Shown in pieces: positions 1 to 64,000 of a stretch of 64,000 bases of DNA. How positions within the stretch are numbered: the first letter of the stretch is position 1; each line of letters opens with the position of its first letter. A program made the position numbers and the translations under genes. The notes below the pieces were generated by a model. That model did no database searches. It saw only the letters and a program-made list of their open reading frames with translations, and was not told where the DNA came from. Source of the DNA: a virus; IMG/VR virus record IMGVR_UViG_3300025085_002722, positions 1 through 64,000 of that record. One strand, 5' to 3'.

Positions 1-555
1 TTTACACCCATATCAGAAAAGTACATGAAAGCAGATGACCCAGAAGGATTAGTAGAACTAATAAACAGTTTCTTAGATAAAATGACTAAGATAGTTTTGA
101 AGAACGGCGGTACAATAGACAAGTTCATGGGCGACTGTATAATGGCGTTTTGGAATGCACCTTTACCATGTGAAAATCATGCTGAGATGGCAGTTAAAAC
201 AGCAATAGAAATTGAACTACTTGGCGACGAACTAGAAAAAGAAATGGAACAACGTGGCTTGCCAAGAGTGAAATTTGGTACAGGTGTAAACACTGGTACA
301 TGTATTGTCGGCAACATGGGTGCTGAAACTAGATTGGATTATAGTGTTGTAGGTGATGCTGTAAACTTAGGTGCTAGACTCGAAGCACAAACAAGAGCAG
401 AAGACACACCAATTATTGTTTCTGAATATACATACTTGCAATGCAGTGATATAGCATTTAGTAGCATAGGCGAAGTTACTGTGAAAGGTAAGGAAGAGCC
501 AGTTAGAATGTATGCTCCATTATTTGATGGTAAAGTTAGAAAACTTTACAAGTAA
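1..555 (+). CDS. Class III adenylate/guanylate cyclase catalytic domain (5' truncated by window edge)
   Basis: Frame open from base 1 (FTPISEKY-M...). Motifs GGTIDKFMGDCIMAFWNAP, GVNTG..IVGNMG and DYSVVGDAVNLGARLE. The Lys/Asp specificity residues are the ATP-using type. Confidence 0.92.
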   Translation, partial: FTPISEKYMKADDPEGLVELINSFLDKMTKIVLKNGGTIDKFMGDCIMAFWNAPLPCENHAEMAVKTAIEIELLGDELEKEMEQRGLPRVKFGTGVNTGTCIVGNMGAETRLDYSVVGDAVNLGARLEAQTRAEDTPIIVSEYTYLQCSDIAFSSIGEVTVKGKEEPVRMYAPLFDGKVRKLYK

Positions 556-1179
556 TTATTCGTCAGGTGACCAATGTTCCATAGAACGGAACACACTTCT
601 TGCAGTAACTAGATCTTTTTTAAGTTCTATTAAATAAAGAAATTCAAAAGGCTTCTCGCCAATTTTTTCTAATGGGTAATGATATGTTGATGTTATATGA
701 TCTATTGCATTAATGTCTCTTTGCACACAATTAATAATAGTATTACGCCATTCTGCATCTTTAAACATATCTAGTACAAAAACATGTACATGACTTTCGG
801 GGTTATAACTGTTCATTATATTAAGTAATTCGTAGTATAATGCTCGAATAGGATTTAAGTTTTCTCTGTACTTAGAACTAACAATAGGAAATTTCCATTT
901 ATCTTCTTTGGTACATTGATGTTTATAAAAATACAAGTACTCTTCCATAAACGATTCATAAATGTTTTCTTGACTTTTACGCAATCTACTAGCAAGTATG
1001 CGTCTTATTTTATTGAGAAGTTTGAGATGATACTCGGATAATGCACCTTTATACATACTATGCAAATCATCAGGATTCATGCGACCATCGATAAATTCGA
1101 TTGGCACTTCGTTAGACTTTGCAAACTTTATCAGTAAGTTTTCTAGTCTTATCTTTTTAAAATCTATTATGTCTGGCAT
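556..1179 (-). CDS. Hypothetical protein
   Basis: 207-aa ORF, last gene of the minus-strand gp14-gp15-NUDIX run; no motif recognised. Confidence 0.7.
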   Translation of the reverse strand: MPDIIDFKKIRLENLLIKFAKSNEVPIEFIDGRMNPDDLHSMYKGALSEYHLKLLNKIRRILASRLRKSQENIYESFMEEYLYFYKHQCTKEDKWKFPIVSSKYRENLNPIRALYYELLNIMNSYNPESHVHVFVLDMFKDAEWRNTIINCVQRDINAIDHITSTYHYPLEKIGEKPFEFLYLIELKKDLVTARSVFRSMEHWSPDE

Positions 1180-1682
1180 TTATGTAAATTTAATATAGTT
1201 TCAAGTTTTTCGTTACCTTTATTGTAACTTAAGGTTGCTCTGGCACCCTCGTGTAATGGCTTTGGCCATGTACCGATGTTTACCCAAGCATACCCACAAC
1301 TTTCACCATTTAAATTTGGCATAAATTCGTGTTCTATGACTGCAACAAAACTATAATACATAAAGTTTTTGTCCTTACTTTGATAAACATCAATAGGATT
1401 TAGTTTATTAATATCTGGAACTAACCCTAATTCTTCATCAAGTTCACGTGTTAAGGCTTCATACGGTGACTCGCCTTTTTCAACAAGTCCTCCCCAAAAC
1501 CCCCAAGTGTGTTTATGTCGTTTGTCGCTGTTTCTGAATTGTAAAAGTACACGTTCTGTATCAAGAGCAAGAAATAATGTGCCTACGCCTATAACACCTA
1601 CAAAAGGTTCTATAGGACTAGAGTCCAATATCCCGGATTGTATTCCCCCTCGTATATGCTCAGCCATTGTGTTCCTGTCCAT
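1167..1682 (-). CDS. NUDIX hydrolase
   Basis: Nudix box GGLVEKGESPYEALTRELDEELG. True start may be the in-frame TTG at 1628, which shortens the overlap with the gp15-like gene. Confidence 0.9.
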   Translation of the reverse strand: MDRNTMAEHIRGGIQSGILDSSPIEPFVGVIGVGTLFLALDTERVLLQFRNSDKRHKHTWGFWGGLVEKGESPYEALTRELDEELGLVPDINKLNPIDVYQSKDKNFMYYSFVAVIEHEFMPNLNGESCGYAWVNIGTWPKPLHEGARATLSYNKGNEKLETILNLHKCQT

Positions 1683-2971
1683 TTGTATACTTTGTTTGTA
1701 TTTAAGTTTCTGGTTACTGCTGTAGTATTAATGTTGGCACTTGCATCATATGAAACCGTCCAATTAGAACCGTTAAATTCTATTATGTCATTTTCTGATG
1801 CGTCAATGTTCCACTCTGGATAACCAGTTTTTGAAAGATCTTCTGTAATTAAGTATCGCTGACCAATTTCTAGGTTTGCTAGTGTACCATCACCTGGTAT
1901 ATTATTATGTGGATTGATAATTTTTTCAATATTGCCTATAGTAGGAGCGGGTAATGTATCAGTATCTAGATTAAAAATTAATTGGCTGTCGTCTGACGGA
2001 TGTTTTGCAATAGTTCCTGCAATATCCTGCGAGTCGTCTTCCATATCATTTGTAATTTTTAATTTTAAAATGCTGGTATCATCTATTAATTCTTTGTCGT
2101 ACATGGCTAGTAATTCAGTCCAACTCTTTGTCTCTATACCACCTGAGTCATATAGAGTTGCAGAATTGCTTAAAATACTAACTTTGTAATTACCTGGTGA
2201 AACAATTAAACGTGATTGGATATCAAAACTTCTAAAGAAATCATGTATGTCTTCATCATATCCAATTTCGCTAAGTGATTGCCCACCAAAATCTGTTATA
2301 ATATTGCTATGTATTTCGTGTATAATACTTTGTCTTTTAACTTTAGCAGGTGGATTAATCCAAATAGGCAAAGTAAATGTTAATGTTGTAACATCTATTT
2401 GCTCGTCTACACCTGCAGGAATACTTCTATTAGTAAACTGTATATCGGTTAATTCTACTTCAACAATTTGTGTCCAATCAAACGGATTAGAGTTTTGTTG
2501 TAACTGTATTGTTGGATTAAATAGAACTAGTATTTGTTCCATTAACTGTAATTTAGTATCAGTATTGGGTGTCCATATATCAACTTGCATGGTTAAGTTA
2601 TATGGAACTGGCATATATCTATTAATTGTATATTGATTGCCTTGTTCTGCTTCATAACTTTGTGTATCGTTATTAAACTTTCTTTCTGTGATACTTTTAG
2701 TATCTGTAAAGAAAGGATCTTGAGTTCTATCTCTAGCAATTTGCAAACTTTGTATGCTAACACCTATAAAAGGTGTACTGTTAATAACATTTTCTGAATT
2801 TTGTCTAAGAATATGCGAAACCATTCTGCTTGGATCTGCATATCTTATAGGCACAGTATTGTATCTTTCGTCCTCACCGTCCCTACTGCCTTCTTTAACT
2901 TTGAATGCATGAAATATTCTAATAAATTGTAGAATATATCGTCTTATTTGTTCATCATACCAGTACTGCAT
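1610..2971 (-). CDS. T4 gp15-like tail terminator/sheath stabiliser with C-terminal extension
   Basis: YDEQIRRYILQF, VPIRYA and MPVPYNLTMQVDIWT...QLMEQILVLFNP resemble gp15; adjacent to the gp14-like gene. Confidence 0.8.
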   Translation of the reverse strand: MQYWYDEQIRRYILQFIRIFHAFKVKEGSRDGEDERYNTVPIRYADPSRMVSHILRQNSENVINSTPFIGVSIQSLQIARDRTQDPFFTDTKSITERKFNNDTQSYEAEQGNQYTINRYMPVPYNLTMQVDIWTPNTDTKLQLMEQILVLFNPTIQLQQNSNPFDWTQIVEVELTDIQFTNRSIPAGVDEQIDVTTLTFTLPIWINPPAKVKRQSIIHEIHSNIITDFGGQSLSEIGYDEDIHDFFRSFDIQSRLIVSPGNYKVSILSNSATLYDSGGIETKSWTELLAMYDKELIDDTSILKLKITNDMEDDSQDIAGTIAKHPSDDSQLIFNLDTDTLPAPTIGNIEKIINPHNNIPGDGTLANLEIGQRYLITEDLSKTGYPEWNIDASENDIIEFNGSNWTVSYDASANINTTAVTRNLNTNKVYKWTGTQWLSIYEGEYNPGYWTLVL

Positions 2972-2973
2972 AG

Positions 2974-4047
2974 TTAATTATCCGTCTTAGGTTTAACAAC
3001 TTTACTGAGGTTTGTTCTTTCATTAGTTATAGTACCGTCTGTGTTTGTTGTCTCTGCTGTGTTATTTATAAACCCATCTAATATTCTATTAGCACTCGAG
3101 AACACTCGCGTACTATCATCTGCAACTTTAACCCAGCGATTACCTGATTTTTTAAATATCCTGCTAGGATTAAAATCTGTCCTTAAGAAATAATCGCCAT
3201 CAACTGCGGCTAATGGAAATGTTATACCACTACCTAATAATGTTGCACCATTTGGAGCACCTTCGACAGTTCCAATAAATGGTTTGCCCTTGGCATTTTC
3301 ATCTACAAATAAATGAGCACCGGCGGCATAGTATGGATCATGTGGTACATTATTTTCTGCTTGTTGCACAATAGCATCTGAAATATCAATTTCATCCTTA
3401 TATGTACTAATAATATTTCGTAAATCGTCTTCTTCGTCGCCATAGCCAATAATATCTCTGTATTCTTGACTGTCGCTTATTGGGCCTAACTTACATCTCC
3501 ACATATGAGGCCACCAATTAGGATCAAATCCTTCGGAAGGCCTACTTGCATCTGTAATTACATAAAATCTGTTTATAGCATCTTTGCGATCATCTAGTAA
3601 TAAGTCATCTCTCAAATGAGGCAACTCGATAACATCGCCTGCCATAAGTTTTCTGCCTAGTGTAGATACCATTGTTTCAATATGAAAATTCATAAACAAT
3701 GTATCATTCTGTAAGAACATACCAAATTGTGTCAGATCAAAGTCTGAATCACTTACAGTATATGTTCCTCTTAGTTCATATATGTTATCATCATACTTTC
3801 TGTCTCTGTTTTCTAAAAACAACACATCTTGTATAAATGTTTCACCAGTTTTTTGATTACCGTCTGAATCGTAACTGTTATCTTGTTGTGGTTGTGTAAA
3901 ATCATTAGTGTCACCTTGATCGTGTACACCTAAGTATTTGTGAATATTTACGCCAGTGCCTCCGGCATAAATATTTTCCGCCACAATACCATCAACAAAC
4001 TTATAGTCGTTACGTTTTACTGGATTCCATAAACTAATTTTAGGCAT
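2974..4047 (-). CDS. T4 gp14-like neck/head-closure protein
   Basis: LFLENRDRKY..YELRG, DLTQFGMFL and GDVIELPH resemble gp14-family proteins; late promoter directly upstream. Confidence 0.7.
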   Translation of the reverse strand: MPKISLWNPVKRNDYKFVDGIVAENIYAGGTGVNIHKYLGVHDQGDTNDFTQPQQDNSYDSDGNQKTGETFIQDVLFLENRDRKYDDNIYELRGTYTVSDSDFDLTQFGMFLQNDTLFMNFHIETMVSTLGRKLMAGDVIELPHLRDDLLLDDRKDAINRFYVITDASRPSEGFDPNWWPHMWRCKLGPISDSQEYRDIIGYGDEEDDLRNIISTYKDEIDISDAIVQQAENNVPHDPYYAAGAHLFVDENAKGKPFIGTVEGAPNGATLLGSGITFPLAAVDGDYFLRTDFNPSRIFKKSGNRWVKVADDSTRVFSSANRILDGFINNTAETTNTDGTITNERTNLSKVVKPKTDN

Positions 4048-4052
4048 AACAC

Positions 4053-4059
4053 TATTTAT
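4053..4059 (-). promoter_or_regulatory. T4-like late promoter (ATAAATA), leaderless type
   Basis: Minus strand reads GATAAATA-gtgtt-ATG(4047). Confidence 0.75.
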
Positions 4060-4063
4060 CAGA

Positions 4064-4092
4064 TTGACAACGGTTTAATTTTTTGCTATTAT
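4064..4092 (+). promoter_or_regulatory. sigma70-type promoter
   Basis: TTGACA(4064-69), 17 nt, TATTAT(4087-92), then 6 nt to ATG 4099; no SD. Confidence 0.7.
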
Positions 4093-4098
4093 AAGAAC

Positions 4099-4308
4099 AT
4101 GGAAATTGCAGAATACATTATATTTGGCTTTTGTATATTAGGTGTAGGTTACACTTCATACAATATTGGTTACAAAGAAGGCATAGACACAGGTATCAAA
4201 CTTGGTGCTGGATTTATGTTTGAGAAGTTCTGGGCGTTGGGTAAACCACGCAAAAGAGACCCTCAAATAAGATACGTCGAAATGACAAAAGACGAGATTA
4301 TACTATAA
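4099..4308 (+). CDS. Small membrane protein
   Basis: 69 aa with N-terminal hydrophobic helix (YIIFGFCILGVGY); has its own promoter. Confidence 0.65.
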   Translation: MEIAEYIIFGFCILGVGYTSYNIGYKEGIDTGIKLGAGFMFEKFWALGKPRKRDPQIRYVEMTKDEIIL

Positions 4309-4377
4309 TATATCTTTATTTGACACCTTTTTTGCCAAAAAAATTATATATAGTTTTTAAAATGAGTAATTATTGGT

Positions 4378-5541
4378 ATGGCTAGACAGAAAAAACAGCG
4401 ATCAGTGTATATCACTACAGAGCCCGATTGGAAGACTCTGAAGTTAATCACTGACCCAGAAAAACAAAAAGAAGCATTTCGCAGTTGCGAATACTTTGCT
4501 AGAACAGAAGTTAGTAAAACTAAAGGATTACCTATTGTCAAAAGTTGGATCAAAGATCATGCAGGATGGACGCCTGAGGAAGTAAAAATTATTTTAGCAA
4601 ATCCAGACTGGACTTTTAGTTCTTGCATAAGCACACTTTTTGTATGGCACAAATTAGGATACATGCCAGACCATTTACGCGAACATTACGAAAAACGTAA
4701 AAATGAAGAATGGATGCCAAGAGGCAAAAAGGCTCTAGCAGAGAAGATAGAAAAAGTCGAAGCAAAATTAGCCAAGCCTGTAATCAGTATACAGCAAAGA
4801 ATGAAAGAACAAGTATCTGATTTATGCGGTGAGTTTGAATTCTTTATTGATCAATGGATTGATGGAGAAAAAACACTCAAAGAGTTTGACCCGTATAAAA
4901 TGATGATGTCTTATCAGCCTGAAATTAAAGGCCCTCATGCTAAAATAATTAAAGAAGATTTTGAAGCACAATACAACGAAGCAAAATTAGTAGTTGAATG
5001 GCAAGACGAAGACATAAAAGAAGGCTATAGTCACTTTGATGCTAAAATGCGTAAAACCTTCTTACAAGTGTTTGAAAAGATCAATACTGCTTGTGATACT
5101 ATTGTGGCAACAAAAGCCACTACACGCAAGGCTCGTAAGCCTAAGGCACGGTCTAAAGAGGCTATCGTAAAGAAATTAAAGTATGCTGTAAACTTTCCAG
5201 AGTTAGGATTAGCAAGTTTGCACCCAACAGATATAGTTTATGCTAATGAAGTTTGGGTATACAACACTAAGACTAGAAAGATAGGTGTTTATCATGCTAA
5301 AACAATAGATCCAAAAAACATGCAAAGACCTGGAACAGGTATAATGGTTAAAGGAACAACACTACAGGATTTTGATGAAGAAACTAGTATACAAAAAACA
5401 CTGAGAAAACCAGCAGAAATGCTTAAAGGATTTGATGCAGGTAAAATGAAATGCAAAAAATCCTTTGAAGAACTCACTACAACACCTACTAAAATGAACG
5501 GTAGATTTAACGAGCATACTATTATACTTAAGAGTTTTTGA
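4378..5541 (+). CDS. Conserved hypothetical protein of T4-like phages
   Basis: 387 aa. C-terminal VWVYNTKTRKIG..VKGTTL..FDE..SIQKTLRKP...NGRFNEHTIILK matches a family I recall from marine T4-like phages. Confidence 0.75.
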   Translation: MARQKKQRSVYITTEPDWKTLKLITDPEKQKEAFRSCEYFARTEVSKTKGLPIVKSWIKDHAGWTPEEVKIILANPDWTFSSCISTLFVWHKLGYMPDHLREHYEKRKNEEWMPRGKKALAEKIEKVEAKLAKPVISIQQRMKEQVSDLCGEFEFFIDQWIDGEKTLKEFDPYKMMMSYQPEIKGPHAKIIKEDFEAQYNEAKLVVEWQDEDIKEGYSHFDAKMRKTFLQVFEKINTACDTIVATKATTRKARKPKARSKEAIVKKLKYAVNFPELGLASLHPTDIVYANEVWVYNTKTRKIGVYHAKTIDPKNMQRPGTGIMVKGTTLQDFDEETSIQKTLRKPAEMLKGFDAGKMKCKKSFEELTTTPTKMNGRFNEHTIILKSF

Positions 5542-5552
5542 TAAATAGTTGT

Positions 5553-6308
5553 ATGAGTGCAACAGAAACCCCTAGAGATAGACTAATTACAGAGATCAAG
5601 TTACGTTTAGGTGACGGAATGATCGACGTGGAATTAGATCCAGAACACTATAATCTAGCAATAGACAGAGCAATACAAACAATCAGAAGTAGAAGTGATT
5701 CTGCTGTAGAAGAAAGTTATGCTTTTTTGCAAACACAACCAGATGTACAAGAATATACACTTCCAGGTGAAGTGTTAAATATCAGAAGAGTATATCGAAG
5801 AGGTGTTGGTGGTGGTAACATAGGTACAGGTACAAACTTTGATCCGTTTGACGTTGCATTTCAAAACACATATCTAATCAATGCAGGTGTTGTTGGTGGT
5901 CTAGCCAACTATGATGCATTTACTCAATACAAAGAAACACTTAATAGAATATTTGGCGGTGATTACGACTTTACATTCAACACAAATACCAAAGTGTTAA
6001 AATTATTGCGTAAGATATCTATAACAGAAGACATAATGATACAGATTTCTAATTTAGTGCCAGAACAAAATTTATTAGAAAACGAGTATTCCAGACCATG
6101 GATGGCAGATTGGGCATTAGCAGAAGCAAAAATGATGCTTGGTGAAGCAAGAAGTAAGTATGCTTCAGGCTTGCCAGGGCCACAAGGTTCCGTTCAGTTA
6201 AACGGCGAGGCTTTAAAGCAAGAGGCCATGACTGAGAAGGAAAGATTACTACAGTCAATAATTAACATGGAAGAAGGAAATAAAAATTACGGCTTTGTTA
6301 TAGGATAA
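5553..6308 (+). CDS. T4 gp13-like neck protein
   Basis: IKLRLGDGMIDVELDPEH, LGEARSKY and LPGPQGSVQLNGEAL. Start moved to ATG 5553, 5 nt after ATAAATA(5541-47). Confidence 0.82.
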   Translation: MSATETPRDRLITEIKLRLGDGMIDVELDPEHYNLAIDRAIQTIRSRSDSAVEESYAFLQTQPDVQEYTLPGEVLNIRRVYRRGVGGGNIGTGTNFDPFDVAFQNTYLINAGVVGGLANYDAFTQYKETLNRIFGGDYDFTFNTNTKVLKLLRKISITEDIMIQISNLVPEQNLLENEYSRPWMADWALAEAKMMLGEARSKYASGLPGPQGSVQLNGEALKQEAMTEKERLLQSIINMEEGNKNYGFVIG

Positions 6309-6989
6309 ATGAACACAATAGGATTATTAGGTAATATAGGATCAGGTAAAAACACCGTAGCACAATATTTGGCAACTAAAGGTTGCATTCCAACATCATT
6401 CGCAGGCCCACTAAAAGACTTATGTGCAAACGTATTTGGCTGGGAAAGAGAATTACTAGAAGGTGAATCAGACGAAAGTAGACAGTTCAGAGAAACTGTT
6501 GATATGTTTTGGAGCAAAAAATTAAGTATTCCTAATTTTACTCCAAGATTAGCATTACAATTAATAGGCACAGATGTAATGCGTAATCATTTCAACGAAA
6601 ATATATGGATAAGCAGTTTAGAATACAGAGTTAAAAAACTGCATCATCAAAATGAATGTGTTGTTATAAGCGATTGTCGTTTTCAAAACGAAGTCAACAT
6701 TATACAGTCAATGAATGGTACTGTTATTTTAGTAGAAAGAGAAGAAAAACCTGAATGGTATGATATTGCACTTAAGGCCAATGAAGGTGATGCTGTAGCA
6801 AGGCACATAATGAATAGAGATTTCAAACATGTTCACGCAAGTGAATGGGATTGGATTGGTTGCCATATAGACTTTACAGTAAAAAATAACGGAACCAAAG
6901 AAGAACTATTTGAACAAATAGATGAAATTATTGAAAAACTTCCACAAAAACCAGAAATATTCACAGATAATACCATAGAGATAATTTAA
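6309..6989 (+). CDS. Deoxynucleoside monophosphate kinase (T4 gp1-like)
   Basis: P-loop GNIGSGKNT, SFAGPLKD, TPRLALQLIGTD, VISDCRFQNE, HASE. Confidence 0.9.
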   Translation: MNTIGLLGNIGSGKNTVAQYLATKGCIPTSFAGPLKDLCANVFGWERELLEGESDESRQFRETVDMFWSKKLSIPNFTPRLALQLIGTDVMRNHFNENIWISSLEYRVKKLHHQNECVVISDCRFQNEVNIIQSMNGTVILVEREEKPEWYDIALKANEGDAVARHIMNRDFKHVHASEWDWIGCHIDFTVKNNGTKEELFEQIDEIIEKLPQKPEIFTDNTIEII

Positions 6990-7062
6990 GGTCTTATTTA
7001 TCATTTTTTATAAGAATTACTGATTTGTTATTTTTATAATACCACATTTATTGCATTTTTTA

Positions 7063-7069
7063 ATAAATA
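7063..7069 (+). promoter_or_regulatory. Late promoter for tail sheath (leadered)
   Basis: ATAAATA-catgt-A, followed by SD AGGAG before ATG 7104. Confidence 0.7.
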
Positions 7070-7103
7070 CATGTAACCAAATAAGGTATTATAGGAGAAA
7101 AAT

Positions 7104-9965
7104 ATGGCAACATTAGTATCACCTGGTGTAGATATTTCAGTATCAGACGAATCGTTTTATTCGCCTGGCGGTCCTGGAACAGTACCTTTGATTGTAATTG
7201 CAACAGCAAAGAACAAATCTAATCCTGATGGATCGGGTCTAGCACCTTACTCCAAAGCAGAAACAGACAATGAACTTTACTTAATTACAAGTCAAAGAGA
7301 ATTGTTACAGCAATACGGAAATCCACAATTCTACAGCACAGGAGGAACTCCACAACATGGTTACGAATTAAACGAGTACGGTTTATTAGCCGCACATAGT
7401 TTTCTAGGTCTGGCTTCAAGAGCATACGTTCTTAGATCAGATGTAGACTTAGATGAATTAAAACCATTGTCAAATGCACCGTCGGCTGATCCGGCAGATG
7501 CAACTATATGGGTAGACTCAAGTGCTACTAAGTGGGGTATCTTCGAATATAACACATCTTCATCAAAGTATGAAGAAAAAACAGACGTAAAAATATTTAC
7601 AAAAGACGAAATTACCAGCGGTGGCGTACCAAAACCATCAGTAGGTAAAAATGGCGATATCGGGATCTTAGGTATAGATCAAAACGGTAAAGCAAAAGCA
7701 GAAGTAGTATATTACTTAAAAGCATCATCTGTATGGCATGAGTTGACAGATGCAAGTACATTTGTATCTAATACTTCTAAAGACTGTCAGTTTGTGACTC
7801 ATTTAAACAGACCAACTACAAGAAAAGACAGTAGTGCTCTTCAAAGTGGCGATTTAATTGTTCAAACAACATCAGCCGCAAGTGGATTAAAGTATGGACT
7901 AAAAGTTTATAACTCATCTACTGCATCATGGGTCAGTACAACAGCAGAAGGTTATGCCAATTCAGCAAGTGCTTATGCAAGTACAAGCATTGGTGCAACA
8001 CCAGACGCCGGCACATTCTTTGTAGAATATGATTCAGGTAATAAACTGGACTCAGACGTACATGGAAGATTTGCTTTAAGAAGACATAACGGTCAAAGCA
8101 GTTTACAAATACAAAGTTCAGCCGCTATTAGCGATACTGCAATAGCAAAACAAACAGGCGGTTCAGACTATGGTATCAGATTAAAAATTGATAATAGTGC
8201 ATCAAATATTGATGTTAAATTTTCAACTGATACAAGTGGCGACGGTAACGTTAGTGTTGATGACATTGTTCAAGACATAAATGACCAATTATCATCAACA
8301 AATGTAGTAGCATCAAACGTATCTGGTAAACTTACACTTGTTTCCAATGACGGTAAAGACATTGATGTTTTCAATGGAGATGTAGGTGGTGTATCATTTA
8401 ATGTATTCACAGAATTAAACATTGCTACAGGTAATTACAGTAACTTTAAAGTTGCAGACGTTTCTGGAACAGTTGCACAAATTGATAGTAAAAATTATGA
8501 ATTTGGTACTACAGCACCAACTGGTGATTTAGCAACAGGTAAACTTTGGTATGATAGCAGTAACAATGTTGACATTTGGTACAACAAAAATGTTGGCGGA
8601 ACTGCAACATGGACAAAATACTCAGCAGACTACGATGTAAACGTAGCGGCGAGTGAGCCTACAACACAAAGCGATGGCGGTTCTTTAGTGGACGGCGACC
8701 TTTGGGTTGATTCAGATAATTTAGAAGATTATCCATTAATTTACAAAAGAAAATCAAGTGCATGGGTACTAGTTGATAATTCAGATCAAGTATCAGCAGA
8801 CGGCGTCCTGTTCTTAGATTTAGCATCATATGGCGCATCAGTGGTAGACGCAGATGCAAAAGATCCAGCAACAGTACCATTTGGTATTTTAGCATGGAAC
8901 TTTAGAGCCAGTGGTAAAAACGTTAAGAAATACTACACTTCATATTCTTACAGTGGCGGTACACTATCTAACGTATGGGTAAGTGAGTCAGGCAACAAAG
9001 CAGACGGTTCACCATACATGGGTAGAAAAGCACAAAGAAAAGTTATTGTACAATCAATGCAGGCCGCATTAGCAAACAATAGCGAAATCAGAAGTGAAGT
9101 TAATTTCTACAACTTGATTGCCGCTCCTGGATATCCAGAACTAATAGATGAGATGATTACTCTTAACACAGATAAGAAAGAAGTCGCATTTATTGTTGGT
9201 GATAGTCCAATGAGATTAAAATCAGATGCAACCAGCATTAAAAACTGGTCAACCAATGCCAATAACGCAAGTGAAAACGGTGAAGATGGACTTATTGCAA
9301 GTAATCCATACGTTTCAGTTCACTATCCATCAGGTTTAACAACAAACTTAGACGGAAGTAGTGTTGCTGTACCGGCTTCTCATATTGCATTAAGAACATT
9401 TGCATTTAATGACAATGTGGCATATCAATGGTTTGCACCAGCAGGGTATCAAAGAGGTATAGTACAAAACGCAACTAGTGTCGGTTATGTTGACGGACCA
9501 AGTGGCGAGTTTGTACCTGTTTCATTAAACAACGGACAAAGAGATACACTTTATGCAAATAAAGTTAATCCAATTGCTAACTTCCCAGGAAGAGGCTTAG
9601 TTGTATTTGGACAGAAGACTCTAAACCCAACTGCAAGTGCATTAGATAGAATTAACGTAGCAAGGCTTGTAAACTATATTAGATATCAATTAGATATCGC
9701 AGTTAAGCCTTTCTTATTTGAACCAAATGATGGTATAACCAGATCAGGTGTTAAGCGAGTTGCTGATTCATTATTATCAGAACTAGTTACACTAAGAGGT
9801 CTATTTGACTTTATTAGTGTTTGTGATACAACAAATAACACACCTGCAAGGATTGACAAAAACGAATTATACTTGGATATAGCAATTCAGCCAACTAAAG
9901 CAGTTGAATTTATATACATTCCGATTAGAATTCAGTCAACTCTTGGTCAAACAGGCTCAGAATAA
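7104..9965 (+). CDS. Contractile tail sheath protein (gp18-like), 953 aa
   Basis: N-terminal LVSPGV; C-terminal WFAPAGYQRG, RDTLYANKVNPI, GQKTL, LDRINVARL, FEPND and IQPTKAVEFIYIP. Confidence 0.95.
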   Translation: MATLVSPGVDISVSDESFYSPGGPGTVPLIVIATAKNKSNPDGSGLAPYSKAETDNELYLITSQRELLQQYGNPQFYSTGGTPQHGYELNEYGLLAAHSFLGLASRAYVLRSDVDLDELKPLSNAPSADPADATIWVDSSATKWGIFEYNTSSSKYEEKTDVKIFTKDEITSGGVPKPSVGKNGDIGILGIDQNGKAKAEVVYYLKASSVWHELTDASTFVSNTSKDCQFVTHLNRPTTRKDSSALQSGDLIVQTTSAASGLKYGLKVYNSSTASWVSTTAEGYANSASAYASTSIGATPDAGTFFVEYDSGNKLDSDVHGRFALRRHNGQSSLQIQSSAAISDTAIAKQTGGSDYGIRLKIDNSASNIDVKFSTDTSGDGNVSVDDIVQDINDQLSSTNVVASNVSGKLTLVSNDGKDIDVFNGDVGGVSFNVFTELNIATGNYSNFKVADVSGTVAQIDSKNYEFGTTAPTGDLATGKLWYDSSNNVDIWYNKNVGGTATWTKYSADYDVNVAASEPTTQSDGGSLVDGDLWVDSDNLEDYPLIYKRKSSAWVLVDNSDQVSADGVLFLDLASYGASVVDADAKDPATVPFGILAWNFRASGKNVKKYYTSYSYSGGTLSNVWVSESGNKADGSPYMGRKAQRKVIVQSMQAALANNSEIRSEVNFYNLIAAPGYPELIDEMITLNTDKKEVAFIVGDSPMRLKSDATSIKNWSTNANNASENGEDGLIASNPYVSVHYPSGLTTNLDGSSVAVPASHIALRTFAFNDNVAYQWFAPAGYQRGIVQNATSVGYVDGPSGEFVPVSLNNGQRDTLYANKVNPIANFPGRGLVVFGQKTLNPTASALDRINVARLVNYIRYQLDIAVKPFLFEPNDGITRSGVKRVADSLLSELVTLRGLFDFISVCDTTNNTPARIDKNELYLDIAIQPTKAVEFIYIPIRIQSTLGQTGSE

Positions 9966-9981
9966 GATTATTCTAAAAATT

Positions 9982-10013
9982 ATAAAGGGTGGATTTTTCC
10001 GCCCTTTATTTTT
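9982..10013 (+). terminator. Rho-independent terminator
   Basis: ATAAAGGGTGGA-TTTT-TCCGCCCTTTAT stem (one G-U pair) followed by a T-run, just after the sheath stop. Confidence 0.8.
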
Positions 10014-10025
10014 GGCCGAAAGATG

Positions 10026-10032
10026 ATAAATA
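10026..10032 (+). promoter_or_regulatory. Late promoter for tail tube (leadered)
   Basis: GATAAATA-aatgt-A; SD AGGAG before ATG 10075. Confidence 0.7.
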
Positions 10033-10074
10033 AATGTAATTAGCATGTATAACATGTGATTAGGAGATCGAAAG

Positions 10075-10695
10075 ATGGCAGTAACAAAAGATAAATTTGG
10101 TGTACCTATTGAAGGTGCTCGATTAGGTATTTTACAACCTAAACTCAAATACAGATTCCGTGTAATCGTAACTGGATTTGGAGCAGGTGGTAGAACCGAT
10201 GAGTTTACAAGTAACATCGTGAGTGTAACTAGACCAACATTTAATGTTGACGAAGTTGAAGTTCACAGTTATAACTCTCGTGCATATATTTCAGGTAAAC
10301 ATCAATGGGAAGCGATTAATCTCAGTTTAAGGGATGATATTACTAACCAAGTTTCCGCTTTAGTCGGTCAGCAAATCCAAAGACAATTTAACCATTTCGA
10401 ACAAACTACCGCAGTTAGTGGTGGAGACTATAAATTCGATATGCTTATCCAAGTCTTAGATGGTACAAATGCTGAGCCAACAGAGCAATGGGAACTAGAA
10501 GGATGTATGCTACAACAGGTTAACTATAGTGATCACTCATATGATGCCAGCGAAATTGTTCAACTAGACTTGAACGTCAGATACGATAACGCGGTACATG
10601 TGGCAGGACCTAATACACTCGGTGGTAAAGTTGCCGCAGGTGACCCATTCCCATTGGTATCACCACTACCAGCAACACCAGGCACTGGAGTATAA
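10075..10695 (+). CDS. Tail tube protein (gp19-like)
   Basis: PKLKYRFRV, VTRPTF, GKHQWEAINLSLRDD, WELEGC, LNVRYDNA; follows the sheath gene. Confidence 0.88.
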   Translation: MAVTKDKFGVPIEGARLGILQPKLKYRFRVIVTGFGAGGRTDEFTSNIVSVTRPTFNVDEVEVHSYNSRAYISGKHQWEAINLSLRDDITNQVSALVGQQIQRQFNHFEQTTAVSGGDYKFDMLIQVLDGTNAEPTEQWELEGCMLQQVNYSDHSYDASEIVQLDLNVRYDNAVHVAGPNTLGGKVAAGDPFPLVSPLPATPGTGV

Positions 10696-10723
10696 TTTAG
10701 GCCTATATCTATAGGGAGGACCG

Positions 10724-11788
10724 ATGGCGAAATTCTGGAAAGAGTTAATCGGCGGACAAGTTAAAAACGGGATTTATGTAGCCGGACCTAGACACGCAAG
10801 TAGTAAACTAGCGAGTTTTAGTACCGGCAATCCCCCTCGTTTGCCGTTTCAGTATATAGTTCATTTTGAACTAAATCCCACATTACAAGCATTATTTTTA
10901 AATAAGACTGGGCCTTATTCCCTAGCACAAATGGTCAAAACAATTGATATGCCAAGTATGGCTGTGACAGTTGAAAAAAGACCAAAGTATAATAAAAATG
11001 TTCCAGTAATTTTAACAAAAGAATTCAAACCTTTTAATGTAACAGTACATGATGATGTATCGAGTACATGGCAAGAACTGTGGCAAGTATATTACAATTA
11101 TCATTTTACTGATGGCAGACATACTCAAGCAGTTCCAGGAGTTGCTTCAGGTGAACTCCAAGACTGGAATAGTGTAATACATAATAGTAAACTAATAAGA
11201 CACGAAGGCGACCATATGAGTCAATTCGATGGTATAGATGTTCATAATGCCACAAATGCACAATTCTTTAATAATATTCATGTTTATCAAATACATGGTC
11301 AAACAGTACAACGCACAACAGCCGTCAATCCGATGATCAGTGATGTGTCGTTTACGCCACTAGATTACGCAGGAGCAGGAAGTTCACAGGAAATAACTTT
11401 TGCATTTGAATACGAAAAGTTACATTATTCTCCTGTTATAAATTTTGATTTTGATGAGGAAAGCACATTCTTACAAGAGGCTATAGAAGATTATACTAAA
11501 GCAACACCATTCAATCCAACCGGTGATAGACTAAGAGGAATTGTAAAAGGTTTATTTGGATTAACTCAACGTGCCGGCAATAGAGGCAAAAATTTAACTG
11601 CTGTAAATACAGCACCAAGACAAGACTACGGTGGCGATTTAAGTAGTATAAAAACAGCAGGTGAAGATCCCGAAGCAGTTGGATTCTTTGGTAACCTAGT
11701 TCGTAATGCTGTTAGAAAAAAAGCAAATGAACTTACCGATGGATTACTCAAGAAAAATAACAAAAACCTTAGCAAGTTCAAGATATAA
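10724..11788 (+). CDS. Tube-fold baseplate/tail-tube initiator (gp48/gp54-like)
   Basis: VKTIDMPS, FKPFNVTVHDD and LDY...ITFAFEYE parallel the tube protein motifs; SD GGAGG. Confidence 0.6.
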   Translation: MAKFWKELIGGQVKNGIYVAGPRHASSKLASFSTGNPPRLPFQYIVHFELNPTLQALFLNKTGPYSLAQMVKTIDMPSMAVTVEKRPKYNKNVPVILTKEFKPFNVTVHDDVSSTWQELWQVYYNYHFTDGRHTQAVPGVASGELQDWNSVIHNSKLIRHEGDHMSQFDGIDVHNATNAQFFNNIHVYQIHGQTVQRTTAVNPMISDVSFTPLDYAGAGSSQEITFAFEYEKLHYSPVINFDFDEESTFLQEAIEDYTKATPFNPTGDRLRGIVKGLFGLTQRAGNRGKNLTAVNTAPRQDYGGDLSSIKTAGEDPEAVGFFGNLVRNAVRKKANELTDGLLKKNNKNLSKFKI

Positions 11789-11791
11789 AAC

Positions 11792-12223
11792 ATGAGTAAC
11801 ATATACAAAAATTTTGGAGTAGATTTTGACACAAATAAGTCTGATAACTCCTATAAAATTATATCCAAAACAGGTGAAGATTTAAGTATCAATCCTGAAG
11901 TACTACAAATAAAACAATTAACAACACAGGCAAACACAATTAAAAACGGTGTAGACGGATATAAAATTGAGCAGGTATTTGCAGATTTTAAAAGTGCTGG
12001 TTTAACAGAAAAATTAGCAAACTTCTATACAATCACACTAAAAGAAATTGCAGATAACACAGAAGTAGATATGCTATCTCTGTATACAAAAGAAGATAAC
12101 AAAATACTGATTAACAATAGTGTAATGGCTCTTATCAACAATACCTTACCAAATTCGGTAAGATTTCAAAACTCTGTAAACATCAAATCAAATAAATACG
12201 TTCGCCTACTCATAGGGGCGTAA
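11792..12223 (+). CDS. Hypothetical protein
   Basis: 143-aa ORF tightly packed in the tail operon. Confidence 0.65.
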   Translation: MSNIYKNFGVDFDTNKSDNSYKIISKTGEDLSINPEVLQIKQLTTQANTIKNGVDGYKIEQVFADFKSAGLTEKLANFYTITLKEIADNTEVDMLSLYTKEDNKILINNSVMALINNTLPNSVRFQNSVNIKSNKYVRLLIGA

Positions 12224-12224
12224 C

Positions 12225-12665
12225 ATGGCCAAATACGCCAAAGGCACATTCGAACCACAAAATCCCGGAAAGTACACAGGTGCTAAAACTCCTTACTATC
12301 GCAGTAGTTGGGAACTAGCATTTATGAACATGTGTGACAGTCATCCTAATATTACACAATGGGCAAGTGAAAATTTAAAAATCCCATACAGACACCCTGT
12401 AACAGGAAAGCATACAGTATATGTACCAGACTTTACAGTAATTTACACTGATAAAGATGGCAAGAATCATATGGAAGTAATTGAGATAAAACCAGGCAGT
12501 CAAAGTACAATGGAAAGTGCAAGAAGTAGTGCAGAAAAAATTCAAGTTGCCATTAACTTAGCCAAATGGACAGCCGCAAATGAGTGGTGCCAACGCAAAG
12601 GTGTACGGTTTAGAGTGTTAAATGAGAATCACATATACATGAACACCAAGAAGAGAAAGAACTAA
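12225..12665 (+). CDS. Head completion nuclease (T4 gp4-like, TnsA-type fold)
   Basis: PQNPGKY, YRSSWE, WASE..IPY, YVPDF, IEIKP, INLAKWTAA. Confidence 0.88.
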   Translation: MAKYAKGTFEPQNPGKYTGAKTPYYRSSWELAFMNMCDSHPNITQWASENLKIPYRHPVTGKHTVYVPDFTVIYTDKDGKNHMEVIEIKPGSQSTMESARSSAEKIQVAINLAKWTAANEWCQRKGVRFRVLNENHIYMNTKKRKN

Positions 12666-12673
12666 ATACAACT

Positions 12674-13138
12674 ATGACACGCAAACTAGAAGAAGAATTT
12701 AATTTGCCTCCAATAGAAGACGTGTTGCCTGTTGAGAAAAAAGAAGAAAGCAAAGAAATTACAGAAGTAGAAATCAAAGAAGCATTAACAAATGCAGAAA
12801 AAATTGATTCTGCTTTACCTAGAGTTAAAGATTTAGAAACACATGATAAAGAAATGGAAGATATTGCACAGAAGGCAATTGATAGTTATGATGAACTTAT
12901 GAATTTAGGTATGAATGTGCAAGATGCTCATGCAGGAAGAGTATTTGAAACAGCAAGTAAAATGTTACAAATAGCAATGGACAGTAAAAATGCCAAAGTC
13001 GACAAAAAATTAAAGATGATTGACTTGCAAATACGCAAAATGAGGCTAGATCAGAATGAAGGAACAGAGACTAGTAGCGATGGCGGTGTAATGGATAGAA
13101 ATCACATCCTCCAAATTTTAAACAAAAAAGATAAATAA
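12674..13138 (+). CDS. Putative terminase small subunit (gp16-like)
   Basis: Helical 154-aa protein with AGRVFETASKML and C-terminal DRNHIL; upstream of TerL; CTAAATA-N5-ATG. Confidence 0.5.
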   Translation: MTRKLEEEFNLPPIEDVLPVEKKEESKEITEVEIKEALTNAEKIDSALPRVKDLETHDKEMEDIAQKAIDSYDELMNLGMNVQDAHAGRVFETASKMLQIAMDSKNAKVDKKLKMIDLQIRKMRLDQNEGTETSSDGGVMDRNHILQILNKKDK

Positions 13139-13154
13139 CTACATAGGAGATAGT

Positions 13155-13844
13155 ATGAAAGCACCTTTTAAACAAATTATAAAAGAAAGTTTTAGTAAAA
13201 CATTTAATTATAGAATCAAATTTGCTGGCGATGTTACCAACGAAGGTATCAAGCAATTAGAAAATATTCTTGGCAAGTATGGTGTTGAGAGTGTTAGTAG
13301 TGCTAAAAGAACTCCTATTCAAGATGAGCCTTTGGACTTTAAAAACAAAAGACTAAAAGGACCAACAGAAGTAACAAGTGTAGATGTTGTACTTAAATAT
13401 CCAATAAACGAAAGATTATTAGAAGTTTGGGTAGCAGTAAATATGCAAATGCTTTCAGAATATGTTGTAATTCAACCAGTAGAAAGTCCTAGAACATTAG
13501 AAGATGAAGTCACAAAAAACAGAATCGAAAATGACAAGGATAGATATGCTGATATGGAAGAAGCAGAATTAACAAACGAAGAACAAGCACATTACGAAAT
13601 TGAAAACAAAGATTTAGACTTTGCAGAATTAGGAATGTACGGCGAAGAGTTTAATTCAAAATTTATAGCAGAATTACAAAAAATCAAAGATGAAAAAGGT
13701 GCTGATTATTTTAGAAACTATCCTAGCAAAAGCATGATGATGGGCGATGACCTCAAACCATTAGCAGACGCAGTAGGACTAGCACACGATCCAAGTGTAC
13801 AAGGTAACGAGTATCCAATTAATCAAGGACCGGTAGTACAATAA
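13155..13844 (+). CDS. Hypothetical late protein
   Basis: 229 aa; late promoter at 13131 plus SD AGGAG. Confidence 0.7.
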   Translation: MKAPFKQIIKESFSKTFNYRIKFAGDVTNEGIKQLENILGKYGVESVSSAKRTPIQDEPLDFKNKRLKGPTEVTSVDVVLKYPINERLLEVWVAVNMQMLSEYVVIQPVESPRTLEDEVTKNRIENDKDRYADMEEAELTNEEQAHYEIENKDLDFAELGMYGEEFNSKFIAELQKIKDEKGADYFRNYPSKSMMMGDDLKPLADAVGLAHDPSVQGNEYPINQGPVVQ

Positions 13845-14329
13845 TGTCAGACGAAATTAGAAACTATATTTCCATCATGGAGTCATTTTATATGTCTTCT
13901 CCATATGGACAACAAAGCGAAAGCGATGATAAGGAAACAGTAACTTATAGCAAGACTAAGAAGCAAGGCGATAATACTGTTACTGTGAGTGCTAATGCTG
14001 ACAGCATGGACGAACTACACGACATTTTAAAACTTGCAGGTATCACATTACCTAAAGGCAAAGATTCAGAAGAAGAACACGACCACGAAGAACATGATCA
14101 CGATGAAGAACCAAAACAAGGCGAGTACGCAGACGATATGTGTGATGGTTGCGGAAAGCCTGGTGATGAGTGCGAATGTGAAGACTGCGATCAACACGGC
14201 GATGACGATGAAGGTGAAAAGAAGCCTGTGGTAATTAGTCTCAAACCAAAAGGAATGGGATATGATCCAGTAGGTGGTGATAAAAAAGAAATTCTTAACG
14301 CATTAATGAACCGTTACAAAAGCCTGTAA
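13844..14329 (+). CDS. Acidic His/Cys-rich hypothetical protein
   Basis: HDHEEHDHDEE and CDGCGKPGDECECEDC; TAATG coupling to the upstream gene. Confidence 0.7.
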   Translation: MSDEIRNYISIMESFYMSSPYGQQSESDDKETVTYSKTKKQGDNTVTVSANADSMDELHDILKLAGITLPKGKDSEEEHDHEEHDHDEEPKQGEYADDMCDGCGKPGDECECEDCDQHGDDDEGEKKPVVISLKPKGMGYDPVGGDKKEILNALMNRYKSL

Positions 14330-14366
14330 ACACTTTTCTTAACCAAAAACCCACATAAATAACTGT

Positions 14367-15935
14367 ATGCCTAAAGGAACGCAGGATTACAGTTTAACCA
14401 AACGAGCATTTGCAAAGCAAAACTTCACCGAAGATCAAATCGTTGAGTTACAAAATTGTATGGATCTAATGACTGGTCCAGCATACTTTATGGAACATTT
14501 TGTAAAAATACAACACCCTACAAAAGGCGGAATTAAGTTTGAGCCTTTTGAATTCCAAGAAAGATTAATTGATACATATTCTAAATATCGATACAGTATT
14601 AACATGTTACCCAGACAGACTGGTAAAACAACATGTGCGGCCGCATACTTACTTTGGTATGCAATGTTTGTAGCAGACAGCACAATACTTGTAGCGGCAC
14701 ATAAACACACAGGTGCTCAAGAGATCATGCAACGTATTAGGTATGCTTACGAAAGTGTACCTGATCATATTAGAGCAGGTGTTACAGAATACAACAAAGG
14801 TAGTTTAAGTTTTGATAATGGTAGCAGGATAGTTAGTGCTACAACAACTGAAAATACTGGTAGGGGTATGTCACTTTCATTGGTATACTTAGATGAGTTT
14901 GCATTCGTACCGCCACGCATCGCGTCTGAGTTTTGGACAGCACTATCGCCGACATTAAGTACAGGCGGTAAGTGTATTGTTACAAGTACACCTAACAGTG
15001 ACGACGACACATTTGCAAACATATGGCATCAAGCAATACAACAAGTAGACGAATACGGAGAAGAACAAGACGTAGGCACAAATGGATTTAAAGCATTTCG
15101 TGTTAATTGGCAAGAGCACCCAGACAGAGACGAACTTTGGGCAAAAGCAGAACGTAGTAGAATTGGCGAAGAAAGATTTAGACGTGAACACGAATGTGAA
15201 TTTATTATATACGATGAAACACTTATAGATTCTCTTAAATTAGTTGACATGAAAGGTGTTGATCCAATCAGACGCAGTGGCCAAATACGTTGGTATGAAA
15301 ACATTGACCCAAACAAAATATATGTAATAACACTTGACCCTAGTACAGGAACAGGCGGCGACAATGCGGCCATAGTGTGTTATGATTTACCTAGTATGAA
15401 TCAAGTGTGCGAATGGCAACACAATAAAACTCCCATAGAAGGACAAATAAAACTACTACGAGATATAGCATTAGAATTAAAAAGCGAAGGTGCTACAGAA
15501 ATATACTGGACTGTAGAAAATAATGCTATCGGCGAAGCGGCATTAGTAGTAATCAGAGACACAGGCGAAGAAAGTTTCCCAGGCACATTCTTGCATGAAC
15601 CAAATAAAGTACAAGGCAAAAAAGGAAGAAAAGGTTACCACACACATCATAAAAACAAAATGGAAGGTGCGTTAGCAATGAAACGACTTATAGAAAGTGG
15701 TAAACTTAAATTGCGTAGTAAAAACATTATTAGAGAATTAAAAGAATTTGTAGCACGTGGTACAACCTTTGCGGCAAAACCAGGAGGCAGTGATGACTTG
15801 GTTATGGCTACATTAGTAGCAGTTAGAATGATAACATACATAGCACAATACGAAGATGCTATATATGACGAAATAGAAACCAGTGTAGGCGATGATGACG
15901 ATTACAGTGGTCCTATGCCAATAGGTGTTTTATAA
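14367..15935 (+). CDS. Terminase large subunit (gp17-like)
   Basis: Walker A PRQTGKTT, Walker B VYLDEFAF, motif C TSTPN, nuclease LDPSTG and DDLVMA. Confidence 0.96.
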   Translation: MPKGTQDYSLTKRAFAKQNFTEDQIVELQNCMDLMTGPAYFMEHFVKIQHPTKGGIKFEPFEFQERLIDTYSKYRYSINMLPRQTGKTTCAAAYLLWYAMFVADSTILVAAHKHTGAQEIMQRIRYAYESVPDHIRAGVTEYNKGSLSFDNGSRIVSATTTENTGRGMSLSLVYLDEFAFVPPRIASEFWTALSPTLSTGGKCIVTSTPNSDDDTFANIWHQAIQQVDEYGEEQDVGTNGFKAFRVNWQEHPDRDELWAKAERSRIGEERFRREHECEFIIYDETLIDSLKLVDMKGVDPIRRSGQIRWYENIDPNKIYVITLDPSTGTGGDNAAIVCYDLPSMNQVCEWQHNKTPIEGQIKLLRDIALELKSEGATEIYWTVENNAIGEAALVVIRDTGEESFPGTFLHEPNKVQGKKGRKGYHTHHKNKMEGALAMKRLIESGKLKLRSKNIIRELKEFVARGTTFAAKPGGSDDLVMATLVAVRMITYIAQYEDAIYDEIETSVGDDDDYSGPMPIGVL

Positions 15936-15959
15936 TTAGTTTTTTTGATAAATATAAGT

Positions 15960-17195
15960 ATGAACAATAAAGCAGAAATTAACAGTAAACTATTTGATTT
16001 CCTAAAAGGTAATGGTTTAAAACTGACTTTAAAAGACGACCAGGGCAACGATACATTAGAAGTTGAGGATGCCGAGAGATTTTTTAGCAGTGATCCAAAC
16101 TTAATGGTCACTATAGATCCAGAAGAAAAAGAAGTTAAGTTAAGTAGATCTAAAGTTGTTCATGAAGACATCATAAATAAAATACATAAAGGTGTAAAGG
16201 AAATTGCCCATAACGGATTATACAGTTTTAAATATAAAATATACGGCAAAAATATAACACCAAAACATGATGAGTATAAAGTGAAATCAGAAGTTACAGA
16301 AGCAAGTTTAGGAAAAATGTATGGTAGCACCAAAACAAGTTACCAACCATTAGACGCAGTCAAAATAGTTGTAAGACACACTAAACCTGTGAACGAAGAA
16401 GTTAGAGGTTCTAGAAGCAGACAAATATCTAAAATCTTTATACAACGAGCAGATGAAAGATTTGCACTACCTCATAAAAGTTTAGCAGGTGCCAGAGCAA
16501 TGGCACGTCACGTACATAACGGCGGTAATCCTTTTGACCAAGTAGGTCATTCCATTAATGAAATGGTACAAAATATCACAGACTTATCACAGTTTGTTAG
16601 ATATGTAGACAGAAAAGGTTTAGTTAATGAAGAAAACAACGAGTATGTACAAATAGCAAAAGAATCAATATCTACAATGAGACAAAACTTAAAACAATTA
16701 AGTGGAGCAAAATCATATGCTAAAGCAGTAGATACAATTGATGCAATGAATACATTGACATTAAGTGAAGATGAACAAGATTTATCAAGTTTATTCACAG
16801 AAAAGCATGTTGACAATACTGTACAATCTGCATTTCCTAGCATTAATAGACTAGTTAATATTCAACGTTCAGTTACAGAATACATTGAAAATTCTATTGA
16901 AAATAATAGATTCAGTGTACCAGCAATTAACGAAGATGCTGTTGAATTTCCTAATAAAAAATCTGAAATTGCACACAAATTAAATACAATTAGTGAAAGC
17001 ATTGATGATAAGATTTTAAAAGAATTTATCAACAACACAACAGTTAAGATTCTGAAAGATCAGAAACTTGACGAATTTACTGTAAACATGGTTAAGAAAT
17101 TAATCAGTAAAGTAAACGAGAAAGTAGAAAGTAATATAGACCAAGATTTAGTAGAATTTGTTGATTTTACCGAAAAACTAAACAAAATCTGTTAA
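15960..17195 (+). CDS. Conserved hypothetical late protein
   Basis: 411 aa; start reassigned to ATG 15960, 5 nt after ATAAATA(15948-54). Confidence 0.72.
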   Translation: MNNKAEINSKLFDFLKGNGLKLTLKDDQGNDTLEVEDAERFFSSDPNLMVTIDPEEKEVKLSRSKVVHEDIINKIHKGVKEIAHNGLYSFKYKIYGKNITPKHDEYKVKSEVTEASLGKMYGSTKTSYQPLDAVKIVVRHTKPVNEEVRGSRSRQISKIFIQRADERFALPHKSLAGARAMARHVHNGGNPFDQVGHSINEMVQNITDLSQFVRYVDRKGLVNEENNEYVQIAKESISTMRQNLKQLSGAKSYAKAVDTIDAMNTLTLSEDEQDLSSLFTEKHVDNTVQSAFPSINRLVNIQRSVTEYIENSIENNRFSVPAINEDAVEFPNKKSEIAHKLNTISESIDDKILKEFINNTTVKILKDQKLDEFTVNMVKKLISKVNEKVESNIDQDLVEFVDFTEKLNKIC

Positions 17196-17268
17196 ATCTG
17201 ATATATATTAGAGTAAAGTTAATTTAGAAGAAATTTTAAATTAGATTACATAACATGGCAAAAAGAGG

Positions 17269-17297
17269 TTGACTTCAACTTCAAAAGGCATTATAAT
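17269..17297 (+). promoter_or_regulatory. sigma70-type promoter for ssb
   Basis: TTGACT, 17 nt, TATAAT. Confidence 0.8.
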
Positions 17298-17353
17298 AGG
17301 CAAACAAGTGTAAGAATTTATGTTTACACGACATGGCAAACAAGGAGAAAAAC

Positions 17354-18361
17354 ATGGCAACATTGGCTGAAATTAGAGCAAAACTAGCCGCAATGGATAC
17401 TAAACCAGGCGGTTCACAAACAGGTGGCGATAATGCTATCTACCCATTTTGGAACATCTCAGAGGGCACTAGTGCTACACTAAGATTTCTTCCAGACGGA
17501 GACCCCAACAACACATTCTTTTGGACTGAACGACAAATGATTCGTTTACAGTTCCCTGGCATAAAGGGTGGTGATATGAAACCTACAACTGTACAAGTAC
17601 CTTGTATGGAAATGTGGGGAGAACAATGTCCGGTTCATAACGAAATCAGACCTTGGTTCAAAGATTCTTCATTAGAAGATATGGGTCGTAAGTATTGGAA
17701 AAAGAGAAGTTATATTTTCCAAGGGTATGTAGTAGATAGTCCACTACAAGAGGACACAACTCCAGAGAATCCAATCAGAAGATTCATCATTGGACCTCAA
17801 ATATTCAACATTATCAAGGGTGCATTAATGGACCCAGATATGGAAAATATTCCAACAGATTATGTCAACGGTACAGACTTTAGATTGACAAAAACCACAA
17901 AAGGTCAGTATGCTGACTATTCAACAAGTAAGTGGGCAAGAAAAGAAAGATCATTAGATGAGAATGAACTTGCCGCAGTTGATACAAATGGGTTATTTGA
18001 TCTAAAAGACTTTTTACCTAAGAAGCCATCAGCAGAGGAAGTAGATGTTATTTACAACATGTTCCAAGATTCTGTAAATGGTGAACTTTATGACAACGAT
18101 AAGTACGGTAACTTTTTTAGACCTATTGGCCAGGCCGCACCTGCTAAGGTACAAACACCTTCAGCACCGGCTCAGGCTCCAGCAACTCCAGTAGCAGAAA
18201 CTACTCCGGCACCAGCACCAGCGGCTGAGCCTGTAGCACCTGCACCGGCAGTTCAACCAGTAACAGAAACAGTAAGTGCTTCTGCCGAAAACACTTCTAA
18301 TGAAACTGGTAAAGCATCAGCAGATGACATCCTGCAGATGATTAGGAATCGTCAACAGTAA
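17354..18361 (+). CDS. Single-stranded DNA-binding protein (gp32-like)
   Basis: ATLRFLPD, CPVH, KYWKKRSYIFQGYV and YADYSTSKW, with a Pro/Ala linker tail. SD AAGGAG favours ATG 17354 over 17333. Confidence 0.88.
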   Translation: MATLAEIRAKLAAMDTKPGGSQTGGDNAIYPFWNISEGTSATLRFLPDGDPNNTFFWTERQMIRLQFPGIKGGDMKPTTVQVPCMEMWGEQCPVHNEIRPWFKDSSLEDMGRKYWKKRSYIFQGYVVDSPLQEDTTPENPIRRFIIGPQIFNIIKGALMDPDMENIPTDYVNGTDFRLTKTTKGQYADYSTSKWARKERSLDENELAAVDTNGLFDLKDFLPKKPSAEEVDVIYNMFQDSVNGELYDNDKYGNFFRPIGQAAPAKVQTPSAPAQAPATPVAETTPAPAPAAEPVAPAPAVQPVTETVSASAENTSNETGKASADDILQMIRNRQQ

Positions 18362-18374
18362 TTGTTGATGACTG

Positions 18375-18436
18375 GTAGCCATACTTAGGGATTTGAATAC
18401 TTGGTCCTGTTTACTTCAAAGAACTAGTATGGCTAC
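18375..18436 (+). other. Long intergenic RNA hairpin
   Basis: GTAGCCATACT(18375-85) pairs with AGTATGGCTAC(18426-36); inner TTTGAA/TTCAAA stem; followed by ATTTTT. Confidence 0.65.
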
Positions 18437-18453
18437 ATTTTTAAGGAATAAAA

Positions 18454-19188
18454 ATGAGTACATTATTAGCAATAGGCGATAGCCACACATTTGGGTCAGA
18501 GATATATGGCGAAGGCGATAATCGCCCTGAATCAATATACAAGGCTTACCCAGAGAAACTAAAACAACTATTAGAAATAGATGAATGTGTTAATCTAGGG
18601 CAACCTGGTGCTAGTATTATGCGAACTGAAAGACTATTAGTCGAATACTTAGCAGACAATCCCAAACCAGACTTAGTTATACTAGGTTGGACATGTTTAG
18701 GCAGATATGAATATGCTGACGGTTTTGATGATGACGGTTCGTATCATTATAATTTAGTGAACAGTTGGAGAGCACCAGAAATGGTAGAAGGCTCAGAAAG
18801 ATATGAAACTTATAAACAGTTTTTGCCTATCTGTTTAGCAGAAGACTTATTAGCACAAAAATATAGGGCAATGTATATATGTGAAAATATATGCAAAAAT
18901 AATAACATTCCATATCTAATGTTTGATGTAATGACAAACACAAAGGATGAAGCACCGCTAGAAGGCGAAGACGTAAAATTTTGGTCAGGTGATCATCCAG
19001 TTGATAAATCATTATATAAGGCAATAGATAAAAACAATTATATGGAAACAAGTTATTGGGACTGGATTATGAATGGCAAATTTCCAGAAGTTAAAATTAA
19101 CGGAGGCCATGCCAATGAAGCAGGGCACGAGAGATGGGCACAGAAACTAGTCGAAGAATTAAAAGAAAGGAATATATACGGAGTATAA
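18454..19188 (+). CDS. SGNH/GDSL hydrolase-like protein
   Basis: Block I AIGDSHTFG, NLGQPGAS, C-terminal GHANEAGHERWA. Confidence 0.78.
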   Translation: MSTLLAIGDSHTFGSEIYGEGDNRPESIYKAYPEKLKQLLEIDECVNLGQPGASIMRTERLLVEYLADNPKPDLVILGWTCLGRYEYADGFDDDGSYHYNLVNSWRAPEMVEGSERYETYKQFLPICLAEDLLAQKYRAMYICENICKNNNIPYLMFDVMTNTKDEAPLEGEDVKFWSGDHPVDKSLYKAIDKNNYMETSYWDWIMNGKFPEVKINGGHANEAGHERWAQKLVEELKERNIYGV

Positions 19189-19189
19189 A

Positions 19190-20299
19190 ATGCAAAAACC
19201 ATTTGATTTAAGCAAATTTAGAACCGGCATCACTAAAAGTATTAGTGGTATTAGTGCCGGTTTTCACGATCCAGTAGATTGGATCAGCACAGGAAACCAC
19301 ACACTCAATTATTTGATCAGTGGTGATTTTAACAAAGGCGTACCACTAGGTAAAGTTAGTGTGTTCGCTGGTGAGTCCGGTTCAGGTAAAAGTTTTATTT
19401 GTTCAGGTAATTTAGTCAGAAATGCACAAGACCATGGCTGTCAGGTTGTGTTATTTGACTCAGAAAATGCTCTTGACGAAGATTGGCTCAAAGCATTAAA
19501 CGTTGACACTAGTCCAGAGAAACTATTAAAGATTAGTGTGTCAATGATTGATGATGTGGCAAAATCTATTTCAGAGTTTATGAAAGACTATAAAAGCAAT
19601 TATGGTGATTTAGAGTATGATGAAATGCCTAAGTTATTATTTGTTGTGGACAGTTTGGGTATGTTGCTAACCCCTACAGATGTAGATCAGTTTCAAAAAG
19701 GTGACATGAAAGGTGACATGGGTCGTAAGCCAAAGGCTCTTACAGCATTGGTTAGAAATACTGTTAACCAATTAGCACCATACCCAATCGGCTTAGTGTG
19801 TACTAACCACACTTATGCATCACAGGATATGTTTGACCCAGATGATAAAATCAGTGGCGGACAAGGCTTTGTGTATGCAAGTAGCATAGTAGTTGCTATC
19901 AAAAAACTAAAACTCAAAGAAGATGCAGACGGTAACAAGGTGTCAACAGTACAAGGTATTAGAGCGGCATGTAAAGTAATGAAGTCAAGATACAGCAAAC
20001 CTTTTGAAGGTGTACAAATTAAGATTCCATATGAAACTGGCATGGACCCTTACAGTGGTATGTTAGAAATGCTTGAAGCAAAAGGCATTGTGGAAAAAGT
20101 TGGTAACAAACTGTCGTATGTTTCGCCTGTAACTGGAGAAGAAATAAAAGAGTTCAGAAAAGGCTGGTCAGGAGAAAAACTTCAGGTAATTATAGATGAA
20201 TGGGGTCAAAATCCTAAAGCAGTAGCAGAAGATATCGATGACGATATTGACGAGAATGAAATTGACGACCCTTCAGTATACGAGGAGAATGTTGAATGA
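19190..20299 (+). CDS. uvsX: RecA-like recombinase UvsX
   Basis: GESGSGKS, FDSENALD, VVDSLGML, DMGRKPKAL, NHTY, SGGQG. Confidence 0.93.
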   Translation: MQKPFDLSKFRTGITKSISGISAGFHDPVDWISTGNHTLNYLISGDFNKGVPLGKVSVFAGESGSGKSFICSGNLVRNAQDHGCQVVLFDSENALDEDWLKALNVDTSPEKLLKISVSMIDDVAKSISEFMKDYKSNYGDLEYDEMPKLLFVVDSLGMLLTPTDVDQFQKGDMKGDMGRKPKALTALVRNTVNQLAPYPIGLVCTNHTYASQDMFDPDDKISGGQGFVYASSIVVAIKKLKLKEDADGNKVSTVQGIRAACKVMKSRYSKPFEGVQIKIPYETGMDPYSGMLEMLEAKGIVEKVGNKLSYVSPVTGEEIKEFRKGWSGEKLQVIIDEWGQNPKAVAEDIDDDIDENEIDDPSVYEENVE

Positions 20300-20532
20300 C
20301 TGTAGATCTAGCATTAATAATTGAGACTTGGGAATGTGTCAAGCCTTCTGTAAACGTTAAAGAACGTGACGAGGTTTGTGCAAACTTAGTTAGAGTTTTT
20401 GATGAACACGGAATGGTCGACTATGATGAGGTGGGTATTAATGAATGTGATAAACATTTACGCCAAGCCATAGAAGAATATTTTGAAGTGGACTATCAAG
20501 ACGATGACGAAGAAGAGGAAGACTGGGATTAG
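20296..20532 (+). CDS. Small acidic hypothetical protein
   Basis: 78 aa; ATGA-coupled to uvsX. Confidence 0.7.
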   Translation: MTVDLALIIETWECVKPSVNVKERDEVCANLVRVFDEHGMVDYDEVGINECDKHLRQAIEEYFEVDYQDDDEEEEDWD

Positions 20533-20534
20533 TA

Positions 20535-20993
20535 ATGGCAGGATGGTATAACAAAGTTTCAGATAATTTAAGTAACATTGTAGATGCAATAGACTACTTT
20601 GAAGCAGAGTTAGAAGAGGCAAAAAAAGAGTGTTATATTAGAGGTAATGTGGAACGTAATAGTGCCGCATTACCTGGCATTACTGAACACAGGTTCAATC
20701 AATTACAAGAAATAGAAGCAATACTAGAACACATAAACATTCAATTGCGTAAAACACGCAGTAAAGTATTTAGAAACTTTTTGGAAAGTTACAACAGACA
20801 ATTAACCTCTAGAGATGCAGACAAATATGTTGACGGCGATGATGAAGTAGTTACACTGACATCATTGGCAAATCAATTTGGTTTGTTGAGAAACAAGTAT
20901 CTCGGTATAATGAAAGGATTAGACACCAAACAATGGCAGATAGGACACATAGTGAAATTGAGGACAGCAGGTATGGAAGATATATCAATTTAG
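20535..20993 (+). CDS. uvsY: Recombination mediator UvsY-like
   Basis: Helical 152-aa protein with SRDADKYVDGD and KGLDTKQWQI; lies between uvsX and uvsW. Confidence 0.75.
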   Translation: MAGWYNKVSDNLSNIVDAIDYFEAELEEAKKECYIRGNVERNSAALPGITEHRFNQLQEIEAILEHINIQLRKTRSKVFRNFLESYNRQLTSRDADKYVDGDDEVVTLTSLANQFGLLRNKYLGIMKGLDTKQWQIGHIVKLRTAGMEDISI

Positions 20994-21844
20994 ATATATT
21001 AGATGACTTACTTGAATCAATACACGAACTCAAAAACGACGACAAATTTGTACTATCACTCGACGAGTCTGTTGAGCCTACACTCGAAGATGTACTAAAA
21101 TCATATCTTAAATGGCATCAAATAAAAGTAATACCTAATGCAAAAGGTAACAATGTCTTTGCAACATTACATCAATCACCAAGCAGATTAGTACTAGAAT
21201 CAGAAGTAAATATTTCGTTTTCATATTTTTATGATAACCTAGAAAAAGATATTGACGTCTCTGATATAAGAAAAAATATACTTTCATTAACAGGATATTT
21301 TGATATTACATTTCAATCTACTAACAATGGCAATGATATATTTACAGCAATAATGACTGCAAGAGAGTATTTTAGACATAATATGTTAGCACATAAGGAT
21401 TGTGTTATTACTGTTAATAACGCAGATATGAATACAATAAATGCATTGTCAAATACTAATTCTACAGGACTTGCTGTAGGATTTAAAGATAACAAAATTG
21501 ACATTGAAACTCTTAAAACACATTGTGAGGAATCAGCAGAATTTATCTCTTGTATTATTTTACCAGACGACACAGAAAATGTTAAAGAAGTATGCGACTT
21601 AGTTAAGGACTATAATATTATAACAATTAAAATTGCATCATACGAAGATTTTTTAAGAGGTAAAGAACTGTACAACAACGGTGTTGACATCATTGTGTTT
21701 GGACCTGTAGCAACTATAGAAAAGTTGCATTATTATTTGCCATATCATAAGCAAGACAACACAGGATATTCATTAGGATTTGGTACAGTATCGCAATCAG
21801 GTTACAACAGAAGAAGCATAGAAATTTGTAAAAGTATACTATGA
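20933..21844 (+). CDS. Degenerate glycine decarboxylase (GcvP)-like protein lacking the PLP-lysine motif
   Basis: Colinear similarity by eye to the GcvP C-terminal half: LTGYFDITFQ, AREYF..HKDCVI, KIDIETLK, VKEVCDLV, GVDII, GPVATIEKLHYYLPYH. Start uncertain. Confidence 0.55.
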   Translation: MADRTHSEIEDSRYGRYINLDILDDLLESIHELKNDDKFVLSLDESVEPTLEDVLKSYLKWHQIKVIPNAKGNNVFATLHQSPSRLVLESEVNISFSYFYDNLEKDIDVSDIRKNILSLTGYFDITFQSTNNGNDIFTAIMTAREYFRHNMLAHKDCVITVNNADMNTINALSNTNSTGLAVGFKDNKIDIETLKTHCEESAEFISCIILPDDTENVKEVCDLVKDYNIITIKIASYEDFLRGKELYNNGVDIIVFGPVATIEKLHYYLPYHKQDNTGYSLGFGTVSQSGYNRRSIEICKSIL

Positions 21845-21849
21845 ATAGA

Positions 21850-21877
21850 TTGACAACACACATATATAATGTATAAT
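21850..21877 (+). promoter_or_regulatory. sigma70-type promoter for uvsW
   Basis: TTGACA, 16 nt, TATAAT, then 7 nt to ATG 21885; no SD. Confidence 0.72.
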
Positions 21878-21884
21878 AAATTTT

Positions 21885-23348
21885 ATGGCTAGACAAACAA
21901 GATTAGAAATAAGAGATGAAGTAAACATCAAGTTTCATGACTTAGACGTAGCCACACGCAGAAAACTATCTGACACTTGCAAATACTTCTTGCCATATGC
22001 ATATCACATGCCGGCATACAAACTAGGTCGTTGGGACGGCTATGTGAGATTTTGTGATGTTGGTGGCAGAAGTTATTTGAATCTTTTAGACCAACTTATT
22101 CCTGTAGTAACTGAATTAGGTTACGAAGTTGTACTTGATGATAAAAGAGAAAAATGGGATTTTGGTTTTGATGAAGTAAAGCAAGATACATATGAAGAAT
22201 TTAGTTGGCCTAAGAAACACCCTGCAGAAGGATTACCAATTATACTTAGAGATTATCAAGTAGAAATAATTAACAAGTTTTTAGCCAACCCACAATGTAT
22301 ACAAGAGATTGCCACAGGTGCTGGTAAAACACTAGTAACAGCCGCACTAAGTCATCAATGCGAGAAGTATGGTAGAACAATAGTGATAGTGCCTAATAAG
22401 GACCTTGTAACGCAAACAGAAGCGGACTACAAGCATTTAGGACTAGATGTTGGTGTTTTCTACGGGGACAGAAAAGAATACAATAAAACGCACACAATTT
22501 GCACTTGGCAAAGTTTAGAAATATTACACAAAAAGTCTAAGGCCAAAGAAGCAGTAGATTTTGATATAGGTGAATTCATTGACGGTGTTGTGTGTATTAT
22601 GATTGACGAAGTACACAAAGCAAAAGCAGATGTACTAAAACAATTACTTAGTAGTGTGTTTTCTAATGTGCCAATTCGTTGGGGATTAACAGGAACAATA
22701 CCCAAAGACCAGCATGAAGCAGTTGCAATGACTAGCACAATTGGTCCTGTAATTGGTCAATTAAGTGCAAAAGAATTACAAGACAAAGGTGTACTATCTA
22801 ACTTAGAAGTAAATGTTTTACAGTTAGCAGATACGCATGTAGGCTTTAGTAACTATGCACAAGAACTAAAATGGATAACAACCAATCCTGAAAGAATAGA
22901 ATTTATAAGTCAACTAATAAACGGCATGACGGACAATGGAAATACATTAATTTTAGTAGACAGAATAAAAACAGGCGAGTTGTTAATAGAACAAAACCCA
23001 GACTGGGTCTTTGTAAGCGGTGGCATGAAGCAGTCAGAAAGAAAAGAAAACTATGACGAAGTCAGTGAAGCAGAAGGCAAAGTAATTGTTGCAACTTATG
23101 GTGTTGCGGCAGTTGGTATTAACATACCAAGGATATTTAATTTAGTACTTATTGAGCCTGGTAAAAGTTTTGTTAGAGTTATACAAAGTATTGGTAGGGG
23201 TATAAGAAAAGCCAAAGACAAAGACTTTGTGAATGTGTTTGATATTACTAGCACATTAAAATACAGTAAAAAACATTTAACAGAAAGAAAGAAATTTTAC
23301 AGAGAAGCAGAGTATCCGTTTAAGGTTACAAAAATAGAATATATTTAA
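21885..23348 (+). CDS. uvsW: SF2 DNA helicase UvsW
   Basis: WDG, LRDYQ, ATGAGKT, IDEVH, GLTGT, GINIPRI, QSIGRGIR. Confidence 0.93.
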   Translation: MARQTRLEIRDEVNIKFHDLDVATRRKLSDTCKYFLPYAYHMPAYKLGRWDGYVRFCDVGGRSYLNLLDQLIPVVTELGYEVVLDDKREKWDFGFDEVKQDTYEEFSWPKKHPAEGLPIILRDYQVEIINKFLANPQCIQEIATGAGKTLVTAALSHQCEKYGRTIVIVPNKDLVTQTEADYKHLGLDVGVFYGDRKEYNKTHTICTWQSLEILHKKSKAKEAVDFDIGEFIDGVVCIMIDEVHKAKADVLKQLLSSVFSNVPIRWGLTGTIPKDQHEAVAMTSTIGPVIGQLSAKELQDKGVLSNLEVNVLQLADTHVGFSNYAQELKWITTNPERIEFISQLINGMTDNGNTLILVDRIKTGELLIEQNPDWVFVSGGMKQSERKENYDEVSEAEGKVIVATYGVAAVGINIPRIFNLVLIEPGKSFVRVIQSIGRGIRKAKDKDFVNVFDITSTLKYSKKHLTERKKFYREAEYPFKVTKIEYI

Positions 23349-23355
23349 ATATAGA

Positions 23356-23383
23356 TTGACTTTTAAAATAAAGGTGCTATAAT
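23356..23383 (+). promoter_or_regulatory. sigma70-type promoter with extended -10
   Basis: TTGACT, 16 nt, TATAAT preceded by TGc; SD GGAG before ATG 23402. Confidence 0.7.
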
Positions 23384-23401
23384 TATGTTTACGGAGAAGA
23401 T

Positions 23402-23905
23402 ATGAATATACTAACAATTGAAAACGATGTCTATGATTTAGATAGTGTGCCTGATCAAATAAACGATCTCAGGTACTGCATATTAGACGTTAGCGACCCA
23501 GAATTTTATGACTACTATTGGCTAGAATTAATTTTTCTAGAAAGTTTTTATTCACCAGCAGTTGTTCTGAACATTGGCGGGCATGAAGTAAAAATGCCAA
23601 TGGATTGGAGTATAGCAATTTGCGATGACGACTATCACACAGAAATAGAGATTGTACCTCTTACAAGTTTAAATAATAGAGGATTTAAAACTCCTGTTTT
23701 TAATCCTATGAATAATAAGATACCAGAAATAGAAGAGGTATTTATTACAAATTATTACCAAGACATCAAATGGTTTTTTCCAAAGTTAAAGCCAGGGCAT
23801 TTATTAGTAACTCCTATAGAACAAAAGGCAGTTCCTAAAAGTGTATTATTTGTTAAAGAAGCAAATAAGATACCAGATGTAGTAGATTTAGCAGATGTAT
23901 TTTAA
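23402..23905 (+). CDS. Hypothetical protein
   Basis: 167 aa with promoter and SD. Confidence 0.72.
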   Translation: MNILTIENDVYDLDSVPDQINDLRYCILDVSDPEFYDYYWLELIFLESFYSPAVVLNIGGHEVKMPMDWSIAICDDDYHTEIEIVPLTSLNNRGFKTPVFNPMNNKIPEIEEVFITNYYQDIKWFFPKLKPGHLLVTPIEQKAVPKSVLFVKEANKIPDVVDLADVF

Positions 23906-23914
23906 GGAGAAATA

Positions 23915-24685
23915 ATGGCAAAAAGAAGATTTAGAATAGATAGCGGTTATTACGGTGGCGAAACGGTAATAGGCGAAGTTACCAATGAATTTGTAACAAA
24001 AACAATAGGTATGGATGAAGGTGAACTAGTTGATACAGTTTTATCATTTGATAACTGGGGTGGCGACGAAGAACTTGATGAAAATGCAGAGCATGATGAT
24101 CCTGAACAAATTCCTGCACCAAGAGAAGATTATTACATGTGGGAATGTGATGATATAGAACACATTAATAGTGCGTACGGTGATTCAGAATTAACAGTAT
24201 TCGAAGTTCCAGCAGACGGTGAAGACGACTATGCCTACGATAACGAAGTCGGTAGTTTTAGTCCTATTCATATGTATGGTAGAGAAGGCGGGTATTTTGG
24301 TAATGAAGAACCTGAACTTGTAAATGAAGATGATGACGAAGGTAACCATTATGTGCCAGTGTTAGCATTTCACAGTTGTGAGAAAGGAACTTTTGCCAGT
24401 TACTTTGTAGAAACAGACGGCGACGACTTTGATCAATACAAATTAGGCATGGGCATTGTGGAAACTAATGTGGGCGAATTCATTGATAGAGTGTACTATG
24501 ACAAGGTAGAACTTGACGCAGAATATGATCAAAATGATACTACCGGTAAAAGTTATCACGCAGAAGTTGGTTGGTTAAATAAGAAGTGGCACGACTCAGA
24601 AGACAAGTACAATGAACTCGATGAGGAGTACTTGCAAGATTTCGACGATAACGCCGAATGGGAACGTGAACAAAACGAGGAATAA
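23915..24685 (+). CDS. Highly acidic hypothetical protein
   Basis: 256 aa, D/E-rich; SD AAGGAG. Confidence 0.72.
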   Translation: MAKRRFRIDSGYYGGETVIGEVTNEFVTKTIGMDEGELVDTVLSFDNWGGDEELDENAEHDDPEQIPAPREDYYMWECDDIEHINSAYGDSELTVFEVPADGEDDYAYDNEVGSFSPIHMYGREGGYFGNEEPELVNEDDDEGNHYVPVLAFHSCEKGTFASYFVETDGDDFDQYKLGMGIVETNVGEFIDRVYYDKVELDAEYDQNDTTGKSYHAEVGWLNKKWHDSEDKYNELDEEYLQDFDDNAEWEREQNEE

Positions 24686-25462
24686 ATGAGAGTATTAATT
24701 TTTGGTTTGCCAGGTAGTGGTAAAACATACTTGGCAGAACGACTAGTTGAATATTTAGGCGACAAAGTTGCTTGGTTCAACGCAGATAAAGTCAGAGAAG
24801 AAGCAGACGATTGGGACTTCTCTGAAGAAGGTAGATTAAGACAGAATCAGCGAATGTTGTCTTTGTGTGAAAACGCAGAAGCAGAAGGCAAGATTGCAAT
24901 CGCAGATTTTGTTGCTCCTTTTGAAAAGGCAAGAAATAATTTTAGTGCTGACTATGAAATATTTGTAGACACAATAAAGGAAGGTAGGTTTGAAGACACT
25001 AATAAAGTATTTGAAAGACCTTATGTGTCAGACTACAATGTACACGAACAACGTGGCGATGTAGATGCTAAAATAATTGCTTATGAAATTGGACAAAGAT
25101 TTATATGGGACAACCAAGCACCCACAACACAAATGCTTGGAAGATTTCAACCTTGGCATCCTGGGCACCAAGCATTGTTCGACAGAGCATTAGCAAAACA
25201 CGGACAGGTGTTTTTGATGGTTAGAGATATGCCAACAGATGAAAAGAATCCTTTTCCAGCATATGAAGTTATAGAAAACTTACAACAGAGTTTATATAAA
25301 TTTGCTGGCAAGGTAAAAATACAAGTTGTACCTAACTTGTTAAACATAACGTATGGTAGAGATGTTGGATATAAAATTGAGCAAGAAGTTTTTGACGATG
25401 CTATACACGATATCAGTGCTACTAAAATACGTGAACAAATGAGAGAAGAAGGAAAACTGTAA
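24686..25462 (+). CDS. APS-kinase-like P-loop domain fused to an HxGH nucleotidyltransferase
   Basis: N-terminal GLPGSGKT, NADKVR, FSEEGRLRQ and DFVAP; C-terminal GRFQPWHPGH, NPF and ISATKIR. Confidence 0.8.
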   Translation: MRVLIFGLPGSGKTYLAERLVEYLGDKVAWFNADKVREEADDWDFSEEGRLRQNQRMLSLCENAEAEGKIAIADFVAPFEKARNNFSADYEIFVDTIKEGRFEDTNKVFERPYVSDYNVHEQRGDVDAKIIAYEIGQRFIWDNQAPTTQMLGRFQPWHPGHQALFDRALAKHGQVFLMVRDMPTDEKNPFPAYEVIENLQQSLYKFAGKVKIQVVPNLLNITYGRDVGYKIEQEVFDDAIHDISATKIREQMREEGKL

Positions 25463-25785
25463 TGGCAGACGACCACGGTATGGCAACAGCATATCACTTA
25501 ATGAGAAAAATTACGCAATGGCACCATGATCGAAATCTTATTGATGGTGCAACAGACAAAGATCAATTAGCAAAACTCATACAAGAAATGGGCGAACTAA
25601 GTGACAATATTTGTAAAGGTAAAGACGTTGCAGACGACATTGGTGATATGATTGTTGTATTAATAAACATAGCAGAAAGGAACGGCCTTACTATAGAGGA
25701 CTGTTTAGAACAAGCATGGAATGATATCAAAGACCGTAAAGGTAAAATGGTAGATGGTATCTTTGTTAAAGAAGGAGATTTATGA
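25462..25785 (+). CDS. MazG-like NTP pyrophosphohydrolase
   Basis: KLIQEMGEL..DDIGDMIVVL..AWNDIKDRKG. Confidence 0.85.
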   Translation: MADDHGMATAYHLMRKITQWHHDRNLIDGATDKDQLAKLIQEMGELSDNICKGKDVADDIGDMIVVLINIAERNGLTIEDCLEQAWNDIKDRKGKMVDGIFVKEGDL

Positions 25786-26873
25786 GTTACGAATTTACAA
25801 GCGAAAGTGTCAGCATAGGACACCCAGACAAAATAGCAGACTTAATATCAGATGCTGTAGCAACATATTTGATAAATGGCAAACAAACACATAGAGCGGC
25901 TGTAGAAACATTAGTGACAACTAATATGGTTACACTAGCAGGTGAATACAAAAGCGATATGTTTGACAAGGCAGAGATTGAAAAAATTGTTAGAGACGTT
26001 GTTAGAGGTATTGGGTACGAACAAGAAGGCTTTCACTGGAAACATCTAAAAGTATATAATGAACTACACGGGCAGTCCCCAGATATTGCATTAGGTACAG
26101 ATGATTTTGGTGCAGGTGATCAAGGACTTATGTTTGGATATGCTTGTAATGAAACTCCTAATTATATGCCAAGTGCTATTCATTACAGTCACAAAATTCT
26201 AAAAAGACTTCAAGTAGAAAGAGAAGGCGGTGAAGACTGGATTGGACCAGATAGTAAAGCACAGGTAACAATGGCGTATGACAATGTAAATACACCAACA
26301 GGTATTACAAAAATTGTATGCAGTACGCAACATAATGATGATGTAAGTATTCAAATGGTACGTGATAGAGTTGAGCAAATTATTAGAGATGAAATCACAG
26401 ATCAAGATTTAAGTAATACAGAATTCTTAATCAATCCAACTGGTAGATTTGTTATCGGTGGACCAGATGGAGATACTGGACTTACTGGAAGAAAAATTAT
26501 CGTTGATACTTATGGCGGTTATGCTCCACATGGAGGTGGTGCTTTTTCAGGTAAAGACTGTACTAAAGTTGACAGAAGTGCGGCCTACATGGCACGTTAC
26601 TTGGCAAAGAATATTGTAGCAAGTGGTAAGGCAAATAATGCCACAGTACAATTAAGTTATGCAATTGGTGTAGTAGAACCAACTAGTTTGTATGTGTATG
26701 CAGACGGACAAGTAAGAACAGACTTAGTAGATTGGATTACAGAAAATGTTGATCTAACACCAAAAGGTATTATTGATAAATTTAATTTGTTTAGTTTAGA
26801 TTTAACTACAACCACATTATATGGGCACTTCGGAAAAGACAATCTTCCGTGGGAACAAATTGATTTATTTTAA
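25782..26873 (+). CDS. metK: S-adenosylmethionine synthetase
   Basis: FTSESVSIGHPDK, GAGDQGLMFGYA, DTGLTGRKIIVDTYGG, GGGAFSGKD, YGHFG. Confidence 0.97.
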   Translation: MSYEFTSESVSIGHPDKIADLISDAVATYLINGKQTHRAAVETLVTTNMVTLAGEYKSDMFDKAEIEKIVRDVVRGIGYEQEGFHWKHLKVYNELHGQSPDIALGTDDFGAGDQGLMFGYACNETPNYMPSAIHYSHKILKRLQVEREGGEDWIGPDSKAQVTMAYDNVNTPTGITKIVCSTQHNDDVSIQMVRDRVEQIIRDEITDQDLSNTEFLINPTGRFVIGGPDGDTGLTGRKIIVDTYGGYAPHGGGAFSGKDCTKVDRSAAYMARYLAKNIVASGKANNATVQLSYAIGVVEPTSLYVYADGQVRTDLVDWITENVDLTPKGIIDKFNLFSLDLTTTTLYGHFGKDNLPWEQIDLF

Positions 26874-27421
26874 TGAAAGAATTTTGGCAAGACCTAAAAC
26901 AAGCAATTAGGACTGTACCTGATTTTCCTATTCCAGGAATACAATTTAGGGACATTACTAGTCTAATTGAAAACCCTTTAGCATTTAATAAGGCATTAGT
27001 TGACCTAACCAATGTTGCATTTCAAGGTACAAAAATTATTGGTATAGAAAGCAGAGGATTTGTGTTTGGAGCACCGTTGGCAAGAGATATGGATGTTCCT
27101 TTTATTATGGCTCGTAAGCCAGGTAAGTTACCAAACGAAACCTATAAAAAAGAATACCAACTAGAGTATGGCACAGCAACATTAGAGATACAAAAAAATA
27201 CAGAAATATTACCAGATGACAAAGTTGTGATTGTTGACGACTTAATTGCAACAGGTGGCACAGCACTTGCCTGTGCAGAATTAGTACATGCAAATTGGAA
27301 TGTGCCTAAAGAAAATATTTTAGTTGTGGCTGTAATAAACTTGACAGACTTAGGCGGCTCTGCTAAAATAGTTGCTGAAGGGTATAAAGTTAGAACCCTA
27401 ATTGAATACGAGGGCGAGTAA
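26873..27421 (+). CDS. apt: Adenine phosphoribosyltransferase
   Basis: PDFPIPGIQFRDIT, IESRGF, RKPGKLP, YQLEYG, VDDLIATGGT. Confidence 0.96.
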   Translation: MKEFWQDLKQAIRTVPDFPIPGIQFRDITSLIENPLAFNKALVDLTNVAFQGTKIIGIESRGFVFGAPLARDMDVPFIMARKPGKLPNETYKKEYQLEYGTATLEIQKNTEILPDDKVVIVDDLIATGGTALACAELVHANWNVPKENILVVAVINLTDLGGSAKIVAEGYKVRTLIEYEGE

Positions 27422-27885
27422 TGGCAAAAAAGCCTCTGCTACAAATTAAAGATATCATGGCGGCAGTAGATCGCAAAGACTACAACTACTATGCAAACCT
27501 ATCAGACGAGCAACGCAAGAGCATGAATTTGTGGATGACGCAAAGATATGCTAGTAGTGTACAAGGAAAATTTGCTGGTCATTATCTTGTAATGATAAAC
27601 GAGTTTATGAATACTAATTGGAGTGACATTAGTAAACACCCTGAACTGCAATGGAAACTAATGTGTTTAGCAGGTGTTGGCAAAAGTCAATTTCACCCTT
27701 TTGTAAAAGTGCCTAAAGCAAAACGTAAAAAAGATAAAGTTGAAGAACTAATTAGAGAAATATTTCCGTTAGCAAAGAGCGATGAAGTAGAGTTATTGCT
27801 AAGTATTAACACTAAAGAAGATTTAAAAGTATTAGCAGAAATCAATGGTATCGATGACAAAGAAATAAAGGAAATATTTAAGTGA
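27421..27885 (+). CDS. Putative clamp-loader small subunit (gp62-like)
   Basis: WMTQRYAS..INEFMN..HPELQWKL..QFHPFVK has a pattern similar to gp62-family proteins; weak. Confidence 0.45.
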   Translation: MAKKPLLQIKDIMAAVDRKDYNYYANLSDEQRKSMNLWMTQRYASSVQGKFAGHYLVMINEFMNTNWSDISKHPELQWKLMCLAGVGKSQFHPFVKVPKAKRKKDKVEELIREIFPLAKSDEVELLLSINTKEDLKVLAEINGIDDKEIKEIFK

Positions 27886-28556
27886 GTTTAACTTGCACAT
27901 ATTGTAAAAAGACATTTATGAGTGAAAGAACTCTAAGTGCTCATATGTGCCCACAAAAAAGAAGGCACACAGATAAAGATTTAACTCATGTAAGATTAGC
28001 ATTCAGAACTTATCAAAAATTTTATGAAATAAACATGCATAATGCAAAGACAAAAACGTATGATGAATTTGCTGAAAGCAAATACTACACAGGTTTTGTA
28101 AAGTTTGGAAGAAAGATGGTTAAAGAAGATTTACTAGAGCCAAATAATTATGCAGAATGGTTAATTAGAGAAAGTGTTAAATTAGCAGACTGGACAAAAG
28201 ATGCAACATATGACGTTTACTTAAAAGAATTAATTAAAAAAGAACCTGCACAACGAGGCATAGAAAGAAGTGTTAAATGTATGCAGGCATGGGGAGAAGA
28301 GAAAAGTGAAGACTGGGCAGATTATTTTAGAAAAGTAGCACCACAACTAGCAGTCTATCACATAAGGGGTGGTAAAATTTCTCCATGGTTTTTATTCCTA
28401 AGCGAGAGCGGACAAGAACTATGGGGAAAGTTTAACAGTGAACAAGTTGAACTTATAAAGGATATTGCTGATCCAGGATTTTGGAAAAGAATATTTTTAA
28501 AAAACACAGAAGAAGTTAATCTAGTACAAGACATAGCGGAGGCGTCAGGATTATGA
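27882..28556 (+). CDS. Zinc-finger-containing hypothetical protein
   Basis: N-terminal CTYCKKTF..ERTLSAHMC. Confidence 0.7.
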   Translation: MSLTCTYCKKTFMSERTLSAHMCPQKRRHTDKDLTHVRLAFRTYQKFYEINMHNAKTKTYDEFAESKYYTGFVKFGRKMVKEDLLEPNNYAEWLIRESVKLADWTKDATYDVYLKELIKKEPAQRGIERSVKCMQAWGEEKSEDWADYFRKVAPQLAVYHIRGGKISPWFLFLSESGQELWGKFNSEQVELIKDIADPGFWKRIFLKNTEEVNLVQDIAEASGL

Positions 28557-29224
28557 ACGTAAAAATAGTAAGTCACAGCCAAGCACCATATAATGATGCT
28601 TTGCACAAACATTCAGCATTAGACTTAATAGCCTATTGCGCCAGGGTAAGTAACCCAAACAATCAAAATAATATAGAAACAAATGAAAAACTTGTGAAGT
28701 ATTTGATGAAACACAAACATTGGTCACCACTTGAAATGGTGTCAGCATGTTTGGAGATTGAAACAACCAGAGACATTGCACGTCAAATACTAAGGCACAG
28801 AAGTTTTAGTTTCCAAGAGTTTAGTCAACGTTATGCTGACCCTACACAGGATTTAAGTTTTGAAATCCGTGAGGCTAGATTACAAGATCTTAAAAATAGG
28901 CAGAACAGTATTAAAACAGATAACGAAGAGTTAGAATTAGAATGGAGACAAAAACAAGAGGATCTAATCAAACAAGCAACAGACACATATACTTGGGCAA
29001 TAGAAAACGGTATTGCTAAAGAACAAGCAAGGGCAGTATTACCAGAAGGTAATACAATGAGTAGAATGTATGTTAACGGTACGTTGCGTAGTTGGATTCA
29101 CTACATTGAATTACGTGGTGCTAATGGTACACAGCAAGAGCACATTGACATTGCTCATGCAGTAGCAGATGTGATAGCAAACATATTTCCACTTGCAGAA
29201 GAATTTAAAGGTAAAGAGATATGA
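28553..29224 (+). CDS. thyX: Flavin-dependent thymidylate synthase
   Basis: HWSPLE, RHRSFSFQEFSQRY, KEQARAVLP, TQQEH. Confidence 0.96.
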   Translation: MNVKIVSHSQAPYNDALHKHSALDLIAYCARVSNPNNQNNIETNEKLVKYLMKHKHWSPLEMVSACLEIETTRDIARQILRHRSFSFQEFSQRYADPTQDLSFEIREARLQDLKNRQNSIKTDNEELELEWRQKQEDLIKQATDTYTWAIENGIAKEQARAVLPEGNTMSRMYVNGTLRSWIHYIELRGANGTQQEHIDIAHAVADVIANIFPLAEEFKGKEI

Positions 29225-29472
29225 AAAAACGAGAAGAAATGTTAGTAATCACAATGGAGGAATGTGCAGAACTTATTCAGGCATGTAGCAAAATGATAAG
29301 ATTTGACGAACCGTGTGATTATAAACAATTACAAGATGAGATCGGCGATGTCATGTGTATGATAGATATACTCAAAAATGGCGGCCTTGTTACTGATGAA
29401 CAAATACAAAAACGTATGGCAGTTAAAAAAGAAAAACTAATGAAGTGGAGTTTATTGTTCAGTGAAGATTGA
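29221..29472 (+). CDS. Small MazG-like protein
   Basis: EECAELIQA..K...LQDEIGDV. Confidence 0.75.
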   Translation: MKKREEMLVITMEECAELIQACSKMIRFDEPCDYKQLQDEIGDVMCMIDILKNGGLVTDEQIQKRMAVKKEKLMKWSLLFSED

Positions 29473-30037
29473 TTTTGATGTAGATATCGATATGGCTAAC
29501 CGCGATAAACTGCTTTGTGTGTTAGATAATATCACAGGTAGTATCAAACGTCCAGGTGGTATGGAAAAACACAACACAGGCGTTTATATACAGCCTATAC
29601 CCCATGATCCTGTAACAGGATTAAGTAATATTGATCACAAAGAAGCAGATGATTTAGGTTATTTTAAATTAGATGTACTGAACAATAGTGTATACAACAA
29701 TATAGAATCAGAGCAGGAGTTAGATAAATTATGTAATCAAGAACCTGTATGGGATTTATTTGGTGCTAAAGAAATTGTAGAACAACTATTTCATATCAGC
29801 AATCATTTTGATATTGTGAACCAACATAGGCCTACAAACATAGACCAACTAGCAATGATACTTGCAATGATAAGGCCTGGTAAAAGATATCTTGTAGGTA
29901 AAAGTTGGAGTGAGATTGAAAAGGAAGTATGGATTAAAGGTGACAACGAAACGTACTCCTTTAAGAAGTCTCACGCATATAGTTACGCAATGGCTATAAT
30001 TGTTCAGTTAAATAAATTAGTCAGCCTTCTTGACTAA
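29462..30037 (+). CDS. Miniature DNA polymerase III alpha (DnaE)-like protein, 191 aa
   Basis: Ordered DnaE motifs: FDVDID, KHNTGV, GYFKLDVL, LFHI, AMIRPG, YSFKKSHAYSY. Confidence 0.8.
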   Translation: MKIDFDVDIDMANRDKLLCVLDNITGSIKRPGGMEKHNTGVYIQPIPHDPVTGLSNIDHKEADDLGYFKLDVLNNSVYNNIESEQELDKLCNQEPVWDLFGAKEIVEQLFHISNHFDIVNQHRPTNIDQLAMILAMIRPGKRYLVGKSWSEIEKEVWIKGDNETYSFKKSHAYSYAMAIIVQLNKLVSLLD

Positions 30038-30388
30038 TTGAATTGTTCTTCTTTTAATTCTTTTCTTAACTAGATTATGAATGCTGGTCACTGGACCAAA
30101 TATGATATCTATATCTTTGTTATTGAATGTTTTTAAACAATTCCTAAACTCTCTCATCTCATTAAATAAAAACACATCAATTGGGATTTGACGATTACTT
30201 TCCCACCACCATGTTTCGCCTAATTCTACAAATTGTTTCTTTTCTTCAGGTGCTACTAGCACATTATAATCGTAGAAAGATGTGACTGCATTGTCTTGAT
30301 TTTGAACTATACCAAAGTATTCTTTCTCACCATATGTAAGCATAGTAAAGAAAGGAAACTTTTCTTGTATTTCCTGTTGGTCCTGCAT
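30017..30388 (-). CDS. Hypothetical protein
   Basis: Start reassigned to ATG 30388 (TATAAATA-aaaat-ATG on minus strand); contains LGETWWWESNRQIPI. Confidence 0.72.
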   Translation of the reverse strand: MQDQQEIQEKFPFFTMLTYGEKEYFGIVQNQDNAVTSFYDYNVLVAPEEKKQFVELGETWWWESNRQIPIDVFLFNEMREFRNCLKTFNNKDIDIIFGPVTSIHNLVKKRIKRRTIQLVKKAD

Positions 30389-30438
30389 ATTTTTATTTAT
30401 ACCTTTGTAGATAAATACATTATAAGGAATGAACATGT

Positions 30439-31257
30439 ATGAGCAATTTAACACTATTAATGTATCAATCAAACACACTGAATCTTGTAAAGAAGCAGGA
30501 AAATTATTATGTGGATAACAGAAGTATGAACAGAAAAGAATTTATAGTACACAAAGGTATGGACAATATCGTGTACATCAATATTACAAATCAAGACAGA
30601 AAAAAAGAAAATGTGTATAATAATGATATACAAGCAGACATTATCAAATACTCTACTAACGAAAAAGTATTGACAAGGTTTGCAGTACCTGGTCTTAATA
30701 AAGGTACAGCAGAACTCAAACTGTCAGAAGAAGATATGAATTCTTTAGTCGAAGGACAATACAAAGTGTCATTTAAAAATGTTGCAGACGATGGTACTAA
30801 GACTCCAATCTATTCTGATTACAACAATGGAATACTTTGCACATTAATAGTAAAGAATGATGCAAATCCTTCGCCAGTACCAACACAGGTTGCAAATGTA
30901 TGGAACCAAACAAGTAGTTTAGAAAACGGCGATGCGGCAAATGTTTTCACAAGCGGTTCATTTGAAGGCAATCAACACAAAAACTTTAGAGATGCAACAC
31001 ATACAATAGGAATATACTCAACCGAATTTACAGGAAACGTGTTTGTAGAAGGCAGTTTAAGTTTACAAGCACCTTCAAGCGATGATTCAAATTGGGCAAG
31101 TGTACCTGTAGTAAACAATTTAGAAAGAATACCAATGGCAAATGTGTCCGGTGTAACTTATTACAGTTTCACGGGCAACTTCAATTTCTTAAGATTTAAA
31201 TATTCTCCTGGTTCAACTAATTCAGGATCATTTGATAAAATTCTTTTAAGAAATTAA
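30439..31257 (+). CDS. Hypothetical late, probably structural, beta-rich protein
   Basis: 272 aa; late promoter at 30411 and SD-like AAGGA; FTGNVFVEGSL and FTGNFNFLRFKY. Confidence 0.65.
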   Translation: MSNLTLLMYQSNTLNLVKKQENYYVDNRSMNRKEFIVHKGMDNIVYINITNQDRKKENVYNNDIQADIIKYSTNEKVLTRFAVPGLNKGTAELKLSEEDMNSLVEGQYKVSFKNVADDGTKTPIYSDYNNGILCTLIVKNDANPSPVPTQVANVWNQTSSLENGDAANVFTSGSFEGNQHKNFRDATHTIGIYSTEFTGNVFVEGSLSLQAPSSDDSNWASVPVVNNLERIPMANVSGVTYYSFTGNFNFLRFKYSPGSTNSGSFDKILLRN

Positions 31258-31265
31258 ATAACAAT

Positions 31266-31796
31266 ATGCATAAATTAAACAATGGCATTCATGCCTGTGT
31301 GTTTCCTACCCGGTGTGGGACCAGATGGATAGCACAGAAATTATTTGAAAACAAATTATTAGATTATACCGCACCTAATCATGTATTGGACACTAACGAG
31401 TATGACAGTAATTTACAAAATATTATGTTTGTGAGAAATCCATTTACTAGAGAACGCAGTATATTTAGGTGGAAGGCCGTAATACAAAAAGACATTTATG
31501 AAAATATCACTTTTAGTGATTATGTAAACAGTGAATTATTCTACCACGAGCCATCGTTTGTAGGAACATACCAAGACAACATAAAACTAATTGATAAATT
31601 TGTACATCTGGAAGACGTAAGTAATTTTTTGCATAAAACATTTAACATAACAAGCAAGTACATACTCGACTATCATATTCCAGCAGATGAATTAGATGAC
31701 ATAACAGCATTTGATAACAATATGAAAGACCGAGTACTAGACAAGTATGCACAAGACATAAAACTGATAGATTTTAACTTGACTTCATACTTATAA
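31266..31796 (+). CDS. Sulfotransferase-family-like protein
   Basis: PTRCGTRWI resembles the 5'-PSB loop and FVRNPFTRERS the 3'-PB motif; also FVHLED and YAQD. Confidence 0.6.
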   Translation: MHKLNNGIHACVFPTRCGTRWIAQKLFENKLLDYTAPNHVLDTNEYDSNLQNIMFVRNPFTRERSIFRWKAVIQKDIYENITFSDYVNSELFYHEPSFVGTYQDNIKLIDKFVHLEDVSNFLHKTFNITSKYILDYHIPADELDDITAFDNNMKDRVLDKYAQDIKLIDFNLTSYL

Positions 31797-31807
31797 TCTA
31801 GTATAAT
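31779..31807 (+). promoter_or_regulatory. sigma70-type promoter for primase-helicase
   Basis: TTGACT, 17 nt, TATAAT, then 7 nt to ATG 31815; no SD. Confidence 0.75.
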
Positions 31808-31814
31808 AACAGCA

Positions 31815-32804
31815 ATGGAGCACTCTGACGCAATACAACAGGTACATGAGTTGTTGACAACTCACTTGCCTCACAAACATAAAAAGACACCTGCAGGTTG
31901 GGTGACTTTTAATTGTCCTATGTGCAATGACAAACGAGGCAGAGCAGGAGTAATATCCACAGGTCCTAAGATTGCGTATAATTGTTTTAACTGTGGTTTC
32001 TCAACTGGCTGGAGTCCTAGCAAAAAGATTGGTAAAAAATACAAAGACCTTGCAGTAAAGTTAGGTGCAACTAACGAAAGTGTAAAGAAACTTGTACTAG
32101 AACTAATGAAAATAGAAGAGTTTGATAACGAAAGTGACGATATTGTTATAAGTTATGAAAAATTCAAACCAGTAGAATTACCAAATGTAATAAATGTAAG
32201 AGATGTTCCGCAATTACCATACAACGAAACACATGAAAAAATAATGTTGTATGCAAAAGAAAGAAAACTGTTAGATACAAATTATGATTTGTTTATTTGC
32301 GATGACTTTATGTTAAAAAATAGACTAATTATTCCTTTTTACTACAACCAAGAAGTAGTAGGTTATGTAGGTAGACATATAAATCCGCCTACAAAAGAAA
32401 CTCCTAAGTACATAAACAACAGTCAAGCAGGATATGTGTTTAACATAGACAAATACATTTACTCAGATAGAGATATTGTAGTAGTAACAGAAGGTGTTAT
32501 TGATGCTATACTAATAGATGGTGTAAGTGTGTTAGGTAATACTATGAACGAAAGACAGATACAACAGATAAATTCGTTAAATAAAAAAGTAATACTTTGC
32601 CCGGACAGAGATGCGCCAGGTAAAGATTTAATAAGGCAGGCCGCTGAACTAGGGTGGGAAGTAAGTTTCCCACCTTGGCACACAGACATAAAAGATGTAG
32701 GCGATGCGGTACTCAAATATGGCAGACTTTTGACATTATCTAGTATAATTAAATATGCTGTCGCAAATAAAATTAAGATTGAAGTACAGAGTAAAATGTT
32801 ATGA
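31815..32804 (+). CDS. DNA primase (gp61-like)
   Basis: Zn ribbon CPMC..CFNC, RLIIPFY, TOPRIM VTEGVIDA and PDRDAPG, KDVGD. Confidence 0.9.
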   Translation: MEHSDAIQQVHELLTTHLPHKHKKTPAGWVTFNCPMCNDKRGRAGVISTGPKIAYNCFNCGFSTGWSPSKKIGKKYKDLAVKLGATNESVKKLVLELMKIEEFDNESDDIVISYEKFKPVELPNVINVRDVPQLPYNETHEKIMLYAKERKLLDTNYDLFICDDFMLKNRLIIPFYYNQEVVGYVGRHINPPTKETPKYINNSQAGYVFNIDKYIYSDRDIVVVTEGVIDAILIDGVSVLGNTMNERQIQQINSLNKKVILCPDRDAPGKDLIRQAAELGWEVSFPPWHTDIKDVGDAVLKYGRLLTLSSIIKYAVANKIKIEVQSKML

Positions 32805-34186
32805 GTGATATAAAAGAATACGGCGAAGATATACAAGAACTGTTTCTAAGATTTTTAGTTACAGATCCTGATGTATTTGTAAGGGTAAACAATATTGTTG
32901 AGCCTTATATGTTTAATAGAAAATACAGAGATGCTGTAGAGTTCTTAAAAGATCATGCTAACAAATATGCTAGTATTCCTACATTAGAGCAACTTGAAGC
33001 AGTAAATGGCTTAGATTTAAAGCCAGTTGAAGATGCACATGACAGTCACATGAGTTGGTTTATGGATGAGTTTGAAACATTCTGTAGACATAAAGCATTA
33101 GAAAAAGCAATACTAGATAGTACAGACTTATTAGAAAATAAAGACTATGGTAGTGTAGAGGCACTTATCAAAGAAGCAACTGGCGTAGGTTTAGTAAGTG
33201 ATTTTGGTTTAGATTATTATGAAAATCCTAAAGAAAGATTACAATGGATTAAAGATCAAGCAGGAGCAATAAGCACAGGCTGGAAAAACTTCGATCAAAA
33301 GTTATATGGTGGACTTAATAGGGGAGAACTTACAGTATTTGCAGGTGGTTCAGGTGCAGGTAAGAGTTTGTTTTTACAAAACTTAGGTGTAAACTGGAGT
33401 CAAGCAGGACTTAATACTGTTTATTTGAGTCTAGAGTTAAGTGAACAACTGTCAAGTATGCGTATTGATGCTATGGTTAGTGAGTATGCCACTAGAGATG
33501 TTATGAAAAACATGGATGATGTGGACTTAAAAGTGCGTATGAAAGGTAAAGGTGCAGGTAAATTCCGCATAAAACAGATGAGCAATGGTGTAAATGCCAA
33601 TGATATTAGGTCGTTTTTGAGAGAATATGAGATACAAACAGGCATCAAAGTAGACGCATTATTGGTAGATTACTTGGATTTGATGATGCCAATTAGCGGA
33701 AAAGTTAGTCCGAGTGACTTGTTTATTAAAGACAAGTATGTATCAGAAGAATTGCGTAACTTAGCAGTTGAATTAAATGTGTTATTAGTTACAGCATCGC
33801 AGTTGAACAGGGGTGCTGTGGAAGAAATAGAATTTGATCACAGTCATATTGCAGGTGGTATTAGTAAAATACAAACAGCAGATAATGTTGTGGGTATTTT
33901 TACAAGCAACGCCATGCGAGAACGTGGTAGATATCAAATACAGTTTATGAAAACACGTTCTAGTAGCGGTGTTGGTAGTAAAGTAGACCTAAAATTCAAC
34001 CCAGAAACCCTAAGAATTGAAGATTTAGAAGAAGATGAAGAGACGTATGACACTATTAATACGATAACTATGACCGAAACACTTAAAAGATCATCAGCAA
34101 TCAGAAGCGACGAAGACGCAACTGACGACAATGTCGACATAGTACAGCAAGGTTTGGAACTTAGGAATCTCCTCAAGAAGAAGTAA
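32801..34186 (+). CDS. Replicative DnaB-like helicase (gp41-like)
   Basis: GGSGAGKS, SLELSE, VDYLDL, TASQLNR, MKTR. Confidence 0.93.
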   Translation: MSDIKEYGEDIQELFLRFLVTDPDVFVRVNNIVEPYMFNRKYRDAVEFLKDHANKYASIPTLEQLEAVNGLDLKPVEDAHDSHMSWFMDEFETFCRHKALEKAILDSTDLLENKDYGSVEALIKEATGVGLVSDFGLDYYENPKERLQWIKDQAGAISTGWKNFDQKLYGGLNRGELTVFAGGSGAGKSLFLQNLGVNWSQAGLNTVYLSLELSEQLSSMRIDAMVSEYATRDVMKNMDDVDLKVRMKGKGAGKFRIKQMSNGVNANDIRSFLREYEIQTGIKVDALLVDYLDLMMPISGKVSPSDLFIKDKYVSEELRNLAVELNVLLVTASQLNRGAVEEIEFDHSHIAGGISKIQTADNVVGIFTSNAMRERGRYQIQFMKTRSSSGVGSKVDLKFNPETLRIEDLEEDEETYDTINTITMTETLKRSSAIRSDEDATDDNVDIVQQGLELRNLLKKK

Positions 34187-34216
34187 TTTAGATAAATATG
34201 CTTAAACGGAGATAAA

Positions 34217-34483
34217 ATGTCCTTAAATCACAGATCAATTCTACAAGAACTTAACTCAATAGTTTCAGAAAGAGACAAATTAAATGTAATTGAGTCTAGA
34301 GGCAATCATATTATTAAAAGTGCCTTAAATCTTATTGAATTAATACAAGAAAACTTTGACGAAGCAGAGGCGTTAGATCTTCAACGACGTCTGATAAATT
34401 CTATTAAAGGTAATAGACCTGAAAGATTTGTTAAGGGCGTACAGATTATTAAAGAATCAAGGTCCAAAACAAATGAAGATTAA
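34217..34483 (+). CDS. Hypothetical late protein
   Basis: 88 aa; late promoter 34192-98 plus SD GGAG. Confidence 0.7.
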   Translation: MSLNHRSILQELNSIVSERDKLNVIESRGNHIIKSALNLIELIQENFDEAEALDLQRRLINSIKGNRPERFVKGVQIIKESRSKTNED

Positions 34484-35267
34484 CGAAGTCATATTACGCG
34501 AAGAGGATAGTTTAGCAGACTATCAAAAAAAAGCACCTGCTAAAAAATGGAAAAACATTGTTAGTGATCCAGCATACTCTCATGTAGAATTTGAAGTTGA
34601 CGGCTATCCGTACAAAGGATATATAGACAATAAAGCCAATATATTTTATGTATATGACGAAAGGCAACAAGATTTTATTCCTGCAGATCCTTCTTTTACT
34701 AGAAGAGCATTTCAAAGAAACACATCAGCAAGAATTAAAAACCTATTAAACTTTAAAAGATGGGACGATGTTAAAGCATGGTGGGATGCCACTAATCAAG
34801 ATAAGCCAGGCGCAGGTGTTGCCGCTAGGTATCAAGATGACAACTGGTTTGTAAAAGGCATGGCAACAGTTGGAGCCAGAGCAGGTGGTAAATTAGATAA
34901 CTATATTAAAAATCGTAGAACTAATAAACAACAGGGCACTACATGGGAACAAGTGTATGGTGTCCAACCTCCAAAACCTGGTGATAAAATACAATGGAAA
35001 ACTAGCGATAATGTTTTAAAAACTGGTGAGTTTATACAATTTACAGCAGATTCAGACGGCGACGGAGTACCAGATGTACAAATAAAAGGATTCTTTAACC
35101 CAGATAACCCAAAACAATCAACTACAACAGGTATCCCTAGTAAAAAAATTATCAGTATTAACGGTGTTAAACTTGTAACACAAAAATTATCAGGTAAGCA
35201 AAAGAAAAAATTAACTACACTAGATCCTGCAGATTCAGGAATAGAAAAAATAGACACGAGTTATTAA
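34473..35267 (+). CDS. Putative capsid-internal protein (tag MKINEV)
   Basis: Start reassigned to ATG 34473; N-terminus MKINEVILRE. Confidence 0.65.
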   Translation: MKINEVILREEDSLADYQKKAPAKKWKNIVSDPAYSHVEFEVDGYPYKGYIDNKANIFYVYDERQQDFIPADPSFTRRAFQRNTSARIKNLLNFKRWDDVKAWWDATNQDKPGAGVAARYQDDNWFVKGMATVGARAGGKLDNYIKNRRTNKQQGTTWEQVYGVQPPKPGDKIQWKTSDNVLKTGEFIQFTADSDGDGVPDVQIKGFFNPDNPKQSTTTGIPSKKIISINGVKLVTQKLSGKQKKKLTTLDPADSGIEKIDTSY

Positions 35268-36535
35268 TGAGAGCAGTCGATCTTACTAAAGGATACTTAA
35301 CTGAATGTGTGATTCATCACAGACTAGATGAAAGCAAAAACACTCACCTTGAACATTTAGAAGATTTAATTTTTAATGACGGATTACCTGGAGGTAAACA
35401 AGCAATACAATACCTTCACAGTTTTCATGAGATGCTGAAAGGTAGTGCTAAAACAAAATTCAACTTAACAACAAAATGGGACGGTGCTCCAGCAGTATTT
35501 GTAGGTACAGACCCAGCAGACGGTAAGTTTTTTGTAGGTACTAAAAGTGTATTCAACAAAAGAAATCCATTAGTAAACAAAAGCATCGAAGACATCAAAG
35601 CAAATCACGAAGCAGAAGGCTTACAAGAAAAATTAATTAGTGCATTTATGCATTTACAAAAATTAAATTTTAAAGGAAAAGTTGTACAAGGAGATTTACT
35701 GTACACAGACGACAGCATATCAGAAGCAAATATCAAAGGCGAAGAATTTATAGTGTTTAAACCAAACACAATTATATATGCCATTCCTAAAAACAGTAAT
35801 CTTGCAAATGATATTCTACGTTCAAAAATAGGCATAGTGTTTCACACAGAATATGTTGGCGGTGGCGGATTAGCAGACTTGTCAGCAAAGTTTGGGTTCG
35901 ACGCAAGTAGTTTAGGCAGTCACCCTGATGTCTGGCACAGAGATGCAATCATAAGAGACTACTCAGGGCAAGTTACTTTTACACAAGAAGAGTCACAAGA
36001 AATGGCTGAACTAATTAACAATGCAGATCAAAACTTGAAAGCAGTTACAGATTTAGACTTTCTTAAAAATAACGAATTTGGTGATGATTTAAGAACAAGA
36101 ATCAAAGCAAGTGTAAATAAAATTATCAGAGAATTAGTAGGTTTCGAACAAGATCCAAAAGTATTTGCTCAAAGATTTATTGCAGAGTATAAAGGCACAC
36201 TCAAATCAGCAGTTGAAAAACTAAAAAGTGATGACGGTAAAGTAAGAAAAACAAAATTAATGATAGACGGTATTAAATTTTTAGAAAGCAACCAAGAAGA
36301 GATAGAAAAAGCATACGTTGTGTATTTAGATTTGATCAAAGCAAAAGAAATGATAATTAAAAAATTAGCAAACATAAGACAAATAGACACGTTTGTACAA
36401 AACCAAGAAGGCGACTATGATGTTACAGGTGAAGAAGGCTTTGTTGCTGTTGATCATATTGGAAACGCAATTAAATTAGTTGACAGATTAGACTTTAGTG
36501 TTAAGAATTTTGGTACAGGGAGACCAGGAGCATAA
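35267..36535 (+). CDS. Conserved phage protein with RNA-ligase-like (covalent nucleotidyltransferase) motifs
   Basis: KNTHLEHLED, TKWDGAP (motif I KxDG), VQGDLL, EEGFV, IKLV. Confidence 0.6.
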   Translation: MRAVDLTKGYLTECVIHHRLDESKNTHLEHLEDLIFNDGLPGGKQAIQYLHSFHEMLKGSAKTKFNLTTKWDGAPAVFVGTDPADGKFFVGTKSVFNKRNPLVNKSIEDIKANHEAEGLQEKLISAFMHLQKLNFKGKVVQGDLLYTDDSISEANIKGEEFIVFKPNTIIYAIPKNSNLANDILRSKIGIVFHTEYVGGGGLADLSAKFGFDASSLGSHPDVWHRDAIIRDYSGQVTFTQEESQEMAELINNADQNLKAVTDLDFLKNNEFGDDLRTRIKASVNKIIRELVGFEQDPKVFAQRFIAEYKGTLKSAVEKLKSDDGKVRKTKLMIDGIKFLESNQEEIEKAYVVYLDLIKAKEMIIKKLANIRQIDTFVQNQEGDYDVTGEEGFVAVDHIGNAIKLVDRLDFSVKNFGTGRPGA

Positions 36536-37302
36536 TGGAAACACCCAAAGAGCAAAAACAAGCACAATATCAATTCATAGGCGATCTACAAGAAAGTAGA
36601 TTATATAGAACCACTGAAGGATTTAAGCCATATAATAAAGTTGATCTAGCAGAATTACTAATGGTAACAACTATGCTGGTGTATGTGTTTGCACAAGATA
36701 AGAAATATAGGCCATTTGCAATACAATATGCAAATGCAAATGTAAGACACGGAAAATATCGTGCAAGTAGATTAGGTGCTAATGATCATTACATGATTGC
36801 TTACACAATAAATTCTAAGTATAAAAAAGATTATAAATTTAACGAACAACTTATGCATCAGTTTATGACAGACATAGCAAAAGGTAAAATTCCAAATTCA
36901 CTTTACTTTTTAAGATTACAAAGACAACTTAAAATTAAAGATATGGTAATACAAAATGTTAGAAGATTAATATCAGACTGGAGCAGATTGAAATATAGGC
37001 AAAAGCAATTAGCAGTTACAAAAATGTTACACATAATGCGAGCCAAAGCAGTAAGAAGTGATTTATACAAAACATTAAATAAGTTTGCAAAAGAAAGAAA
37101 CTATAAATTAGTTAATGCAACTAACACAGAATTAGACAAAGCAACTGATCAAACAACACTTAAACGTTTAGCAGTAGCAGGTGCATCGGCATACGTTGGT
37201 GCAGAATTTGGCCCAAGAATAACAGGCGGAAGGTTAGGACCTAAATCCGCGGCTGGGTTGGCAGGTATTGCCGCATACTGGCAAAGTAGAAAAAGGTCAT
37301 AA
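36535..37302 (+). CDS. Hypothetical protein
   Basis: 255 aa, TAATG-coupled; Gly/Ala-rich hydrophobic C-terminus. Confidence 0.7.
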   Translation: METPKEQKQAQYQFIGDLQESRLYRTTEGFKPYNKVDLAELLMVTTMLVYVFAQDKKYRPFAIQYANANVRHGKYRASRLGANDHYMIAYTINSKYKKDYKFNEQLMHQFMTDIAKGKIPNSLYFLRLQRQLKIKDMVIQNVRRLISDWSRLKYRQKQLAVTKMLHIMRAKAVRSDLYKTLNKFAKERNYKLVNATNTELDKATDQTTLKRLAVAGASAYVGAEFGPRITGGRLGPKSAAGLAGIAAYWQSRKRS

Positions 37303-37310
37303 ATAGTATT

Positions 37311-37892
37311 ATGAGAATCGACGAAGTAATAATCCAAGAAATCAGTCAGGCACAAAAAGATGCAATGAAACAGATGCGAGATATCCATATTCAGCGAAGA
37401 ATACAGGGTGTTGGTACTGATACATCTACATATGGTCGCGATATGGGGCAGGCAGTTGGAACAGATGTAGAGGTGGGAGATTTAAAAAATGTACCTGATA
37501 AAGGCACTACTGATGCCGATGTAAGAGGCACGTCACAAAAAGATAAAATAAGCAAAAGGACAGAGCCTCGTAAAAAAGACGGTCCTAGTGATGCTGAGTT
37601 AAGAGCCAAAGCAAGAACAGCCGCACTAAAAGGTACATCACGTAGAGGATTAAACACCAAAGACGGTGATGATGTTAGAACTGGTAGCGATGGCAGAAAA
37701 TTAAGACATCAAAAATACTACGGTAATCCTGCATTTGATCCTGATGCAGAATACGATTCAGTACTACCAAGTTTTGGCATTAAAAAAGGTCTTTCAAAAG
37801 CAAGAAATACAGTAGCATCTTATATCCGAAATCCAAGCGATACAATGGCTAATTTACGATATAAATTTAAAGATTTACTGTCTGGAAAGTAA
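37311..37892 (+). CDS. Putative capsid-internal protein (tag MRIDEV)
   Basis: ATAAATA-gtatt-ATG; N-terminus MRIDEVIIQE; low-complexity charged body. Confidence 0.68.
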   Translation: MRIDEVIIQEISQAQKDAMKQMRDIHIQRRIQGVGTDTSTYGRDMGQAVGTDVEVGDLKNVPDKGTTDADVRGTSQKDKISKRTEPRKKDGPSDAELRAKARTAALKGTSRRGLNTKDGDDVRTGSDGRKLRHQKYYGNPAFDPDAEYDSVLPSFGIKKGLSKARNTVASYIRNPSDTMANLRYKFKDLLSGK

Positions 37893-38015
37893 AAAATCCA
37901 ATAATTTTCAATTTCAAAACTCCAAAAAATCAATAGTCTTTGATAAATAAAAGTAACCAAGTTACAAAGATATGTTAAACAAAACACTTTGTAACACAGA
38001 ATTAGGAGACCAATA

Positions 38016-38258
38016 ATGGCATTAGTAAGATTAGAGGCAAACCCAGCATCAGCAGGTGAAGGTAACGGATTAGGTTCACAAACACATATCGTAACATATG
38101 ACGATTTAGATTTAGCAATCGCTCAGTGTTCAGCAGGTGGATCTATTGCAGGTGTTGACGTTTCAACAACAAATTTAGCAGTTCAAACAACTCAATCTGC
38201 TTCAGACGTTTTAGCATTCGCTAACGTAACAGCAGTAGTGGCAAGTTTTTCAGGCTAA
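38016..38258 (+). CDS. Small, probably abundant virion protein
   Basis: 80 aa with its own late promoter (37943-49), 5' hairpin, SD AGGAG and terminator. Confidence 0.68.
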   Translation: MALVRLEANPASAGEGNGLGSQTHIVTYDDLDLAIAQCSAGGSIAGVDVSTTNLAVQTTQSASDVLAFANVTAVVASFSG

Positions 38259-38284
38259 TAACTAACTTAAAATTTAGAAATTTT

Positions 38285-38311
38285 AACCCCCTTTTTAAGG
38301 GGGTTTTTTTT
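38285..38311 (+). terminator. Rho-independent terminator
   Basis: AACCCCCTT-TTT-AAGGGGGTT followed by a T-run. Confidence 0.85.
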
Positions 38312-38382
38312 GGCTATTAAAATAGTGCCTGAATATACTGAGAAAATGATAAATATGCTTATAACAGTGACAGGAGACACAT

Positions 38383-38787
38383 ATGGCACAAACAAGATCA
38401 GGTGGACTTCTAACATCAAGTGAGGTACTCACAGGAGATGTAGAATTTTTTACGTTGTTCACCACAATAGACATAACTGCCACAGACGATTTTACAGACG
38501 ATACACAAAAAGATTTTGAAAGTTTAGTACAGGTAATTAGTTTGAGAGCACAACCTATGCTGATGAATACACCAATTGCAGTCGACGGAGTTTCGGCAGG
38601 ACTAGATGATTACGGTGCACCAACATTGACAGGTGCAGGTTGGGTATTTAAGTTTGCATTTGAGAGACTAGGTGCTCACACATTAGACACACTGAAAGAA
38701 GAATTAAACGGTATTGTTCTAAACGGCGGTACAGTTGATACAAAAAGTTCAGTAAATACTGAATTTTCTAAACAGGATGTATTATAA
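38383..38787 (+). CDS. Hypothetical late (probably structural) protein
   Basis: 134 aa; late promoter 38349-55 plus SD AGGAG. Confidence 0.7.
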   Translation: MAQTRSGGLLTSSEVLTGDVEFFTLFTTIDITATDDFTDDTQKDFESLVQVISLRAQPMLMNTPIAVDGVSAGLDDYGAPTLTGAGWVFKFAFERLGAHTLDTLKEELNGIVLNGGTVDTKSSVNTEFSKQDVL

Positions 38788-39029
38788 TGGCAGACAAAAA
38801 ATTAGATAGCAAACCAGCAGAACAGTTGTATGCTAATGAACCAGATTTAAAATCACAAGTTATTGCTGACATGCTGAGAATAGAGCAAGTCACAACAGAA
38901 ATAAAAGAATTCAAAGTCGAAGTAAAAGATCATTTTGCTAAAATAGAGAATTGGCTTGTAGGTATTATGGCAGGTGTATTTGCAACAATGTCGAGTTTGA
39001 TAATCGCATTAATATTTAAGTTATTTTAA
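38787..39029 (+). CDS. Small coiled-coil protein with C-terminal transmembrane helix
   Basis: WLVGIMAGVFATMSSLIIALIF at the C-terminus. Confidence 0.68.
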   Translation: MADKKLDSKPAEQLYANEPDLKSQVIADMLRIEQVTTEIKEFKVEVKDHFAKIENWLVGIMAGVFATMSSLIIALIFKLF

Positions 39030-39030
39030 A

Positions 39031-39309
39031 ATGAGAATAGTTGAAGTAGAAGGAGTAATGGAGGCCAAAATGGTCTGGGCCAAGCGAGGCAGTAAAATTG
39101 TTCGTAAGGTCAGATGTACTAGTGGCCCACGCAAAGGCAGAATGGTGTCTAATGCAGGTCAATGCTCAAAACCTATCAACTTAAAAAAACGCATGACGCT
39201 CAAAAAGACCAGAGCAAAAATGGGTAGAAGAATGGCAAGGAGAGCCGCAAGAACAAAAAGGCGTAATCCAGTTAGCAAAAGAGTTGCAAGGCTTAATAGA
39301 AGAAGATGA
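39031..39309 (+). CDS. Small very basic protein (tag MRIVEV)
   Basis: K/R-rich 92 aa; RCTSGPRKGR..C. Confidence 0.7.
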   Translation: MRIVEVEGVMEAKMVWAKRGSKIVRKVRCTSGPRKGRMVSNAGQCSKPINLKKRMTLKKTRAKMGRRMARRAARTKRRNPVSKRVARLNRRR

Positions 39310-42300
39310 AACTAGCAGACTTATACGAATATAACAAAGGAATACAAGACCCAAATTCCAACGCAAAACAGTCAAATAAAAATGACGACGAAATGGAATT
39401 GGAGCCATTCACACCTGACCAAGAAAAGGAAGTAGCAAAAGGTTTTAAGGCACTAGGAGCCAAGTTAGGTCAGCCTATACAAAATCCTAAAATGGCCGCC
39501 AAAGGCATAAACAAGGCCATACAAGGCGACAAGCCAACACCACAGCAATTACAATCAAAATTACCAATTGATGTACAATTAACAAAAGCAATGCAGACTC
39601 CTGCATTGAGAAATCAATTAGCAAACATACTTAAAAAAGCAAACCAAATAGACATCGACGAAAACACCCTTGCTAAAAAAATATTAAAAAAATTAACAGG
39701 TAAAAAAGCACTAACAAAATTCAAAAGAAGATCTAAACTACTCAAAGAAGCAGATCCTACATTATGCGAAATAAATTTTAATAAAAAAGAAATAGTAAAA
39801 GGTTCGTTGGAACTGCCTATAAAATGTGGATTTGAAGCAGAAACATTTTTCTATTCAGTAGAAAGCAGTGGCGCCAGTGACGATGTAGACAACATGAGTA
39901 TCAGTGATATCGAATACGAATACGGTGATATGCCAGATAGTGCATATGAAGATTATCAGTCCTGGTTGTACACTAAAGGGCAAGATGAATACTTAGATGA
40001 CTTAATTACAGACAAAGTAAACGAAGTCAAAGAAGATGAAGACTGGTTAAACGAGTTTATTGACAGTAGCGATGGCCCAAGTTCAGAAGCAATAGAACAA
40101 TACAAAAAAGATTTTGAAGACGCCGATCCCAAAGAATATGAAAACCGTGAAGAAGATGGTTGGGAGTATATGAATTGGGTCAGAGAATATGTTGAAGAAG
40201 AATATGAAAACGAATATTTGATATGGTTAGAGGATGCTGTCAGAGAAGACAGCGACCTAGATCAAGAAGCCAAAGAACTTGCTGAAGGTGATTACAGCAT
40301 GGATGATTGGGTAAACGATACCTATGATTACATGAGTAGTTTCCTCGATGATTATGGTTTTGATTACAGTAGGTCAGGCGGTGATGTTGAAGGTGTAGCA
40401 GATGAATTAAATAACTGGATTAAAGATAATAGTAAATTTACAGACTATCCAGATTCAGGGGAATACGGCGAAACAAATACTACAACTGCTTGGTCAGTTG
40501 AGACTGACAGCAGTATAGATCCGGACGAAGGTGCCGGCGCAGAACTTATTTCTCCTGTATTTGATAGTCCAAGAGATATGCTTGAAGAAATGAAAAGTTT
40601 ATTTGACTGGAGCGAAACAAACTTTGGCACAAACAATTCCACAGGACTACATGTAACAATGAGTTGGCATGGTAAAAATCCTGATACAGTACAAGATGAA
40701 GACGGCGAATTTTGGGGAGATGAACCATCAGGACCAAACAAATTAAAAATGGCATTACTGTTAGGTGATGAATATTTACTTGCAGAATTTGGCAGGTTAA
40801 AAAACAGTTACACAAAAAGTCAATACAATAATGTATTAAAACATGCAGAAGGCATGAAACGTGGTGAGGCAAAAAGTTTTAAAGAATTTGAAAAGATACT
40901 CACAAAAGGCATAGACACTGGCAAGTTTAACAGTATACATTTTAAAAACGAAAAAGACAGAATAGCAGGAACCAATCTTGTAGAGTTTAGAATTGCCGGC
41001 GGTGCAAATTACAATGAAATGTATGAAAAAGTTGTTAAAGCAGTTATTAGATACGCAACTATCATGCAAGCCGGATATGAAAAAGACGCATATAAAAGAG
41101 ATTATGTTAATGCTGTGTTCAGGCTTTTGCGTAAATCACAAGAAATAGACCCTAAAAGATTAAAAGCATTATCAGTTGTTAATCACGAAGTTATAGACTC
41201 TGCTAAAAATATAGTAGGTAAAAAAGACTACTTTGATGTTATTAATTTTTTAAGCAATAGTGTTGAAAGTTTGAGATATTATGAAGAATTAAGCAAACCA
41301 GGTGCTGACAAAGAATGGTTAAAAAGTGTTAAAGAATATGAAAAAAATACTGGTACAAAATTAGATATAAAAGAAGTAGAAGAACGCGAACCAATAGAAG
41401 GTTATTTACAGCCAGACAGAATCAGACCAAGCAAAGGTGCGGCAAGCGAATTAAAAAAAGCACAAGAAAAATTTGCATCGGCTGTTACTATAATAGCAAG
41501 AGATATAGCAGACGGTAATAACAGAAGTACTGTTTCAGCAAAAGATATAGGCGCATTTAGAAAATATGCAAATTTAGTTAAGTTAGATGATAAAGAATTA
41601 GAAAAAATTGTCATGACAAAAATGGATGATTTTAACTGGGGTGATCCTGATAAAAGCAATATTAACAGATTGAAAAAAGGTATAGATACTTTATTCAAAA
41701 GAAATATAATTTCAGAACCAGAATATCTTACACCGCAAGATGCTGACAGGATTGCTACAGGTATGTGGCAATTTTATCAAACAGACGATGTAAAAGACAA
41801 TGCTAAAACTGACAAACTTGCAGAATTATTCATGCAATTAAATCCAAAAAATGATAAACCTAATGTTGTAGATATATTAAAAGATTTAATGCATGAAAGA
41901 CAACAAAATGGATTTAGTGCTAAACTAAAAGGCTCAGGTTGGAATACCGGTATTACTTTGATAGGCACAGGAAAAATTACCACACCAGGAGCATCTGCAG
42001 AATTATTAAAATTCTTAGAACCATATAGTGGTTACAAACACCCAACCGGCAAACAGCATCATATTAATATCAAAAGCGATGACCCTTATGCATCTGTGTT
42101 TGACATGAGACTTCGACAACGTTTAAGAGAAAGATTAGTACATATAAGAGAGTTAGAAACAGACGATCCAGAAAAAGCAACTAAACTACAGCAACAATTA
42201 GTCAAAATTGGACTTGAATTATTAGAAGGCCTAAAGCCTAGACCAGATCTTTGGGATGAAGATGATGACGGATTCGCCCAAATTAGACGGGGTAATGATG

Positions 42301-45300
42301 GAACAGCAGATTTGGCTTCACATAGTGATTTAGAACGTTGGAATAATACTATGGACAGGATTGTAAAATTAGAAAGTGAACTAACATCAAGCGATAAAAC
42401 ATATAATTTTTTTAGTGCGTATGACGACTATATTTTAGGTGTTATACATTTAGATAGATATTATTCTTGGAAAGAAAACAACGGACCTACGCAACATGCT
42501 GTTTTGAAAAACTTACACAAAGAAAGATTTGCATCAATTAAAAAATTCTTATCAGAATTTGATAAAGTATTCCGCAAAGAAGGCTTCTTGGATTTAAAAG
42601 CAGAAATACAAGCAAAAAATACATTAGATAGAAGAAATAGAGACTTTGAAAAGAATGTCAGAGATAATTCAAAAGGAAAACTAAACATACCAAGTCACAG
42701 TTGGATGTACATAGACAAAGACTTTTTTGATACAATAACAGATAAAAGTTATGGTGATAGAGAAGCATATTTAGATAATCATATAGACAACTTTAACAAA
42801 AATGTAAACAATACCAAAGTGTATGTTATACCTTCAAGTCACTGGAGTGATGCCGAAGATGCCACAAACGGTTTAGAACTTATAGATACATTTGAAAAAA
42901 ACAAAAACTATTATCACACTTGGAGAAAGAAAAATTATAAACGAGTAATCAACAAATTCCAGAACACATATGGGTATAGTTGGAAAAATTTAACCGACAA
43001 CGAAAAGTTTTATTCAGGCAACGGAGACTTGTATGCAAAACTCAAAGACATTGGTATCGAAATCACTCACAAAGGCGACAGTAGAAAAGGTGCACCTGGT
43101 CAAACAGATTTACTGTCAGACGAATTAACTAAGAATCCTACCAGCGGTGAACCACTAAACAGAAGTAGTGCAACAAGTTGGTCATTGAACAACGACGAAG
43201 CAAGCCAAAAACAATTTGATGCATTTGATTGGGAACAGTACCCAGCAAAAATGAAAGATATTGTTGCTAAGGTTATGAAGCAAGATCGATATGGTAGTTT
43301 TAAAGTAGCATTAGAAGATGTACTTAGAAAAGTTTTAGATGGTAAAGTGTCAATAGACAAAGAAGATTTAGGAAGACCTATAGACAGAATGGCGAATGCG
43401 GCAGGCATTGAAACAGACGATGGTGGTTCCTCAAACGGTATAGCAAGTAAAACAAATTGGAAAACTTTATCAGACTACTTAAAGATTGAAAGAGGTGTAA
43501 ATGATCAAGGTCCAAACTTACTTTTAAAAGTTTATAATCAATTTGATGGCAATCACGAATGGAGACCTCAAGAAACCGACGAGGATGGTAGAGACGTAAT
43601 TGGATTAAAAAGATGGGCCGCCGCAGTTAAAGAAGCAGAAAAATATATCAGAGACAACTACAATGTAAGTGGAGGAAACTACTTTAGAAAGAATGTAGAT
43701 GGCAGTGACGGCGACAATGTAAGCAGTATGTATAGTAATAATACAATATCAACATCACCAGAAAATGAGTTTGATTCAGATTACGACAAAGCCAGAGCAG
43801 ACCATCCAGGCTTTGATAGAATGATGAATCGTGGTATGCAAAATTACTTAGCACGTGGCGAAGTAAATGACCTAGTAGGATTTTTAAACAATCCAGACAA
43901 TGATAATGTTTTCAAATCGCAGGTTTTAAATACTATAACGAATCGAGGTGATATGGAAAACGGTCCTTTTGCTACTTTCCAAGATGCATTAGCAGTTACT
44001 CGTAGACAAGGCAATGAAAGTGTATTTGATAAATTTGATGCATTGCCTTTACAAGAACAGTTGCGTATTATAAATCAATCAAATGTATTAGAAAAATTTA
44101 CTGAAAGAAAATTATCTAAAGATGAAAAAGAAGACAAAGAAAAATACGTCAAAGGCATGAAGAAAAACAAAAAAGGTTTCAAAAAAAGATATGGAGATGA
44201 CGCAGAAGCAGTAATGTATGCAACCGCAACTAAGATGGCAAAGGAAAATAAAATAAATACTAATATGAAAAATGTTTTTGAACAGTTTGAAAATTTATCA
44301 CTAGAAAAGCAATTAGAAATATTGCACAGTCCTGTAGTAGAAGGATTTTTCAGTGACGTAGATGTTGACATGAGAGAGTTGTCATACAAAGCATTTGCTA
44401 AAAAATATCCAGAATACGCACATTTACATCCTGGTGCAGAAGAGTTATCTACAAAGCCAATCAAAATGAAAAAAGCACCTTACAATAAAGAACAGCATAT
44501 CAAGAACACATTTGCTAAATTTAAAAGAGACCACGGCGAAGCAAAAGCAAAAATAATGTTGGATAAAATGATGCAGAGAGGATACTTTGATAAGGACATG
44601 TCAGAAAGTTTACTGGGCATTGATATTTTAACCAGAACTAAAAAACTCACAGAAAATATGCCTAACAATAATAAATTAGCAATACTAAGAAGATTACTGT
44701 CAAGAACTTTTCCTGTAGGTGACTTAGATATGCAATTCCAAGCATATTTAGCCTTGCCAATACCAAAAATGATGACAGCATTTAGTCAATTAAAAAGCAT
44801 AAAAGGACCAGATGCATGTGCAAGGGATATACTTAGGCATTATGCAAAAAATAGATTACCAGATGCAGAAGTAAAGCAACTTGATCTCAATGAAAGTTAT
44901 ATTAGAGAAGATGCAGATGAAGACAGATTAAACAGTATAATGACTGCATTAGAAAATAATCCAAGTTTTGCAAAACGAGTTTACAAAATGTTAAAACTTG
45001 ATAAAGAATCAGCAGACCATTTGGACATCGAAGATAGACTTAAAAATAATGACACCGGTAAGGAAAACGATCATAGAATTAACAAGAATATCATGAGACA
45101 ATTAGTTACCTCTTTAGAACAACTAGATCATGATTTTGATGAATTAAATTCATTTGTTGAAACTTACGGACACACAGATTATGTAAACACAGAATTATTA
45201 AACAAGTCTGGTGTATTTAAAATTTCAGATATGCTGGTTGGTAGCGACACAGTATCTAAAGAATTTATAGATGATCTTTATGAAAAATTATTTGACTTTA

Positions 45301-45974
45301 GAATTAATATTTCTGGATCAAACAGAGGGCCAGGTGAACTTGGATTATGTTTACTGTCACCTAATGTAGAACTTGCTTCGGTAGGTGATATCAAAGTTAA
45401 TGGCGAAGAAATAGAAGTTAAAGGTGAGGTATCGTCAGGTGGCGGTAGAATGGTTAACGGTATTGACGACTTTAAGTTTAGTGGATTAGCACAGGTCAAA
45501 TCACAACTAGTACCATTTTATGAAAAGCATGATATTCCAGAAGAATTAAGAATTTACAATTTAAAAGGTGCAGTTGGCGGAGGCCGTAATCAGGGTCAGG
45601 CTCATATACTAGATCAAGCACAACAATTAGAACAAGTAAAACAAGGTGTAGGTGCTGAATTTTTAAAATTAATTGTTAGCACATATCAATTTGTTATTGA
45701 CTCAGAAGAAGAAGCAGAATTAACAGGTTCATTTATGAATATGGATAAGACTAGGTTCTTAACACTTGTAGGATTAATGTCATTTAAAAATTATGCATAT
45801 ATGTTAAACAAAAAAGGATTCAATAGATTAATATTTTTAAATTGGAGATATGATAAAGTAGTAAATTGTACAACAGAAGAATTTCCAAAATACAGTGAGC
45901 ATTTAGCATTTACAAGTTTAGATATGGCAGACAGTCAAAATGGTCCAGCAGTACAGGTATCAGTGTTAAAATGA
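39306..45974 (+). CDS. Giant multi-domain protein: amidoligase (COOH-NH2 ligase)-like domain plus C-terminal PD-(D/E)xK-like domain
   Basis: 2222 aa. [29 protein letters not shown] and VEFRIAGG; C-terminal GPGEL...[14 protein letters not shown]; N-terminus MKLADLYE. Confidence 0.78.
44253..44267 (+). promoter_or_regulatory. Internal late promoter with in-frame ATG
   Basis: ATAAATA(44253-59)-ctaat-ATG(44265), in frame with the 2222-aa ORF. Confidence 0.5.
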
Positions 45975-47791
45975 GATTATACGAAGTAACTAAACCTGGA
46001 CAATGCCCAAGAACAAAAGCAACCGAATGCAGTTGCGAAAGGCTAAGGCAATTATCAGAAGCAGAAAAGCCTATAAAAGCAGTTGCAGTACTAGAACACG
46101 GCGATGCTAAAGGCATAATTAATTTTGTACAAAAGCCAGGTAAAGCAACAATTATTAGCGGTACTATTAGCGGTTTAACAGAAGGGTTACATGGATTTCA
46201 CATACACGAATTTGGTGATCTCAGTGATGGGTGCGATAGTGCAGGTGGTCATTATAATCCGCATGGTGTCGATCACGGCGATGTAGATAATGGACATATA
46301 GGCGACTTAGGAAATATAGAAGCCAACAGCAAAGGTGTAGCAGAATTTAAAATAAAATCCAAAACAATTCAATTACAAGGTGCTACAAGCATAGTTGGTA
46401 GAGCAGTTGTAGTACACGAAGACGAGGACGATTTAGGTAAAGGTGGTGACGAAGAAAGTTTAAAAACAGGCAACGCAGGTAACAGAGCAGGCTGTGGTGT
46501 AATAACATTATCTGAATTAACAGAATCAGCAATAGCAGATTTAGATAAAAATATAAGCGACAAACATTTCAAAAGAAATGAAATGCCGCAAGTTAAAGAA
46601 CCAGATTTAATAGATAATGAAATACCTTACAAAAAAGGCAAAATAAGTATAGTAAATATCAAACCAGTTCAAACAGATAGAGTACCAGGATTAGCACAAA
46701 AAGTTGCAAAAAACTTTCACGGCAAAGACAAGCCTTTTATACTAGACAAAAACAATTACTTAGTTAACGGACATCATAGATATGATGCGGCTAGATTACT
46801 GGGCATAGAAAAAGTAGATGCAATTAAAGTAGATGTGCCAATTGAATTATTAATGAAAAAATTTAGCCATACAACTAGTGATGCAATGGTCGAACATTTA
46901 AGTGACAAAGCATCGACACCAGAGATACATAACAAAGCATTACAAATGGCCAAAGATGCATACAGAAAGTCTAATGAGCAAATATCATTTACTAAATTAT
47001 ATGATAAAGCATTAGAAATTTTAGAACCTGCAAAAGTAGACGAAAACTTTGCAGACGGTAAGAAGAAAGGTAAAAGTCGTCCAGGCAGAGTTAAAAAAGC
47101 AGGAGCCAGTTGTAAAGGTTCTGTAACAAGTTTAAGAGCAAAGGCTAAAAAGTATAGTGGTGAACGTGGTAAAATGTATCACTGGTGTGCTAACATGAAA
47201 GGTGGCAAGAAAAAGAAAAATGAATCATTATTAGTATCAACATTTGATAATGAGTTTGTGAAAAAAGCAAAAGAATTATACAACGCAGGCCAACAAGGTC
47301 AATTGATTAGACACATATATAAATTTTCTAAAGAAAATTCAGAAAGAATACATCAAAAACCAGAACTGAAAAAGATGCTACAAGATATTTTTTATGAAGT
47401 ATCAGATAATTTTCAAGACGAGGATCAAATAGAAGAACTGCTATTCATAATAGATGATACATTGAGCAACCCAGTCAATGAATCAGCATTTGAAAATTTA
47501 AAATTACCAACTTGGATATCACATACCAGTTTAGAAAAATTATTTGCACAAGAGTACGGTCCTAGATACGGTGACTATGTTGCACATATGGATCTAGACA
47601 GTGACGACGACTTGGCAATGAATGCCAGTGGCATGGGCGATATGGCTTTTGAAATGGTTAAAGCAAATGACATTAAAGTTATGCAAAAATTCTTAGCACA
47701 AATGCCTGTGCAGTTCACAGTAGATGACCTTAGATTAGATAAAGGTATTCAAGTTTGGCATCTAGTTCAACAAAACAAAACGGTACATTAA
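45971..47791 (+). CDS. Multi-domain protein: Cu/Zn superoxide dismutase, ParB/Srx-like domain and small basic module
   Basis: [38 protein letters not shown] and [12 protein letters not shown]; then [17 protein letters not shown]; N-terminus MRLYEV. Confidence 0.88.
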
Positions 47792-47811
47792 ATATTCAAT
47801 AAATATGTACT

Positions 47812-49269
47812 ATGCAAATAGTACATCACCCTAATTGGTACAGAGATTTTTTAGAAGACATGGCCCGCAGAGGCCCAACTCACTTAAGAGATGCCAGTCA
47901 GCATTGTCCAGTAGATAATACAATCAATAGTTTTACACACTTCTACGGAGATAAAAGTTTTATCAAACCAAGAGATCAAATCGACGAATCCAAAAGTTTC
48001 TTTTATTTAATAAGTATCGATTGCTGTGATGATGACAGTATTGCAGAATTAATTTACTTTGGTAGAGAATTAGTAAATCAAAATTTAGTTAGACCTTACA
48101 TAACACAAGAAGCAATAGATGATCTAAATAATTTTCACAACTGTGGATTAATTATTGAAAATGCGGCAGAAGGACATGCCAGTGACAAACTATTTGATGC
48201 ATTGCATGTGTTAGTAAGTCAGGTTGGCATACCATTTGAAAAAACATATTACACCAACAGCACACAAAATCTAAGAGATATGTATGACAGATACTTGCTC
48301 AATAAACCTTATGCAACCATAGACAAAATTAAAATGTTTAACTGCGGTGGCTGGAATGAATTAGTATGTCAGCAAATGCTCGATGATAATTATCAAATAG
48401 AAAAAGATGAAGACATGTGCGAGTTTAGAGCAGAAAATCTTATCGACTCTGATGAACCATGGAGTTTATCTGTAGAATGCACAAAGCAACTAGAACATAT
48501 TAGAGAAGATGTTAATAAACCGCATTTATTTTTATATAAACATATGAACGCAAAGCGAGGCTTTAGGACTTTGTTTTTAGCATTACTACACAAAGAACAC
48601 TTACTTGATAATAATTTATTTAGTACTCCTGAAGAATGGAGAGGTACACAAAGTAGTGCTGTAAAATACATAAATTCTATTACATGGGACAGGAATTGGG
48701 CAGAGGGGTTTGAAGAACTTTATCCAACATTGTTAAATGTAAAAGGAAAAATACCTACTTATATTGATAGAGAACACAATCATTTAGACTTTGATCCTAA
48801 CACAAATTTTAGTAGCGACAATTATATGTATTACAATGCTAGAAGAAATTGTGATATAGAAATTGTCGGTGAAAGCGAATTCGAAGGTTCTATATTTTTA
48901 ACAGAAAAGTTTCTAAAAGCAATCATATTTAAACAACCCTTTATGATTTTAGGTTCACCTAACAGTTGGACTAAAATTAAAGAAATGGGTTACATATCAT
49001 ACGAGCCGTACATTAAAGAATCATATGATAAAAACGAAGATGAATTGCAACGCATGAATGAAATGATTCAAGAAATAAAACGTTTAAGAGATTTGAAACG
49101 TGACAAACACGCATGGAAAGATTGGTTAGAAGGCATCAATAGAATTGCTGTACAGAATTATAATATATATTTAAATAATTTAATACGTCGTGTGAGAATG
49201 ACCACCTTAGATGATTATGTAGCAGGCACAGGTGAATTAGTAATTCCAATGCAAGAGTTAGGCGATTAA
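47812..49269 (+). CDS. Hypothetical protein, possible glycosyltransferase (GT10-like C-terminal motif)
   Basis: IVGESE..FLTEKFLKAIIFKQPFMILG..IKEMGY..ESYD; late promoter 47799-805. Confidence 0.55.
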   Translation: MQIVHHPNWYRDFLEDMARRGPTHLRDASQHCPVDNTINSFTHFYGDKSFIKPRDQIDESKSFFYLISIDCCDDDSIAELIYFGRELVNQNLVRPYITQEAIDDLNNFHNCGLIIENAAEGHASDKLFDALHVLVSQVGIPFEKTYYTNSTQNLRDMYDRYLLNKPYATIDKIKMFNCGGWNELVCQQMLDDNYQIEKDEDMCEFRAENLIDSDEPWSLSVECTKQLEHIREDVNKPHLFLYKHMNAKRGFRTLFLALLHKEHLLDNNLFSTPEEWRGTQSSAVKYINSITWDRNWAEGFEELYPTLLNVKGKIPTYIDREHNHLDFDPNTNFSSDNYMYYNARRNCDIEIVGESEFEGSIFLTEKFLKAIIFKQPFMILGSPNSWTKIKEMGYISYEPYIKESYDKNEDELQRMNEMIQEIKRLRDLKRDKHAWKDWLEGINRIAVQNYNIYLNNLIRRVRMTTLDDYVAGTGELVIPMQELGD

Positions 49270-49283
49270 AGATAAATACATGT

Positions 49284-49439
49284 ATGCGTATAAAAGAGGT
49301 TGACACAAACATAGATTCGTTCTATAATAGTATCAATGAAACAGTAGCAGGTGCTATTGGTGGTGTTGCGATGCCTCTATTTAAAGAACCAATCAAACGC
49401 AAGCCTAGTAAAAAGAAGAAGAAAAAGAAAAATGCGTAG
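49284..49439 (+). CDS. 51-aa protein missing from the ORF track (tag MRIKEV, poly-Lys tail)
   Basis: GATAAATA-catgt-ATG; MRIKEVDTNIDSFYNSINETVAGAIGGVAMPLFKEPIKRKPSKKKKKKKNA*. Confidence 0.7.
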   Translation: MRIKEVDTNIDSFYNSINETVAGAIGGVAMPLFKEPIKRKPSKKKKKKKNA

Positions 49440-49653
49440 CATAGACAGTAAATACGGATTAACATACATAATGGGCGATGAGATCTCATTTTGTGAAACA
49501 TTAAAAGAGTTTGGAACATATTATAAAAGCAAAATGAATGAAAGACAGGTTCAAATTGCTGAAGATTTAAGAAAAAGAGAGATAATTAAACTAGTAAAAC
49601 TCAAAGATGGACAAACCGGATATAAACTCTATGCATCAACTAAACGAATCTGA
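49432..49653 (+). CDS. Small hypothetical protein
   Basis: Start reassigned to ATG 49432 (MRSIDSKYG), overlapping the stop of the 51-aa gene. Confidence 0.62.
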   Translation: MRSIDSKYGLTYIMGDEISFCETLKEFGTYYKSKMNERQVQIAEDLRKREIIKLVKLKDGQTGYKLYASTKRI

Positions 49654-50050
49654 TTTAAAATCTCAGTTACAAGACATTCTAAGTGGTATTATTTCCACAC
49701 TAGATATCTACGAAGTTATAGATAATGGCGACACATATGACATTGTAAACTTAAAGAACAATGACATTGTGGTTGAAAATATACATCTTAATGTTGTAGC
49801 AGACATATTATCCGCGGCTATGAATACAGGCGAAGAACTAAATATTTCTACTATTGATAAGATACTAGAAATCGAAAGATATGCTGTATCTAAAATGGTC
49901 GAAGTCAAAATTTATGAAGAATTATCAGATAATGCTTCAAGTGTAGACAAATTAGCAATATATGAAACAAAATTAACTGAAGCAGAACATAAATCCCAAC
50001 ACGCAATTACTAATTTACTAAATTATTGCCAACTGTTAATCTCCATATAA
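49607..50050 (+). CDS. Hypothetical protein
   Basis: 147-aa ORF; start uncertain. Confidence 0.65.
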   Translation: MDKPDINSMHQLNESDLKSQLQDILSGIISTLDIYEVIDNGDTYDIVNLKNNDIVVENIHLNVVADILSAAMNTGEELNISTIDKILEIERYAVSKMVEVKIYEELSDNASSVDKLAIYETKLTEAEHKSQHAITNLLNYCQLLISI

Positions 50051-50091
50051 TTATACTTCTTTGATAAATATAACTATTAGAAGGGACTACT

Positions 50092-51297
50092 ATGGAAGTA
50101 AAACATTTAAATTCAGATAACTTAACTAGATTAGGTAAAATACAAAATTACCTAACAGAAAATTATGACATCAACGTCAAAAAAGTTTTACCTAAGCAGA
50201 AGTTAGAACAAGCATATCAAAATGTTGAAAAAAGACTTGTAAATTTAAGAAATAAAAGCAACAAGTTTCAACAAGATCCTAACTATGGTATGAATATTAT
50301 GGTTAGAGATGCATTAGGCATTATGATAAACGAAGGACTATACTACGAAGGTGAAACATATCGCAGACTAATGGATGAACTGTATGAATACAGTTGTCAA
50401 CTTGCAGAAAGCGGCGATGATTATGATACTGTTATGGACAGTTGCAACAAAAAGTATGAGGCTATGCCTGCCAGATATCCAAAGGATATGATACTGGCCG
50501 CTCTTGCTGAAAGACTTATGCCTATGTTTGATGGCTCAATGGCAGTTGAAGAAGACATGGAAGACGAAATACTGGACGTTATTGACGAACCAGAAGTAAA
50601 AATTGATGTAGACAATTCAGAAGAAATCCCTTCAAACTTTGAGTCTGCAACAGAAGAAATGTTAGCAGAATTAATAGGCGATCATTTAAACAAAGGTGAT
50701 TGGAGAGAATACACACTAGGCGAATTATTTGCAGAGTTAGAAAGTGTAGATATAGATAAAGCAAACAAGGTGGAAAAAATGGCAAAAAAATATGGAATTA
50801 CAGACTTAAAGGAAATGAAAGACTTTGAATCATTCTTAGACAATTTAGTAAGCGAAATGGTTTCAGAAGAAACTATTACTGAAGAAATTTCAGGTACTAG
50901 TGTCGAAGAAGCAGAAGTTGTTATGGCGGCAAGAGCATTAAGCAACGACATCCAAGATCACATTGAAAGAATTGGTAGAATGGCAAACGAGGATATACCT
51001 TCAATTGCTGATTCAATGGCACATGAATTTGGTGCACAAAAAGCCGCAGATTTCAAAAATCAAATGGAAGGTTTACTAAGTTCATTATTAGACGCAAACA
51101 AATCATCTAAAGAAGGTGTTGATGCACTTATTGGTACAATGACTGGAGAAGAGTCAGCCGCACCAATGCCAGCAGAAGACCCACTAGCAGGTGACATGAT
51201 GGAACCAGCAATAGACGAACCAGTAGACGATTTTGCTGGTGCAGATGCTGAAGCAGGTCCTGAAGAAGAGCCACTAGGTAGAGCAGAAAAGATTTAA
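50092..51297 (+). CDS. Acidic late protein, possible prohead core/scaffold-like
   Basis: 401 aa, E/D-rich and helical, many xxE sites; late promoter 50064-70. Confidence 0.55.
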   Translation: MEVKHLNSDNLTRLGKIQNYLTENYDINVKKVLPKQKLEQAYQNVEKRLVNLRNKSNKFQQDPNYGMNIMVRDALGIMINEGLYYEGETYRRLMDELYEYSCQLAESGDDYDTVMDSCNKKYEAMPARYPKDMILAALAERLMPMFDGSMAVEEDMEDEILDVIDEPEVKIDVDNSEEIPSNFESATEEMLAELIGDHLNKGDWREYTLGELFAELESVDIDKANKVEKMAKKYGITDLKEMKDFESFLDNLVSEMVSEETITEEISGTSVEEAEVVMAARALSNDIQDHIERIGRMANEDIPSIADSMAHEFGAQKAADFKNQMEGLLSSLLDANKSSKEGVDALIGTMTGEESAAPMPAEDPLAGDMMEPAIDEPVDDFAGADAEAGPEEEPLGRAEKI

Positions 51298-51299
51298 TT

Positions 51300-51656
51300 A
51301 TGAGGTTTACGGACTTTGCAATCACAGAATCTGACATGGATGATGTAAAGTCTGATGTGGAAGAACTGGTAATTAATAAAATTGAAAGCAATGTAAAGAG
51401 TGCAAGCCTAGACGCATTTGTAGAAGAAGTAAATGAACTAGGAATAGGTATTTCTAAATCAATGCTTAGATTAATTTTAGAATCTCCAGAGTTTCAAAAC
51501 TTAATTGCAAACGTAAGCAATTCAGAAATAGAATTTAATTTACCTGGCAATGTACCAGACGAAATGGTACCAGAGCCAGAAGATATGGAAAATAATGTTT
51601 CCAATCTAGCAACATCGGCCGCTAACAAAGGCATAGGAGACGAACTTAATGTCTGA
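51300..51656 (+). CDS. Hypothetical protein (tag MRFTDF)
   Basis: 118 aa; N-terminus MRFTDFAITE. Confidence 0.68.
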   Translation: MRFTDFAITESDMDDVKSDVEELVINKIESNVKSASLDAFVEEVNELGIGISKSMLRLILESPEFQNLIANVSNSEIEFNLPGNVPDEMVPEPEDMENNVSNLATSAANKGIGDELNV

Positions 51657-51972
51657 TAGTATTTTTATAAACGCAACAGAGGCTCGAAGAAGAAGTCGCG
51701 ATAGTGTTATTATACTGAACGAAGTTAGAGCACTCGAGGCTAACGTACTAGCAAATATCAGTGCTGGTTCACTCCAATTACTACAATCAACAGGAACAAC
51801 AATGACCGGTAATACTTCTTATTACCAAGCCTACAATGGCATCACAACTAATACCACAATCACTGACCAGATTAATACGGTCAAGAAACATTTCACTGAC
51901 AAAGGATATTCGGTAAATATTAGCACTAACGCATCAACCGGAAATACAATTCAGTGGACAATCAAGTGGTAA
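51649..51972 (+). CDS. Hypothetical protein
   Basis: 107 aa, Thr-rich, overlapping neighbours in an operon-like manner. Confidence 0.65.
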   Translation: MSDSIFINATEARRRSRDSVIILNEVRALEANVLANISAGSLQLLQSTGTTMTGNTSYYQAYNGITTNTTITDQINTVKKHFTDKGYSVNISTNASTGNTIQWTIKW

Positions 51973-52670
51973 CAGAAAGCCTTTTAGAAAACAAATACAA
52001 TTATCCCCAATTAAAAAGAGTAACAGCAAAGTCAGGGCAACGTCAATATACTGGCGATGATAATAATCCTGTTCCTAGTGTTACAACTATCCTTTCAGAT
52101 ACAGGAGACAAGACTGCTCTTATAGCCTGGCGTAAACGTGTAGGCGAAGCAGAAGCAACTAGAATCAGTACTGAAGCCGCAGGACTAGGTACCAAAGTAC
52201 ATAATGCATTAGAAAAGTATATTCTTGGAGAAGAGTGGAATACCTTTGGTAATAACCATGTGAGTATATTAGCAGAAAGTATGACAAACGAAATGGTTAA
52301 TAACGGACTAACAAAAATAGATGAACTGTGGGGTGTTGAAGTAGCCTTAATTGCAAAAGGCTTATACGCAGGTACAAGCGATGCTATAGGTATGTACGAG
52401 GGCGAAGAAGCAATTATTGACTTCAAGACTGCTAAAAAGATCAAGAAACGTGAGTGGATTGAAGATTATTTCCTACAAGGTTGTGCATACGCACTTGCAC
52501 ACAACGAAATGTTTGAAACAAAGATAAGAAAAGTAGTCATACTTATGGTTGATAGAGAATCTAAGTTTAAAGAATTCATTATTGAAGGCGAAGAATTCGA
52601 TAAGTACTGTGGTAAATGGGCCGAGAGATTGGCTGACTACTATGGTAAAGTCGATGCACAAAAAGTCTAG
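51954..52670 (+). CDS. PD-(D/E)xK exonuclease (RecB/Cas4-like, T4-like phage exonuclease)
   Basis: PSVTTIL, GTKVH, YAGTSD, IIDFKT, YFLQGCAYA. Confidence 0.88.
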   Translation: MDNQVVTESLLENKYNYPQLKRVTAKSGQRQYTGDDNNPVPSVTTILSDTGDKTALIAWRKRVGEAEATRISTEAAGLGTKVHNALEKYILGEEWNTFGNNHVSILAESMTNEMVNNGLTKIDELWGVEVALIAKGLYAGTSDAIGMYEGEEAIIDFKTAKKIKKREWIEDYFLQGCAYALAHNEMFETKIRKVVILMVDRESKFKEFIIEGEEFDKYCGKWAERLADYYGKVDAQKV

Positions 52671-52713
52671 CATCAGTTTATCTGCAAAGTAAACAAAAAA
52701 GATAAATAGTTGT

Positions 52714-54486
52714 ATGGCAGACAAAGAAATAATTATATCGCGAATGCAACAACGCAGAGGAAATCGCATAGATTTACCTCAACCTCTACGAGCAGGGGAA
52801 ATTGCATTAGCATCAGACAGCAAAGAAGTATTTATAGGCTTAGATCCTGAGATAGGCGTAACGGCTCAAAATGCAAATGTTGTAACTATAAACAACATAC
52901 CCGAAGGCTTTAATTATGCCAATTCATATTTAAATAATAATTTTATTAGACTTATTATGCCTAGTAAAAGATTCCCTACAGGCACTTTTAACGGTACTGC
53001 AAACAGTACAACGTTTACAGTTAAAGATGATAGCGGACAAGCACATGGTGAAAAAGTATTTAACGAAACAGTAACCGGAAATGCAAATACAAGTTTAAGT
53101 AATATTAAAAATGTATTTGACGGTAATGCATTCGAATCTACAGATTTTACAGGTGCAAAAAATGGTGTAGCATTAAGTACAAATGCAACAAGATCAACAG
53201 CAAACTTGCTTAATAATGAATTTTTTGTTTCTTCGCCAGTTAGTTCAGGACAAAATACAACAATAACATTTGGTAGTAATCCAACTGGCACAGATGATAT
53301 TACAATAAATTATTATAGTAATGCAGATATAATTAGTGCTATGTTTGACACAGGCGTCATAGGAACTACTTCAACAACGGGATTTTATGAAGCAAAAAGT
53401 GTTGCTAGTTTTAGACAATTTAATAATGCATATATTAGATCAGATTACGAAGTAGGTACAGCATTTATAGGTTTAGAAAATAAACATACAGAAGTTTTTG
53501 CAGATTCAGGCACAGTGGGTTCACCTGCCGGGTTAACATTAACTGATATAATTTTAGAAGCCGCACCTGACCTCACCGACCCATCCGCTAATGTTATTGC
53601 AGATATTGATTTAAGTAGTGCAAGTAATTTAGATCTAGTTGTCAGCACAATTAATAATGATGCAACATTTAGAGCAAGTAAAGTAGCAGGTACAGAAAAC
53701 CAATTCTTTATTTCATGTGATAGCCAGTTCCAAGTTAGATTTACTGATATTGCAGATGCTACAGCATTATCATTAACAAACAATGCAACCTACACCAAAG
53801 CAGACCATTCCATAAAAGGACAATTGGAAGACTGGATACATGACGCATTAAATGATGACGAATTTAATATGTTTGTTACTGCAGAAGTAGGTAATAAATT
53901 TAATTCAAATGCAACAAATGTTGGTCAGTACACCCCATCAACTAGCAGTGAAAACTTAACATTAACTTTTACAGGTAATCAAGAAGCAGAAAACTTTTCA
54001 ACAATAACAAATAAAATTTTTGGTGCTAGTGAAAATTCTGATATTACTGGACTAACAAATGTAAAAACAAACCAAAGACTATTAACACAAGATGACTATG
54101 CTGTATTATTAACAGGTTCTGCTAATTCATTATTCGAAGCAATAACAAAAAGTTGTCCAGCAGGCGCAACTGGTATTGTAACTTTTAGTGCAGTTGATGT
54201 AACTGCTGTGATCATAGAATATTCTGTAACAGCGGCTGGCGGTACAGGTAATGCATATTCTAGAACAGGTACATTACATCTTACAGCAAATCAAACTTTA
54301 CAAGATGCATCATTAAATGACACTGGTGCTGTAATGCAAAATGGATTCGGAACAACAACATTTGATTTAAGCACAACATATGATGATGGTACAAATACTT
54401 TTGTTTTAACAGCAACCAACAATTTAAGTGATGGCACAGCCAGAACCGCAACCTTTAAATACATAGTTAGGAAGTGGCTGGGATAA
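52714..54486 (+). CDS. Virion structural (tail fibre/baseplate-associated) protein
   Basis: N-terminal RMQQRRG..LP..LRAGEIALASD..EVFIG typical of fibre N-termini; T/N/S-rich beta body; leaderless late promoter. Confidence 0.7.
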   Translation: MADKEIIISRMQQRRGNRIDLPQPLRAGEIALASDSKEVFIGLDPEIGVTAQNANVVTINNIPEGFNYANSYLNNNFIRLIMPSKRFPTGTFNGTANSTTFTVKDDSGQAHGEKVFNETVTGNANTSLSNIKNVFDGNAFESTDFTGAKNGVALSTNATRSTANLLNNEFFVSSPVSSGQNTTITFGSNPTGTDDITINYYSNADIISAMFDTGVIGTTSTTGFYEAKSVASFRQFNNAYIRSDYEVGTAFIGLENKHTEVFADSGTVGSPAGLTLTDIILEAAPDLTDPSANVIADIDLSSASNLDLVVSTINNDATFRASKVAGTENQFFISCDSQFQVRFTDIADATALSLTNNATYTKADHSIKGQLEDWIHDALNDDEFNMFVTAEVGNKFNSNATNVGQYTPSTSSENLTLTFTGNQEAENFSTITNKIFGASENSDITGLTNVKTNQRLLTQDDYAVLLTGSANSLFEAITKSCPAGATGIVTFSAVDVTAVIIEYSVTAAGGTGNAYSRTGTLHLTANQTLQDASLNDTGAVMQNGFGTTTFDLSTTYDDGTNTFVLTATNNLSDGTARTATFKYIVRKWLG

Positions 54487-54939
54487 TTGCTTGACAAAAT
54501 AGTTAATCCCCAACAACGATTGTCAATATGGCGAGAATATAAAAATGGTCGCCCATCGTTGAAAAATGTGTTACAATACATCAATAGAATAGAAACAAAG
54601 CCTAGAAGTTTTGACTATTTTACGCCAAGTACTTGGCCTACACCGTGGGAAGTACTTGAAGCAGAAATGTTTTGTATGAGTGGTAAAGCAATATTATTGT
54701 ATCATACATTAGCACAATTAGAATACATAGATACAAAAAACGTAAGGTGGCTTGTAGCCGAAAATAAAGAAATTTATCATGAAGGACTTGTGTTTTTTGA
54801 CGGAGTATGTTATTATAACATTTTACCGAATACAAGTGTAAATATTGAAAATTTTGATAATTACATAACAGTTAGAGAAATTATTAGACAGGAAAAACTC
54901 ACAAAGATTCATGAAAGTTACAAAGAGAGACGGCACTAG
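54487..54939 (+). CDS. Hypothetical protein
   Basis: 150 aa, TTG start; TWPTPWE motif. Confidence 0.6.
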   Translation: MLDKIVNPQQRLSIWREYKNGRPSLKNVLQYINRIETKPRSFDYFTPSTWPTPWEVLEAEMFCMSGKAILLYHTLAQLEYIDTKNVRWLVAENKEIYHEGLVFFDGVCYYNILPNTSVNIENFDNYITVREIIRQEKLTKIHESYKERRH

Positions 54940-57199
54940 AGAAGACCTAAATATCGACAAATTACACAAGGTCGTGATGTATGCAGTAGAAGACCTTACT
55001 GGTGTTAGTGCATCACAAGTCGAAATCAATAGCCAAATACAATTCTATGATGGCATCAACTCAACTGATATTCAAGAAACATTAATTAAAAGTACAGCGG
55101 ATCTTATATCAGAAGAGACACCAAATTATCAGTATGTAGCAGGTAGATTAATCAACTATCATTTGCGTAAGCAAGTGTATGGCACATTTGAGCCACCGTG
55201 TCTTTGTGATATTGTACAAAAAAATATTGATGATGGCTTTTATGATTCAGAGTTCACAGACCTCTACACCAAAGACGAAATAAATCAATTACAAACTTAT
55301 ATCAAGCATGAACGCGATGAAGATTTAACTTATGCGGCTATGGAACAGTTCCGTGGTAAGTACCTAGTACAGAACAGAGCAACAGGTCAAATTTACGAAA
55401 CACCGCAAGTAGCATACATGATGATTGCGGCTACATTGTTTGGTAGATATCCTGAAAAGAAAAGAATGGCGTATGTGAAAGCATACTACGATGCTATCAG
55501 TACATTTAGAATTTCCTTGCCTACGCCAGTTATGGCAGGTGTAAGAACACCGCAAAGGCAATTCAGCAGTTGCGTATTGATTGAAACTGATGACAGTTTA
55601 GATAGCATTAACGCAACGTCTAGTGCTGTTGTTAAGTATGTAAGTCAAAAGGCAGGCATTGGTATAGGTGCAGGTAGTATTAGGGCAATTGGCTCGCCTA
55701 TTAGGAGTGGAGACGCAACTCACACAGGAGTTATCCCCTTCTATAAACTATTCCAATCAGCAGTTAAAAGTTGCAGTCAGGGTGGAGTAAGAGGTGGAGC
55801 GGCTACCTTATATTACCCAATTTGGCATTTAGAAGTAGAAGACTTGCTAGTACTAAAGAACAACAAAGGTACTGAAGACAATCGTGTTAGACACATGGAC
55901 TACGGTGTACAGTTTAACAAACTTATGTATGAAAGGCTCATCAGCGGTGGTAACATCACATTGTTCTCACCTAAAGATGTTCCTGAATTATACGAAAGTT
56001 TCTTTACTGATCAAGACAAATTTAAAGAATTATACGAAGCGGCTGAACGTAAAACAAGTATTAGGAAAAAGTCTATTCCTGCTATTGAATTGTTTTCTGC
56101 GTTCGTACAAGAACGCAAGGACACAGGTAGAATTTACTTAATGAACGTTGACCATGCTAACACACATGGTGCATTTATTGAAGACGTAGCACCAGTTAGG
56201 CAGAGTAACTTATGCTGTGAAATTGATTTGCCTACTAAACCACTAACACATATCAATGATGAAGAGGGCGAGATCAGTTTGTGTACGTTGAGTGCAGTCA
56301 ATTGGGGTGTTATCAAAGACTTTGAAGAAATGAACAAAGTATGTAAACTTGCAGTTAGGGGATTAGACGAACTATTAGACTATCAACAATACCCAGTATT
56401 GGCGGCAGAACTCAGCACAATGAAAAGAAGACCACTGGGAATTGGTATTATTAACTTTGCATATTGGATGGCAAAGCATGGCATGACATATCAAGAGCCA
56501 AACCTGGAACTAATCGACGAGTGGGCAGAGGCATGGAGTTATAGTTTAATTAAAGCCAGTAACAAACTAGCAATGGAAAAAGGCAAATGCCCAGGCACAA
56601 ACGAAACAAAATACGGTTTAGGCATTACTCCTAACCAAACATACAAAAAAGATGTCGACGAATTAGTACCACATAAAGAAAGACAAAATTGGAAAGAACT
56701 TAGAAAGAATTTGAAGGAGCATGGTATAAGAAACTCTACTTTGATGGCATTAATGCCGGCAGAAACGTCTGCACAGATAAGTAACAGCACGAATGGAATT
56801 GAGCCACCGCGAGGATACATCAGCATAAAGCAAAGCAAACATGGTGTATTAAAACAGGTTGTACCAGGCTTTCCATACTATAAAAACAAATATGATCTAC
56901 TGTGGGATCAAAAGTCACCACAAGGCTATTTAAAAATAATGGCTGTACTACAAAAGTATATTGATCAGGGAATTTCGGTAAATACTTCTTACAATCCCGA
57001 ACACTATGAAGATGAAAAAGTACCAATGAGTGTGCTAATTCAGGATCTTCTAATGTTTTATAAGTATGGTGGAAAGCAGTTGTACTACAACAACACATAC
57101 GATGGGCAAGGCGAGATTGATATTAACAAAGATGATAAACTAGAAGATTTGCCCATGGGCGAACTAGATGACGAAGATTGCGAGAGTTGTAAAATTTAA
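54911..57199 (+). CDS. nrdA: Ribonucleotide reductase class Ia alpha subunit
   Basis: ATP cone VTKRDG, FSSC, SQGGVRGG, SNLCCEI, LMPAETS, C-terminal CESC. Confidence 0.97.
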   Translation: MKVTKRDGTREDLNIDKLHKVVMYAVEDLTGVSASQVEINSQIQFYDGINSTDIQETLIKSTADLISEETPNYQYVAGRLINYHLRKQVYGTFEPPCLCDIVQKNIDDGFYDSEFTDLYTKDEINQLQTYIKHERDEDLTYAAMEQFRGKYLVQNRATGQIYETPQVAYMMIAATLFGRYPEKKRMAYVKAYYDAISTFRISLPTPVMAGVRTPQRQFSSCVLIETDDSLDSINATSSAVVKYVSQKAGIGIGAGSIRAIGSPIRSGDATHTGVIPFYKLFQSAVKSCSQGGVRGGAATLYYPIWHLEVEDLLVLKNNKGTEDNRVRHMDYGVQFNKLMYERLISGGNITLFSPKDVPELYESFFTDQDKFKELYEAAERKTSIRKKSIPAIELFSAFVQERKDTGRIYLMNVDHANTHGAFIEDVAPVRQSNLCCEIDLPTKPLTHINDEEGEISLCTLSAVNWGVIKDFEEMNKVCKLAVRGLDELLDYQQYPVLAAELSTMKRRPLGIGIINFAYWMAKHGMTYQEPNLELIDEWAEAWSYSLIKASNKLAMEKGKCPGTNETKYGLGITPNQTYKKDVDELVPHKERQNWKELRKNLKEHGIRNSTLMALMPAETSAQISNSTNGIEPPRGYISIKQSKHGVLKQVVPGFPYYKNKYDLLWDQKSPQGYLKIMAVLQKYIDQGISVNTSYNPEHYEDEKVPMSVLIQDLLMFYKYGGKQLYYNNTYDGQGEIDINKDDKLEDLPMGELDDEDCESCKI

Positions 57200-58287
57200 T
57201 GAGTGTACTTAATACTAAATCAAAATATACAGAAAAGAGTAAAATGTTCTTGTCTGCCGACATGGGAGTACAGAGGTTTGACGTACTTAAATACAGACAG
57301 TTTGATAAACTCACAGAAAAGCAGTTAGGATTCTTTTGGCGACCAGAAGAAGTTGATATTACCAAAGACAGCAAGGATTTTAAAGACTTAACAGACTTCG
57401 AGCAACACATCTTTACTAGTAATTTAAAAAGACAAATACTGTTAGATAGTGTACAAGGACGGTCACCTAACTTGGCATTACTACCAATTGTGAGTTTACC
57501 TGAATTAGAAACATGGATTGAAACATGGGCATTTTCAGAAACTATTCACAGTAAAAGTTATACACATATCATTAGAAATGTGTACCCAGATCCAAGTAAA
57601 GTGTTTGATGAAATGATGAGTATCAAAGAAATTATTGATTGTTCAGACAGCATAACACAATACTACGATTCATTAATTGAGTATAACAGACTTAGAGAAA
57701 ACGGCAGTTCTAAATACAGCGAGTATGAACACAAGAAACGTATTTGGATGTGTTTAATGAGTGTAAACATTTTAGAAGGTGTACGTTTTTATGTATCCTT
57801 TGCATGTAGTTGGGCATTTGCAGAACTTAAAAAGATGGAAGGCAATGCAAAAATTATTAAACTGATTGCTAGAGATGAAAATGTTCACTTAGCAAGTACA
57901 CAACAAATGCTAAAACTTTTACCACGTGAAGACAAGGACTTTGAAAAAATTAAAAATGAAACTTATAAAGAGTGTACACAACTTTTCTTAGACGCAGTTG
58001 AGCAAGAGAAAAAATGGGCAGACTACTTATTCAAAGACGGCAGTATCATTGGTTTGAATGCTGAACTATTAAAACAATATGTTGAGTACATAGCAGGTAA
58101 AAGAATGCATGCCGTAGGACAAGAAAAAATATTTAATACAGGCACTAATCCTTTACCTTGGACCCAAGCATGGATCACAGGTGGAGAAGTACAAGTAGCA
58201 CCACAAGAAACTGAAATTAGCAGTTATGTTATTGGGGGTACTAAACAAGACGTTGACAAAGAAACCTTCTCAGGCTTCTCGTTATAA
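57199..58287 (+). CDS. nrdB: Ribonucleotide reductase class Ia beta subunit
   Basis: FFWRPEE, LLDSVQ, ETIHSKSY (radical Tyr), LEGVRFY, RDENVH, APQE. Confidence 0.97.
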   Translation: MSVLNTKSKYTEKSKMFLSADMGVQRFDVLKYRQFDKLTEKQLGFFWRPEEVDITKDSKDFKDLTDFEQHIFTSNLKRQILLDSVQGRSPNLALLPIVSLPELETWIETWAFSETIHSKSYTHIIRNVYPDPSKVFDEMMSIKEIIDCSDSITQYYDSLIEYNRLRENGSSKYSEYEHKKRIWMCLMSVNILEGVRFYVSFACSWAFAELKKMEGNAKIIKLIARDENVHLASTQQMLKLLPREDKDFEKIKNETYKECTQLFLDAVEQEKKWADYLFKDGSIIGLNAELLKQYVEYIAGKRMHAVGQEKIFNTGTNPLPWTQAWITGGEVQVAPQETEISSYVIGGTKQDVDKETFSGFSL

Positions 58288-58315
58288 TATAAATATTCAC
58301 ACACAGAGGAAACAC

Positions 58316-58612
58316 ATGTTAGTAAATAAATCTCATACAAAAGGTGACGTTGTCACTATCAAATTAACCAGCGATACAGAAATTATTACACGTTTTATCA
58401 GTCAAGATGAAAACGGTATTACTATTGAAAAGCCTATGGCAGTACAAATTACTCAACAAGGTTTAGGATTGATGCCATGGTTGTTTAGTGCTGATGCATC
58501 AAAAGAAATTACTATTTCAAATGAAAAAGTATTTTGTACAATGGATACACTGAAGGATCTTGCTGATCAATATATCGAAGGTACTACAGGTATTAGTTTA
58601 GCAAAGGCTTAA
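58316..58612 (+). CDS. Small Sm-like/beta-barrel hypothetical protein
   Basis: Start reassigned to ATG 58316 (late promoter 58289, SD GAGG); GDVVTIKL..EII..IEKP. Confidence 0.6.
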   Translation: MLVNKSHTKGDVVTIKLTSDTEIITRFISQDENGITIEKPMAVQITQQGLGLMPWLFSADASKEITISNEKVFCTMDTLKDLADQYIEGTTGISLAKA

Positions 58613-59190
58613 AGAAGATCTAAATCCATTCCGTGTTCAGCAATTAAAGATTGTTTTTCTTCTTCGCTTAGTTCTGTCCTACCTGGATTATTAGGAAATA
58701 CACAACAAGGTTGAACGTTGTAGAAACTGCTGTTTTCTTCACACCATTCTCTGCGATAGAATTTACCAGTACCATTCTTGTCCCATTCGATGTGAATTTT
58801 TTCAGCAGAATCTTGTATTACTGTTATCATATCTGAGCCAACTTGTACACAAGAATCTCTCTGTAAGCGATCTAAATATCTACCCTCATGTAGACCAAAG
58901 GCCGGAAATGCTTCTTTGTATGCAGGGTGGTCAGCAAGCCATTGCTCCATTTCTTGAGCAGATGCATCGTGAAATTCATAGACACCAAATCTATCAGAAT
59001 AATTATCACTAATCCAGTGTTTTTCTTTTTCCCATGGGTCATTTTCATCATGTTTGCCTAAGTCAGCAACTTGATTACCGTTGATAAATTTAAGAATATT
59101 ATCGCCACCGTTGTAAGATTTGTATGTAATATTGTCTATTTCACAATATATGTAGCCTTCTTCTTGATTATGGTACCATTCTAGTTTCAT
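58609..59190 (-). CDS. Hypothetical protein
   Basis: Start reassigned to ATG 59190 (TATAAATA-ctagt-ATG, MKLEWYH), which removes the overlap with the PAAR gene. Confidence 0.7.
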   Translation of the reverse strand: MKLEWYHNQEEGYIYCEIDNITYKSYNGGDNILKFINGNQVADLGKHDENDPWEKEKHWISDNYSDRFGVYEFHDASAQEMEQWLADHPAYKEAFPAFGLHEGRYLDRLQRDSCVQVGSDMITVIQDSAEKIHIEWDKNGTGKFYRREWCEENSSFYNVQPCCVFPNNPGRTELSEEEKQSLIAEHGMDLDLL

Positions 59191-59221
59191 ACTAGTATTT
59201 ATAATGATAAATAATATTACT

Positions 59222-59488
59222 ATGTCAAAAGCCGCACTCAAAGGAACATCAATAGCAGGAGGTCCAATTACTTCAGGAGCCTCTAGAACTACAATTGAAG
59301 GTATTGCTCCAGCAAGAAAAGGCGACACAGTTCAAGGTCATGGCGACTCGCCACATTCCAATCCTACAGTAGCATCTGGTTCCAGTAAAGTAAATATAGA
59401 AGGTAAACCAGCCGCCAGAGATGGGATCGATAGTGCTTCTTGTATGCACGGTATATCCGGCGGCGCAAGTAAGACTAACATTGGATAA
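59222..59488 (+). CDS. PAAR spike-tip protein (gp5.4-like)
   Basis: PARKGD, H..PH, GSSKVNIEGKPAARDG, C.H; start ATG 59222. Confidence 0.88.
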   Translation: MSKAALKGTSIAGGPITSGASRTTIEGIAPARKGDTVQGHGDSPHSNPTVASGSSKVNIEGKPAARDGIDSASCMHGISGGASKTNIG

Positions 59489-60521
59489 ACTATTTAATAA
59501 CAAATGTGAACTAGACGAACGCAAATATTTTAAAGTTCTGCGTGACGACATAGATAACACCAAACTAAAAAAATACAAAAAAGATATCTTGTATCTTGGC
59601 GGCGAAATTGAAAGACAAAAAGCAATTAATACTCGTGCAAATATAAACGAAAATTTATCCGAGTTTGACGATACGCATGAGTACATTATCTCTACTGTTA
59701 AAAAAGATATTAATTATAAAAACTTTGACGATCTGTTTGAAAAAGTATACAGAGAAAGATTAGAATTAAAACCCCATAATGTTTTTATAAGTGGTGGTAT
59801 TGATAGCACTACATTGTATAACCTGCTTAAACGCAAGGACATTGCGTTTAAACCATACTGTATACGATACAAATCTCAGGGCATTATATTCAATGATTAT
59901 GAAATAAAAAATGTTGCTGACGATGTTGAAATAATAGATTTTGATATTTTAAAGTTTTTTGATAGCGGTGATTTCTTAGAAACTGCACAAAAATATCATT
60001 GTGTTACTCCACAATTTTTACCATTACTAAAGGTATTTGAATCAATAGACGGACCTATTATAGAAACATCAAGTGCACCAAACGGCAGTATAAATGACAT
60101 AGTATCTGTTGACAGGCTAAGTACAAAATATCTATCTTATAGATATGCCCTAGATTTAAGAAATGATGATAGTATTTTTAATTTTTATAGAAGCCATCAT
60201 TTTATAGATCAATTATCTACAGATGCATACAAAGATTTAAACAAGAAATATGGAAGAGACGTTTCGCGAGGTGCAGGTGTTGATGCATGGGACCAAGAAT
60301 ACAATATTAAAATACAGTTGTATAAAAATATATTTAATACTGTTGGCCATAAGGCTGTCAAATTCACTGGTTTTGAGGCACTAAAAACTTGGTATGCAGA
60401 TAAATATATAGGTAACGATCCTTATCTACAAGTGTTCGATAAGCATTTTAGACAACCATTACTGAAACGCAATATTGACAAGTTTAAGGATTTATTAATT
60501 ATTAACATATTGAAGGGATAA
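59481..60521 (+). CDS. PP-loop (adenine nucleotide alpha hydrolase / asparagine-synthase-like) protein
   Basis: VFISGGIDST; probable TTG start at 59481 overlapping the PAAR stop. Confidence 0.65.
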   Translation: MDKLFNNKCELDERKYFKVLRDDIDNTKLKKYKKDILYLGGEIERQKAINTRANINENLSEFDDTHEYIISTVKKDINYKNFDDLFEKVYRERLELKPHNVFISGGIDSTTLYNLLKRKDIAFKPYCIRYKSQGIIFNDYEIKNVADDVEIIDFDILKFFDSGDFLETAQKYHCVTPQFLPLLKVFESIDGPIIETSSAPNGSINDIVSVDRLSTKYLSYRYALDLRNDDSIFNFYRSHHFIDQLSTDAYKDLNKKYGRDVSRGAGVDAWDQEYNIKIQLYKNIFNTVGHKAVKFTGFEALKTWYADKYIGNDPYLQVFDKHFRQPLLKRNIDKFKDLLIINILKG

Positions 60522-60525
60522 TAAA

Positions 60526-62226
60526 ATGGCTGTTAAATCATATATCGTATCGTTTGAACACGAACACATAGATGGTGATTCTGTTTCTTTTGACCAGTCT
60601 GCAACAGAAACTGCACTTACGGGTGCAGGTGCAACAATAGATAGTAGTTTTGATCATGCTAAGTCTGGTATGTATAAAATTAGTATCGACGAGACTAACA
60701 TAAGTAGCATTTCATCACTAACAGGTTACGTTGCATCAGAGAATGTAACGGACCAAGCAGATGCCACACTATTAATTAGTGAAGCAACAAGCGAATGGCA
60801 CAAACAAAGAATAGTAACTAGAAACTTACCACTAAGAACAACTTTTGACCCTGTATATACAGGAAATAACTCAGTAGTATATCTAATGGACAGTGGTGTT
60901 GACCAAGGTCACCCAGAGTTCTCAGGAAAAAGTTTTGAACCTATATATTCAGTAATGGAATCACCCGGTGGATTTGCTGAATTTATAGAAGACGGCAACG
61001 CCGGTACAGATTTTGATACATCAGACAAACACGGTCATGGAACAGCAATGGCTAGTTTAATCAATGGTGCTACATACGGTGTAGCCGGAGATGCCACAAT
61101 AGGAATTGTTAAAATTTCCGACCCTTCAGTAGATGGCGGTGCTATCAAATTAGAAAATGTACTAAATGCCTTTAAAGCAATAAGATTAGCAGACATTAAC
61201 TTTCTTGATGAGGGTGGGTCAACTTATACTAATGCACCAACTGTATGCATGGCATGGAGTTTTCCAAAATCACAAGTACTAGACAGATATGTTTCCTTAA
61301 TGCAAAATCGCGAAGGCTTCTTAATGGTTGCCGCGGCAGGTAACAACGGTGGAGATGTTGATAATTATTCACCAGCAGGCATTAACGAAATTTTAACAGT
61401 AGGCGCAAGTGACAGTTCAGATAACGTACCTTCATTCTCAAATGATGCAGGTGCTATCGTAGAACAAGGTACTGGACTACAAACAAACGGTGGTGAAGAA
61501 GTCGATGTATTTGCTCCAGGTGTTGCAGTAAACTATGCAGACATCAGCAATAGATTAAATGACAGCGATTACACAGGCGTTACAGGCGATGATCTAAAAA
61601 CTACAGGTAGTGGAACAAGTATATCTTGTGCCATAGTTGCAGGTATGGGTGCTATGTCTTCTGAAAGATTTGGAAGTAGTAGAGCAACAGGAAATGCACT
61701 CAAAGAACTAGTTATTGAACAATCATTAACTGGACTACTTTTCCAAGATCCAGGATTATACAGCAGTACACCAAATAACATCGTGTTTGCAGAAAACGAA
61801 TATTATGCAACTGTATGGAATACAGCCGCTGGTAACTTAGGAGACTTTTTACTTACAGGTGCTGGCGATATTGATATTAGTTTAGATGTTGCTAATACTG
61901 TAACAGAAATTACTAGTTCAGAATTTGCCGCAATGCCACCAGCATTAGAATTAAATGGTAATGCGTCAACCGGTTGGAATATTACAGCAAATACCAGTGT
62001 AACAGGTACTATGAGTAATACAACAATATATAACTTTATTCTAACTGCAACTAAAAGCGATAACACAAAATATAACAGACACTTTTCAGTAAGTTTATTT
62101 GGTGGTAGCGAAATTACAGAAGACGAAAGAACTGCAGGTAATGAAACATACTTTGTAAACGACGGCGGAACATTAAGTGAAGTTGTTTATGGCTCAGGTC
62201 AGTATGCAGGTAGACAGTTAAAATAA
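60526..62226 (+). CDS. Subtilisin-like S8 serine peptidase with prodomain and C-terminal beta extension
   Basis: Catalytic triad LMDSGV, HGHGT and SGTSIS; oxyanion AAAGN; VDVFAPG. Confidence 0.93.
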   Translation: MAVKSYIVSFEHEHIDGDSVSFDQSATETALTGAGATIDSSFDHAKSGMYKISIDETNISSISSLTGYVASENVTDQADATLLISEATSEWHKQRIVTRNLPLRTTFDPVYTGNNSVVYLMDSGVDQGHPEFSGKSFEPIYSVMESPGGFAEFIEDGNAGTDFDTSDKHGHGTAMASLINGATYGVAGDATIGIVKISDPSVDGGAIKLENVLNAFKAIRLADINFLDEGGSTYTNAPTVCMAWSFPKSQVLDRYVSLMQNREGFLMVAAAGNNGGDVDNYSPAGINEILTVGASDSSDNVPSFSNDAGAIVEQGTGLQTNGGEEVDVFAPGVAVNYADISNRLNDSDYTGVTGDDLKTTGSGTSISCAIVAGMGAMSSERFGSSRATGNALKELVIEQSLTGLLFQDPGLYSSTPNNIVFAENEYYATVWNTAAGNLGDFLLTGAGDIDISLDVANTVTEITSSEFAAMPPALELNGNASTGWNITANTSVTGTMSNTTIYNFILTATKSDNTKYNRHFSVSLFGGSEITEDERTAGNETYFVNDGGTLSEVVYGSGQYAGRQLK

Positions 62227-62240
62227 AATATTTTTTATAA

Positions 62241-62270
62241 AAAAGTAGGCTGGGAACAGCCTATTTTTTT
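62241..62270 (+). terminator. Rho-independent terminator
   Basis: TAGGCTG-GGAA-CAGCCTA (GNRA loop) followed by T7. Confidence 0.85.
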
Positions 62271-62293
62271 GACCGCACAAAATAAATACTACT

Positions 62294-62770
62294 GTGGAAA
62301 CAACCAATATATCATTTGAAACTATTTGTCATGTGTGGCAAAAACATTTATGGCAAAATAGAGTAAGTCCAATTGAAACTCATAGTGCAATGACTTGGCC
62401 ATTTGACGGCAATCCATTAGAATACGATATGGATATTTTTAATTATACACCAACTTTTTTTGCTATCTTTCTAAGGCAAGAGATAGTAGGAGTAAACAGC
62501 GGACACAGAACAAAGGATAATATCTATAGAAGCAGAGGTATATGGGTACGACCCGAATACAGAAAAAGAGGTATATCGACAATGTTATTTGATGCTACAG
62601 AAAAACAAGCAATCAAAGAAGGTTGCAATATGATATGGAGCATACCTCGTAAAAGTGCCTTACCGGCATATACTAAATTTGGCTTTGAAACTGTAGGTAA
62701 CTATTTTGACGAAGGCATGGAGTTTGGGCCTAACATATATGTAACCAAGGAACTAAATGTATCCAACTAA
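62294..62770 (+). CDS. GNAT acetyltransferase
   Basis: RGIWVRPEYRKRGIS, ALPAYTKFGF; ATAAATA-ctact-GTG. Confidence 0.85.
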   Translation: METTNISFETICHVWQKHLWQNRVSPIETHSAMTWPFDGNPLEYDMDIFNYTPTFFAIFLRQEIVGVNSGHRTKDNIYRSRGIWVRPEYRKRGISTMLFDATEKQAIKEGCNMIWSIPRKSALPAYTKFGFETVGNYFDEGMEFGPNIYVTKELNVSN

Positions 62771-63779
62771 AGTACATGGACCTAGACCAGAGGTACTGTC
62801 GAAAGATATCACTATACAATGGAGTATGGGCAATAGTTGTAACTTTGAATGTGAATACTGCCCCGCACAATTACATGATGGCAGTTTAGGTTGGCACGAT
62901 ACAAGTAAGTATATAGACATTATAGAAAAAATATGTAAACACTATCAAGAACAAGACAAAGTAGTAAACTTTGAATTTATTGGCGGCGAAGTTACAGTTA
63001 TACCTGGCTTTATAGAAATATTAGAAAAAGTAAAAGAGTACAACGGGCACAATATAATTTTTACAAATGGTAGCAGAACAGTTAATTGGTGGAGCAAAGC
63101 AAAACATTTAATTGATGATTTAGTGATCAGTTACCACCCACAATCAATGGACGAAGATTCGCTGATAGAAATCGCTGAAGAAATAAAAGACTCGGTGTAT
63201 ACAAGTTATCAACTAGCAGGTGTAAAAGATTACTTACCAAGACTAGAACTGTTAGCAGAGAGGCTTAGAACAGTATATAAGCATAGTACAGTACAGGACT
63301 ACTGGGGTGTTAATATTGCAATCAAAACCATGTATAAAAAACTATTAGGTCCTGGTGCTAAACAAGATACATTTTATGACTATAGTGGCAATGATTGGCG
63401 TATATTAAATTTACCCACATGGAAAGAAAATCCAGACACACCTCCGCCACCGCCGCCAGATCCAAATGCTCCGCCTCCACCAGAGCCACATCCAAGTAGA
63501 TTTTTATTCACATACCAGACACCTGAAGAAACAAACTACTACAATGCAGATCAAATTATGGATCAAGGACTAAACAAATTTCAGGGCATGATGTGTCATA
63601 TAGGCGAGCGAGGTTTTAATATCGACATGCGTGGCAATATTGTTAGCAGTTGGTGTGGTGCTAAAACATATGGTAATGTGTTTGAATCTGATTTTGAATT
63701 GCCGACACCCGAAGGCGTAGTTTGTCCACATGAGCATTGTAATAATCCCAAAGATATTCAAATACTCAAAACTGCCTAA
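62757..63779 (+). CDS. Radical SAM enzyme with C-terminal Cys cluster (Twitch/SPASM-like)
   Basis: CNFECEYC, GGEVT, TNGS; C-terminal C..IDMRGNI..WC...GNV...CPHEHC. Confidence 0.9.
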   Translation: MYPTKVHGPRPEVLSKDITIQWSMGNSCNFECEYCPAQLHDGSLGWHDTSKYIDIIEKICKHYQEQDKVVNFEFIGGEVTVIPGFIEILEKVKEYNGHNIIFTNGSRTVNWWSKAKHLIDDLVISYHPQSMDEDSLIEIAEEIKDSVYTSYQLAGVKDYLPRLELLAERLRTVYKHSTVQDYWGVNIAIKTMYKKLLGPGAKQDTFYDYSGNDWRILNLPTWKENPDTPPPPPPDPNAPPPPEPHPSRFLFTYQTPEETNYYNADQIMDQGLNKFQGMMCHIGERGFNIDMRGNIVSSWCGAKTYGNVFESDFELPTPEGVVCPHEHCNNPKDIQILKTA

Positions 63780-63804
63780 AACCCCTACTAAATCAATAAC
63801 ATAA

Positions 63805-63812
63805 TATAAATA
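63805..63812 (+). promoter_or_regulatory. Late promoter
   Basis: Perfect TATAAATA after the radical SAM stop. Confidence 0.6.
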
Positions 63813-63935
63813 GACTGTATAAAAGGATATAACTTACTTTTATATTATTTTTGCCCACATTCAAGATAAAATTTTAATAACATGCTAGGTTGTATGTTGT
63901 GATATCCTATTTATGGGCACATACAACAGACAAAG

Positions 63936-64000
63936 ATGGAAAAACTTAGAGACAAAGCAGAGTTATTTACACTCATATCAGTATTCTTATTCAGCATTAT
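63936..64000 (+). CDS. Start of a possible membrane protein (runs off window)
   Basis: MEKLRDKAELFTLISVFLFSI; another frame from ATG 63913 is also open to the edge. Confidence 0.35.
   Translation, partial: MEKLRDKAELFTLISVFLFSI

Follow-up and report, generated by a model that had tools for sequence, protein, structure and literature searches.

A phage open reading frame that resembles glycine decarboxylase (GcvP) and lacks the loop carrying the catalytic lysine raises the question of what such a gene is kept for: Is it a captured enzyme in decay, an enzyme of another kind, or a protein that uses the old fold for something other than catalysis? We addressed this question for a window of 64,000 nucleotides (the whole stretch of viral DNA that was analyzed), in which an initial annotation, made from the letters, had placed an "eroded" GcvP homolog of 303 codons between uvsY and uvsW and had proposed that it acts as a pseudo-enzyme. 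We refer to its product as GcvPL.

An open reading frame between uvsY and uvsW

The position, strand, and length that had been given for the reading frame proved right (Table 1), and PHROG and Pfam matches identified its neighbors as uvsY-like upstream and uvsW-like downstream. Over 61 nt, the beginning of GcvPL overlaps the 3′ end of uvsY in a different frame; synonymous divergence in this region is very low (dS of 0.00 to 0.10 in seven comparisons for GcvPL residues 1 to 20), and 40 nt separate the GcvPL stop from the helicase gene. The ATG that opens the reading frame is its sole canonical start before codon 141. A later start was rejected and the first ATG was kept, because no further in-frame ATG occurs before codon 141 and the relatives in both clades described below open with MA[DN]R.

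The 130-kb virus record that contains the window is estimated to be ~25% complete and carries a set of T4-type genes for replication, recombination, and structure (gp32, UvsX, UvsY, UvsW, TerL, tail sheath, RNR, ThyX, and MetK), of which UvsX and the terminase are closest to those of jumbo myoviruses such as Phosso, Atu_ph07, XaC1, and PA5oct, at 58 to 67% identity. ThyX and MetK, toward which the initial annotation had suggested that one-carbon flux might be redirected, are both encoded within the window. A gene for a GDSL-like esterase lies between gp32 and uvsX.

Table 1. Features of the GcvPL locus, in coordinates of the window.
Feature	Position	Strand	Basis and details
UvsY-like recombination mediator, upstream neighbor	20535..20993	+	PHROG 231, E 5.4e-16
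GcvPL, putative GcvP-derived pseudoenzyme	20933..21844	+	ORF list; ATG at 20933, 303 amino acids plus stop
Overlap of uvsY 3′ end and GcvPL, different frame	20933..20993	+	61 nt; codes for GcvPL residues 1-20
N-terminal alpha/beta domain	20981..21247	+	Residues about 17-105; predicted helices 20-33 and 49-62, strand 40-43, four strands
PLP fold-type I large domain, homolog of the GcvP C-terminal (beta) half	21248..21841	+	Residues about 106-303; hhalign and VIA-align
N162-N170, NNADMNTIN, diverged counterpart of GcvP SAHGTNPAS	21416..21442	+	hhalign and HMMER alignments
Junction D213/T214, six residues of a GcvP active-site loop missing	21569..21574	+	hhalign gap
K233-I234	21629..21634	+	hhalign and family alignment
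Junction I253/I254, PLP-lysine loop missing	21689..21694	+	17-residue hhalign gap, E. coli GcvP 703-719
UvsW-like helicase, downstream neighbor	21885..23348	+	ResIII E 9.8e-20, Helicase_C E 7.6e-12, UvsW_N E 0.023 (weak); PHROG 16, E 1.6e-75
MetK	25782-26873		Within window
ThyX	28553-29224		Within window

Homology to the C-terminal half of GcvP

The resemblance to GcvP that had been read from the letters was recovered by phmmer, by profile searches, by hhalign, and by NCBIfam models, all of which pointed to the same enzyme. When the single GcvPL sequence was searched against the PDB with phmmer, the top match was GcvP (E. coli 9uz6_A, E 0.0031), followed by human GLDC, and profiles built from 12 close relatives or from 17 family members of two deep clades matched GcvP among the PDB sequences at E 4.9e-6 and 3.8e-6, respectively. 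An hhalign comparison of the family with the GcvP protein of the E. coli K-12 record gave a single, collinear match with a probability of 95.5% (E 1.6e-8), where residues 113 to 300 of the query aligned with GcvP 547 to 762, i.e., with the C-terminal half only. The GcvP positions matched in order were LTGY, H-x-D-C, NID, SCI, EVC, G-x-D, GP, LP, and G-x-VS, and the segment pairs on which the initial annotation had built its claim (LTGY..., HKDC, NKIDIETL..., EVC, GVDI, GPVAT..LP, and GTVSQ) were the ones that hhalign aligned. In an NCBIfam scan of the 17 members, GcvPB (11 of 17, best E 2.7e-6) and gcvP (8 of 17, 3.7e-6) were the two most-matched families, with scores far below the curated cut-offs (16.7 bits versus 859.2 for TIGR00461, gcvP; 12.1 bits versus 441 for NF003346, GcvPB).

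The Pfam model GDC-P (PF02347) did not match GcvPL at E values up to 1, nor did a six-frame search of the 130-kb record yield a GDC-P match at E up to 10. No family in Pfam or PHROGs covered the protein; matches to Hpr_kinase_N (Pfam, E 0.073) and to phrog_2961 (over a 17-residue stretch) lay below threshold and were set aside as chance. As judged from these alignments, GcvPL is specifically homologous to GcvP, the sole family that was detected by sequence.

The predicted structure told the same story, as the initial annotation had expected when it named a PLP fold-type I with GcvP as the top match. An AlphaFold2 model computed from the 17-sequence alignment had a mean pLDDT of 76.9, exceeding 85 over most of residues 180 to 260. 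When this model was searched with Foldseek, ranks 1 to 10 and 12 among the matches listed were all GcvP chains (E 6.9e-11 to 1.5e-9), the T. thermophilus beta subunit among them, and in VIA-align, the first 10 rows were again all GcvP (Z 18.8 to 21.7), followed in row 11 by tryptophanase (Z 16.3). The VIA-align superpositions on the GcvP entries covered 190 to 202 residues with an rmsd of 2.4 to 2.9 and a sequence identity of 14 to 20%; on 1wyu_B, for example, model residues 102 to 303 fell onto residues 94 to 334 (Z 20.0, rmsd 2.6, 198 aligned). The model thus places the predicted large domain closest to the beta half of GcvP, a feature of GcvP membership that GcvPL shares. A homodimer prediction, which scored 0.00 in both runs with controls not run, has no bearing on the oligomeric state.

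The part of the protein that precedes the large domain is of a different kind. Residues 1 to 16, within the uvsY overlap, were predicted to be disordered (pLDDT < 50), and the N-terminal domain modeled alone reached a pLDDT of 64.4. In a comparison with 48,161 PDB chains, the best Z score for this domain was 5.3, with no assignable fold and no recognizable relative. The two clades can barely be aligned here except at K60 and W61, and the identity between their consensus sequences is 0 to 20% over residues 21 to 100. GcvPL carries an N-terminal domain of ~90 residues that is unrelated to GcvP.

Loss of the cofactor site and of the small domain

The deletion of the lysine loop, as inferred in the initial annotation, appears in the hhalign alignment as a gap of 17 residues: E. 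coli GcvP 703 to 719 (HLNLHKTFCIPHGGGGP) fall between I253 and I254 of GcvPL, which has nothing to match them, and this gap is common to all 17 aligned family members. The missing stretch includes the H-K-T/S-F loop with the Schiff-base lysine of E. coli GcvP, which we take to be K708. In the model, the junction closes as a tight hairpin, with a strand at 253 to 255, an F-G-P turn, and a strand at 259 to 261 (DSSP). A second, shorter gap at D213/T214 corresponds to STHGVY of the T-Y-P-S-T-H-G loop of the E. coli enzyme.

The remaining cofactor ligands were replaced rather than deleted. In P-protein, the His of SAHGTNP stacks on the PLP ring, the Asp of LDGAN binds N1, and an S-G-A loop binds the phosphate. 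SAHGTNPAS had been described as absent, and as a motif, it is indeed lost, its His being replaced by A164 at a position that varies among the family members, but the segment itself is present at full length as NNADMNTIN. At the Asp of LDGAN, GcvPL has I234 and clade 2 has E or Q; the neighboring K233 is invariant in 17 of 17 members. The S-G-A loop aligns with an N-N-G that is not conserved. Relative to E. coli GcvP (957 residues) and 1wyu_B (473 residues), GcvPL stops at the positions equivalent to ~762 to 771 and 334, respectively, so that, in both hhalign and VIA-align, the C-terminal small domain of GcvP is wholly missing. This loss, the gap at D213/T214, the different N-terminal domain, and the uvsY overlap had not been mentioned in the initial annotation.

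By the features that define the GcvP family, i.e., the curated cut-offs, the lysine, the His, Asp, and phosphate-loop positions, and the small domain, GcvPL falls outside it: It is a GcvP relative by descent, not a member. In our reading, GcvPL derives from the C-terminal (beta) half of GcvP, of which only the PLP-binding large domain was kept, while the Schiff-base lysine loop was excised, a second loop was shortened, the ligands were replaced, the small domain was lost, and an N-terminal domain was gained. The resulting protein would be unable to bind PLP in the manner of GcvP or to decarboxylate glycine.

A diverging family kept under purifying selection

Losses of this extent could mean that a gcvP fragment was captured and is now decaying without a function, all of its tested cofactor motifs being gone. 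Its relatives allowed us to weigh this. In marine metagenomes, we found close relatives (clade 1; 70 to 98% identity, 302 to 314 amino acids) and distant ones (clade 2; 30 to 35% identity, 306 to 309 amino acids), with an overall length range of 300 to 314 amino acids. IMG/VR holds 29 clade 1 loci and 12 clade 2 loci on 40 distinct contigs, since two of the loci (L018 and L044) share one contig. Elsewhere, tblastn against 50,697 GenBank phage records detected no relative with an E value of 1e-5 or lower, and the ESM Atlas contains the GcvPL sequence with no usable neighbor and no model. A family-alignment search for longer or fused forms returned none at E 0.01 or better, which is weak evidence, as it scored the 8000 candidates sharing most words.

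Among the 35 loci that fully cover the gene (six further loci, cut by contig ends, were left out of the count), 34 have an intact reading frame of 300 to 309 amino acids, the exception being a single locus (L027) with a one-base frameshift. Pairwise Nei-Gojobori estimates of dN/dS were 0.07 to 0.21 for clade 1 copies against that of the window and 0.19 to 0.36 within clade 2, and both domains are constrained (omega of 0.06 to 0.27). Across the two clades, at a mutual identity of only 30 to 35%, 41 columns are invariant. The word "eroded" in the initial annotation is contradicted by the intact frames and the low within-clade ratios, and neutral decay, against which that annotation had set its own proposal, was not seen. 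The frameshifted locus and a divergence that exceeds that of every other syntenic gene are what a remnant might display, but given the selection on it, the constancy of its length, and its invariant columns, we regard this explanation as extremely improbable.

The divergence itself is striking when set against the neighboring genes. Between the clades, GcvPL is 31 to 35% identical, compared to 88 to 92% for UvsY, 86 to 89% for UvsW, and 80 to 98% for UvsX (at least 90% in 10 of 11 cases), which makes it the most diverged among the genes common to the window and the clade 2 loci. The corresponding dN was 0.65 to 0.73, versus 0.016 to 0.125 for gp32, uvsX, uvsY, uvsW, and orf167; the between-clade omega of 0.39 to 0.53 comes from saturated dS values and calls for caution. 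From these codon comparisons, GcvPL is under purifying selection while its amino acid sequence changes many times faster than those of the neighboring core genes. It hence displays the features by which a pseudoenzyme is recognized, being clearly homologous to an enzyme, devoid of that enzyme's catalytic residues, and constrained by purifying selection, and the reading as a pseudo-enzyme put forward in the initial annotation gains support from the deleted lysine loop and the replaced His and Asp.

A fixed place next to uvsY

All GcvPL loci have the gene order uvsX, orf78, uvsY, GcvPL, and uvsW in common. GcvPL lies between uvsY and uvsW wherever a locus extends to both flanks, and loci in which both reading frames are listed all have the 61-nt overlap. 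The window was detected in marine metagenome runs of 16 studies, of which four RNA runs were aligned with it. RNA-library contigs from two samples cover parts of GcvPL at 90 to 99% identity (parts left uncovered in single runs are uninformative). One such contig of 1178 nt spans positions 20300 to 21317, across the uvsY overlap, while another one bridges the end of GcvPL into uvsW. These contigs hint at cotranscription of uvsY and GcvPL, with DNA carry-over as a possible source, and one message probably serves for the translation of both.

A place next to uvsY that is fixed in all 40 loci, together with an RNA-library contig across the junction, might indicate that GcvPL assists the UvsX/UvsY/UvsW recombination-replication machinery as an accessory factor, with the GcvP fold reused as a scaffold. 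However, its dN is 5 to 40 times that of uvsX, uvsY, and uvsW, more than would usually be expected of a protein that works alongside such conserved ones, and neither Pfam nor the comparison of the N-terminal domain with PDB chains revealed a DNA-binding signature. Gene order is, moreover, a poor guide to function here, because the matching gap in jumbo phage Phosso contains three unrelated open reading frames and the gene between gp32 and uvsX codes for a GDSL-like esterase. We therefore consider a role in recombination distinctly improbable; the fast divergence of GcvPL is more in keeping with an accessory function directed at the host than with one in core recombination. The uvsY-uvsW gap also varies within the GcvPL-bearing lineage: Downstream of GcvPL, some loci of both clades have an unrelated reading frame of 353 to 361 amino acids (47% identical between clades and unmatched in Pfam and PHROGs), which other loci, the window among them, lack. 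A 500-amino acid reading frame at the equivalent position in Phosso was considered as a relative of GcvPL and was rejected at an hhalign probability of 0.2%.

A remodeled cleft as the likely working surface

Conservation between the clades is highest in residues 141 to 300, where the consensus sequences are 30 to 60% identical per 20-residue block. The conserved blocks (HKDCVITVNNAD, NKID..HC.ESAEFI, K..SY, and GVDI..FGP.AT..L..YLP) match, in the hhalign alignment, the strands and loops of GcvP that bear active-site residues. Several positions are invariant in 17 of 17 members and differ from GcvP, namely, E145, H149, T160, N162, H197, C198, S201, K233, S236, and Y237.

We favor, with a probability of roughly 0.6, the reading that GcvPL is a protein retained by selection that arose from the large domain of the GcvP beta half and that is best understood as a selected pseudoenzyme, i.e., a noncatalytic binding or scaffold protein. 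As inferred from the alignment with GcvP, the blocks conserved between the clades would lie along the face that once held the active site. This face doubles as the subunit interface in fold-type I enzymes, where the large domain forms it. The remodeled cleft is hence most likely the working surface, and what it binds may be another protein or a small ligand.

The same residues can be read differently. The old PLP cleft could have been rebuilt into a new catalytic, metal, or ligand site from K233, H197/C198, D156/C157, S236/Y237, and N162, making GcvPL a different enzyme or a small-molecule binder. The named residues do not vary between clades whose mutual identity is only 30 to 35%, the between-clade conservation is concentrated in residues 141 to 300 on former active-site strands and loops, and invariant residues that GcvP does not have could form a new catalytic or metal site. 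Yet, D156 and C157 are also found in E. coli GcvP and may thus be structural, K233 is matched, on the strand of GcvP that bears the Asp, by a Leu whose position is presumably buried, and none of the family or structure matches points to another chemistry. On balance, a rebuilt pocket seems unlikely to us.

If the noncatalytic GcvPL binds a protein, the host glycine-cleavage system is one candidate target, in line with the suggestion in the initial annotation of a mimic that binds this complex. A beta-type domain without its lysine could act as a decoy, docking on the alpha half or subunit of P-protein or on lipoyl-GcvH, blocking decarboxylation, and altering the supply of glycine and methylene-THF. 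Such a decoy would be in keeping with the specific descent of GcvPL from the GcvP beta half, with the large domain as the subunit interface of fold-type I proteins, and with the users of nucleotides and one-carbon units that the phage carries (ThyX, MetK, RNR, and a dNMP kinase). The P-protein small domain is needed for the channel of the lipoyl arm, and since GcvPL has no small domain, simple capture of GcvH is less likely. An identity to GcvP of just 14 to 20% in the structural alignments means that interface residues need not be kept, and a block of glycine cleavage would lower the very methylene-THF that ThyX uses. Last, the 130-kb record showed no match to GDC-P, GcvH, GcvT, or SHMT, no GcvPL paralog, and no alpha partner, which at ~25% completeness is weak evidence. 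We hold the decoy to be a low-probability explanation. Its more specific form, in which the lysine-less mimic is a dominant-negative partner of the host P-protein or alpha subunit that switches off glycine cleavage during infection, with the N-terminal domain tuning it to different hosts, is speculative and should be given a slightly lower probability still.

Significance and comparison with known systems

The evolutionary case for GcvPL is clear and unusual. Phage "auxiliary metabolic genes" are usually taken for working enzymes, whereas GcvPL represents the fold of a metabolic enzyme that was long kept after its chemistry was lost, in a widespread lineage of marine phages (40 IMG/VR loci). 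It defines a phage protein family without an entry in Pfam or PHROGs, and a practical caution follows that such matches should not be annotated as gcvP. Being small and soluble-looking, with clear invariant residues to mutate, GcvPL is a tractable protein for questions on viral pseudoenzymes. If the host glycine-cleavage system were indeed its target, then this would constitute a new mode of viral metabolic control, and if it acted as a dominant-negative mimic, then glycine and one-carbon metabolism would be controlled via subunit mimicry instead of an imported enzyme. A full-text literature search returned no phage GcvP-like protein; gcvH in archaeal prophages is the subject of PMC11515562.

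Among known viral proteins, the fold-type I PLP enzymes in BFVD (NifS-like proteins, sphingosine-1-phosphate lyase, and aminotransferases) share the general fold with GcvPL (Foldseek E 7.4e-7 to 1e-3). These are, however, full-size, annotated enzymes whose similarity to GcvPL is much weaker than that of GcvP, and the 50 BFVD matches listed included no GcvP-type or truncated form.

The closest known system is the C-terminal half of GcvP, or GcvPB (PDB 9uz6, 6i33-6i35, 4lgl/4lhc/4lhd, and chain B of 1wyt/1wyu), with which GcvPL has the fold-type I large domain in common. GcvPL differs from it in lacking the lysine loop, the STHGVY loop, the His and Asp ligands, and the small domain, in having a different N-terminal domain, and in being encoded with no N-terminal half or alpha partner gene in a record that is ~25% complete. 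A further likeness is found in the other half of the same enzyme: The N-terminal half of GcvP (the alpha subunit), also a fold-type I domain that lacks the lysine, plays the part of a structural partner. Like GcvPL, it has no Schiff-base lysine, and its role at the interface is noncatalytic; GcvPL, in contrast, aligns with the C-terminal half only and stands alone in a phage genome.

Variable ORF and a disrupted copy beside the GcvP-like gene

In both clades, we observed that the slot between the GcvP-like gene and uvsW is variably occupied by an ORF of 353-361 aa. Among the related IMG/VR loci that carry the GcvP-like gene, this ORF was found in L008 and L032 (whose copies share 47% identity) and, at the same slot, in L009, L010, L022, L024 and L035-L040, while the window has no such ORF between 21844 and 21885. 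The copies tested had no match in Pfam or PHROG. A disrupted GcvP-like gene occurred in a single relative, L027, where the copy (L027:6001-6911) bears a one-base frameshift near codon 139 that could be a sequencing error.

Other genes of the window

The esterase gene next to uvsX displayed only 52-53% identity to the clade-2 loci, versus 80-98% for uvsX in these same loci. The small TnsA-like ORF is surrounded by structural genes and may encode a homing-type nuclease. Genes for the primase and a DnaB-like helicase precede the DUF6267 gene, with the radical-SAM-containing cluster farther downstream. Directly 3′ of a 2222-aa ORF (39306-45974) lies the gene for the superoxide dismutase-domain protein, the long remainder of which carries no annotation. 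The 258-aa protein is followed downstream by MazG, MetK and a phosphoribosyltransferase. The cyclase-like ORF could be a phage nucleotide-signalling gene.

Coordinates and matches of the features (window positions unless a locus is named)
Feature	Position	Strand	Match or context	E
176-aa ORF	25-555	+	adenylate/guanylate cyclase catalytic domain	4.2e-16
Small ORF	12225-12665	+	TnsA-like endonuclease N-terminal domain	6.8e-21
GDSL/DUF6071-like esterase	18454-19188	+	flanked by gp32 and uvsX	
258-aa protein	24686-25462	+	N-terminus APS-kinase-like P-loop; C-terminus cytidylyltransferase-like	
DUF6267 gene	35267-36535	+	strong DUF6267 match	1.2e-102
606-aa protein	45971-47791	+	Cu/Zn superoxide dismutase domain, residues 47-178	6.3e-44
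Gene cluster	60526-63779	+	subtilase, GNAT acetyltransferase, radical-SAM protein	
353-361-aa ORF	L008:2979-4064		between GcvP-like gene and uvsW	
353-361-aa ORF	L032:6923-7993		between GcvP-like gene and uvsW

Follow-up and report, generated by a model that had tools for sequence, protein, structure and literature searches.

A 191-residue protein of an uncultured marine jumbo phage fits the C-terminal unit of a split minimal DNA polymerase III alpha

Introduction

What does a protein of only 191 residues, bearing the signature motifs of the bacterial polymerase DnaE, do beside the primase and helicase genes of a T4-like phage? The question is raised by one open reading frame of the viral DNA analysed here (the window), which comprises the first 64 kb of a record of 130,385 bp with a CheckV completeness of about 25%. 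The initial annotation of this DNA, made from the sequence alone, read the product as a miniature DnaE-type polymerase core and offered four functions for it, namely primer extension, action without a template, synthesis of a signal nucleotide, or service as one subunit of a split polymerase. Among jumbo phages, those of the T4-like "group 2.2" have been reported to encode a split minimal DNA polymerase III alpha, on whose role the authors go no further than proposing that it cooperates with the family B polymerase or serves in repair (Iyer et al., 2021, Viruses 13:63, PMC7824862). The window encodes a T4-like core consisting of sheath, tube, terminase, gp32-like SSB, UvsX, UvsY, primase, DnaB-like helicase and RNR, and the phage that carries the gene is a T4-like jumbo phage of group 2.2 in the sense of that paper. 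The initial annotation had treated the protein as new, whereas it is a new marine member of a known family that has itself been in print since 2021.

Results

The gene and its product

Since an in-frame TGA lies at 29441-29443, 5' of the open reading frame 29462..30037, the GTG at 29462 is the earliest start possible. The gene and the motifs of its product, in window positions, are as follows.

29447..29450, + strand: GGAG, resembling a ribosome-binding site, 11 nt 5' of the GTG start (direct sequence reading)
29462..30037, + strand: gene fitting the C-terminal (Mg2+/template-binding) unit of a split minimal Pol III alpha; 191 aa, GTG start, phrog_11778, structure match to Pol III alpha
29477..29491, + strand: D6-V-D8-I-D10, metal-binding DxD(xD) strand, aligned with D401/D403/D405 of E. 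coli DnaE and D463/D465/D467 of Taq
29567..29584, + strand: KHNTGV (H37, G40), long palm beta-hairpin, with a strand at 33-42 in the AlphaFold2 model
29657..29680, + strand: GYFKLDVL, containing K69 and D71 (third catalytic Asp), aligned with K553/D555 of E. coli and K616/D618 of Taq
29861..29881, + strand: LAMIRPG finger motif (R138, P139), aligned with ALFRPG of E. coli, the last residue of which is 641
29954..29986, + strand: YSFKKSHAYSY finger motif (K168, K169, H171), aligned with YGFNKSHSAAY of E. coli (K758, H760)

The six DnaE motifs named in the initial annotation are all present in the order given there and lie within residues 5-175 of the protein (FDVDID at 5-10, KHNTGV at 36-41, GYFKLDVL at 66-73, LFHI at 109-112, LAMIRPG at 134-140 and YSFKKSHAYSY at 165-175). 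In a search against Pfam the 191-aa protein had no match at E <= 0.1, and searches with PF07733 and PF17657 detected neither this open reading frame nor anything else in the record. Among the PHROGs, phrog_11778 ('DNA polymerase', 197 positions) matched the protein end to end (E 3.5e-67, residues 4-188 on positions 6-193), and the open reading frame was the single match of this family in the whole 130-kb record. A partial match was obtained with the DnaE-type phrog_405 (1190 positions; E 4.1e-7, residues 53-140 on positions 579-678).

Relationship to DnaE

A single-sequence search of the PDB with the 191-aa protein returned chance matches only (E about 1). With a profile of 86 diverse homologues, which are 27-51% identical to the window protein and also served as the set for residue conservation, nine PDB sequences passed E <= 0.001, and every one was a DNA polymerase III alpha. 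The matched segments were collinear both in Taq Pol III alpha, where they comprised residues 460-521 (PDIDTDF), 602-705 (LLKMDFLG ... YRPG) and 809-824 (YGFNKSHAAAY), and in the E. coli enzyme, where they comprised residues 400-418, 539-641 and 740-768.

The structural comparison pointed in the same direction. An AlphaFold2 model obtained with the 86-homologue alignment as input reached a pLDDT of 96.1 and a pTM of 0.88, and the best 17 rows of a Foldseek search with this model were all C-family polymerases (top E 6.5e-4). In agreement with the DnaE-type palm proposed in the initial annotation, a second structural aligner matched Taq Pol III alpha 458-837 with 189 of the 191 residues (3e0d_A; Z 10.4, rmsd 3.5 A), E. 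coli 397-780 with 185 residues (Z 8.8) and a PolC-type chain, at 968-1300, with 188 residues (Z 8.0); the best unrelated chain scored Z 4.1, and all chains above it were C-family polymerases. In the sequence alignments the carboxylates D401/D403/D555 of E. coli and D463/D465/D618 of Taq fall on D6/D8/D71, the third Asp included.

The resemblance to DnaE exceeds chance, and as modelled the 191-aa protein is the palm-plus-fingers segment of DnaE minus about half of the intervening residues. The statement in the initial annotation that almost all intervening sequence had been removed overstates the deletion, as about half of the roughly 380 intervening DnaE residues are absent. By structural alignment, the parts missing from the protein include the segment from ~432 to ~539 of the E. 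coli enzyme, within which we take the thumb to lie.

Enzymes of the Pol-beta fold need a triphosphate-binding element of the G-R-G-S type. The corresponding NTP-binding G-R-G-S element of DnaE has no counterpart in the 191-aa chain, which begins five residues before DxD, and the motif G-x-G-[RK]-G-S is absent from all six frames of the 130-kb record. Because it is devoid of the triphosphate-binding element of its Pol-beta-like fold, the window protein is to be regarded as a half-enzyme. The designation polymerase 'core' thus goes too far for a chain that lacks the G-R-G-S half of the palm, a half that relatives encode as a gene of ~175 aa.

The split polymerase family

The window protein fits the C-terminal unit (C-unit) of the split minimal polymerase, phrog_11778, an identification that is based on the text of Iyer et al. 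(2021) and on the tests presented here rather than on an accession match. The family is large, with 1641 homologous proteins of about 190 aa and 379 matching clusters at 50% identity. A tblastn search retrieved 96 cultured-phage records, all at < 60% identity, and in 94 the match extended over 80% or more of the query. Among the matches listed, nearly all were jumbo phages of 284-490 kb (RaK2, PA5oct, Atu_ph07, Phosso), together with coliphage, Erwinia, Serratia and Xanthomonas relatives of these phages. With the window, the family is seen to reach into a well-sampled marine clade. DNA nearly identical to the window's (at least 0.89 of sampled words) was found, beyond the samples from which the record itself may derive, in five more runs of marine metagenomes, which come from four studies. 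Experimental work on the split mini-Pol III family was not found in the literature, in which only the 2021 sequence analysis came to light, and the family has apparently never been tested at the bench.

Two side observations concern the same open reading frame. A search for longer proteins gave one 390-aa, methyltransferase-bearing match over 44% of the query. Moreover, four metatranscriptome libraries from two studies, a type of library that can contain DNA, yielded contigs on parts of the open reading frame at >= 90% likeness, with no differences over, for example, 29545-29676 and 29904-30374.

The N-terminal unit (N-unit, phrog_11127), a family of at least 8000 proteins, is present in one copy each in Phosso, Atu_ph07 and RaK2. 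In these three phages it is encoded by open reading frames of 172-177 aa that end in ...G-x-G-R-G-S-S-V-x-S-Y...E-F-L and match PF07733 up to profile position 94 only. A natural fused form of 375 aa (P0210) carries phrog_11127 (residues 8-180) followed by phrog_11778 (residues 190-374) and matches PF07733 unbroken across the junction (residues 97-207, E 4.8e-16), although, being one sequence on one contig of 2,415 bp, it is weak as a 'Rosetta stone'.

The two units also occur together as separate genes. The N-unit, the C-unit and a family B polymerase (PF00136) are each found in all three complete isolates (RaK2, Atu_ph07, Phosso), in which N-unit and C-unit lie 33, 182 and 224 kb apart. The premise of the initial annotation that T4-like phages possess a B-family enzyme is thus borne out by these complete relatives; PF00136 had no match in the 130-kb fragment under study, which represents about 25% of its genome. 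In IMG/VR the C-unit is also present on 16 of 58 N-unit-bearing records, and on seven out of seven of those that are at least 90% complete. Within the available flanks the second unit was never encountered near the first (0/96 N-unit loci, 0/103 C-unit loci). Among cultured phages, the genus counts for N-unit and C-unit, respectively, were 34/34 for Escherichia, 11/11 for Pseudomonas, 8/8 each for Erwinia and Salmonella, 4/4 for Xanthomonas and 10/11 for Klebsiella.

The missing N-terminal unit

Across the full 130,385 bases of the record, no N-unit was detected with the phrog_11127 profile, a six-frame motif scan or a six-frame search with an HMM of 30 N-units. The initial annotation had suggested looking for gp43 and other pieces of DnaE in the rest of the genome; the record contains neither an N-unit, nor matches to PF00136, PF07733 or PF17657, nor a second match to phrog_405.

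In other lineages the surroundings of the N-unit are partly conserved. A homologue of the cytidylyltransferase-like gene lies 0.6-4.8 kb downstream of the N-unit at 26 of 80 loci, a UvdE homologue lies 5.4-9.3 kb upstream of it at 11 of 80, and both genes are present at 8 loci. In the record studied here, only 1.3 kb separates UvdE (85636-86715) from the cytidylyltransferase-like gene (88044-88490), an interval occupied by an unrelated open reading frame of 275 aa, and the slot holding the N-unit in other lineages is empty. The N-unit was likewise not detected on short contigs of the same clade, each 2-22% complete (0/36 C-unit contigs and 0/32 contigs reached via the left-end sheath-like gene), or in a scan of genome contigs for the clade's partner, and the right-end gene of the record has no relatives in IMG/VR. 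In the closest record bearing both units the C-unit is 52% identical to the window copy. Since no N-unit was found in the record or on the 68 short contigs, and since records with both units carry C-units at most 52% identical to this one, the pairing with an N-unit is presumptive for this clade.

It is much more likely that the partner resides in the unseen ~75% of the genome than that it was lost in the clade. That the N-unit of this abundant marine clade was lost or displaced from its slot, leaving the C-unit, itself under strong purifying selection, re-partnered with an unrecognised protein or acting alone, appears improbable to us; if true, it would represent a natural case of a re-partnered polymerase half. 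A minimal nucleotidyltransferase was the main inference of the initial annotation. A stand-alone enzyme of this type, whether template-free, producing a signal nucleotide or extending primers in a minimal fashion, would agree with the lack of an N-unit in the 130-kb record and with the empty slot, and it would be in keeping with a compact single-chain model of high confidence in which the metal-binding residues are all present. However, we judge it to be unlikely, because the chain does not possess the G-R-G-S element by which enzymes of the Pol-beta fold must bind the triphosphate, the two units co-occur in three of three isolates and in seven of seven near-complete N-unit-bearing IMG/VR records, one natural fusion (P0210) joins them, the chains above Z 4.1 in the structure search were all C-family polymerases, and about 75% of the genome is unseen. 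For a stand-alone, template-free or signal-nucleotide enzyme nothing was found in support.

Genomic neighbourhood

The C-unit gene is surrounded by the following genes.

27421..27885, + strand: upstream neighbour of 154 aa, phrog_11758, a family of unknown function (PHROG match)
27882..28556, + strand: zinc-finger neighbour of 224 aa, phrog_11058, with an N-terminal C2H2-type finger and an all-alpha domain (Pfam, PHROG, model)
30017..30478, - strand: convergent neighbour of 153 aa, phrog_11637, a family of unknown function (PHROG match)
30439..31257, + strand: downstream gene, annotated as 'virion structural protein' in relatives (PHROG, synteny)
31815..32804, + strand: DnaG/gp61-type primase (Pfam Toprim and DNAG_N; phrog_47, E 2.2e-42; synteny)
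32801..34186, + strand: DnaB/gp41-like replicative helicase (phrog_19, E 1.3e-74; synteny)

The zinc-finger gene and the primase-helicase pair that the initial annotation had noted nearby were thus recovered, with a C2H2-type finger encoded at 27882, the primase at 31815 and the helicase at 32801. Its 'gp62-like' label for the 27421 gene did not hold, as the family profile had no gp62 match in the PDB and the product belongs to a PHROG family of unknown function.

The order p27421, zinc-finger protein, C-unit, convergent small gene, virion protein, primase and helicase is conserved, the block recurring in RaK2, in Atu_ph07 and Phosso, on long IMG/VR records and in the clade of the window. The 27421 family (p27421) was found upstream of the C-unit in three of three isolates, in 7 of 15 long IMG/VR records (1.5-kb flanks) and at 54 of 80 clade loci, and the convergent gene (phrog_11637), whose 3' end overlaps or abuts the C-unit stop in most lineages, in 3/3, 13/15 and 80/80, respectively. 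The interval from the zinc-finger gene to the C-unit contains ThyX at 43/80 and a small MazG at 59/80 clade loci, and neither of them at 18 loci elsewhere. By this distribution, the 'nucleotide-metabolism operon' of the initial annotation is a local insertion into a replication block, present in this clade only.

The convergent 30017 gene had no match in the PDB, and the family profile of the zinc-finger protein matched only C2H2 fingers there, over residues ~5-30. The model of the zinc-finger protein (pLDDT 93.4) has an all-alpha body whose fold was not recognised in the PDB (best Foldseek E 0.76; best Z 4.9 in a wide structural search, in which T4 gp59 reached Z 4.0 with an rmsd of 12.5 A). 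A diverged N-unit was rejected as its identity, as the 30-N-unit HMM gave only weak matches to homologues of the protein (E 0.007-0.25) and the profile-profile comparison a probability of 0.46% (E 0.13). In a complex prediction the C-unit (alignment of 86 rows) and the zinc-finger protein (19 rows) scored 0.00, a value obtained without controls that speaks neither for nor against binding.

These neighbours bear on a further alternative, in which the marine clade lost its N-unit and one of them (the 27882 zinc-finger protein, p27421 or the convergent 30017 product) took over nucleotide or DNA binding. The N-unit slot is empty here, yet both flanking genes are kept; moreover, C-units that are only 42-50% identical have the zinc-finger protein, p27421 and the convergent gene beside them, and the zinc-finger protein is confidently modelled (pLDDT 93.4) without a recognisable fold. 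Such a swap of partners is nevertheless quite improbable in our view. The same neighbours also stand beside the C-unit in RaK2, Atu_ph07 and Phosso, and since they accompany it in phages that have an N-unit they are not substitutes for one. In addition, the profile-profile probability of 0.46% speaks against a relationship of the zinc-finger protein to the N-unit family, and no neighbour has the G-x-G-[RK]-G-S motif.

Conservation and selection

The residues expected at an active site are retained throughout the family. The three metal-site aspartates D6, D8 and D71, the conservation of which the initial annotation had proposed to check, are invariant in 86/86 homologues together with K69 and P139. 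Near-invariant positions are D10 (84 of the 86 homologues) and H37, G40 and R138 (85 each), and the finger residues K168 and H171 are kept in 79 and 82 homologues, respectively.

In comparisons of the window copy with 13 relatives from its own clade (Nei-Gojobori), the 11 pairs with dS < 1 gave a dN/dS of 0.03-0.08; of the other two, one (dS 2.7) gave 0.12 and one was saturated. The C-unit gene is under strong purifying selection in the marine clade (dN/dS 0.03-0.12). Given the residue conservation and the low dN/dS, the open reading frame 29462..30037 is real and functionally constrained in this clade. In line with the initial annotation, it represents a conserved DnaE-derived mini-protein, with 86 homologues and purifying selection, and not a gene fragment. 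A catalytically dead DnaE relic that serves the replisome structurally or as a regulator, e.g. as a DNA- or primase-binding adaptor, would agree with the loss of most DnaE domains, the fixed place beside primase and helicase and a literature in which only the 2021 sequence analysis was found and no activity is reported, but it is very improbable in view of D6, D8, K69 and D71 in 86/86 and R138 and H171 in at least 82/86 homologues across 27-51% identity, and of a dN/dS of 0.03-0.12.

Discussion

Homology, fold, residue conservation, purifying selection, the co-occurrence of N-units and C-units and the place beside primase and helicase were all observed here, and only one of the four functions offered in the initial annotation, one subunit of a split polymerase, fits this evidence. 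Judged from its sequence, the C-unit would most likely be half of a two-chain auxiliary DNA polymerase. In the more specific reading that we prefer and consider likely, it is the C-unit of a split minimal Pol III alpha that would dock with the N-unit into an active short-patch polymerase. Residues 1 to ~80, with the metal-binding residues D6, D8 and D71 and with K69, would then make up the beta-sheet portion of a palm of the Pol-beta type, and the last ~110 residues a reduced, helical version of the fingers, whose R-P-G and K-K-S-H motifs face the incoming nucleotide and the template in DnaE. The N-unit, ~175 aa in size and encoded by a distant gene, would supply the helix-G-R-G-S triphosphate grip and complete the palm. 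The two chains would presumably dock non-covalently, without the help of an intein, and thereby restore one active site, and the two-chain enzyme may add nucleotides to a primer on a template.

An enzyme assembled in this way would have ~365 residues and be without PHP/exonuclease domain, thumb, clamp-binding motif and OB domain. Because thumb, clamp-binding, OB and proofreading parts are missing, its action would be expected to extend over short stretches beside the main replicase, and short-patch work beside the family B enzyme might include, for example, primer hand-off, gap filling or repair. The N-unit gene of this phage would be expected in the ~75% of the genome that was left unassembled.

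If the two units rebuild an active enzyme, no other C-family DNA polymerase would come near it in smallness, at about 365 residues in two chains versus > 1100 in one. It would provide a tractable model for the assembly of the Pol III active site, and one would have to ask what a phage that already has a T4-type replicase gains from a second polymerase beside primase and helicase. It might also give a hint at the ancestral Pol III enzyme, as was argued by Iyer et al. (PMC7824862).

Compared with bacterial Pol III alpha (Taq 3e0d/2hpi, E. coli 2hnh), the window protein has in common DxD and K-x-D on the strands of a Pol-beta-like palm as well as RPG and KSH in the fingers, and these motifs have an identical order and an identical three-dimensional arrangement in both. 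DnaE is one chain of 1160-1220 residues, whereas the window protein is the equivalent of Taq 458-837 with about half deleted. It is without the PHP domain and without the N-terminal half of the palm, and it ends in the middle of the fingers. The further DnaE parts that have no counterpart in the window protein presumably correspond, by domain name, to the clamp-binding, HhH and OB domains.

CCA-adding enzymes and cGAS/CD-NTases possess the Pol-beta superfold and a three-carboxylate metal site, which the window protein has in common with them. Their G-[GS] element, in contrast, is missing from the window chain, and none of these enzymes appeared in the structure searches with the window model.

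A C-family polymerase encoded by two distant genes is known from cyanobacteria, where the halves of DnaE are spliced to full length by a split intein. In the phage pair, unlike in this intein-split DnaE, the cut falls inside the palm, with the N-unit stopping after E-F-L and the C-unit starting five residues before DxD; judging by their size, the ends of the phage units would leave no room for an intein.

The closest counterpart is the published C-terminal unit itself. The window copy differs from the known C-units in belonging to an uncultured marine clade and in being at most 52% identical to the copies recorded together with an N-unit, and its clade differs from other C-unit phages in the insertion of ThyX and a small MazG ahead of the C-unit. 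With the C-terminal unit described by Iyer et al. (2021), it nonetheless has in common a size of about 190 aa, an end-to-end profile match, the metal- and template-binding motifs, a T4-like core phage as its carrier and a fixed place near primase and helicase.

Gene neighborhood of the C-unit

Several genes of the window that accompany the C-unit (the C-terminal, metal-binding half of the split minimal Pol III alpha), together with one large ORF further downstream, are as follows.

Features of the window
25782-27421, + strand: phage-encoded S-adenosylmethionine synthetase and phosphoribosyltransferase, immediately 5' of the replication block
27882-28556, + strand: zinc-finger protein (224 aa), N-terminal C2H2-type zinc finger followed by an all-alpha body
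28553-29472, + strand: ThyX and MazG-like gene, 3' of the zinc-finger gene and 5' of the C-unit
30017-30478, - strand: convergent gene, phrog_11637 (153 aa)
39306-45974, + strand: large ORF (2222 aa)

The 3' end of the convergent gene overlaps or abuts the C-unit stop across nearly all lineages, including 80 of 80 loci of the window's own marine clade, and its protein, in which the W-W-x-E-x-N-R and G-P motifs are invariant, had no match in the PDB or Pfam. On the other side, the zinc-finger gene was found 5' of the C-unit in all three isolates, in 10 of 15 long IMG/VR records and in 55 of 80 clade loci; the all-alpha body of its product was modeled confidently (pLDDT 93.4) and showed no fold match in the PDB. 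The placement of the ThyX gene (PF02511, E 1.1e-42) and the MazG-like ORF (83 aa, overlapping the C-unit start by 11 nt) between these two genes is confined to this marine clade. Before the block, the S-adenosylmethionine synthetase matched all three of its Pfam domains.

In the stretch 29461-30374 of the window, parts of the C-unit ORF are covered at a likeness of at least 90% by contigs of two studies (four marine metatranscriptome libraries), which hints at its expression but is no proof of it, since such libraries may contain DNA.

The 2222-aa ORF has only one PHROG match, a short one over residues 1610-1661, and the family matched has no known function. Host-like auxiliary genes at 64-130 kb of the whole record (G000) encode peptide deformylase, a ribosomal protein S21-like protein, Hsp20, a QueD-like protein, peroxiredoxin and radical-SAM proteins.

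The N-terminal partner

UvdE-like and cytidylyltransferase-like genes, which flank the N-unit (the N-terminal partner of the C-unit) in other lineages, are neighbors in G000 (85636-88490, beyond the window). This usual N-unit slot is empty in G000, where an unrelated 275-aa ORF lies between the two genes. Outside the window, both units occur as a natural fusion of 375 aa (P0210, one sequence, from a 2,415-bp ENA contig), in which a linker of about 10 residues joins the N-unit to the C-unit and the match to PF07733 runs unbroken over their junction.
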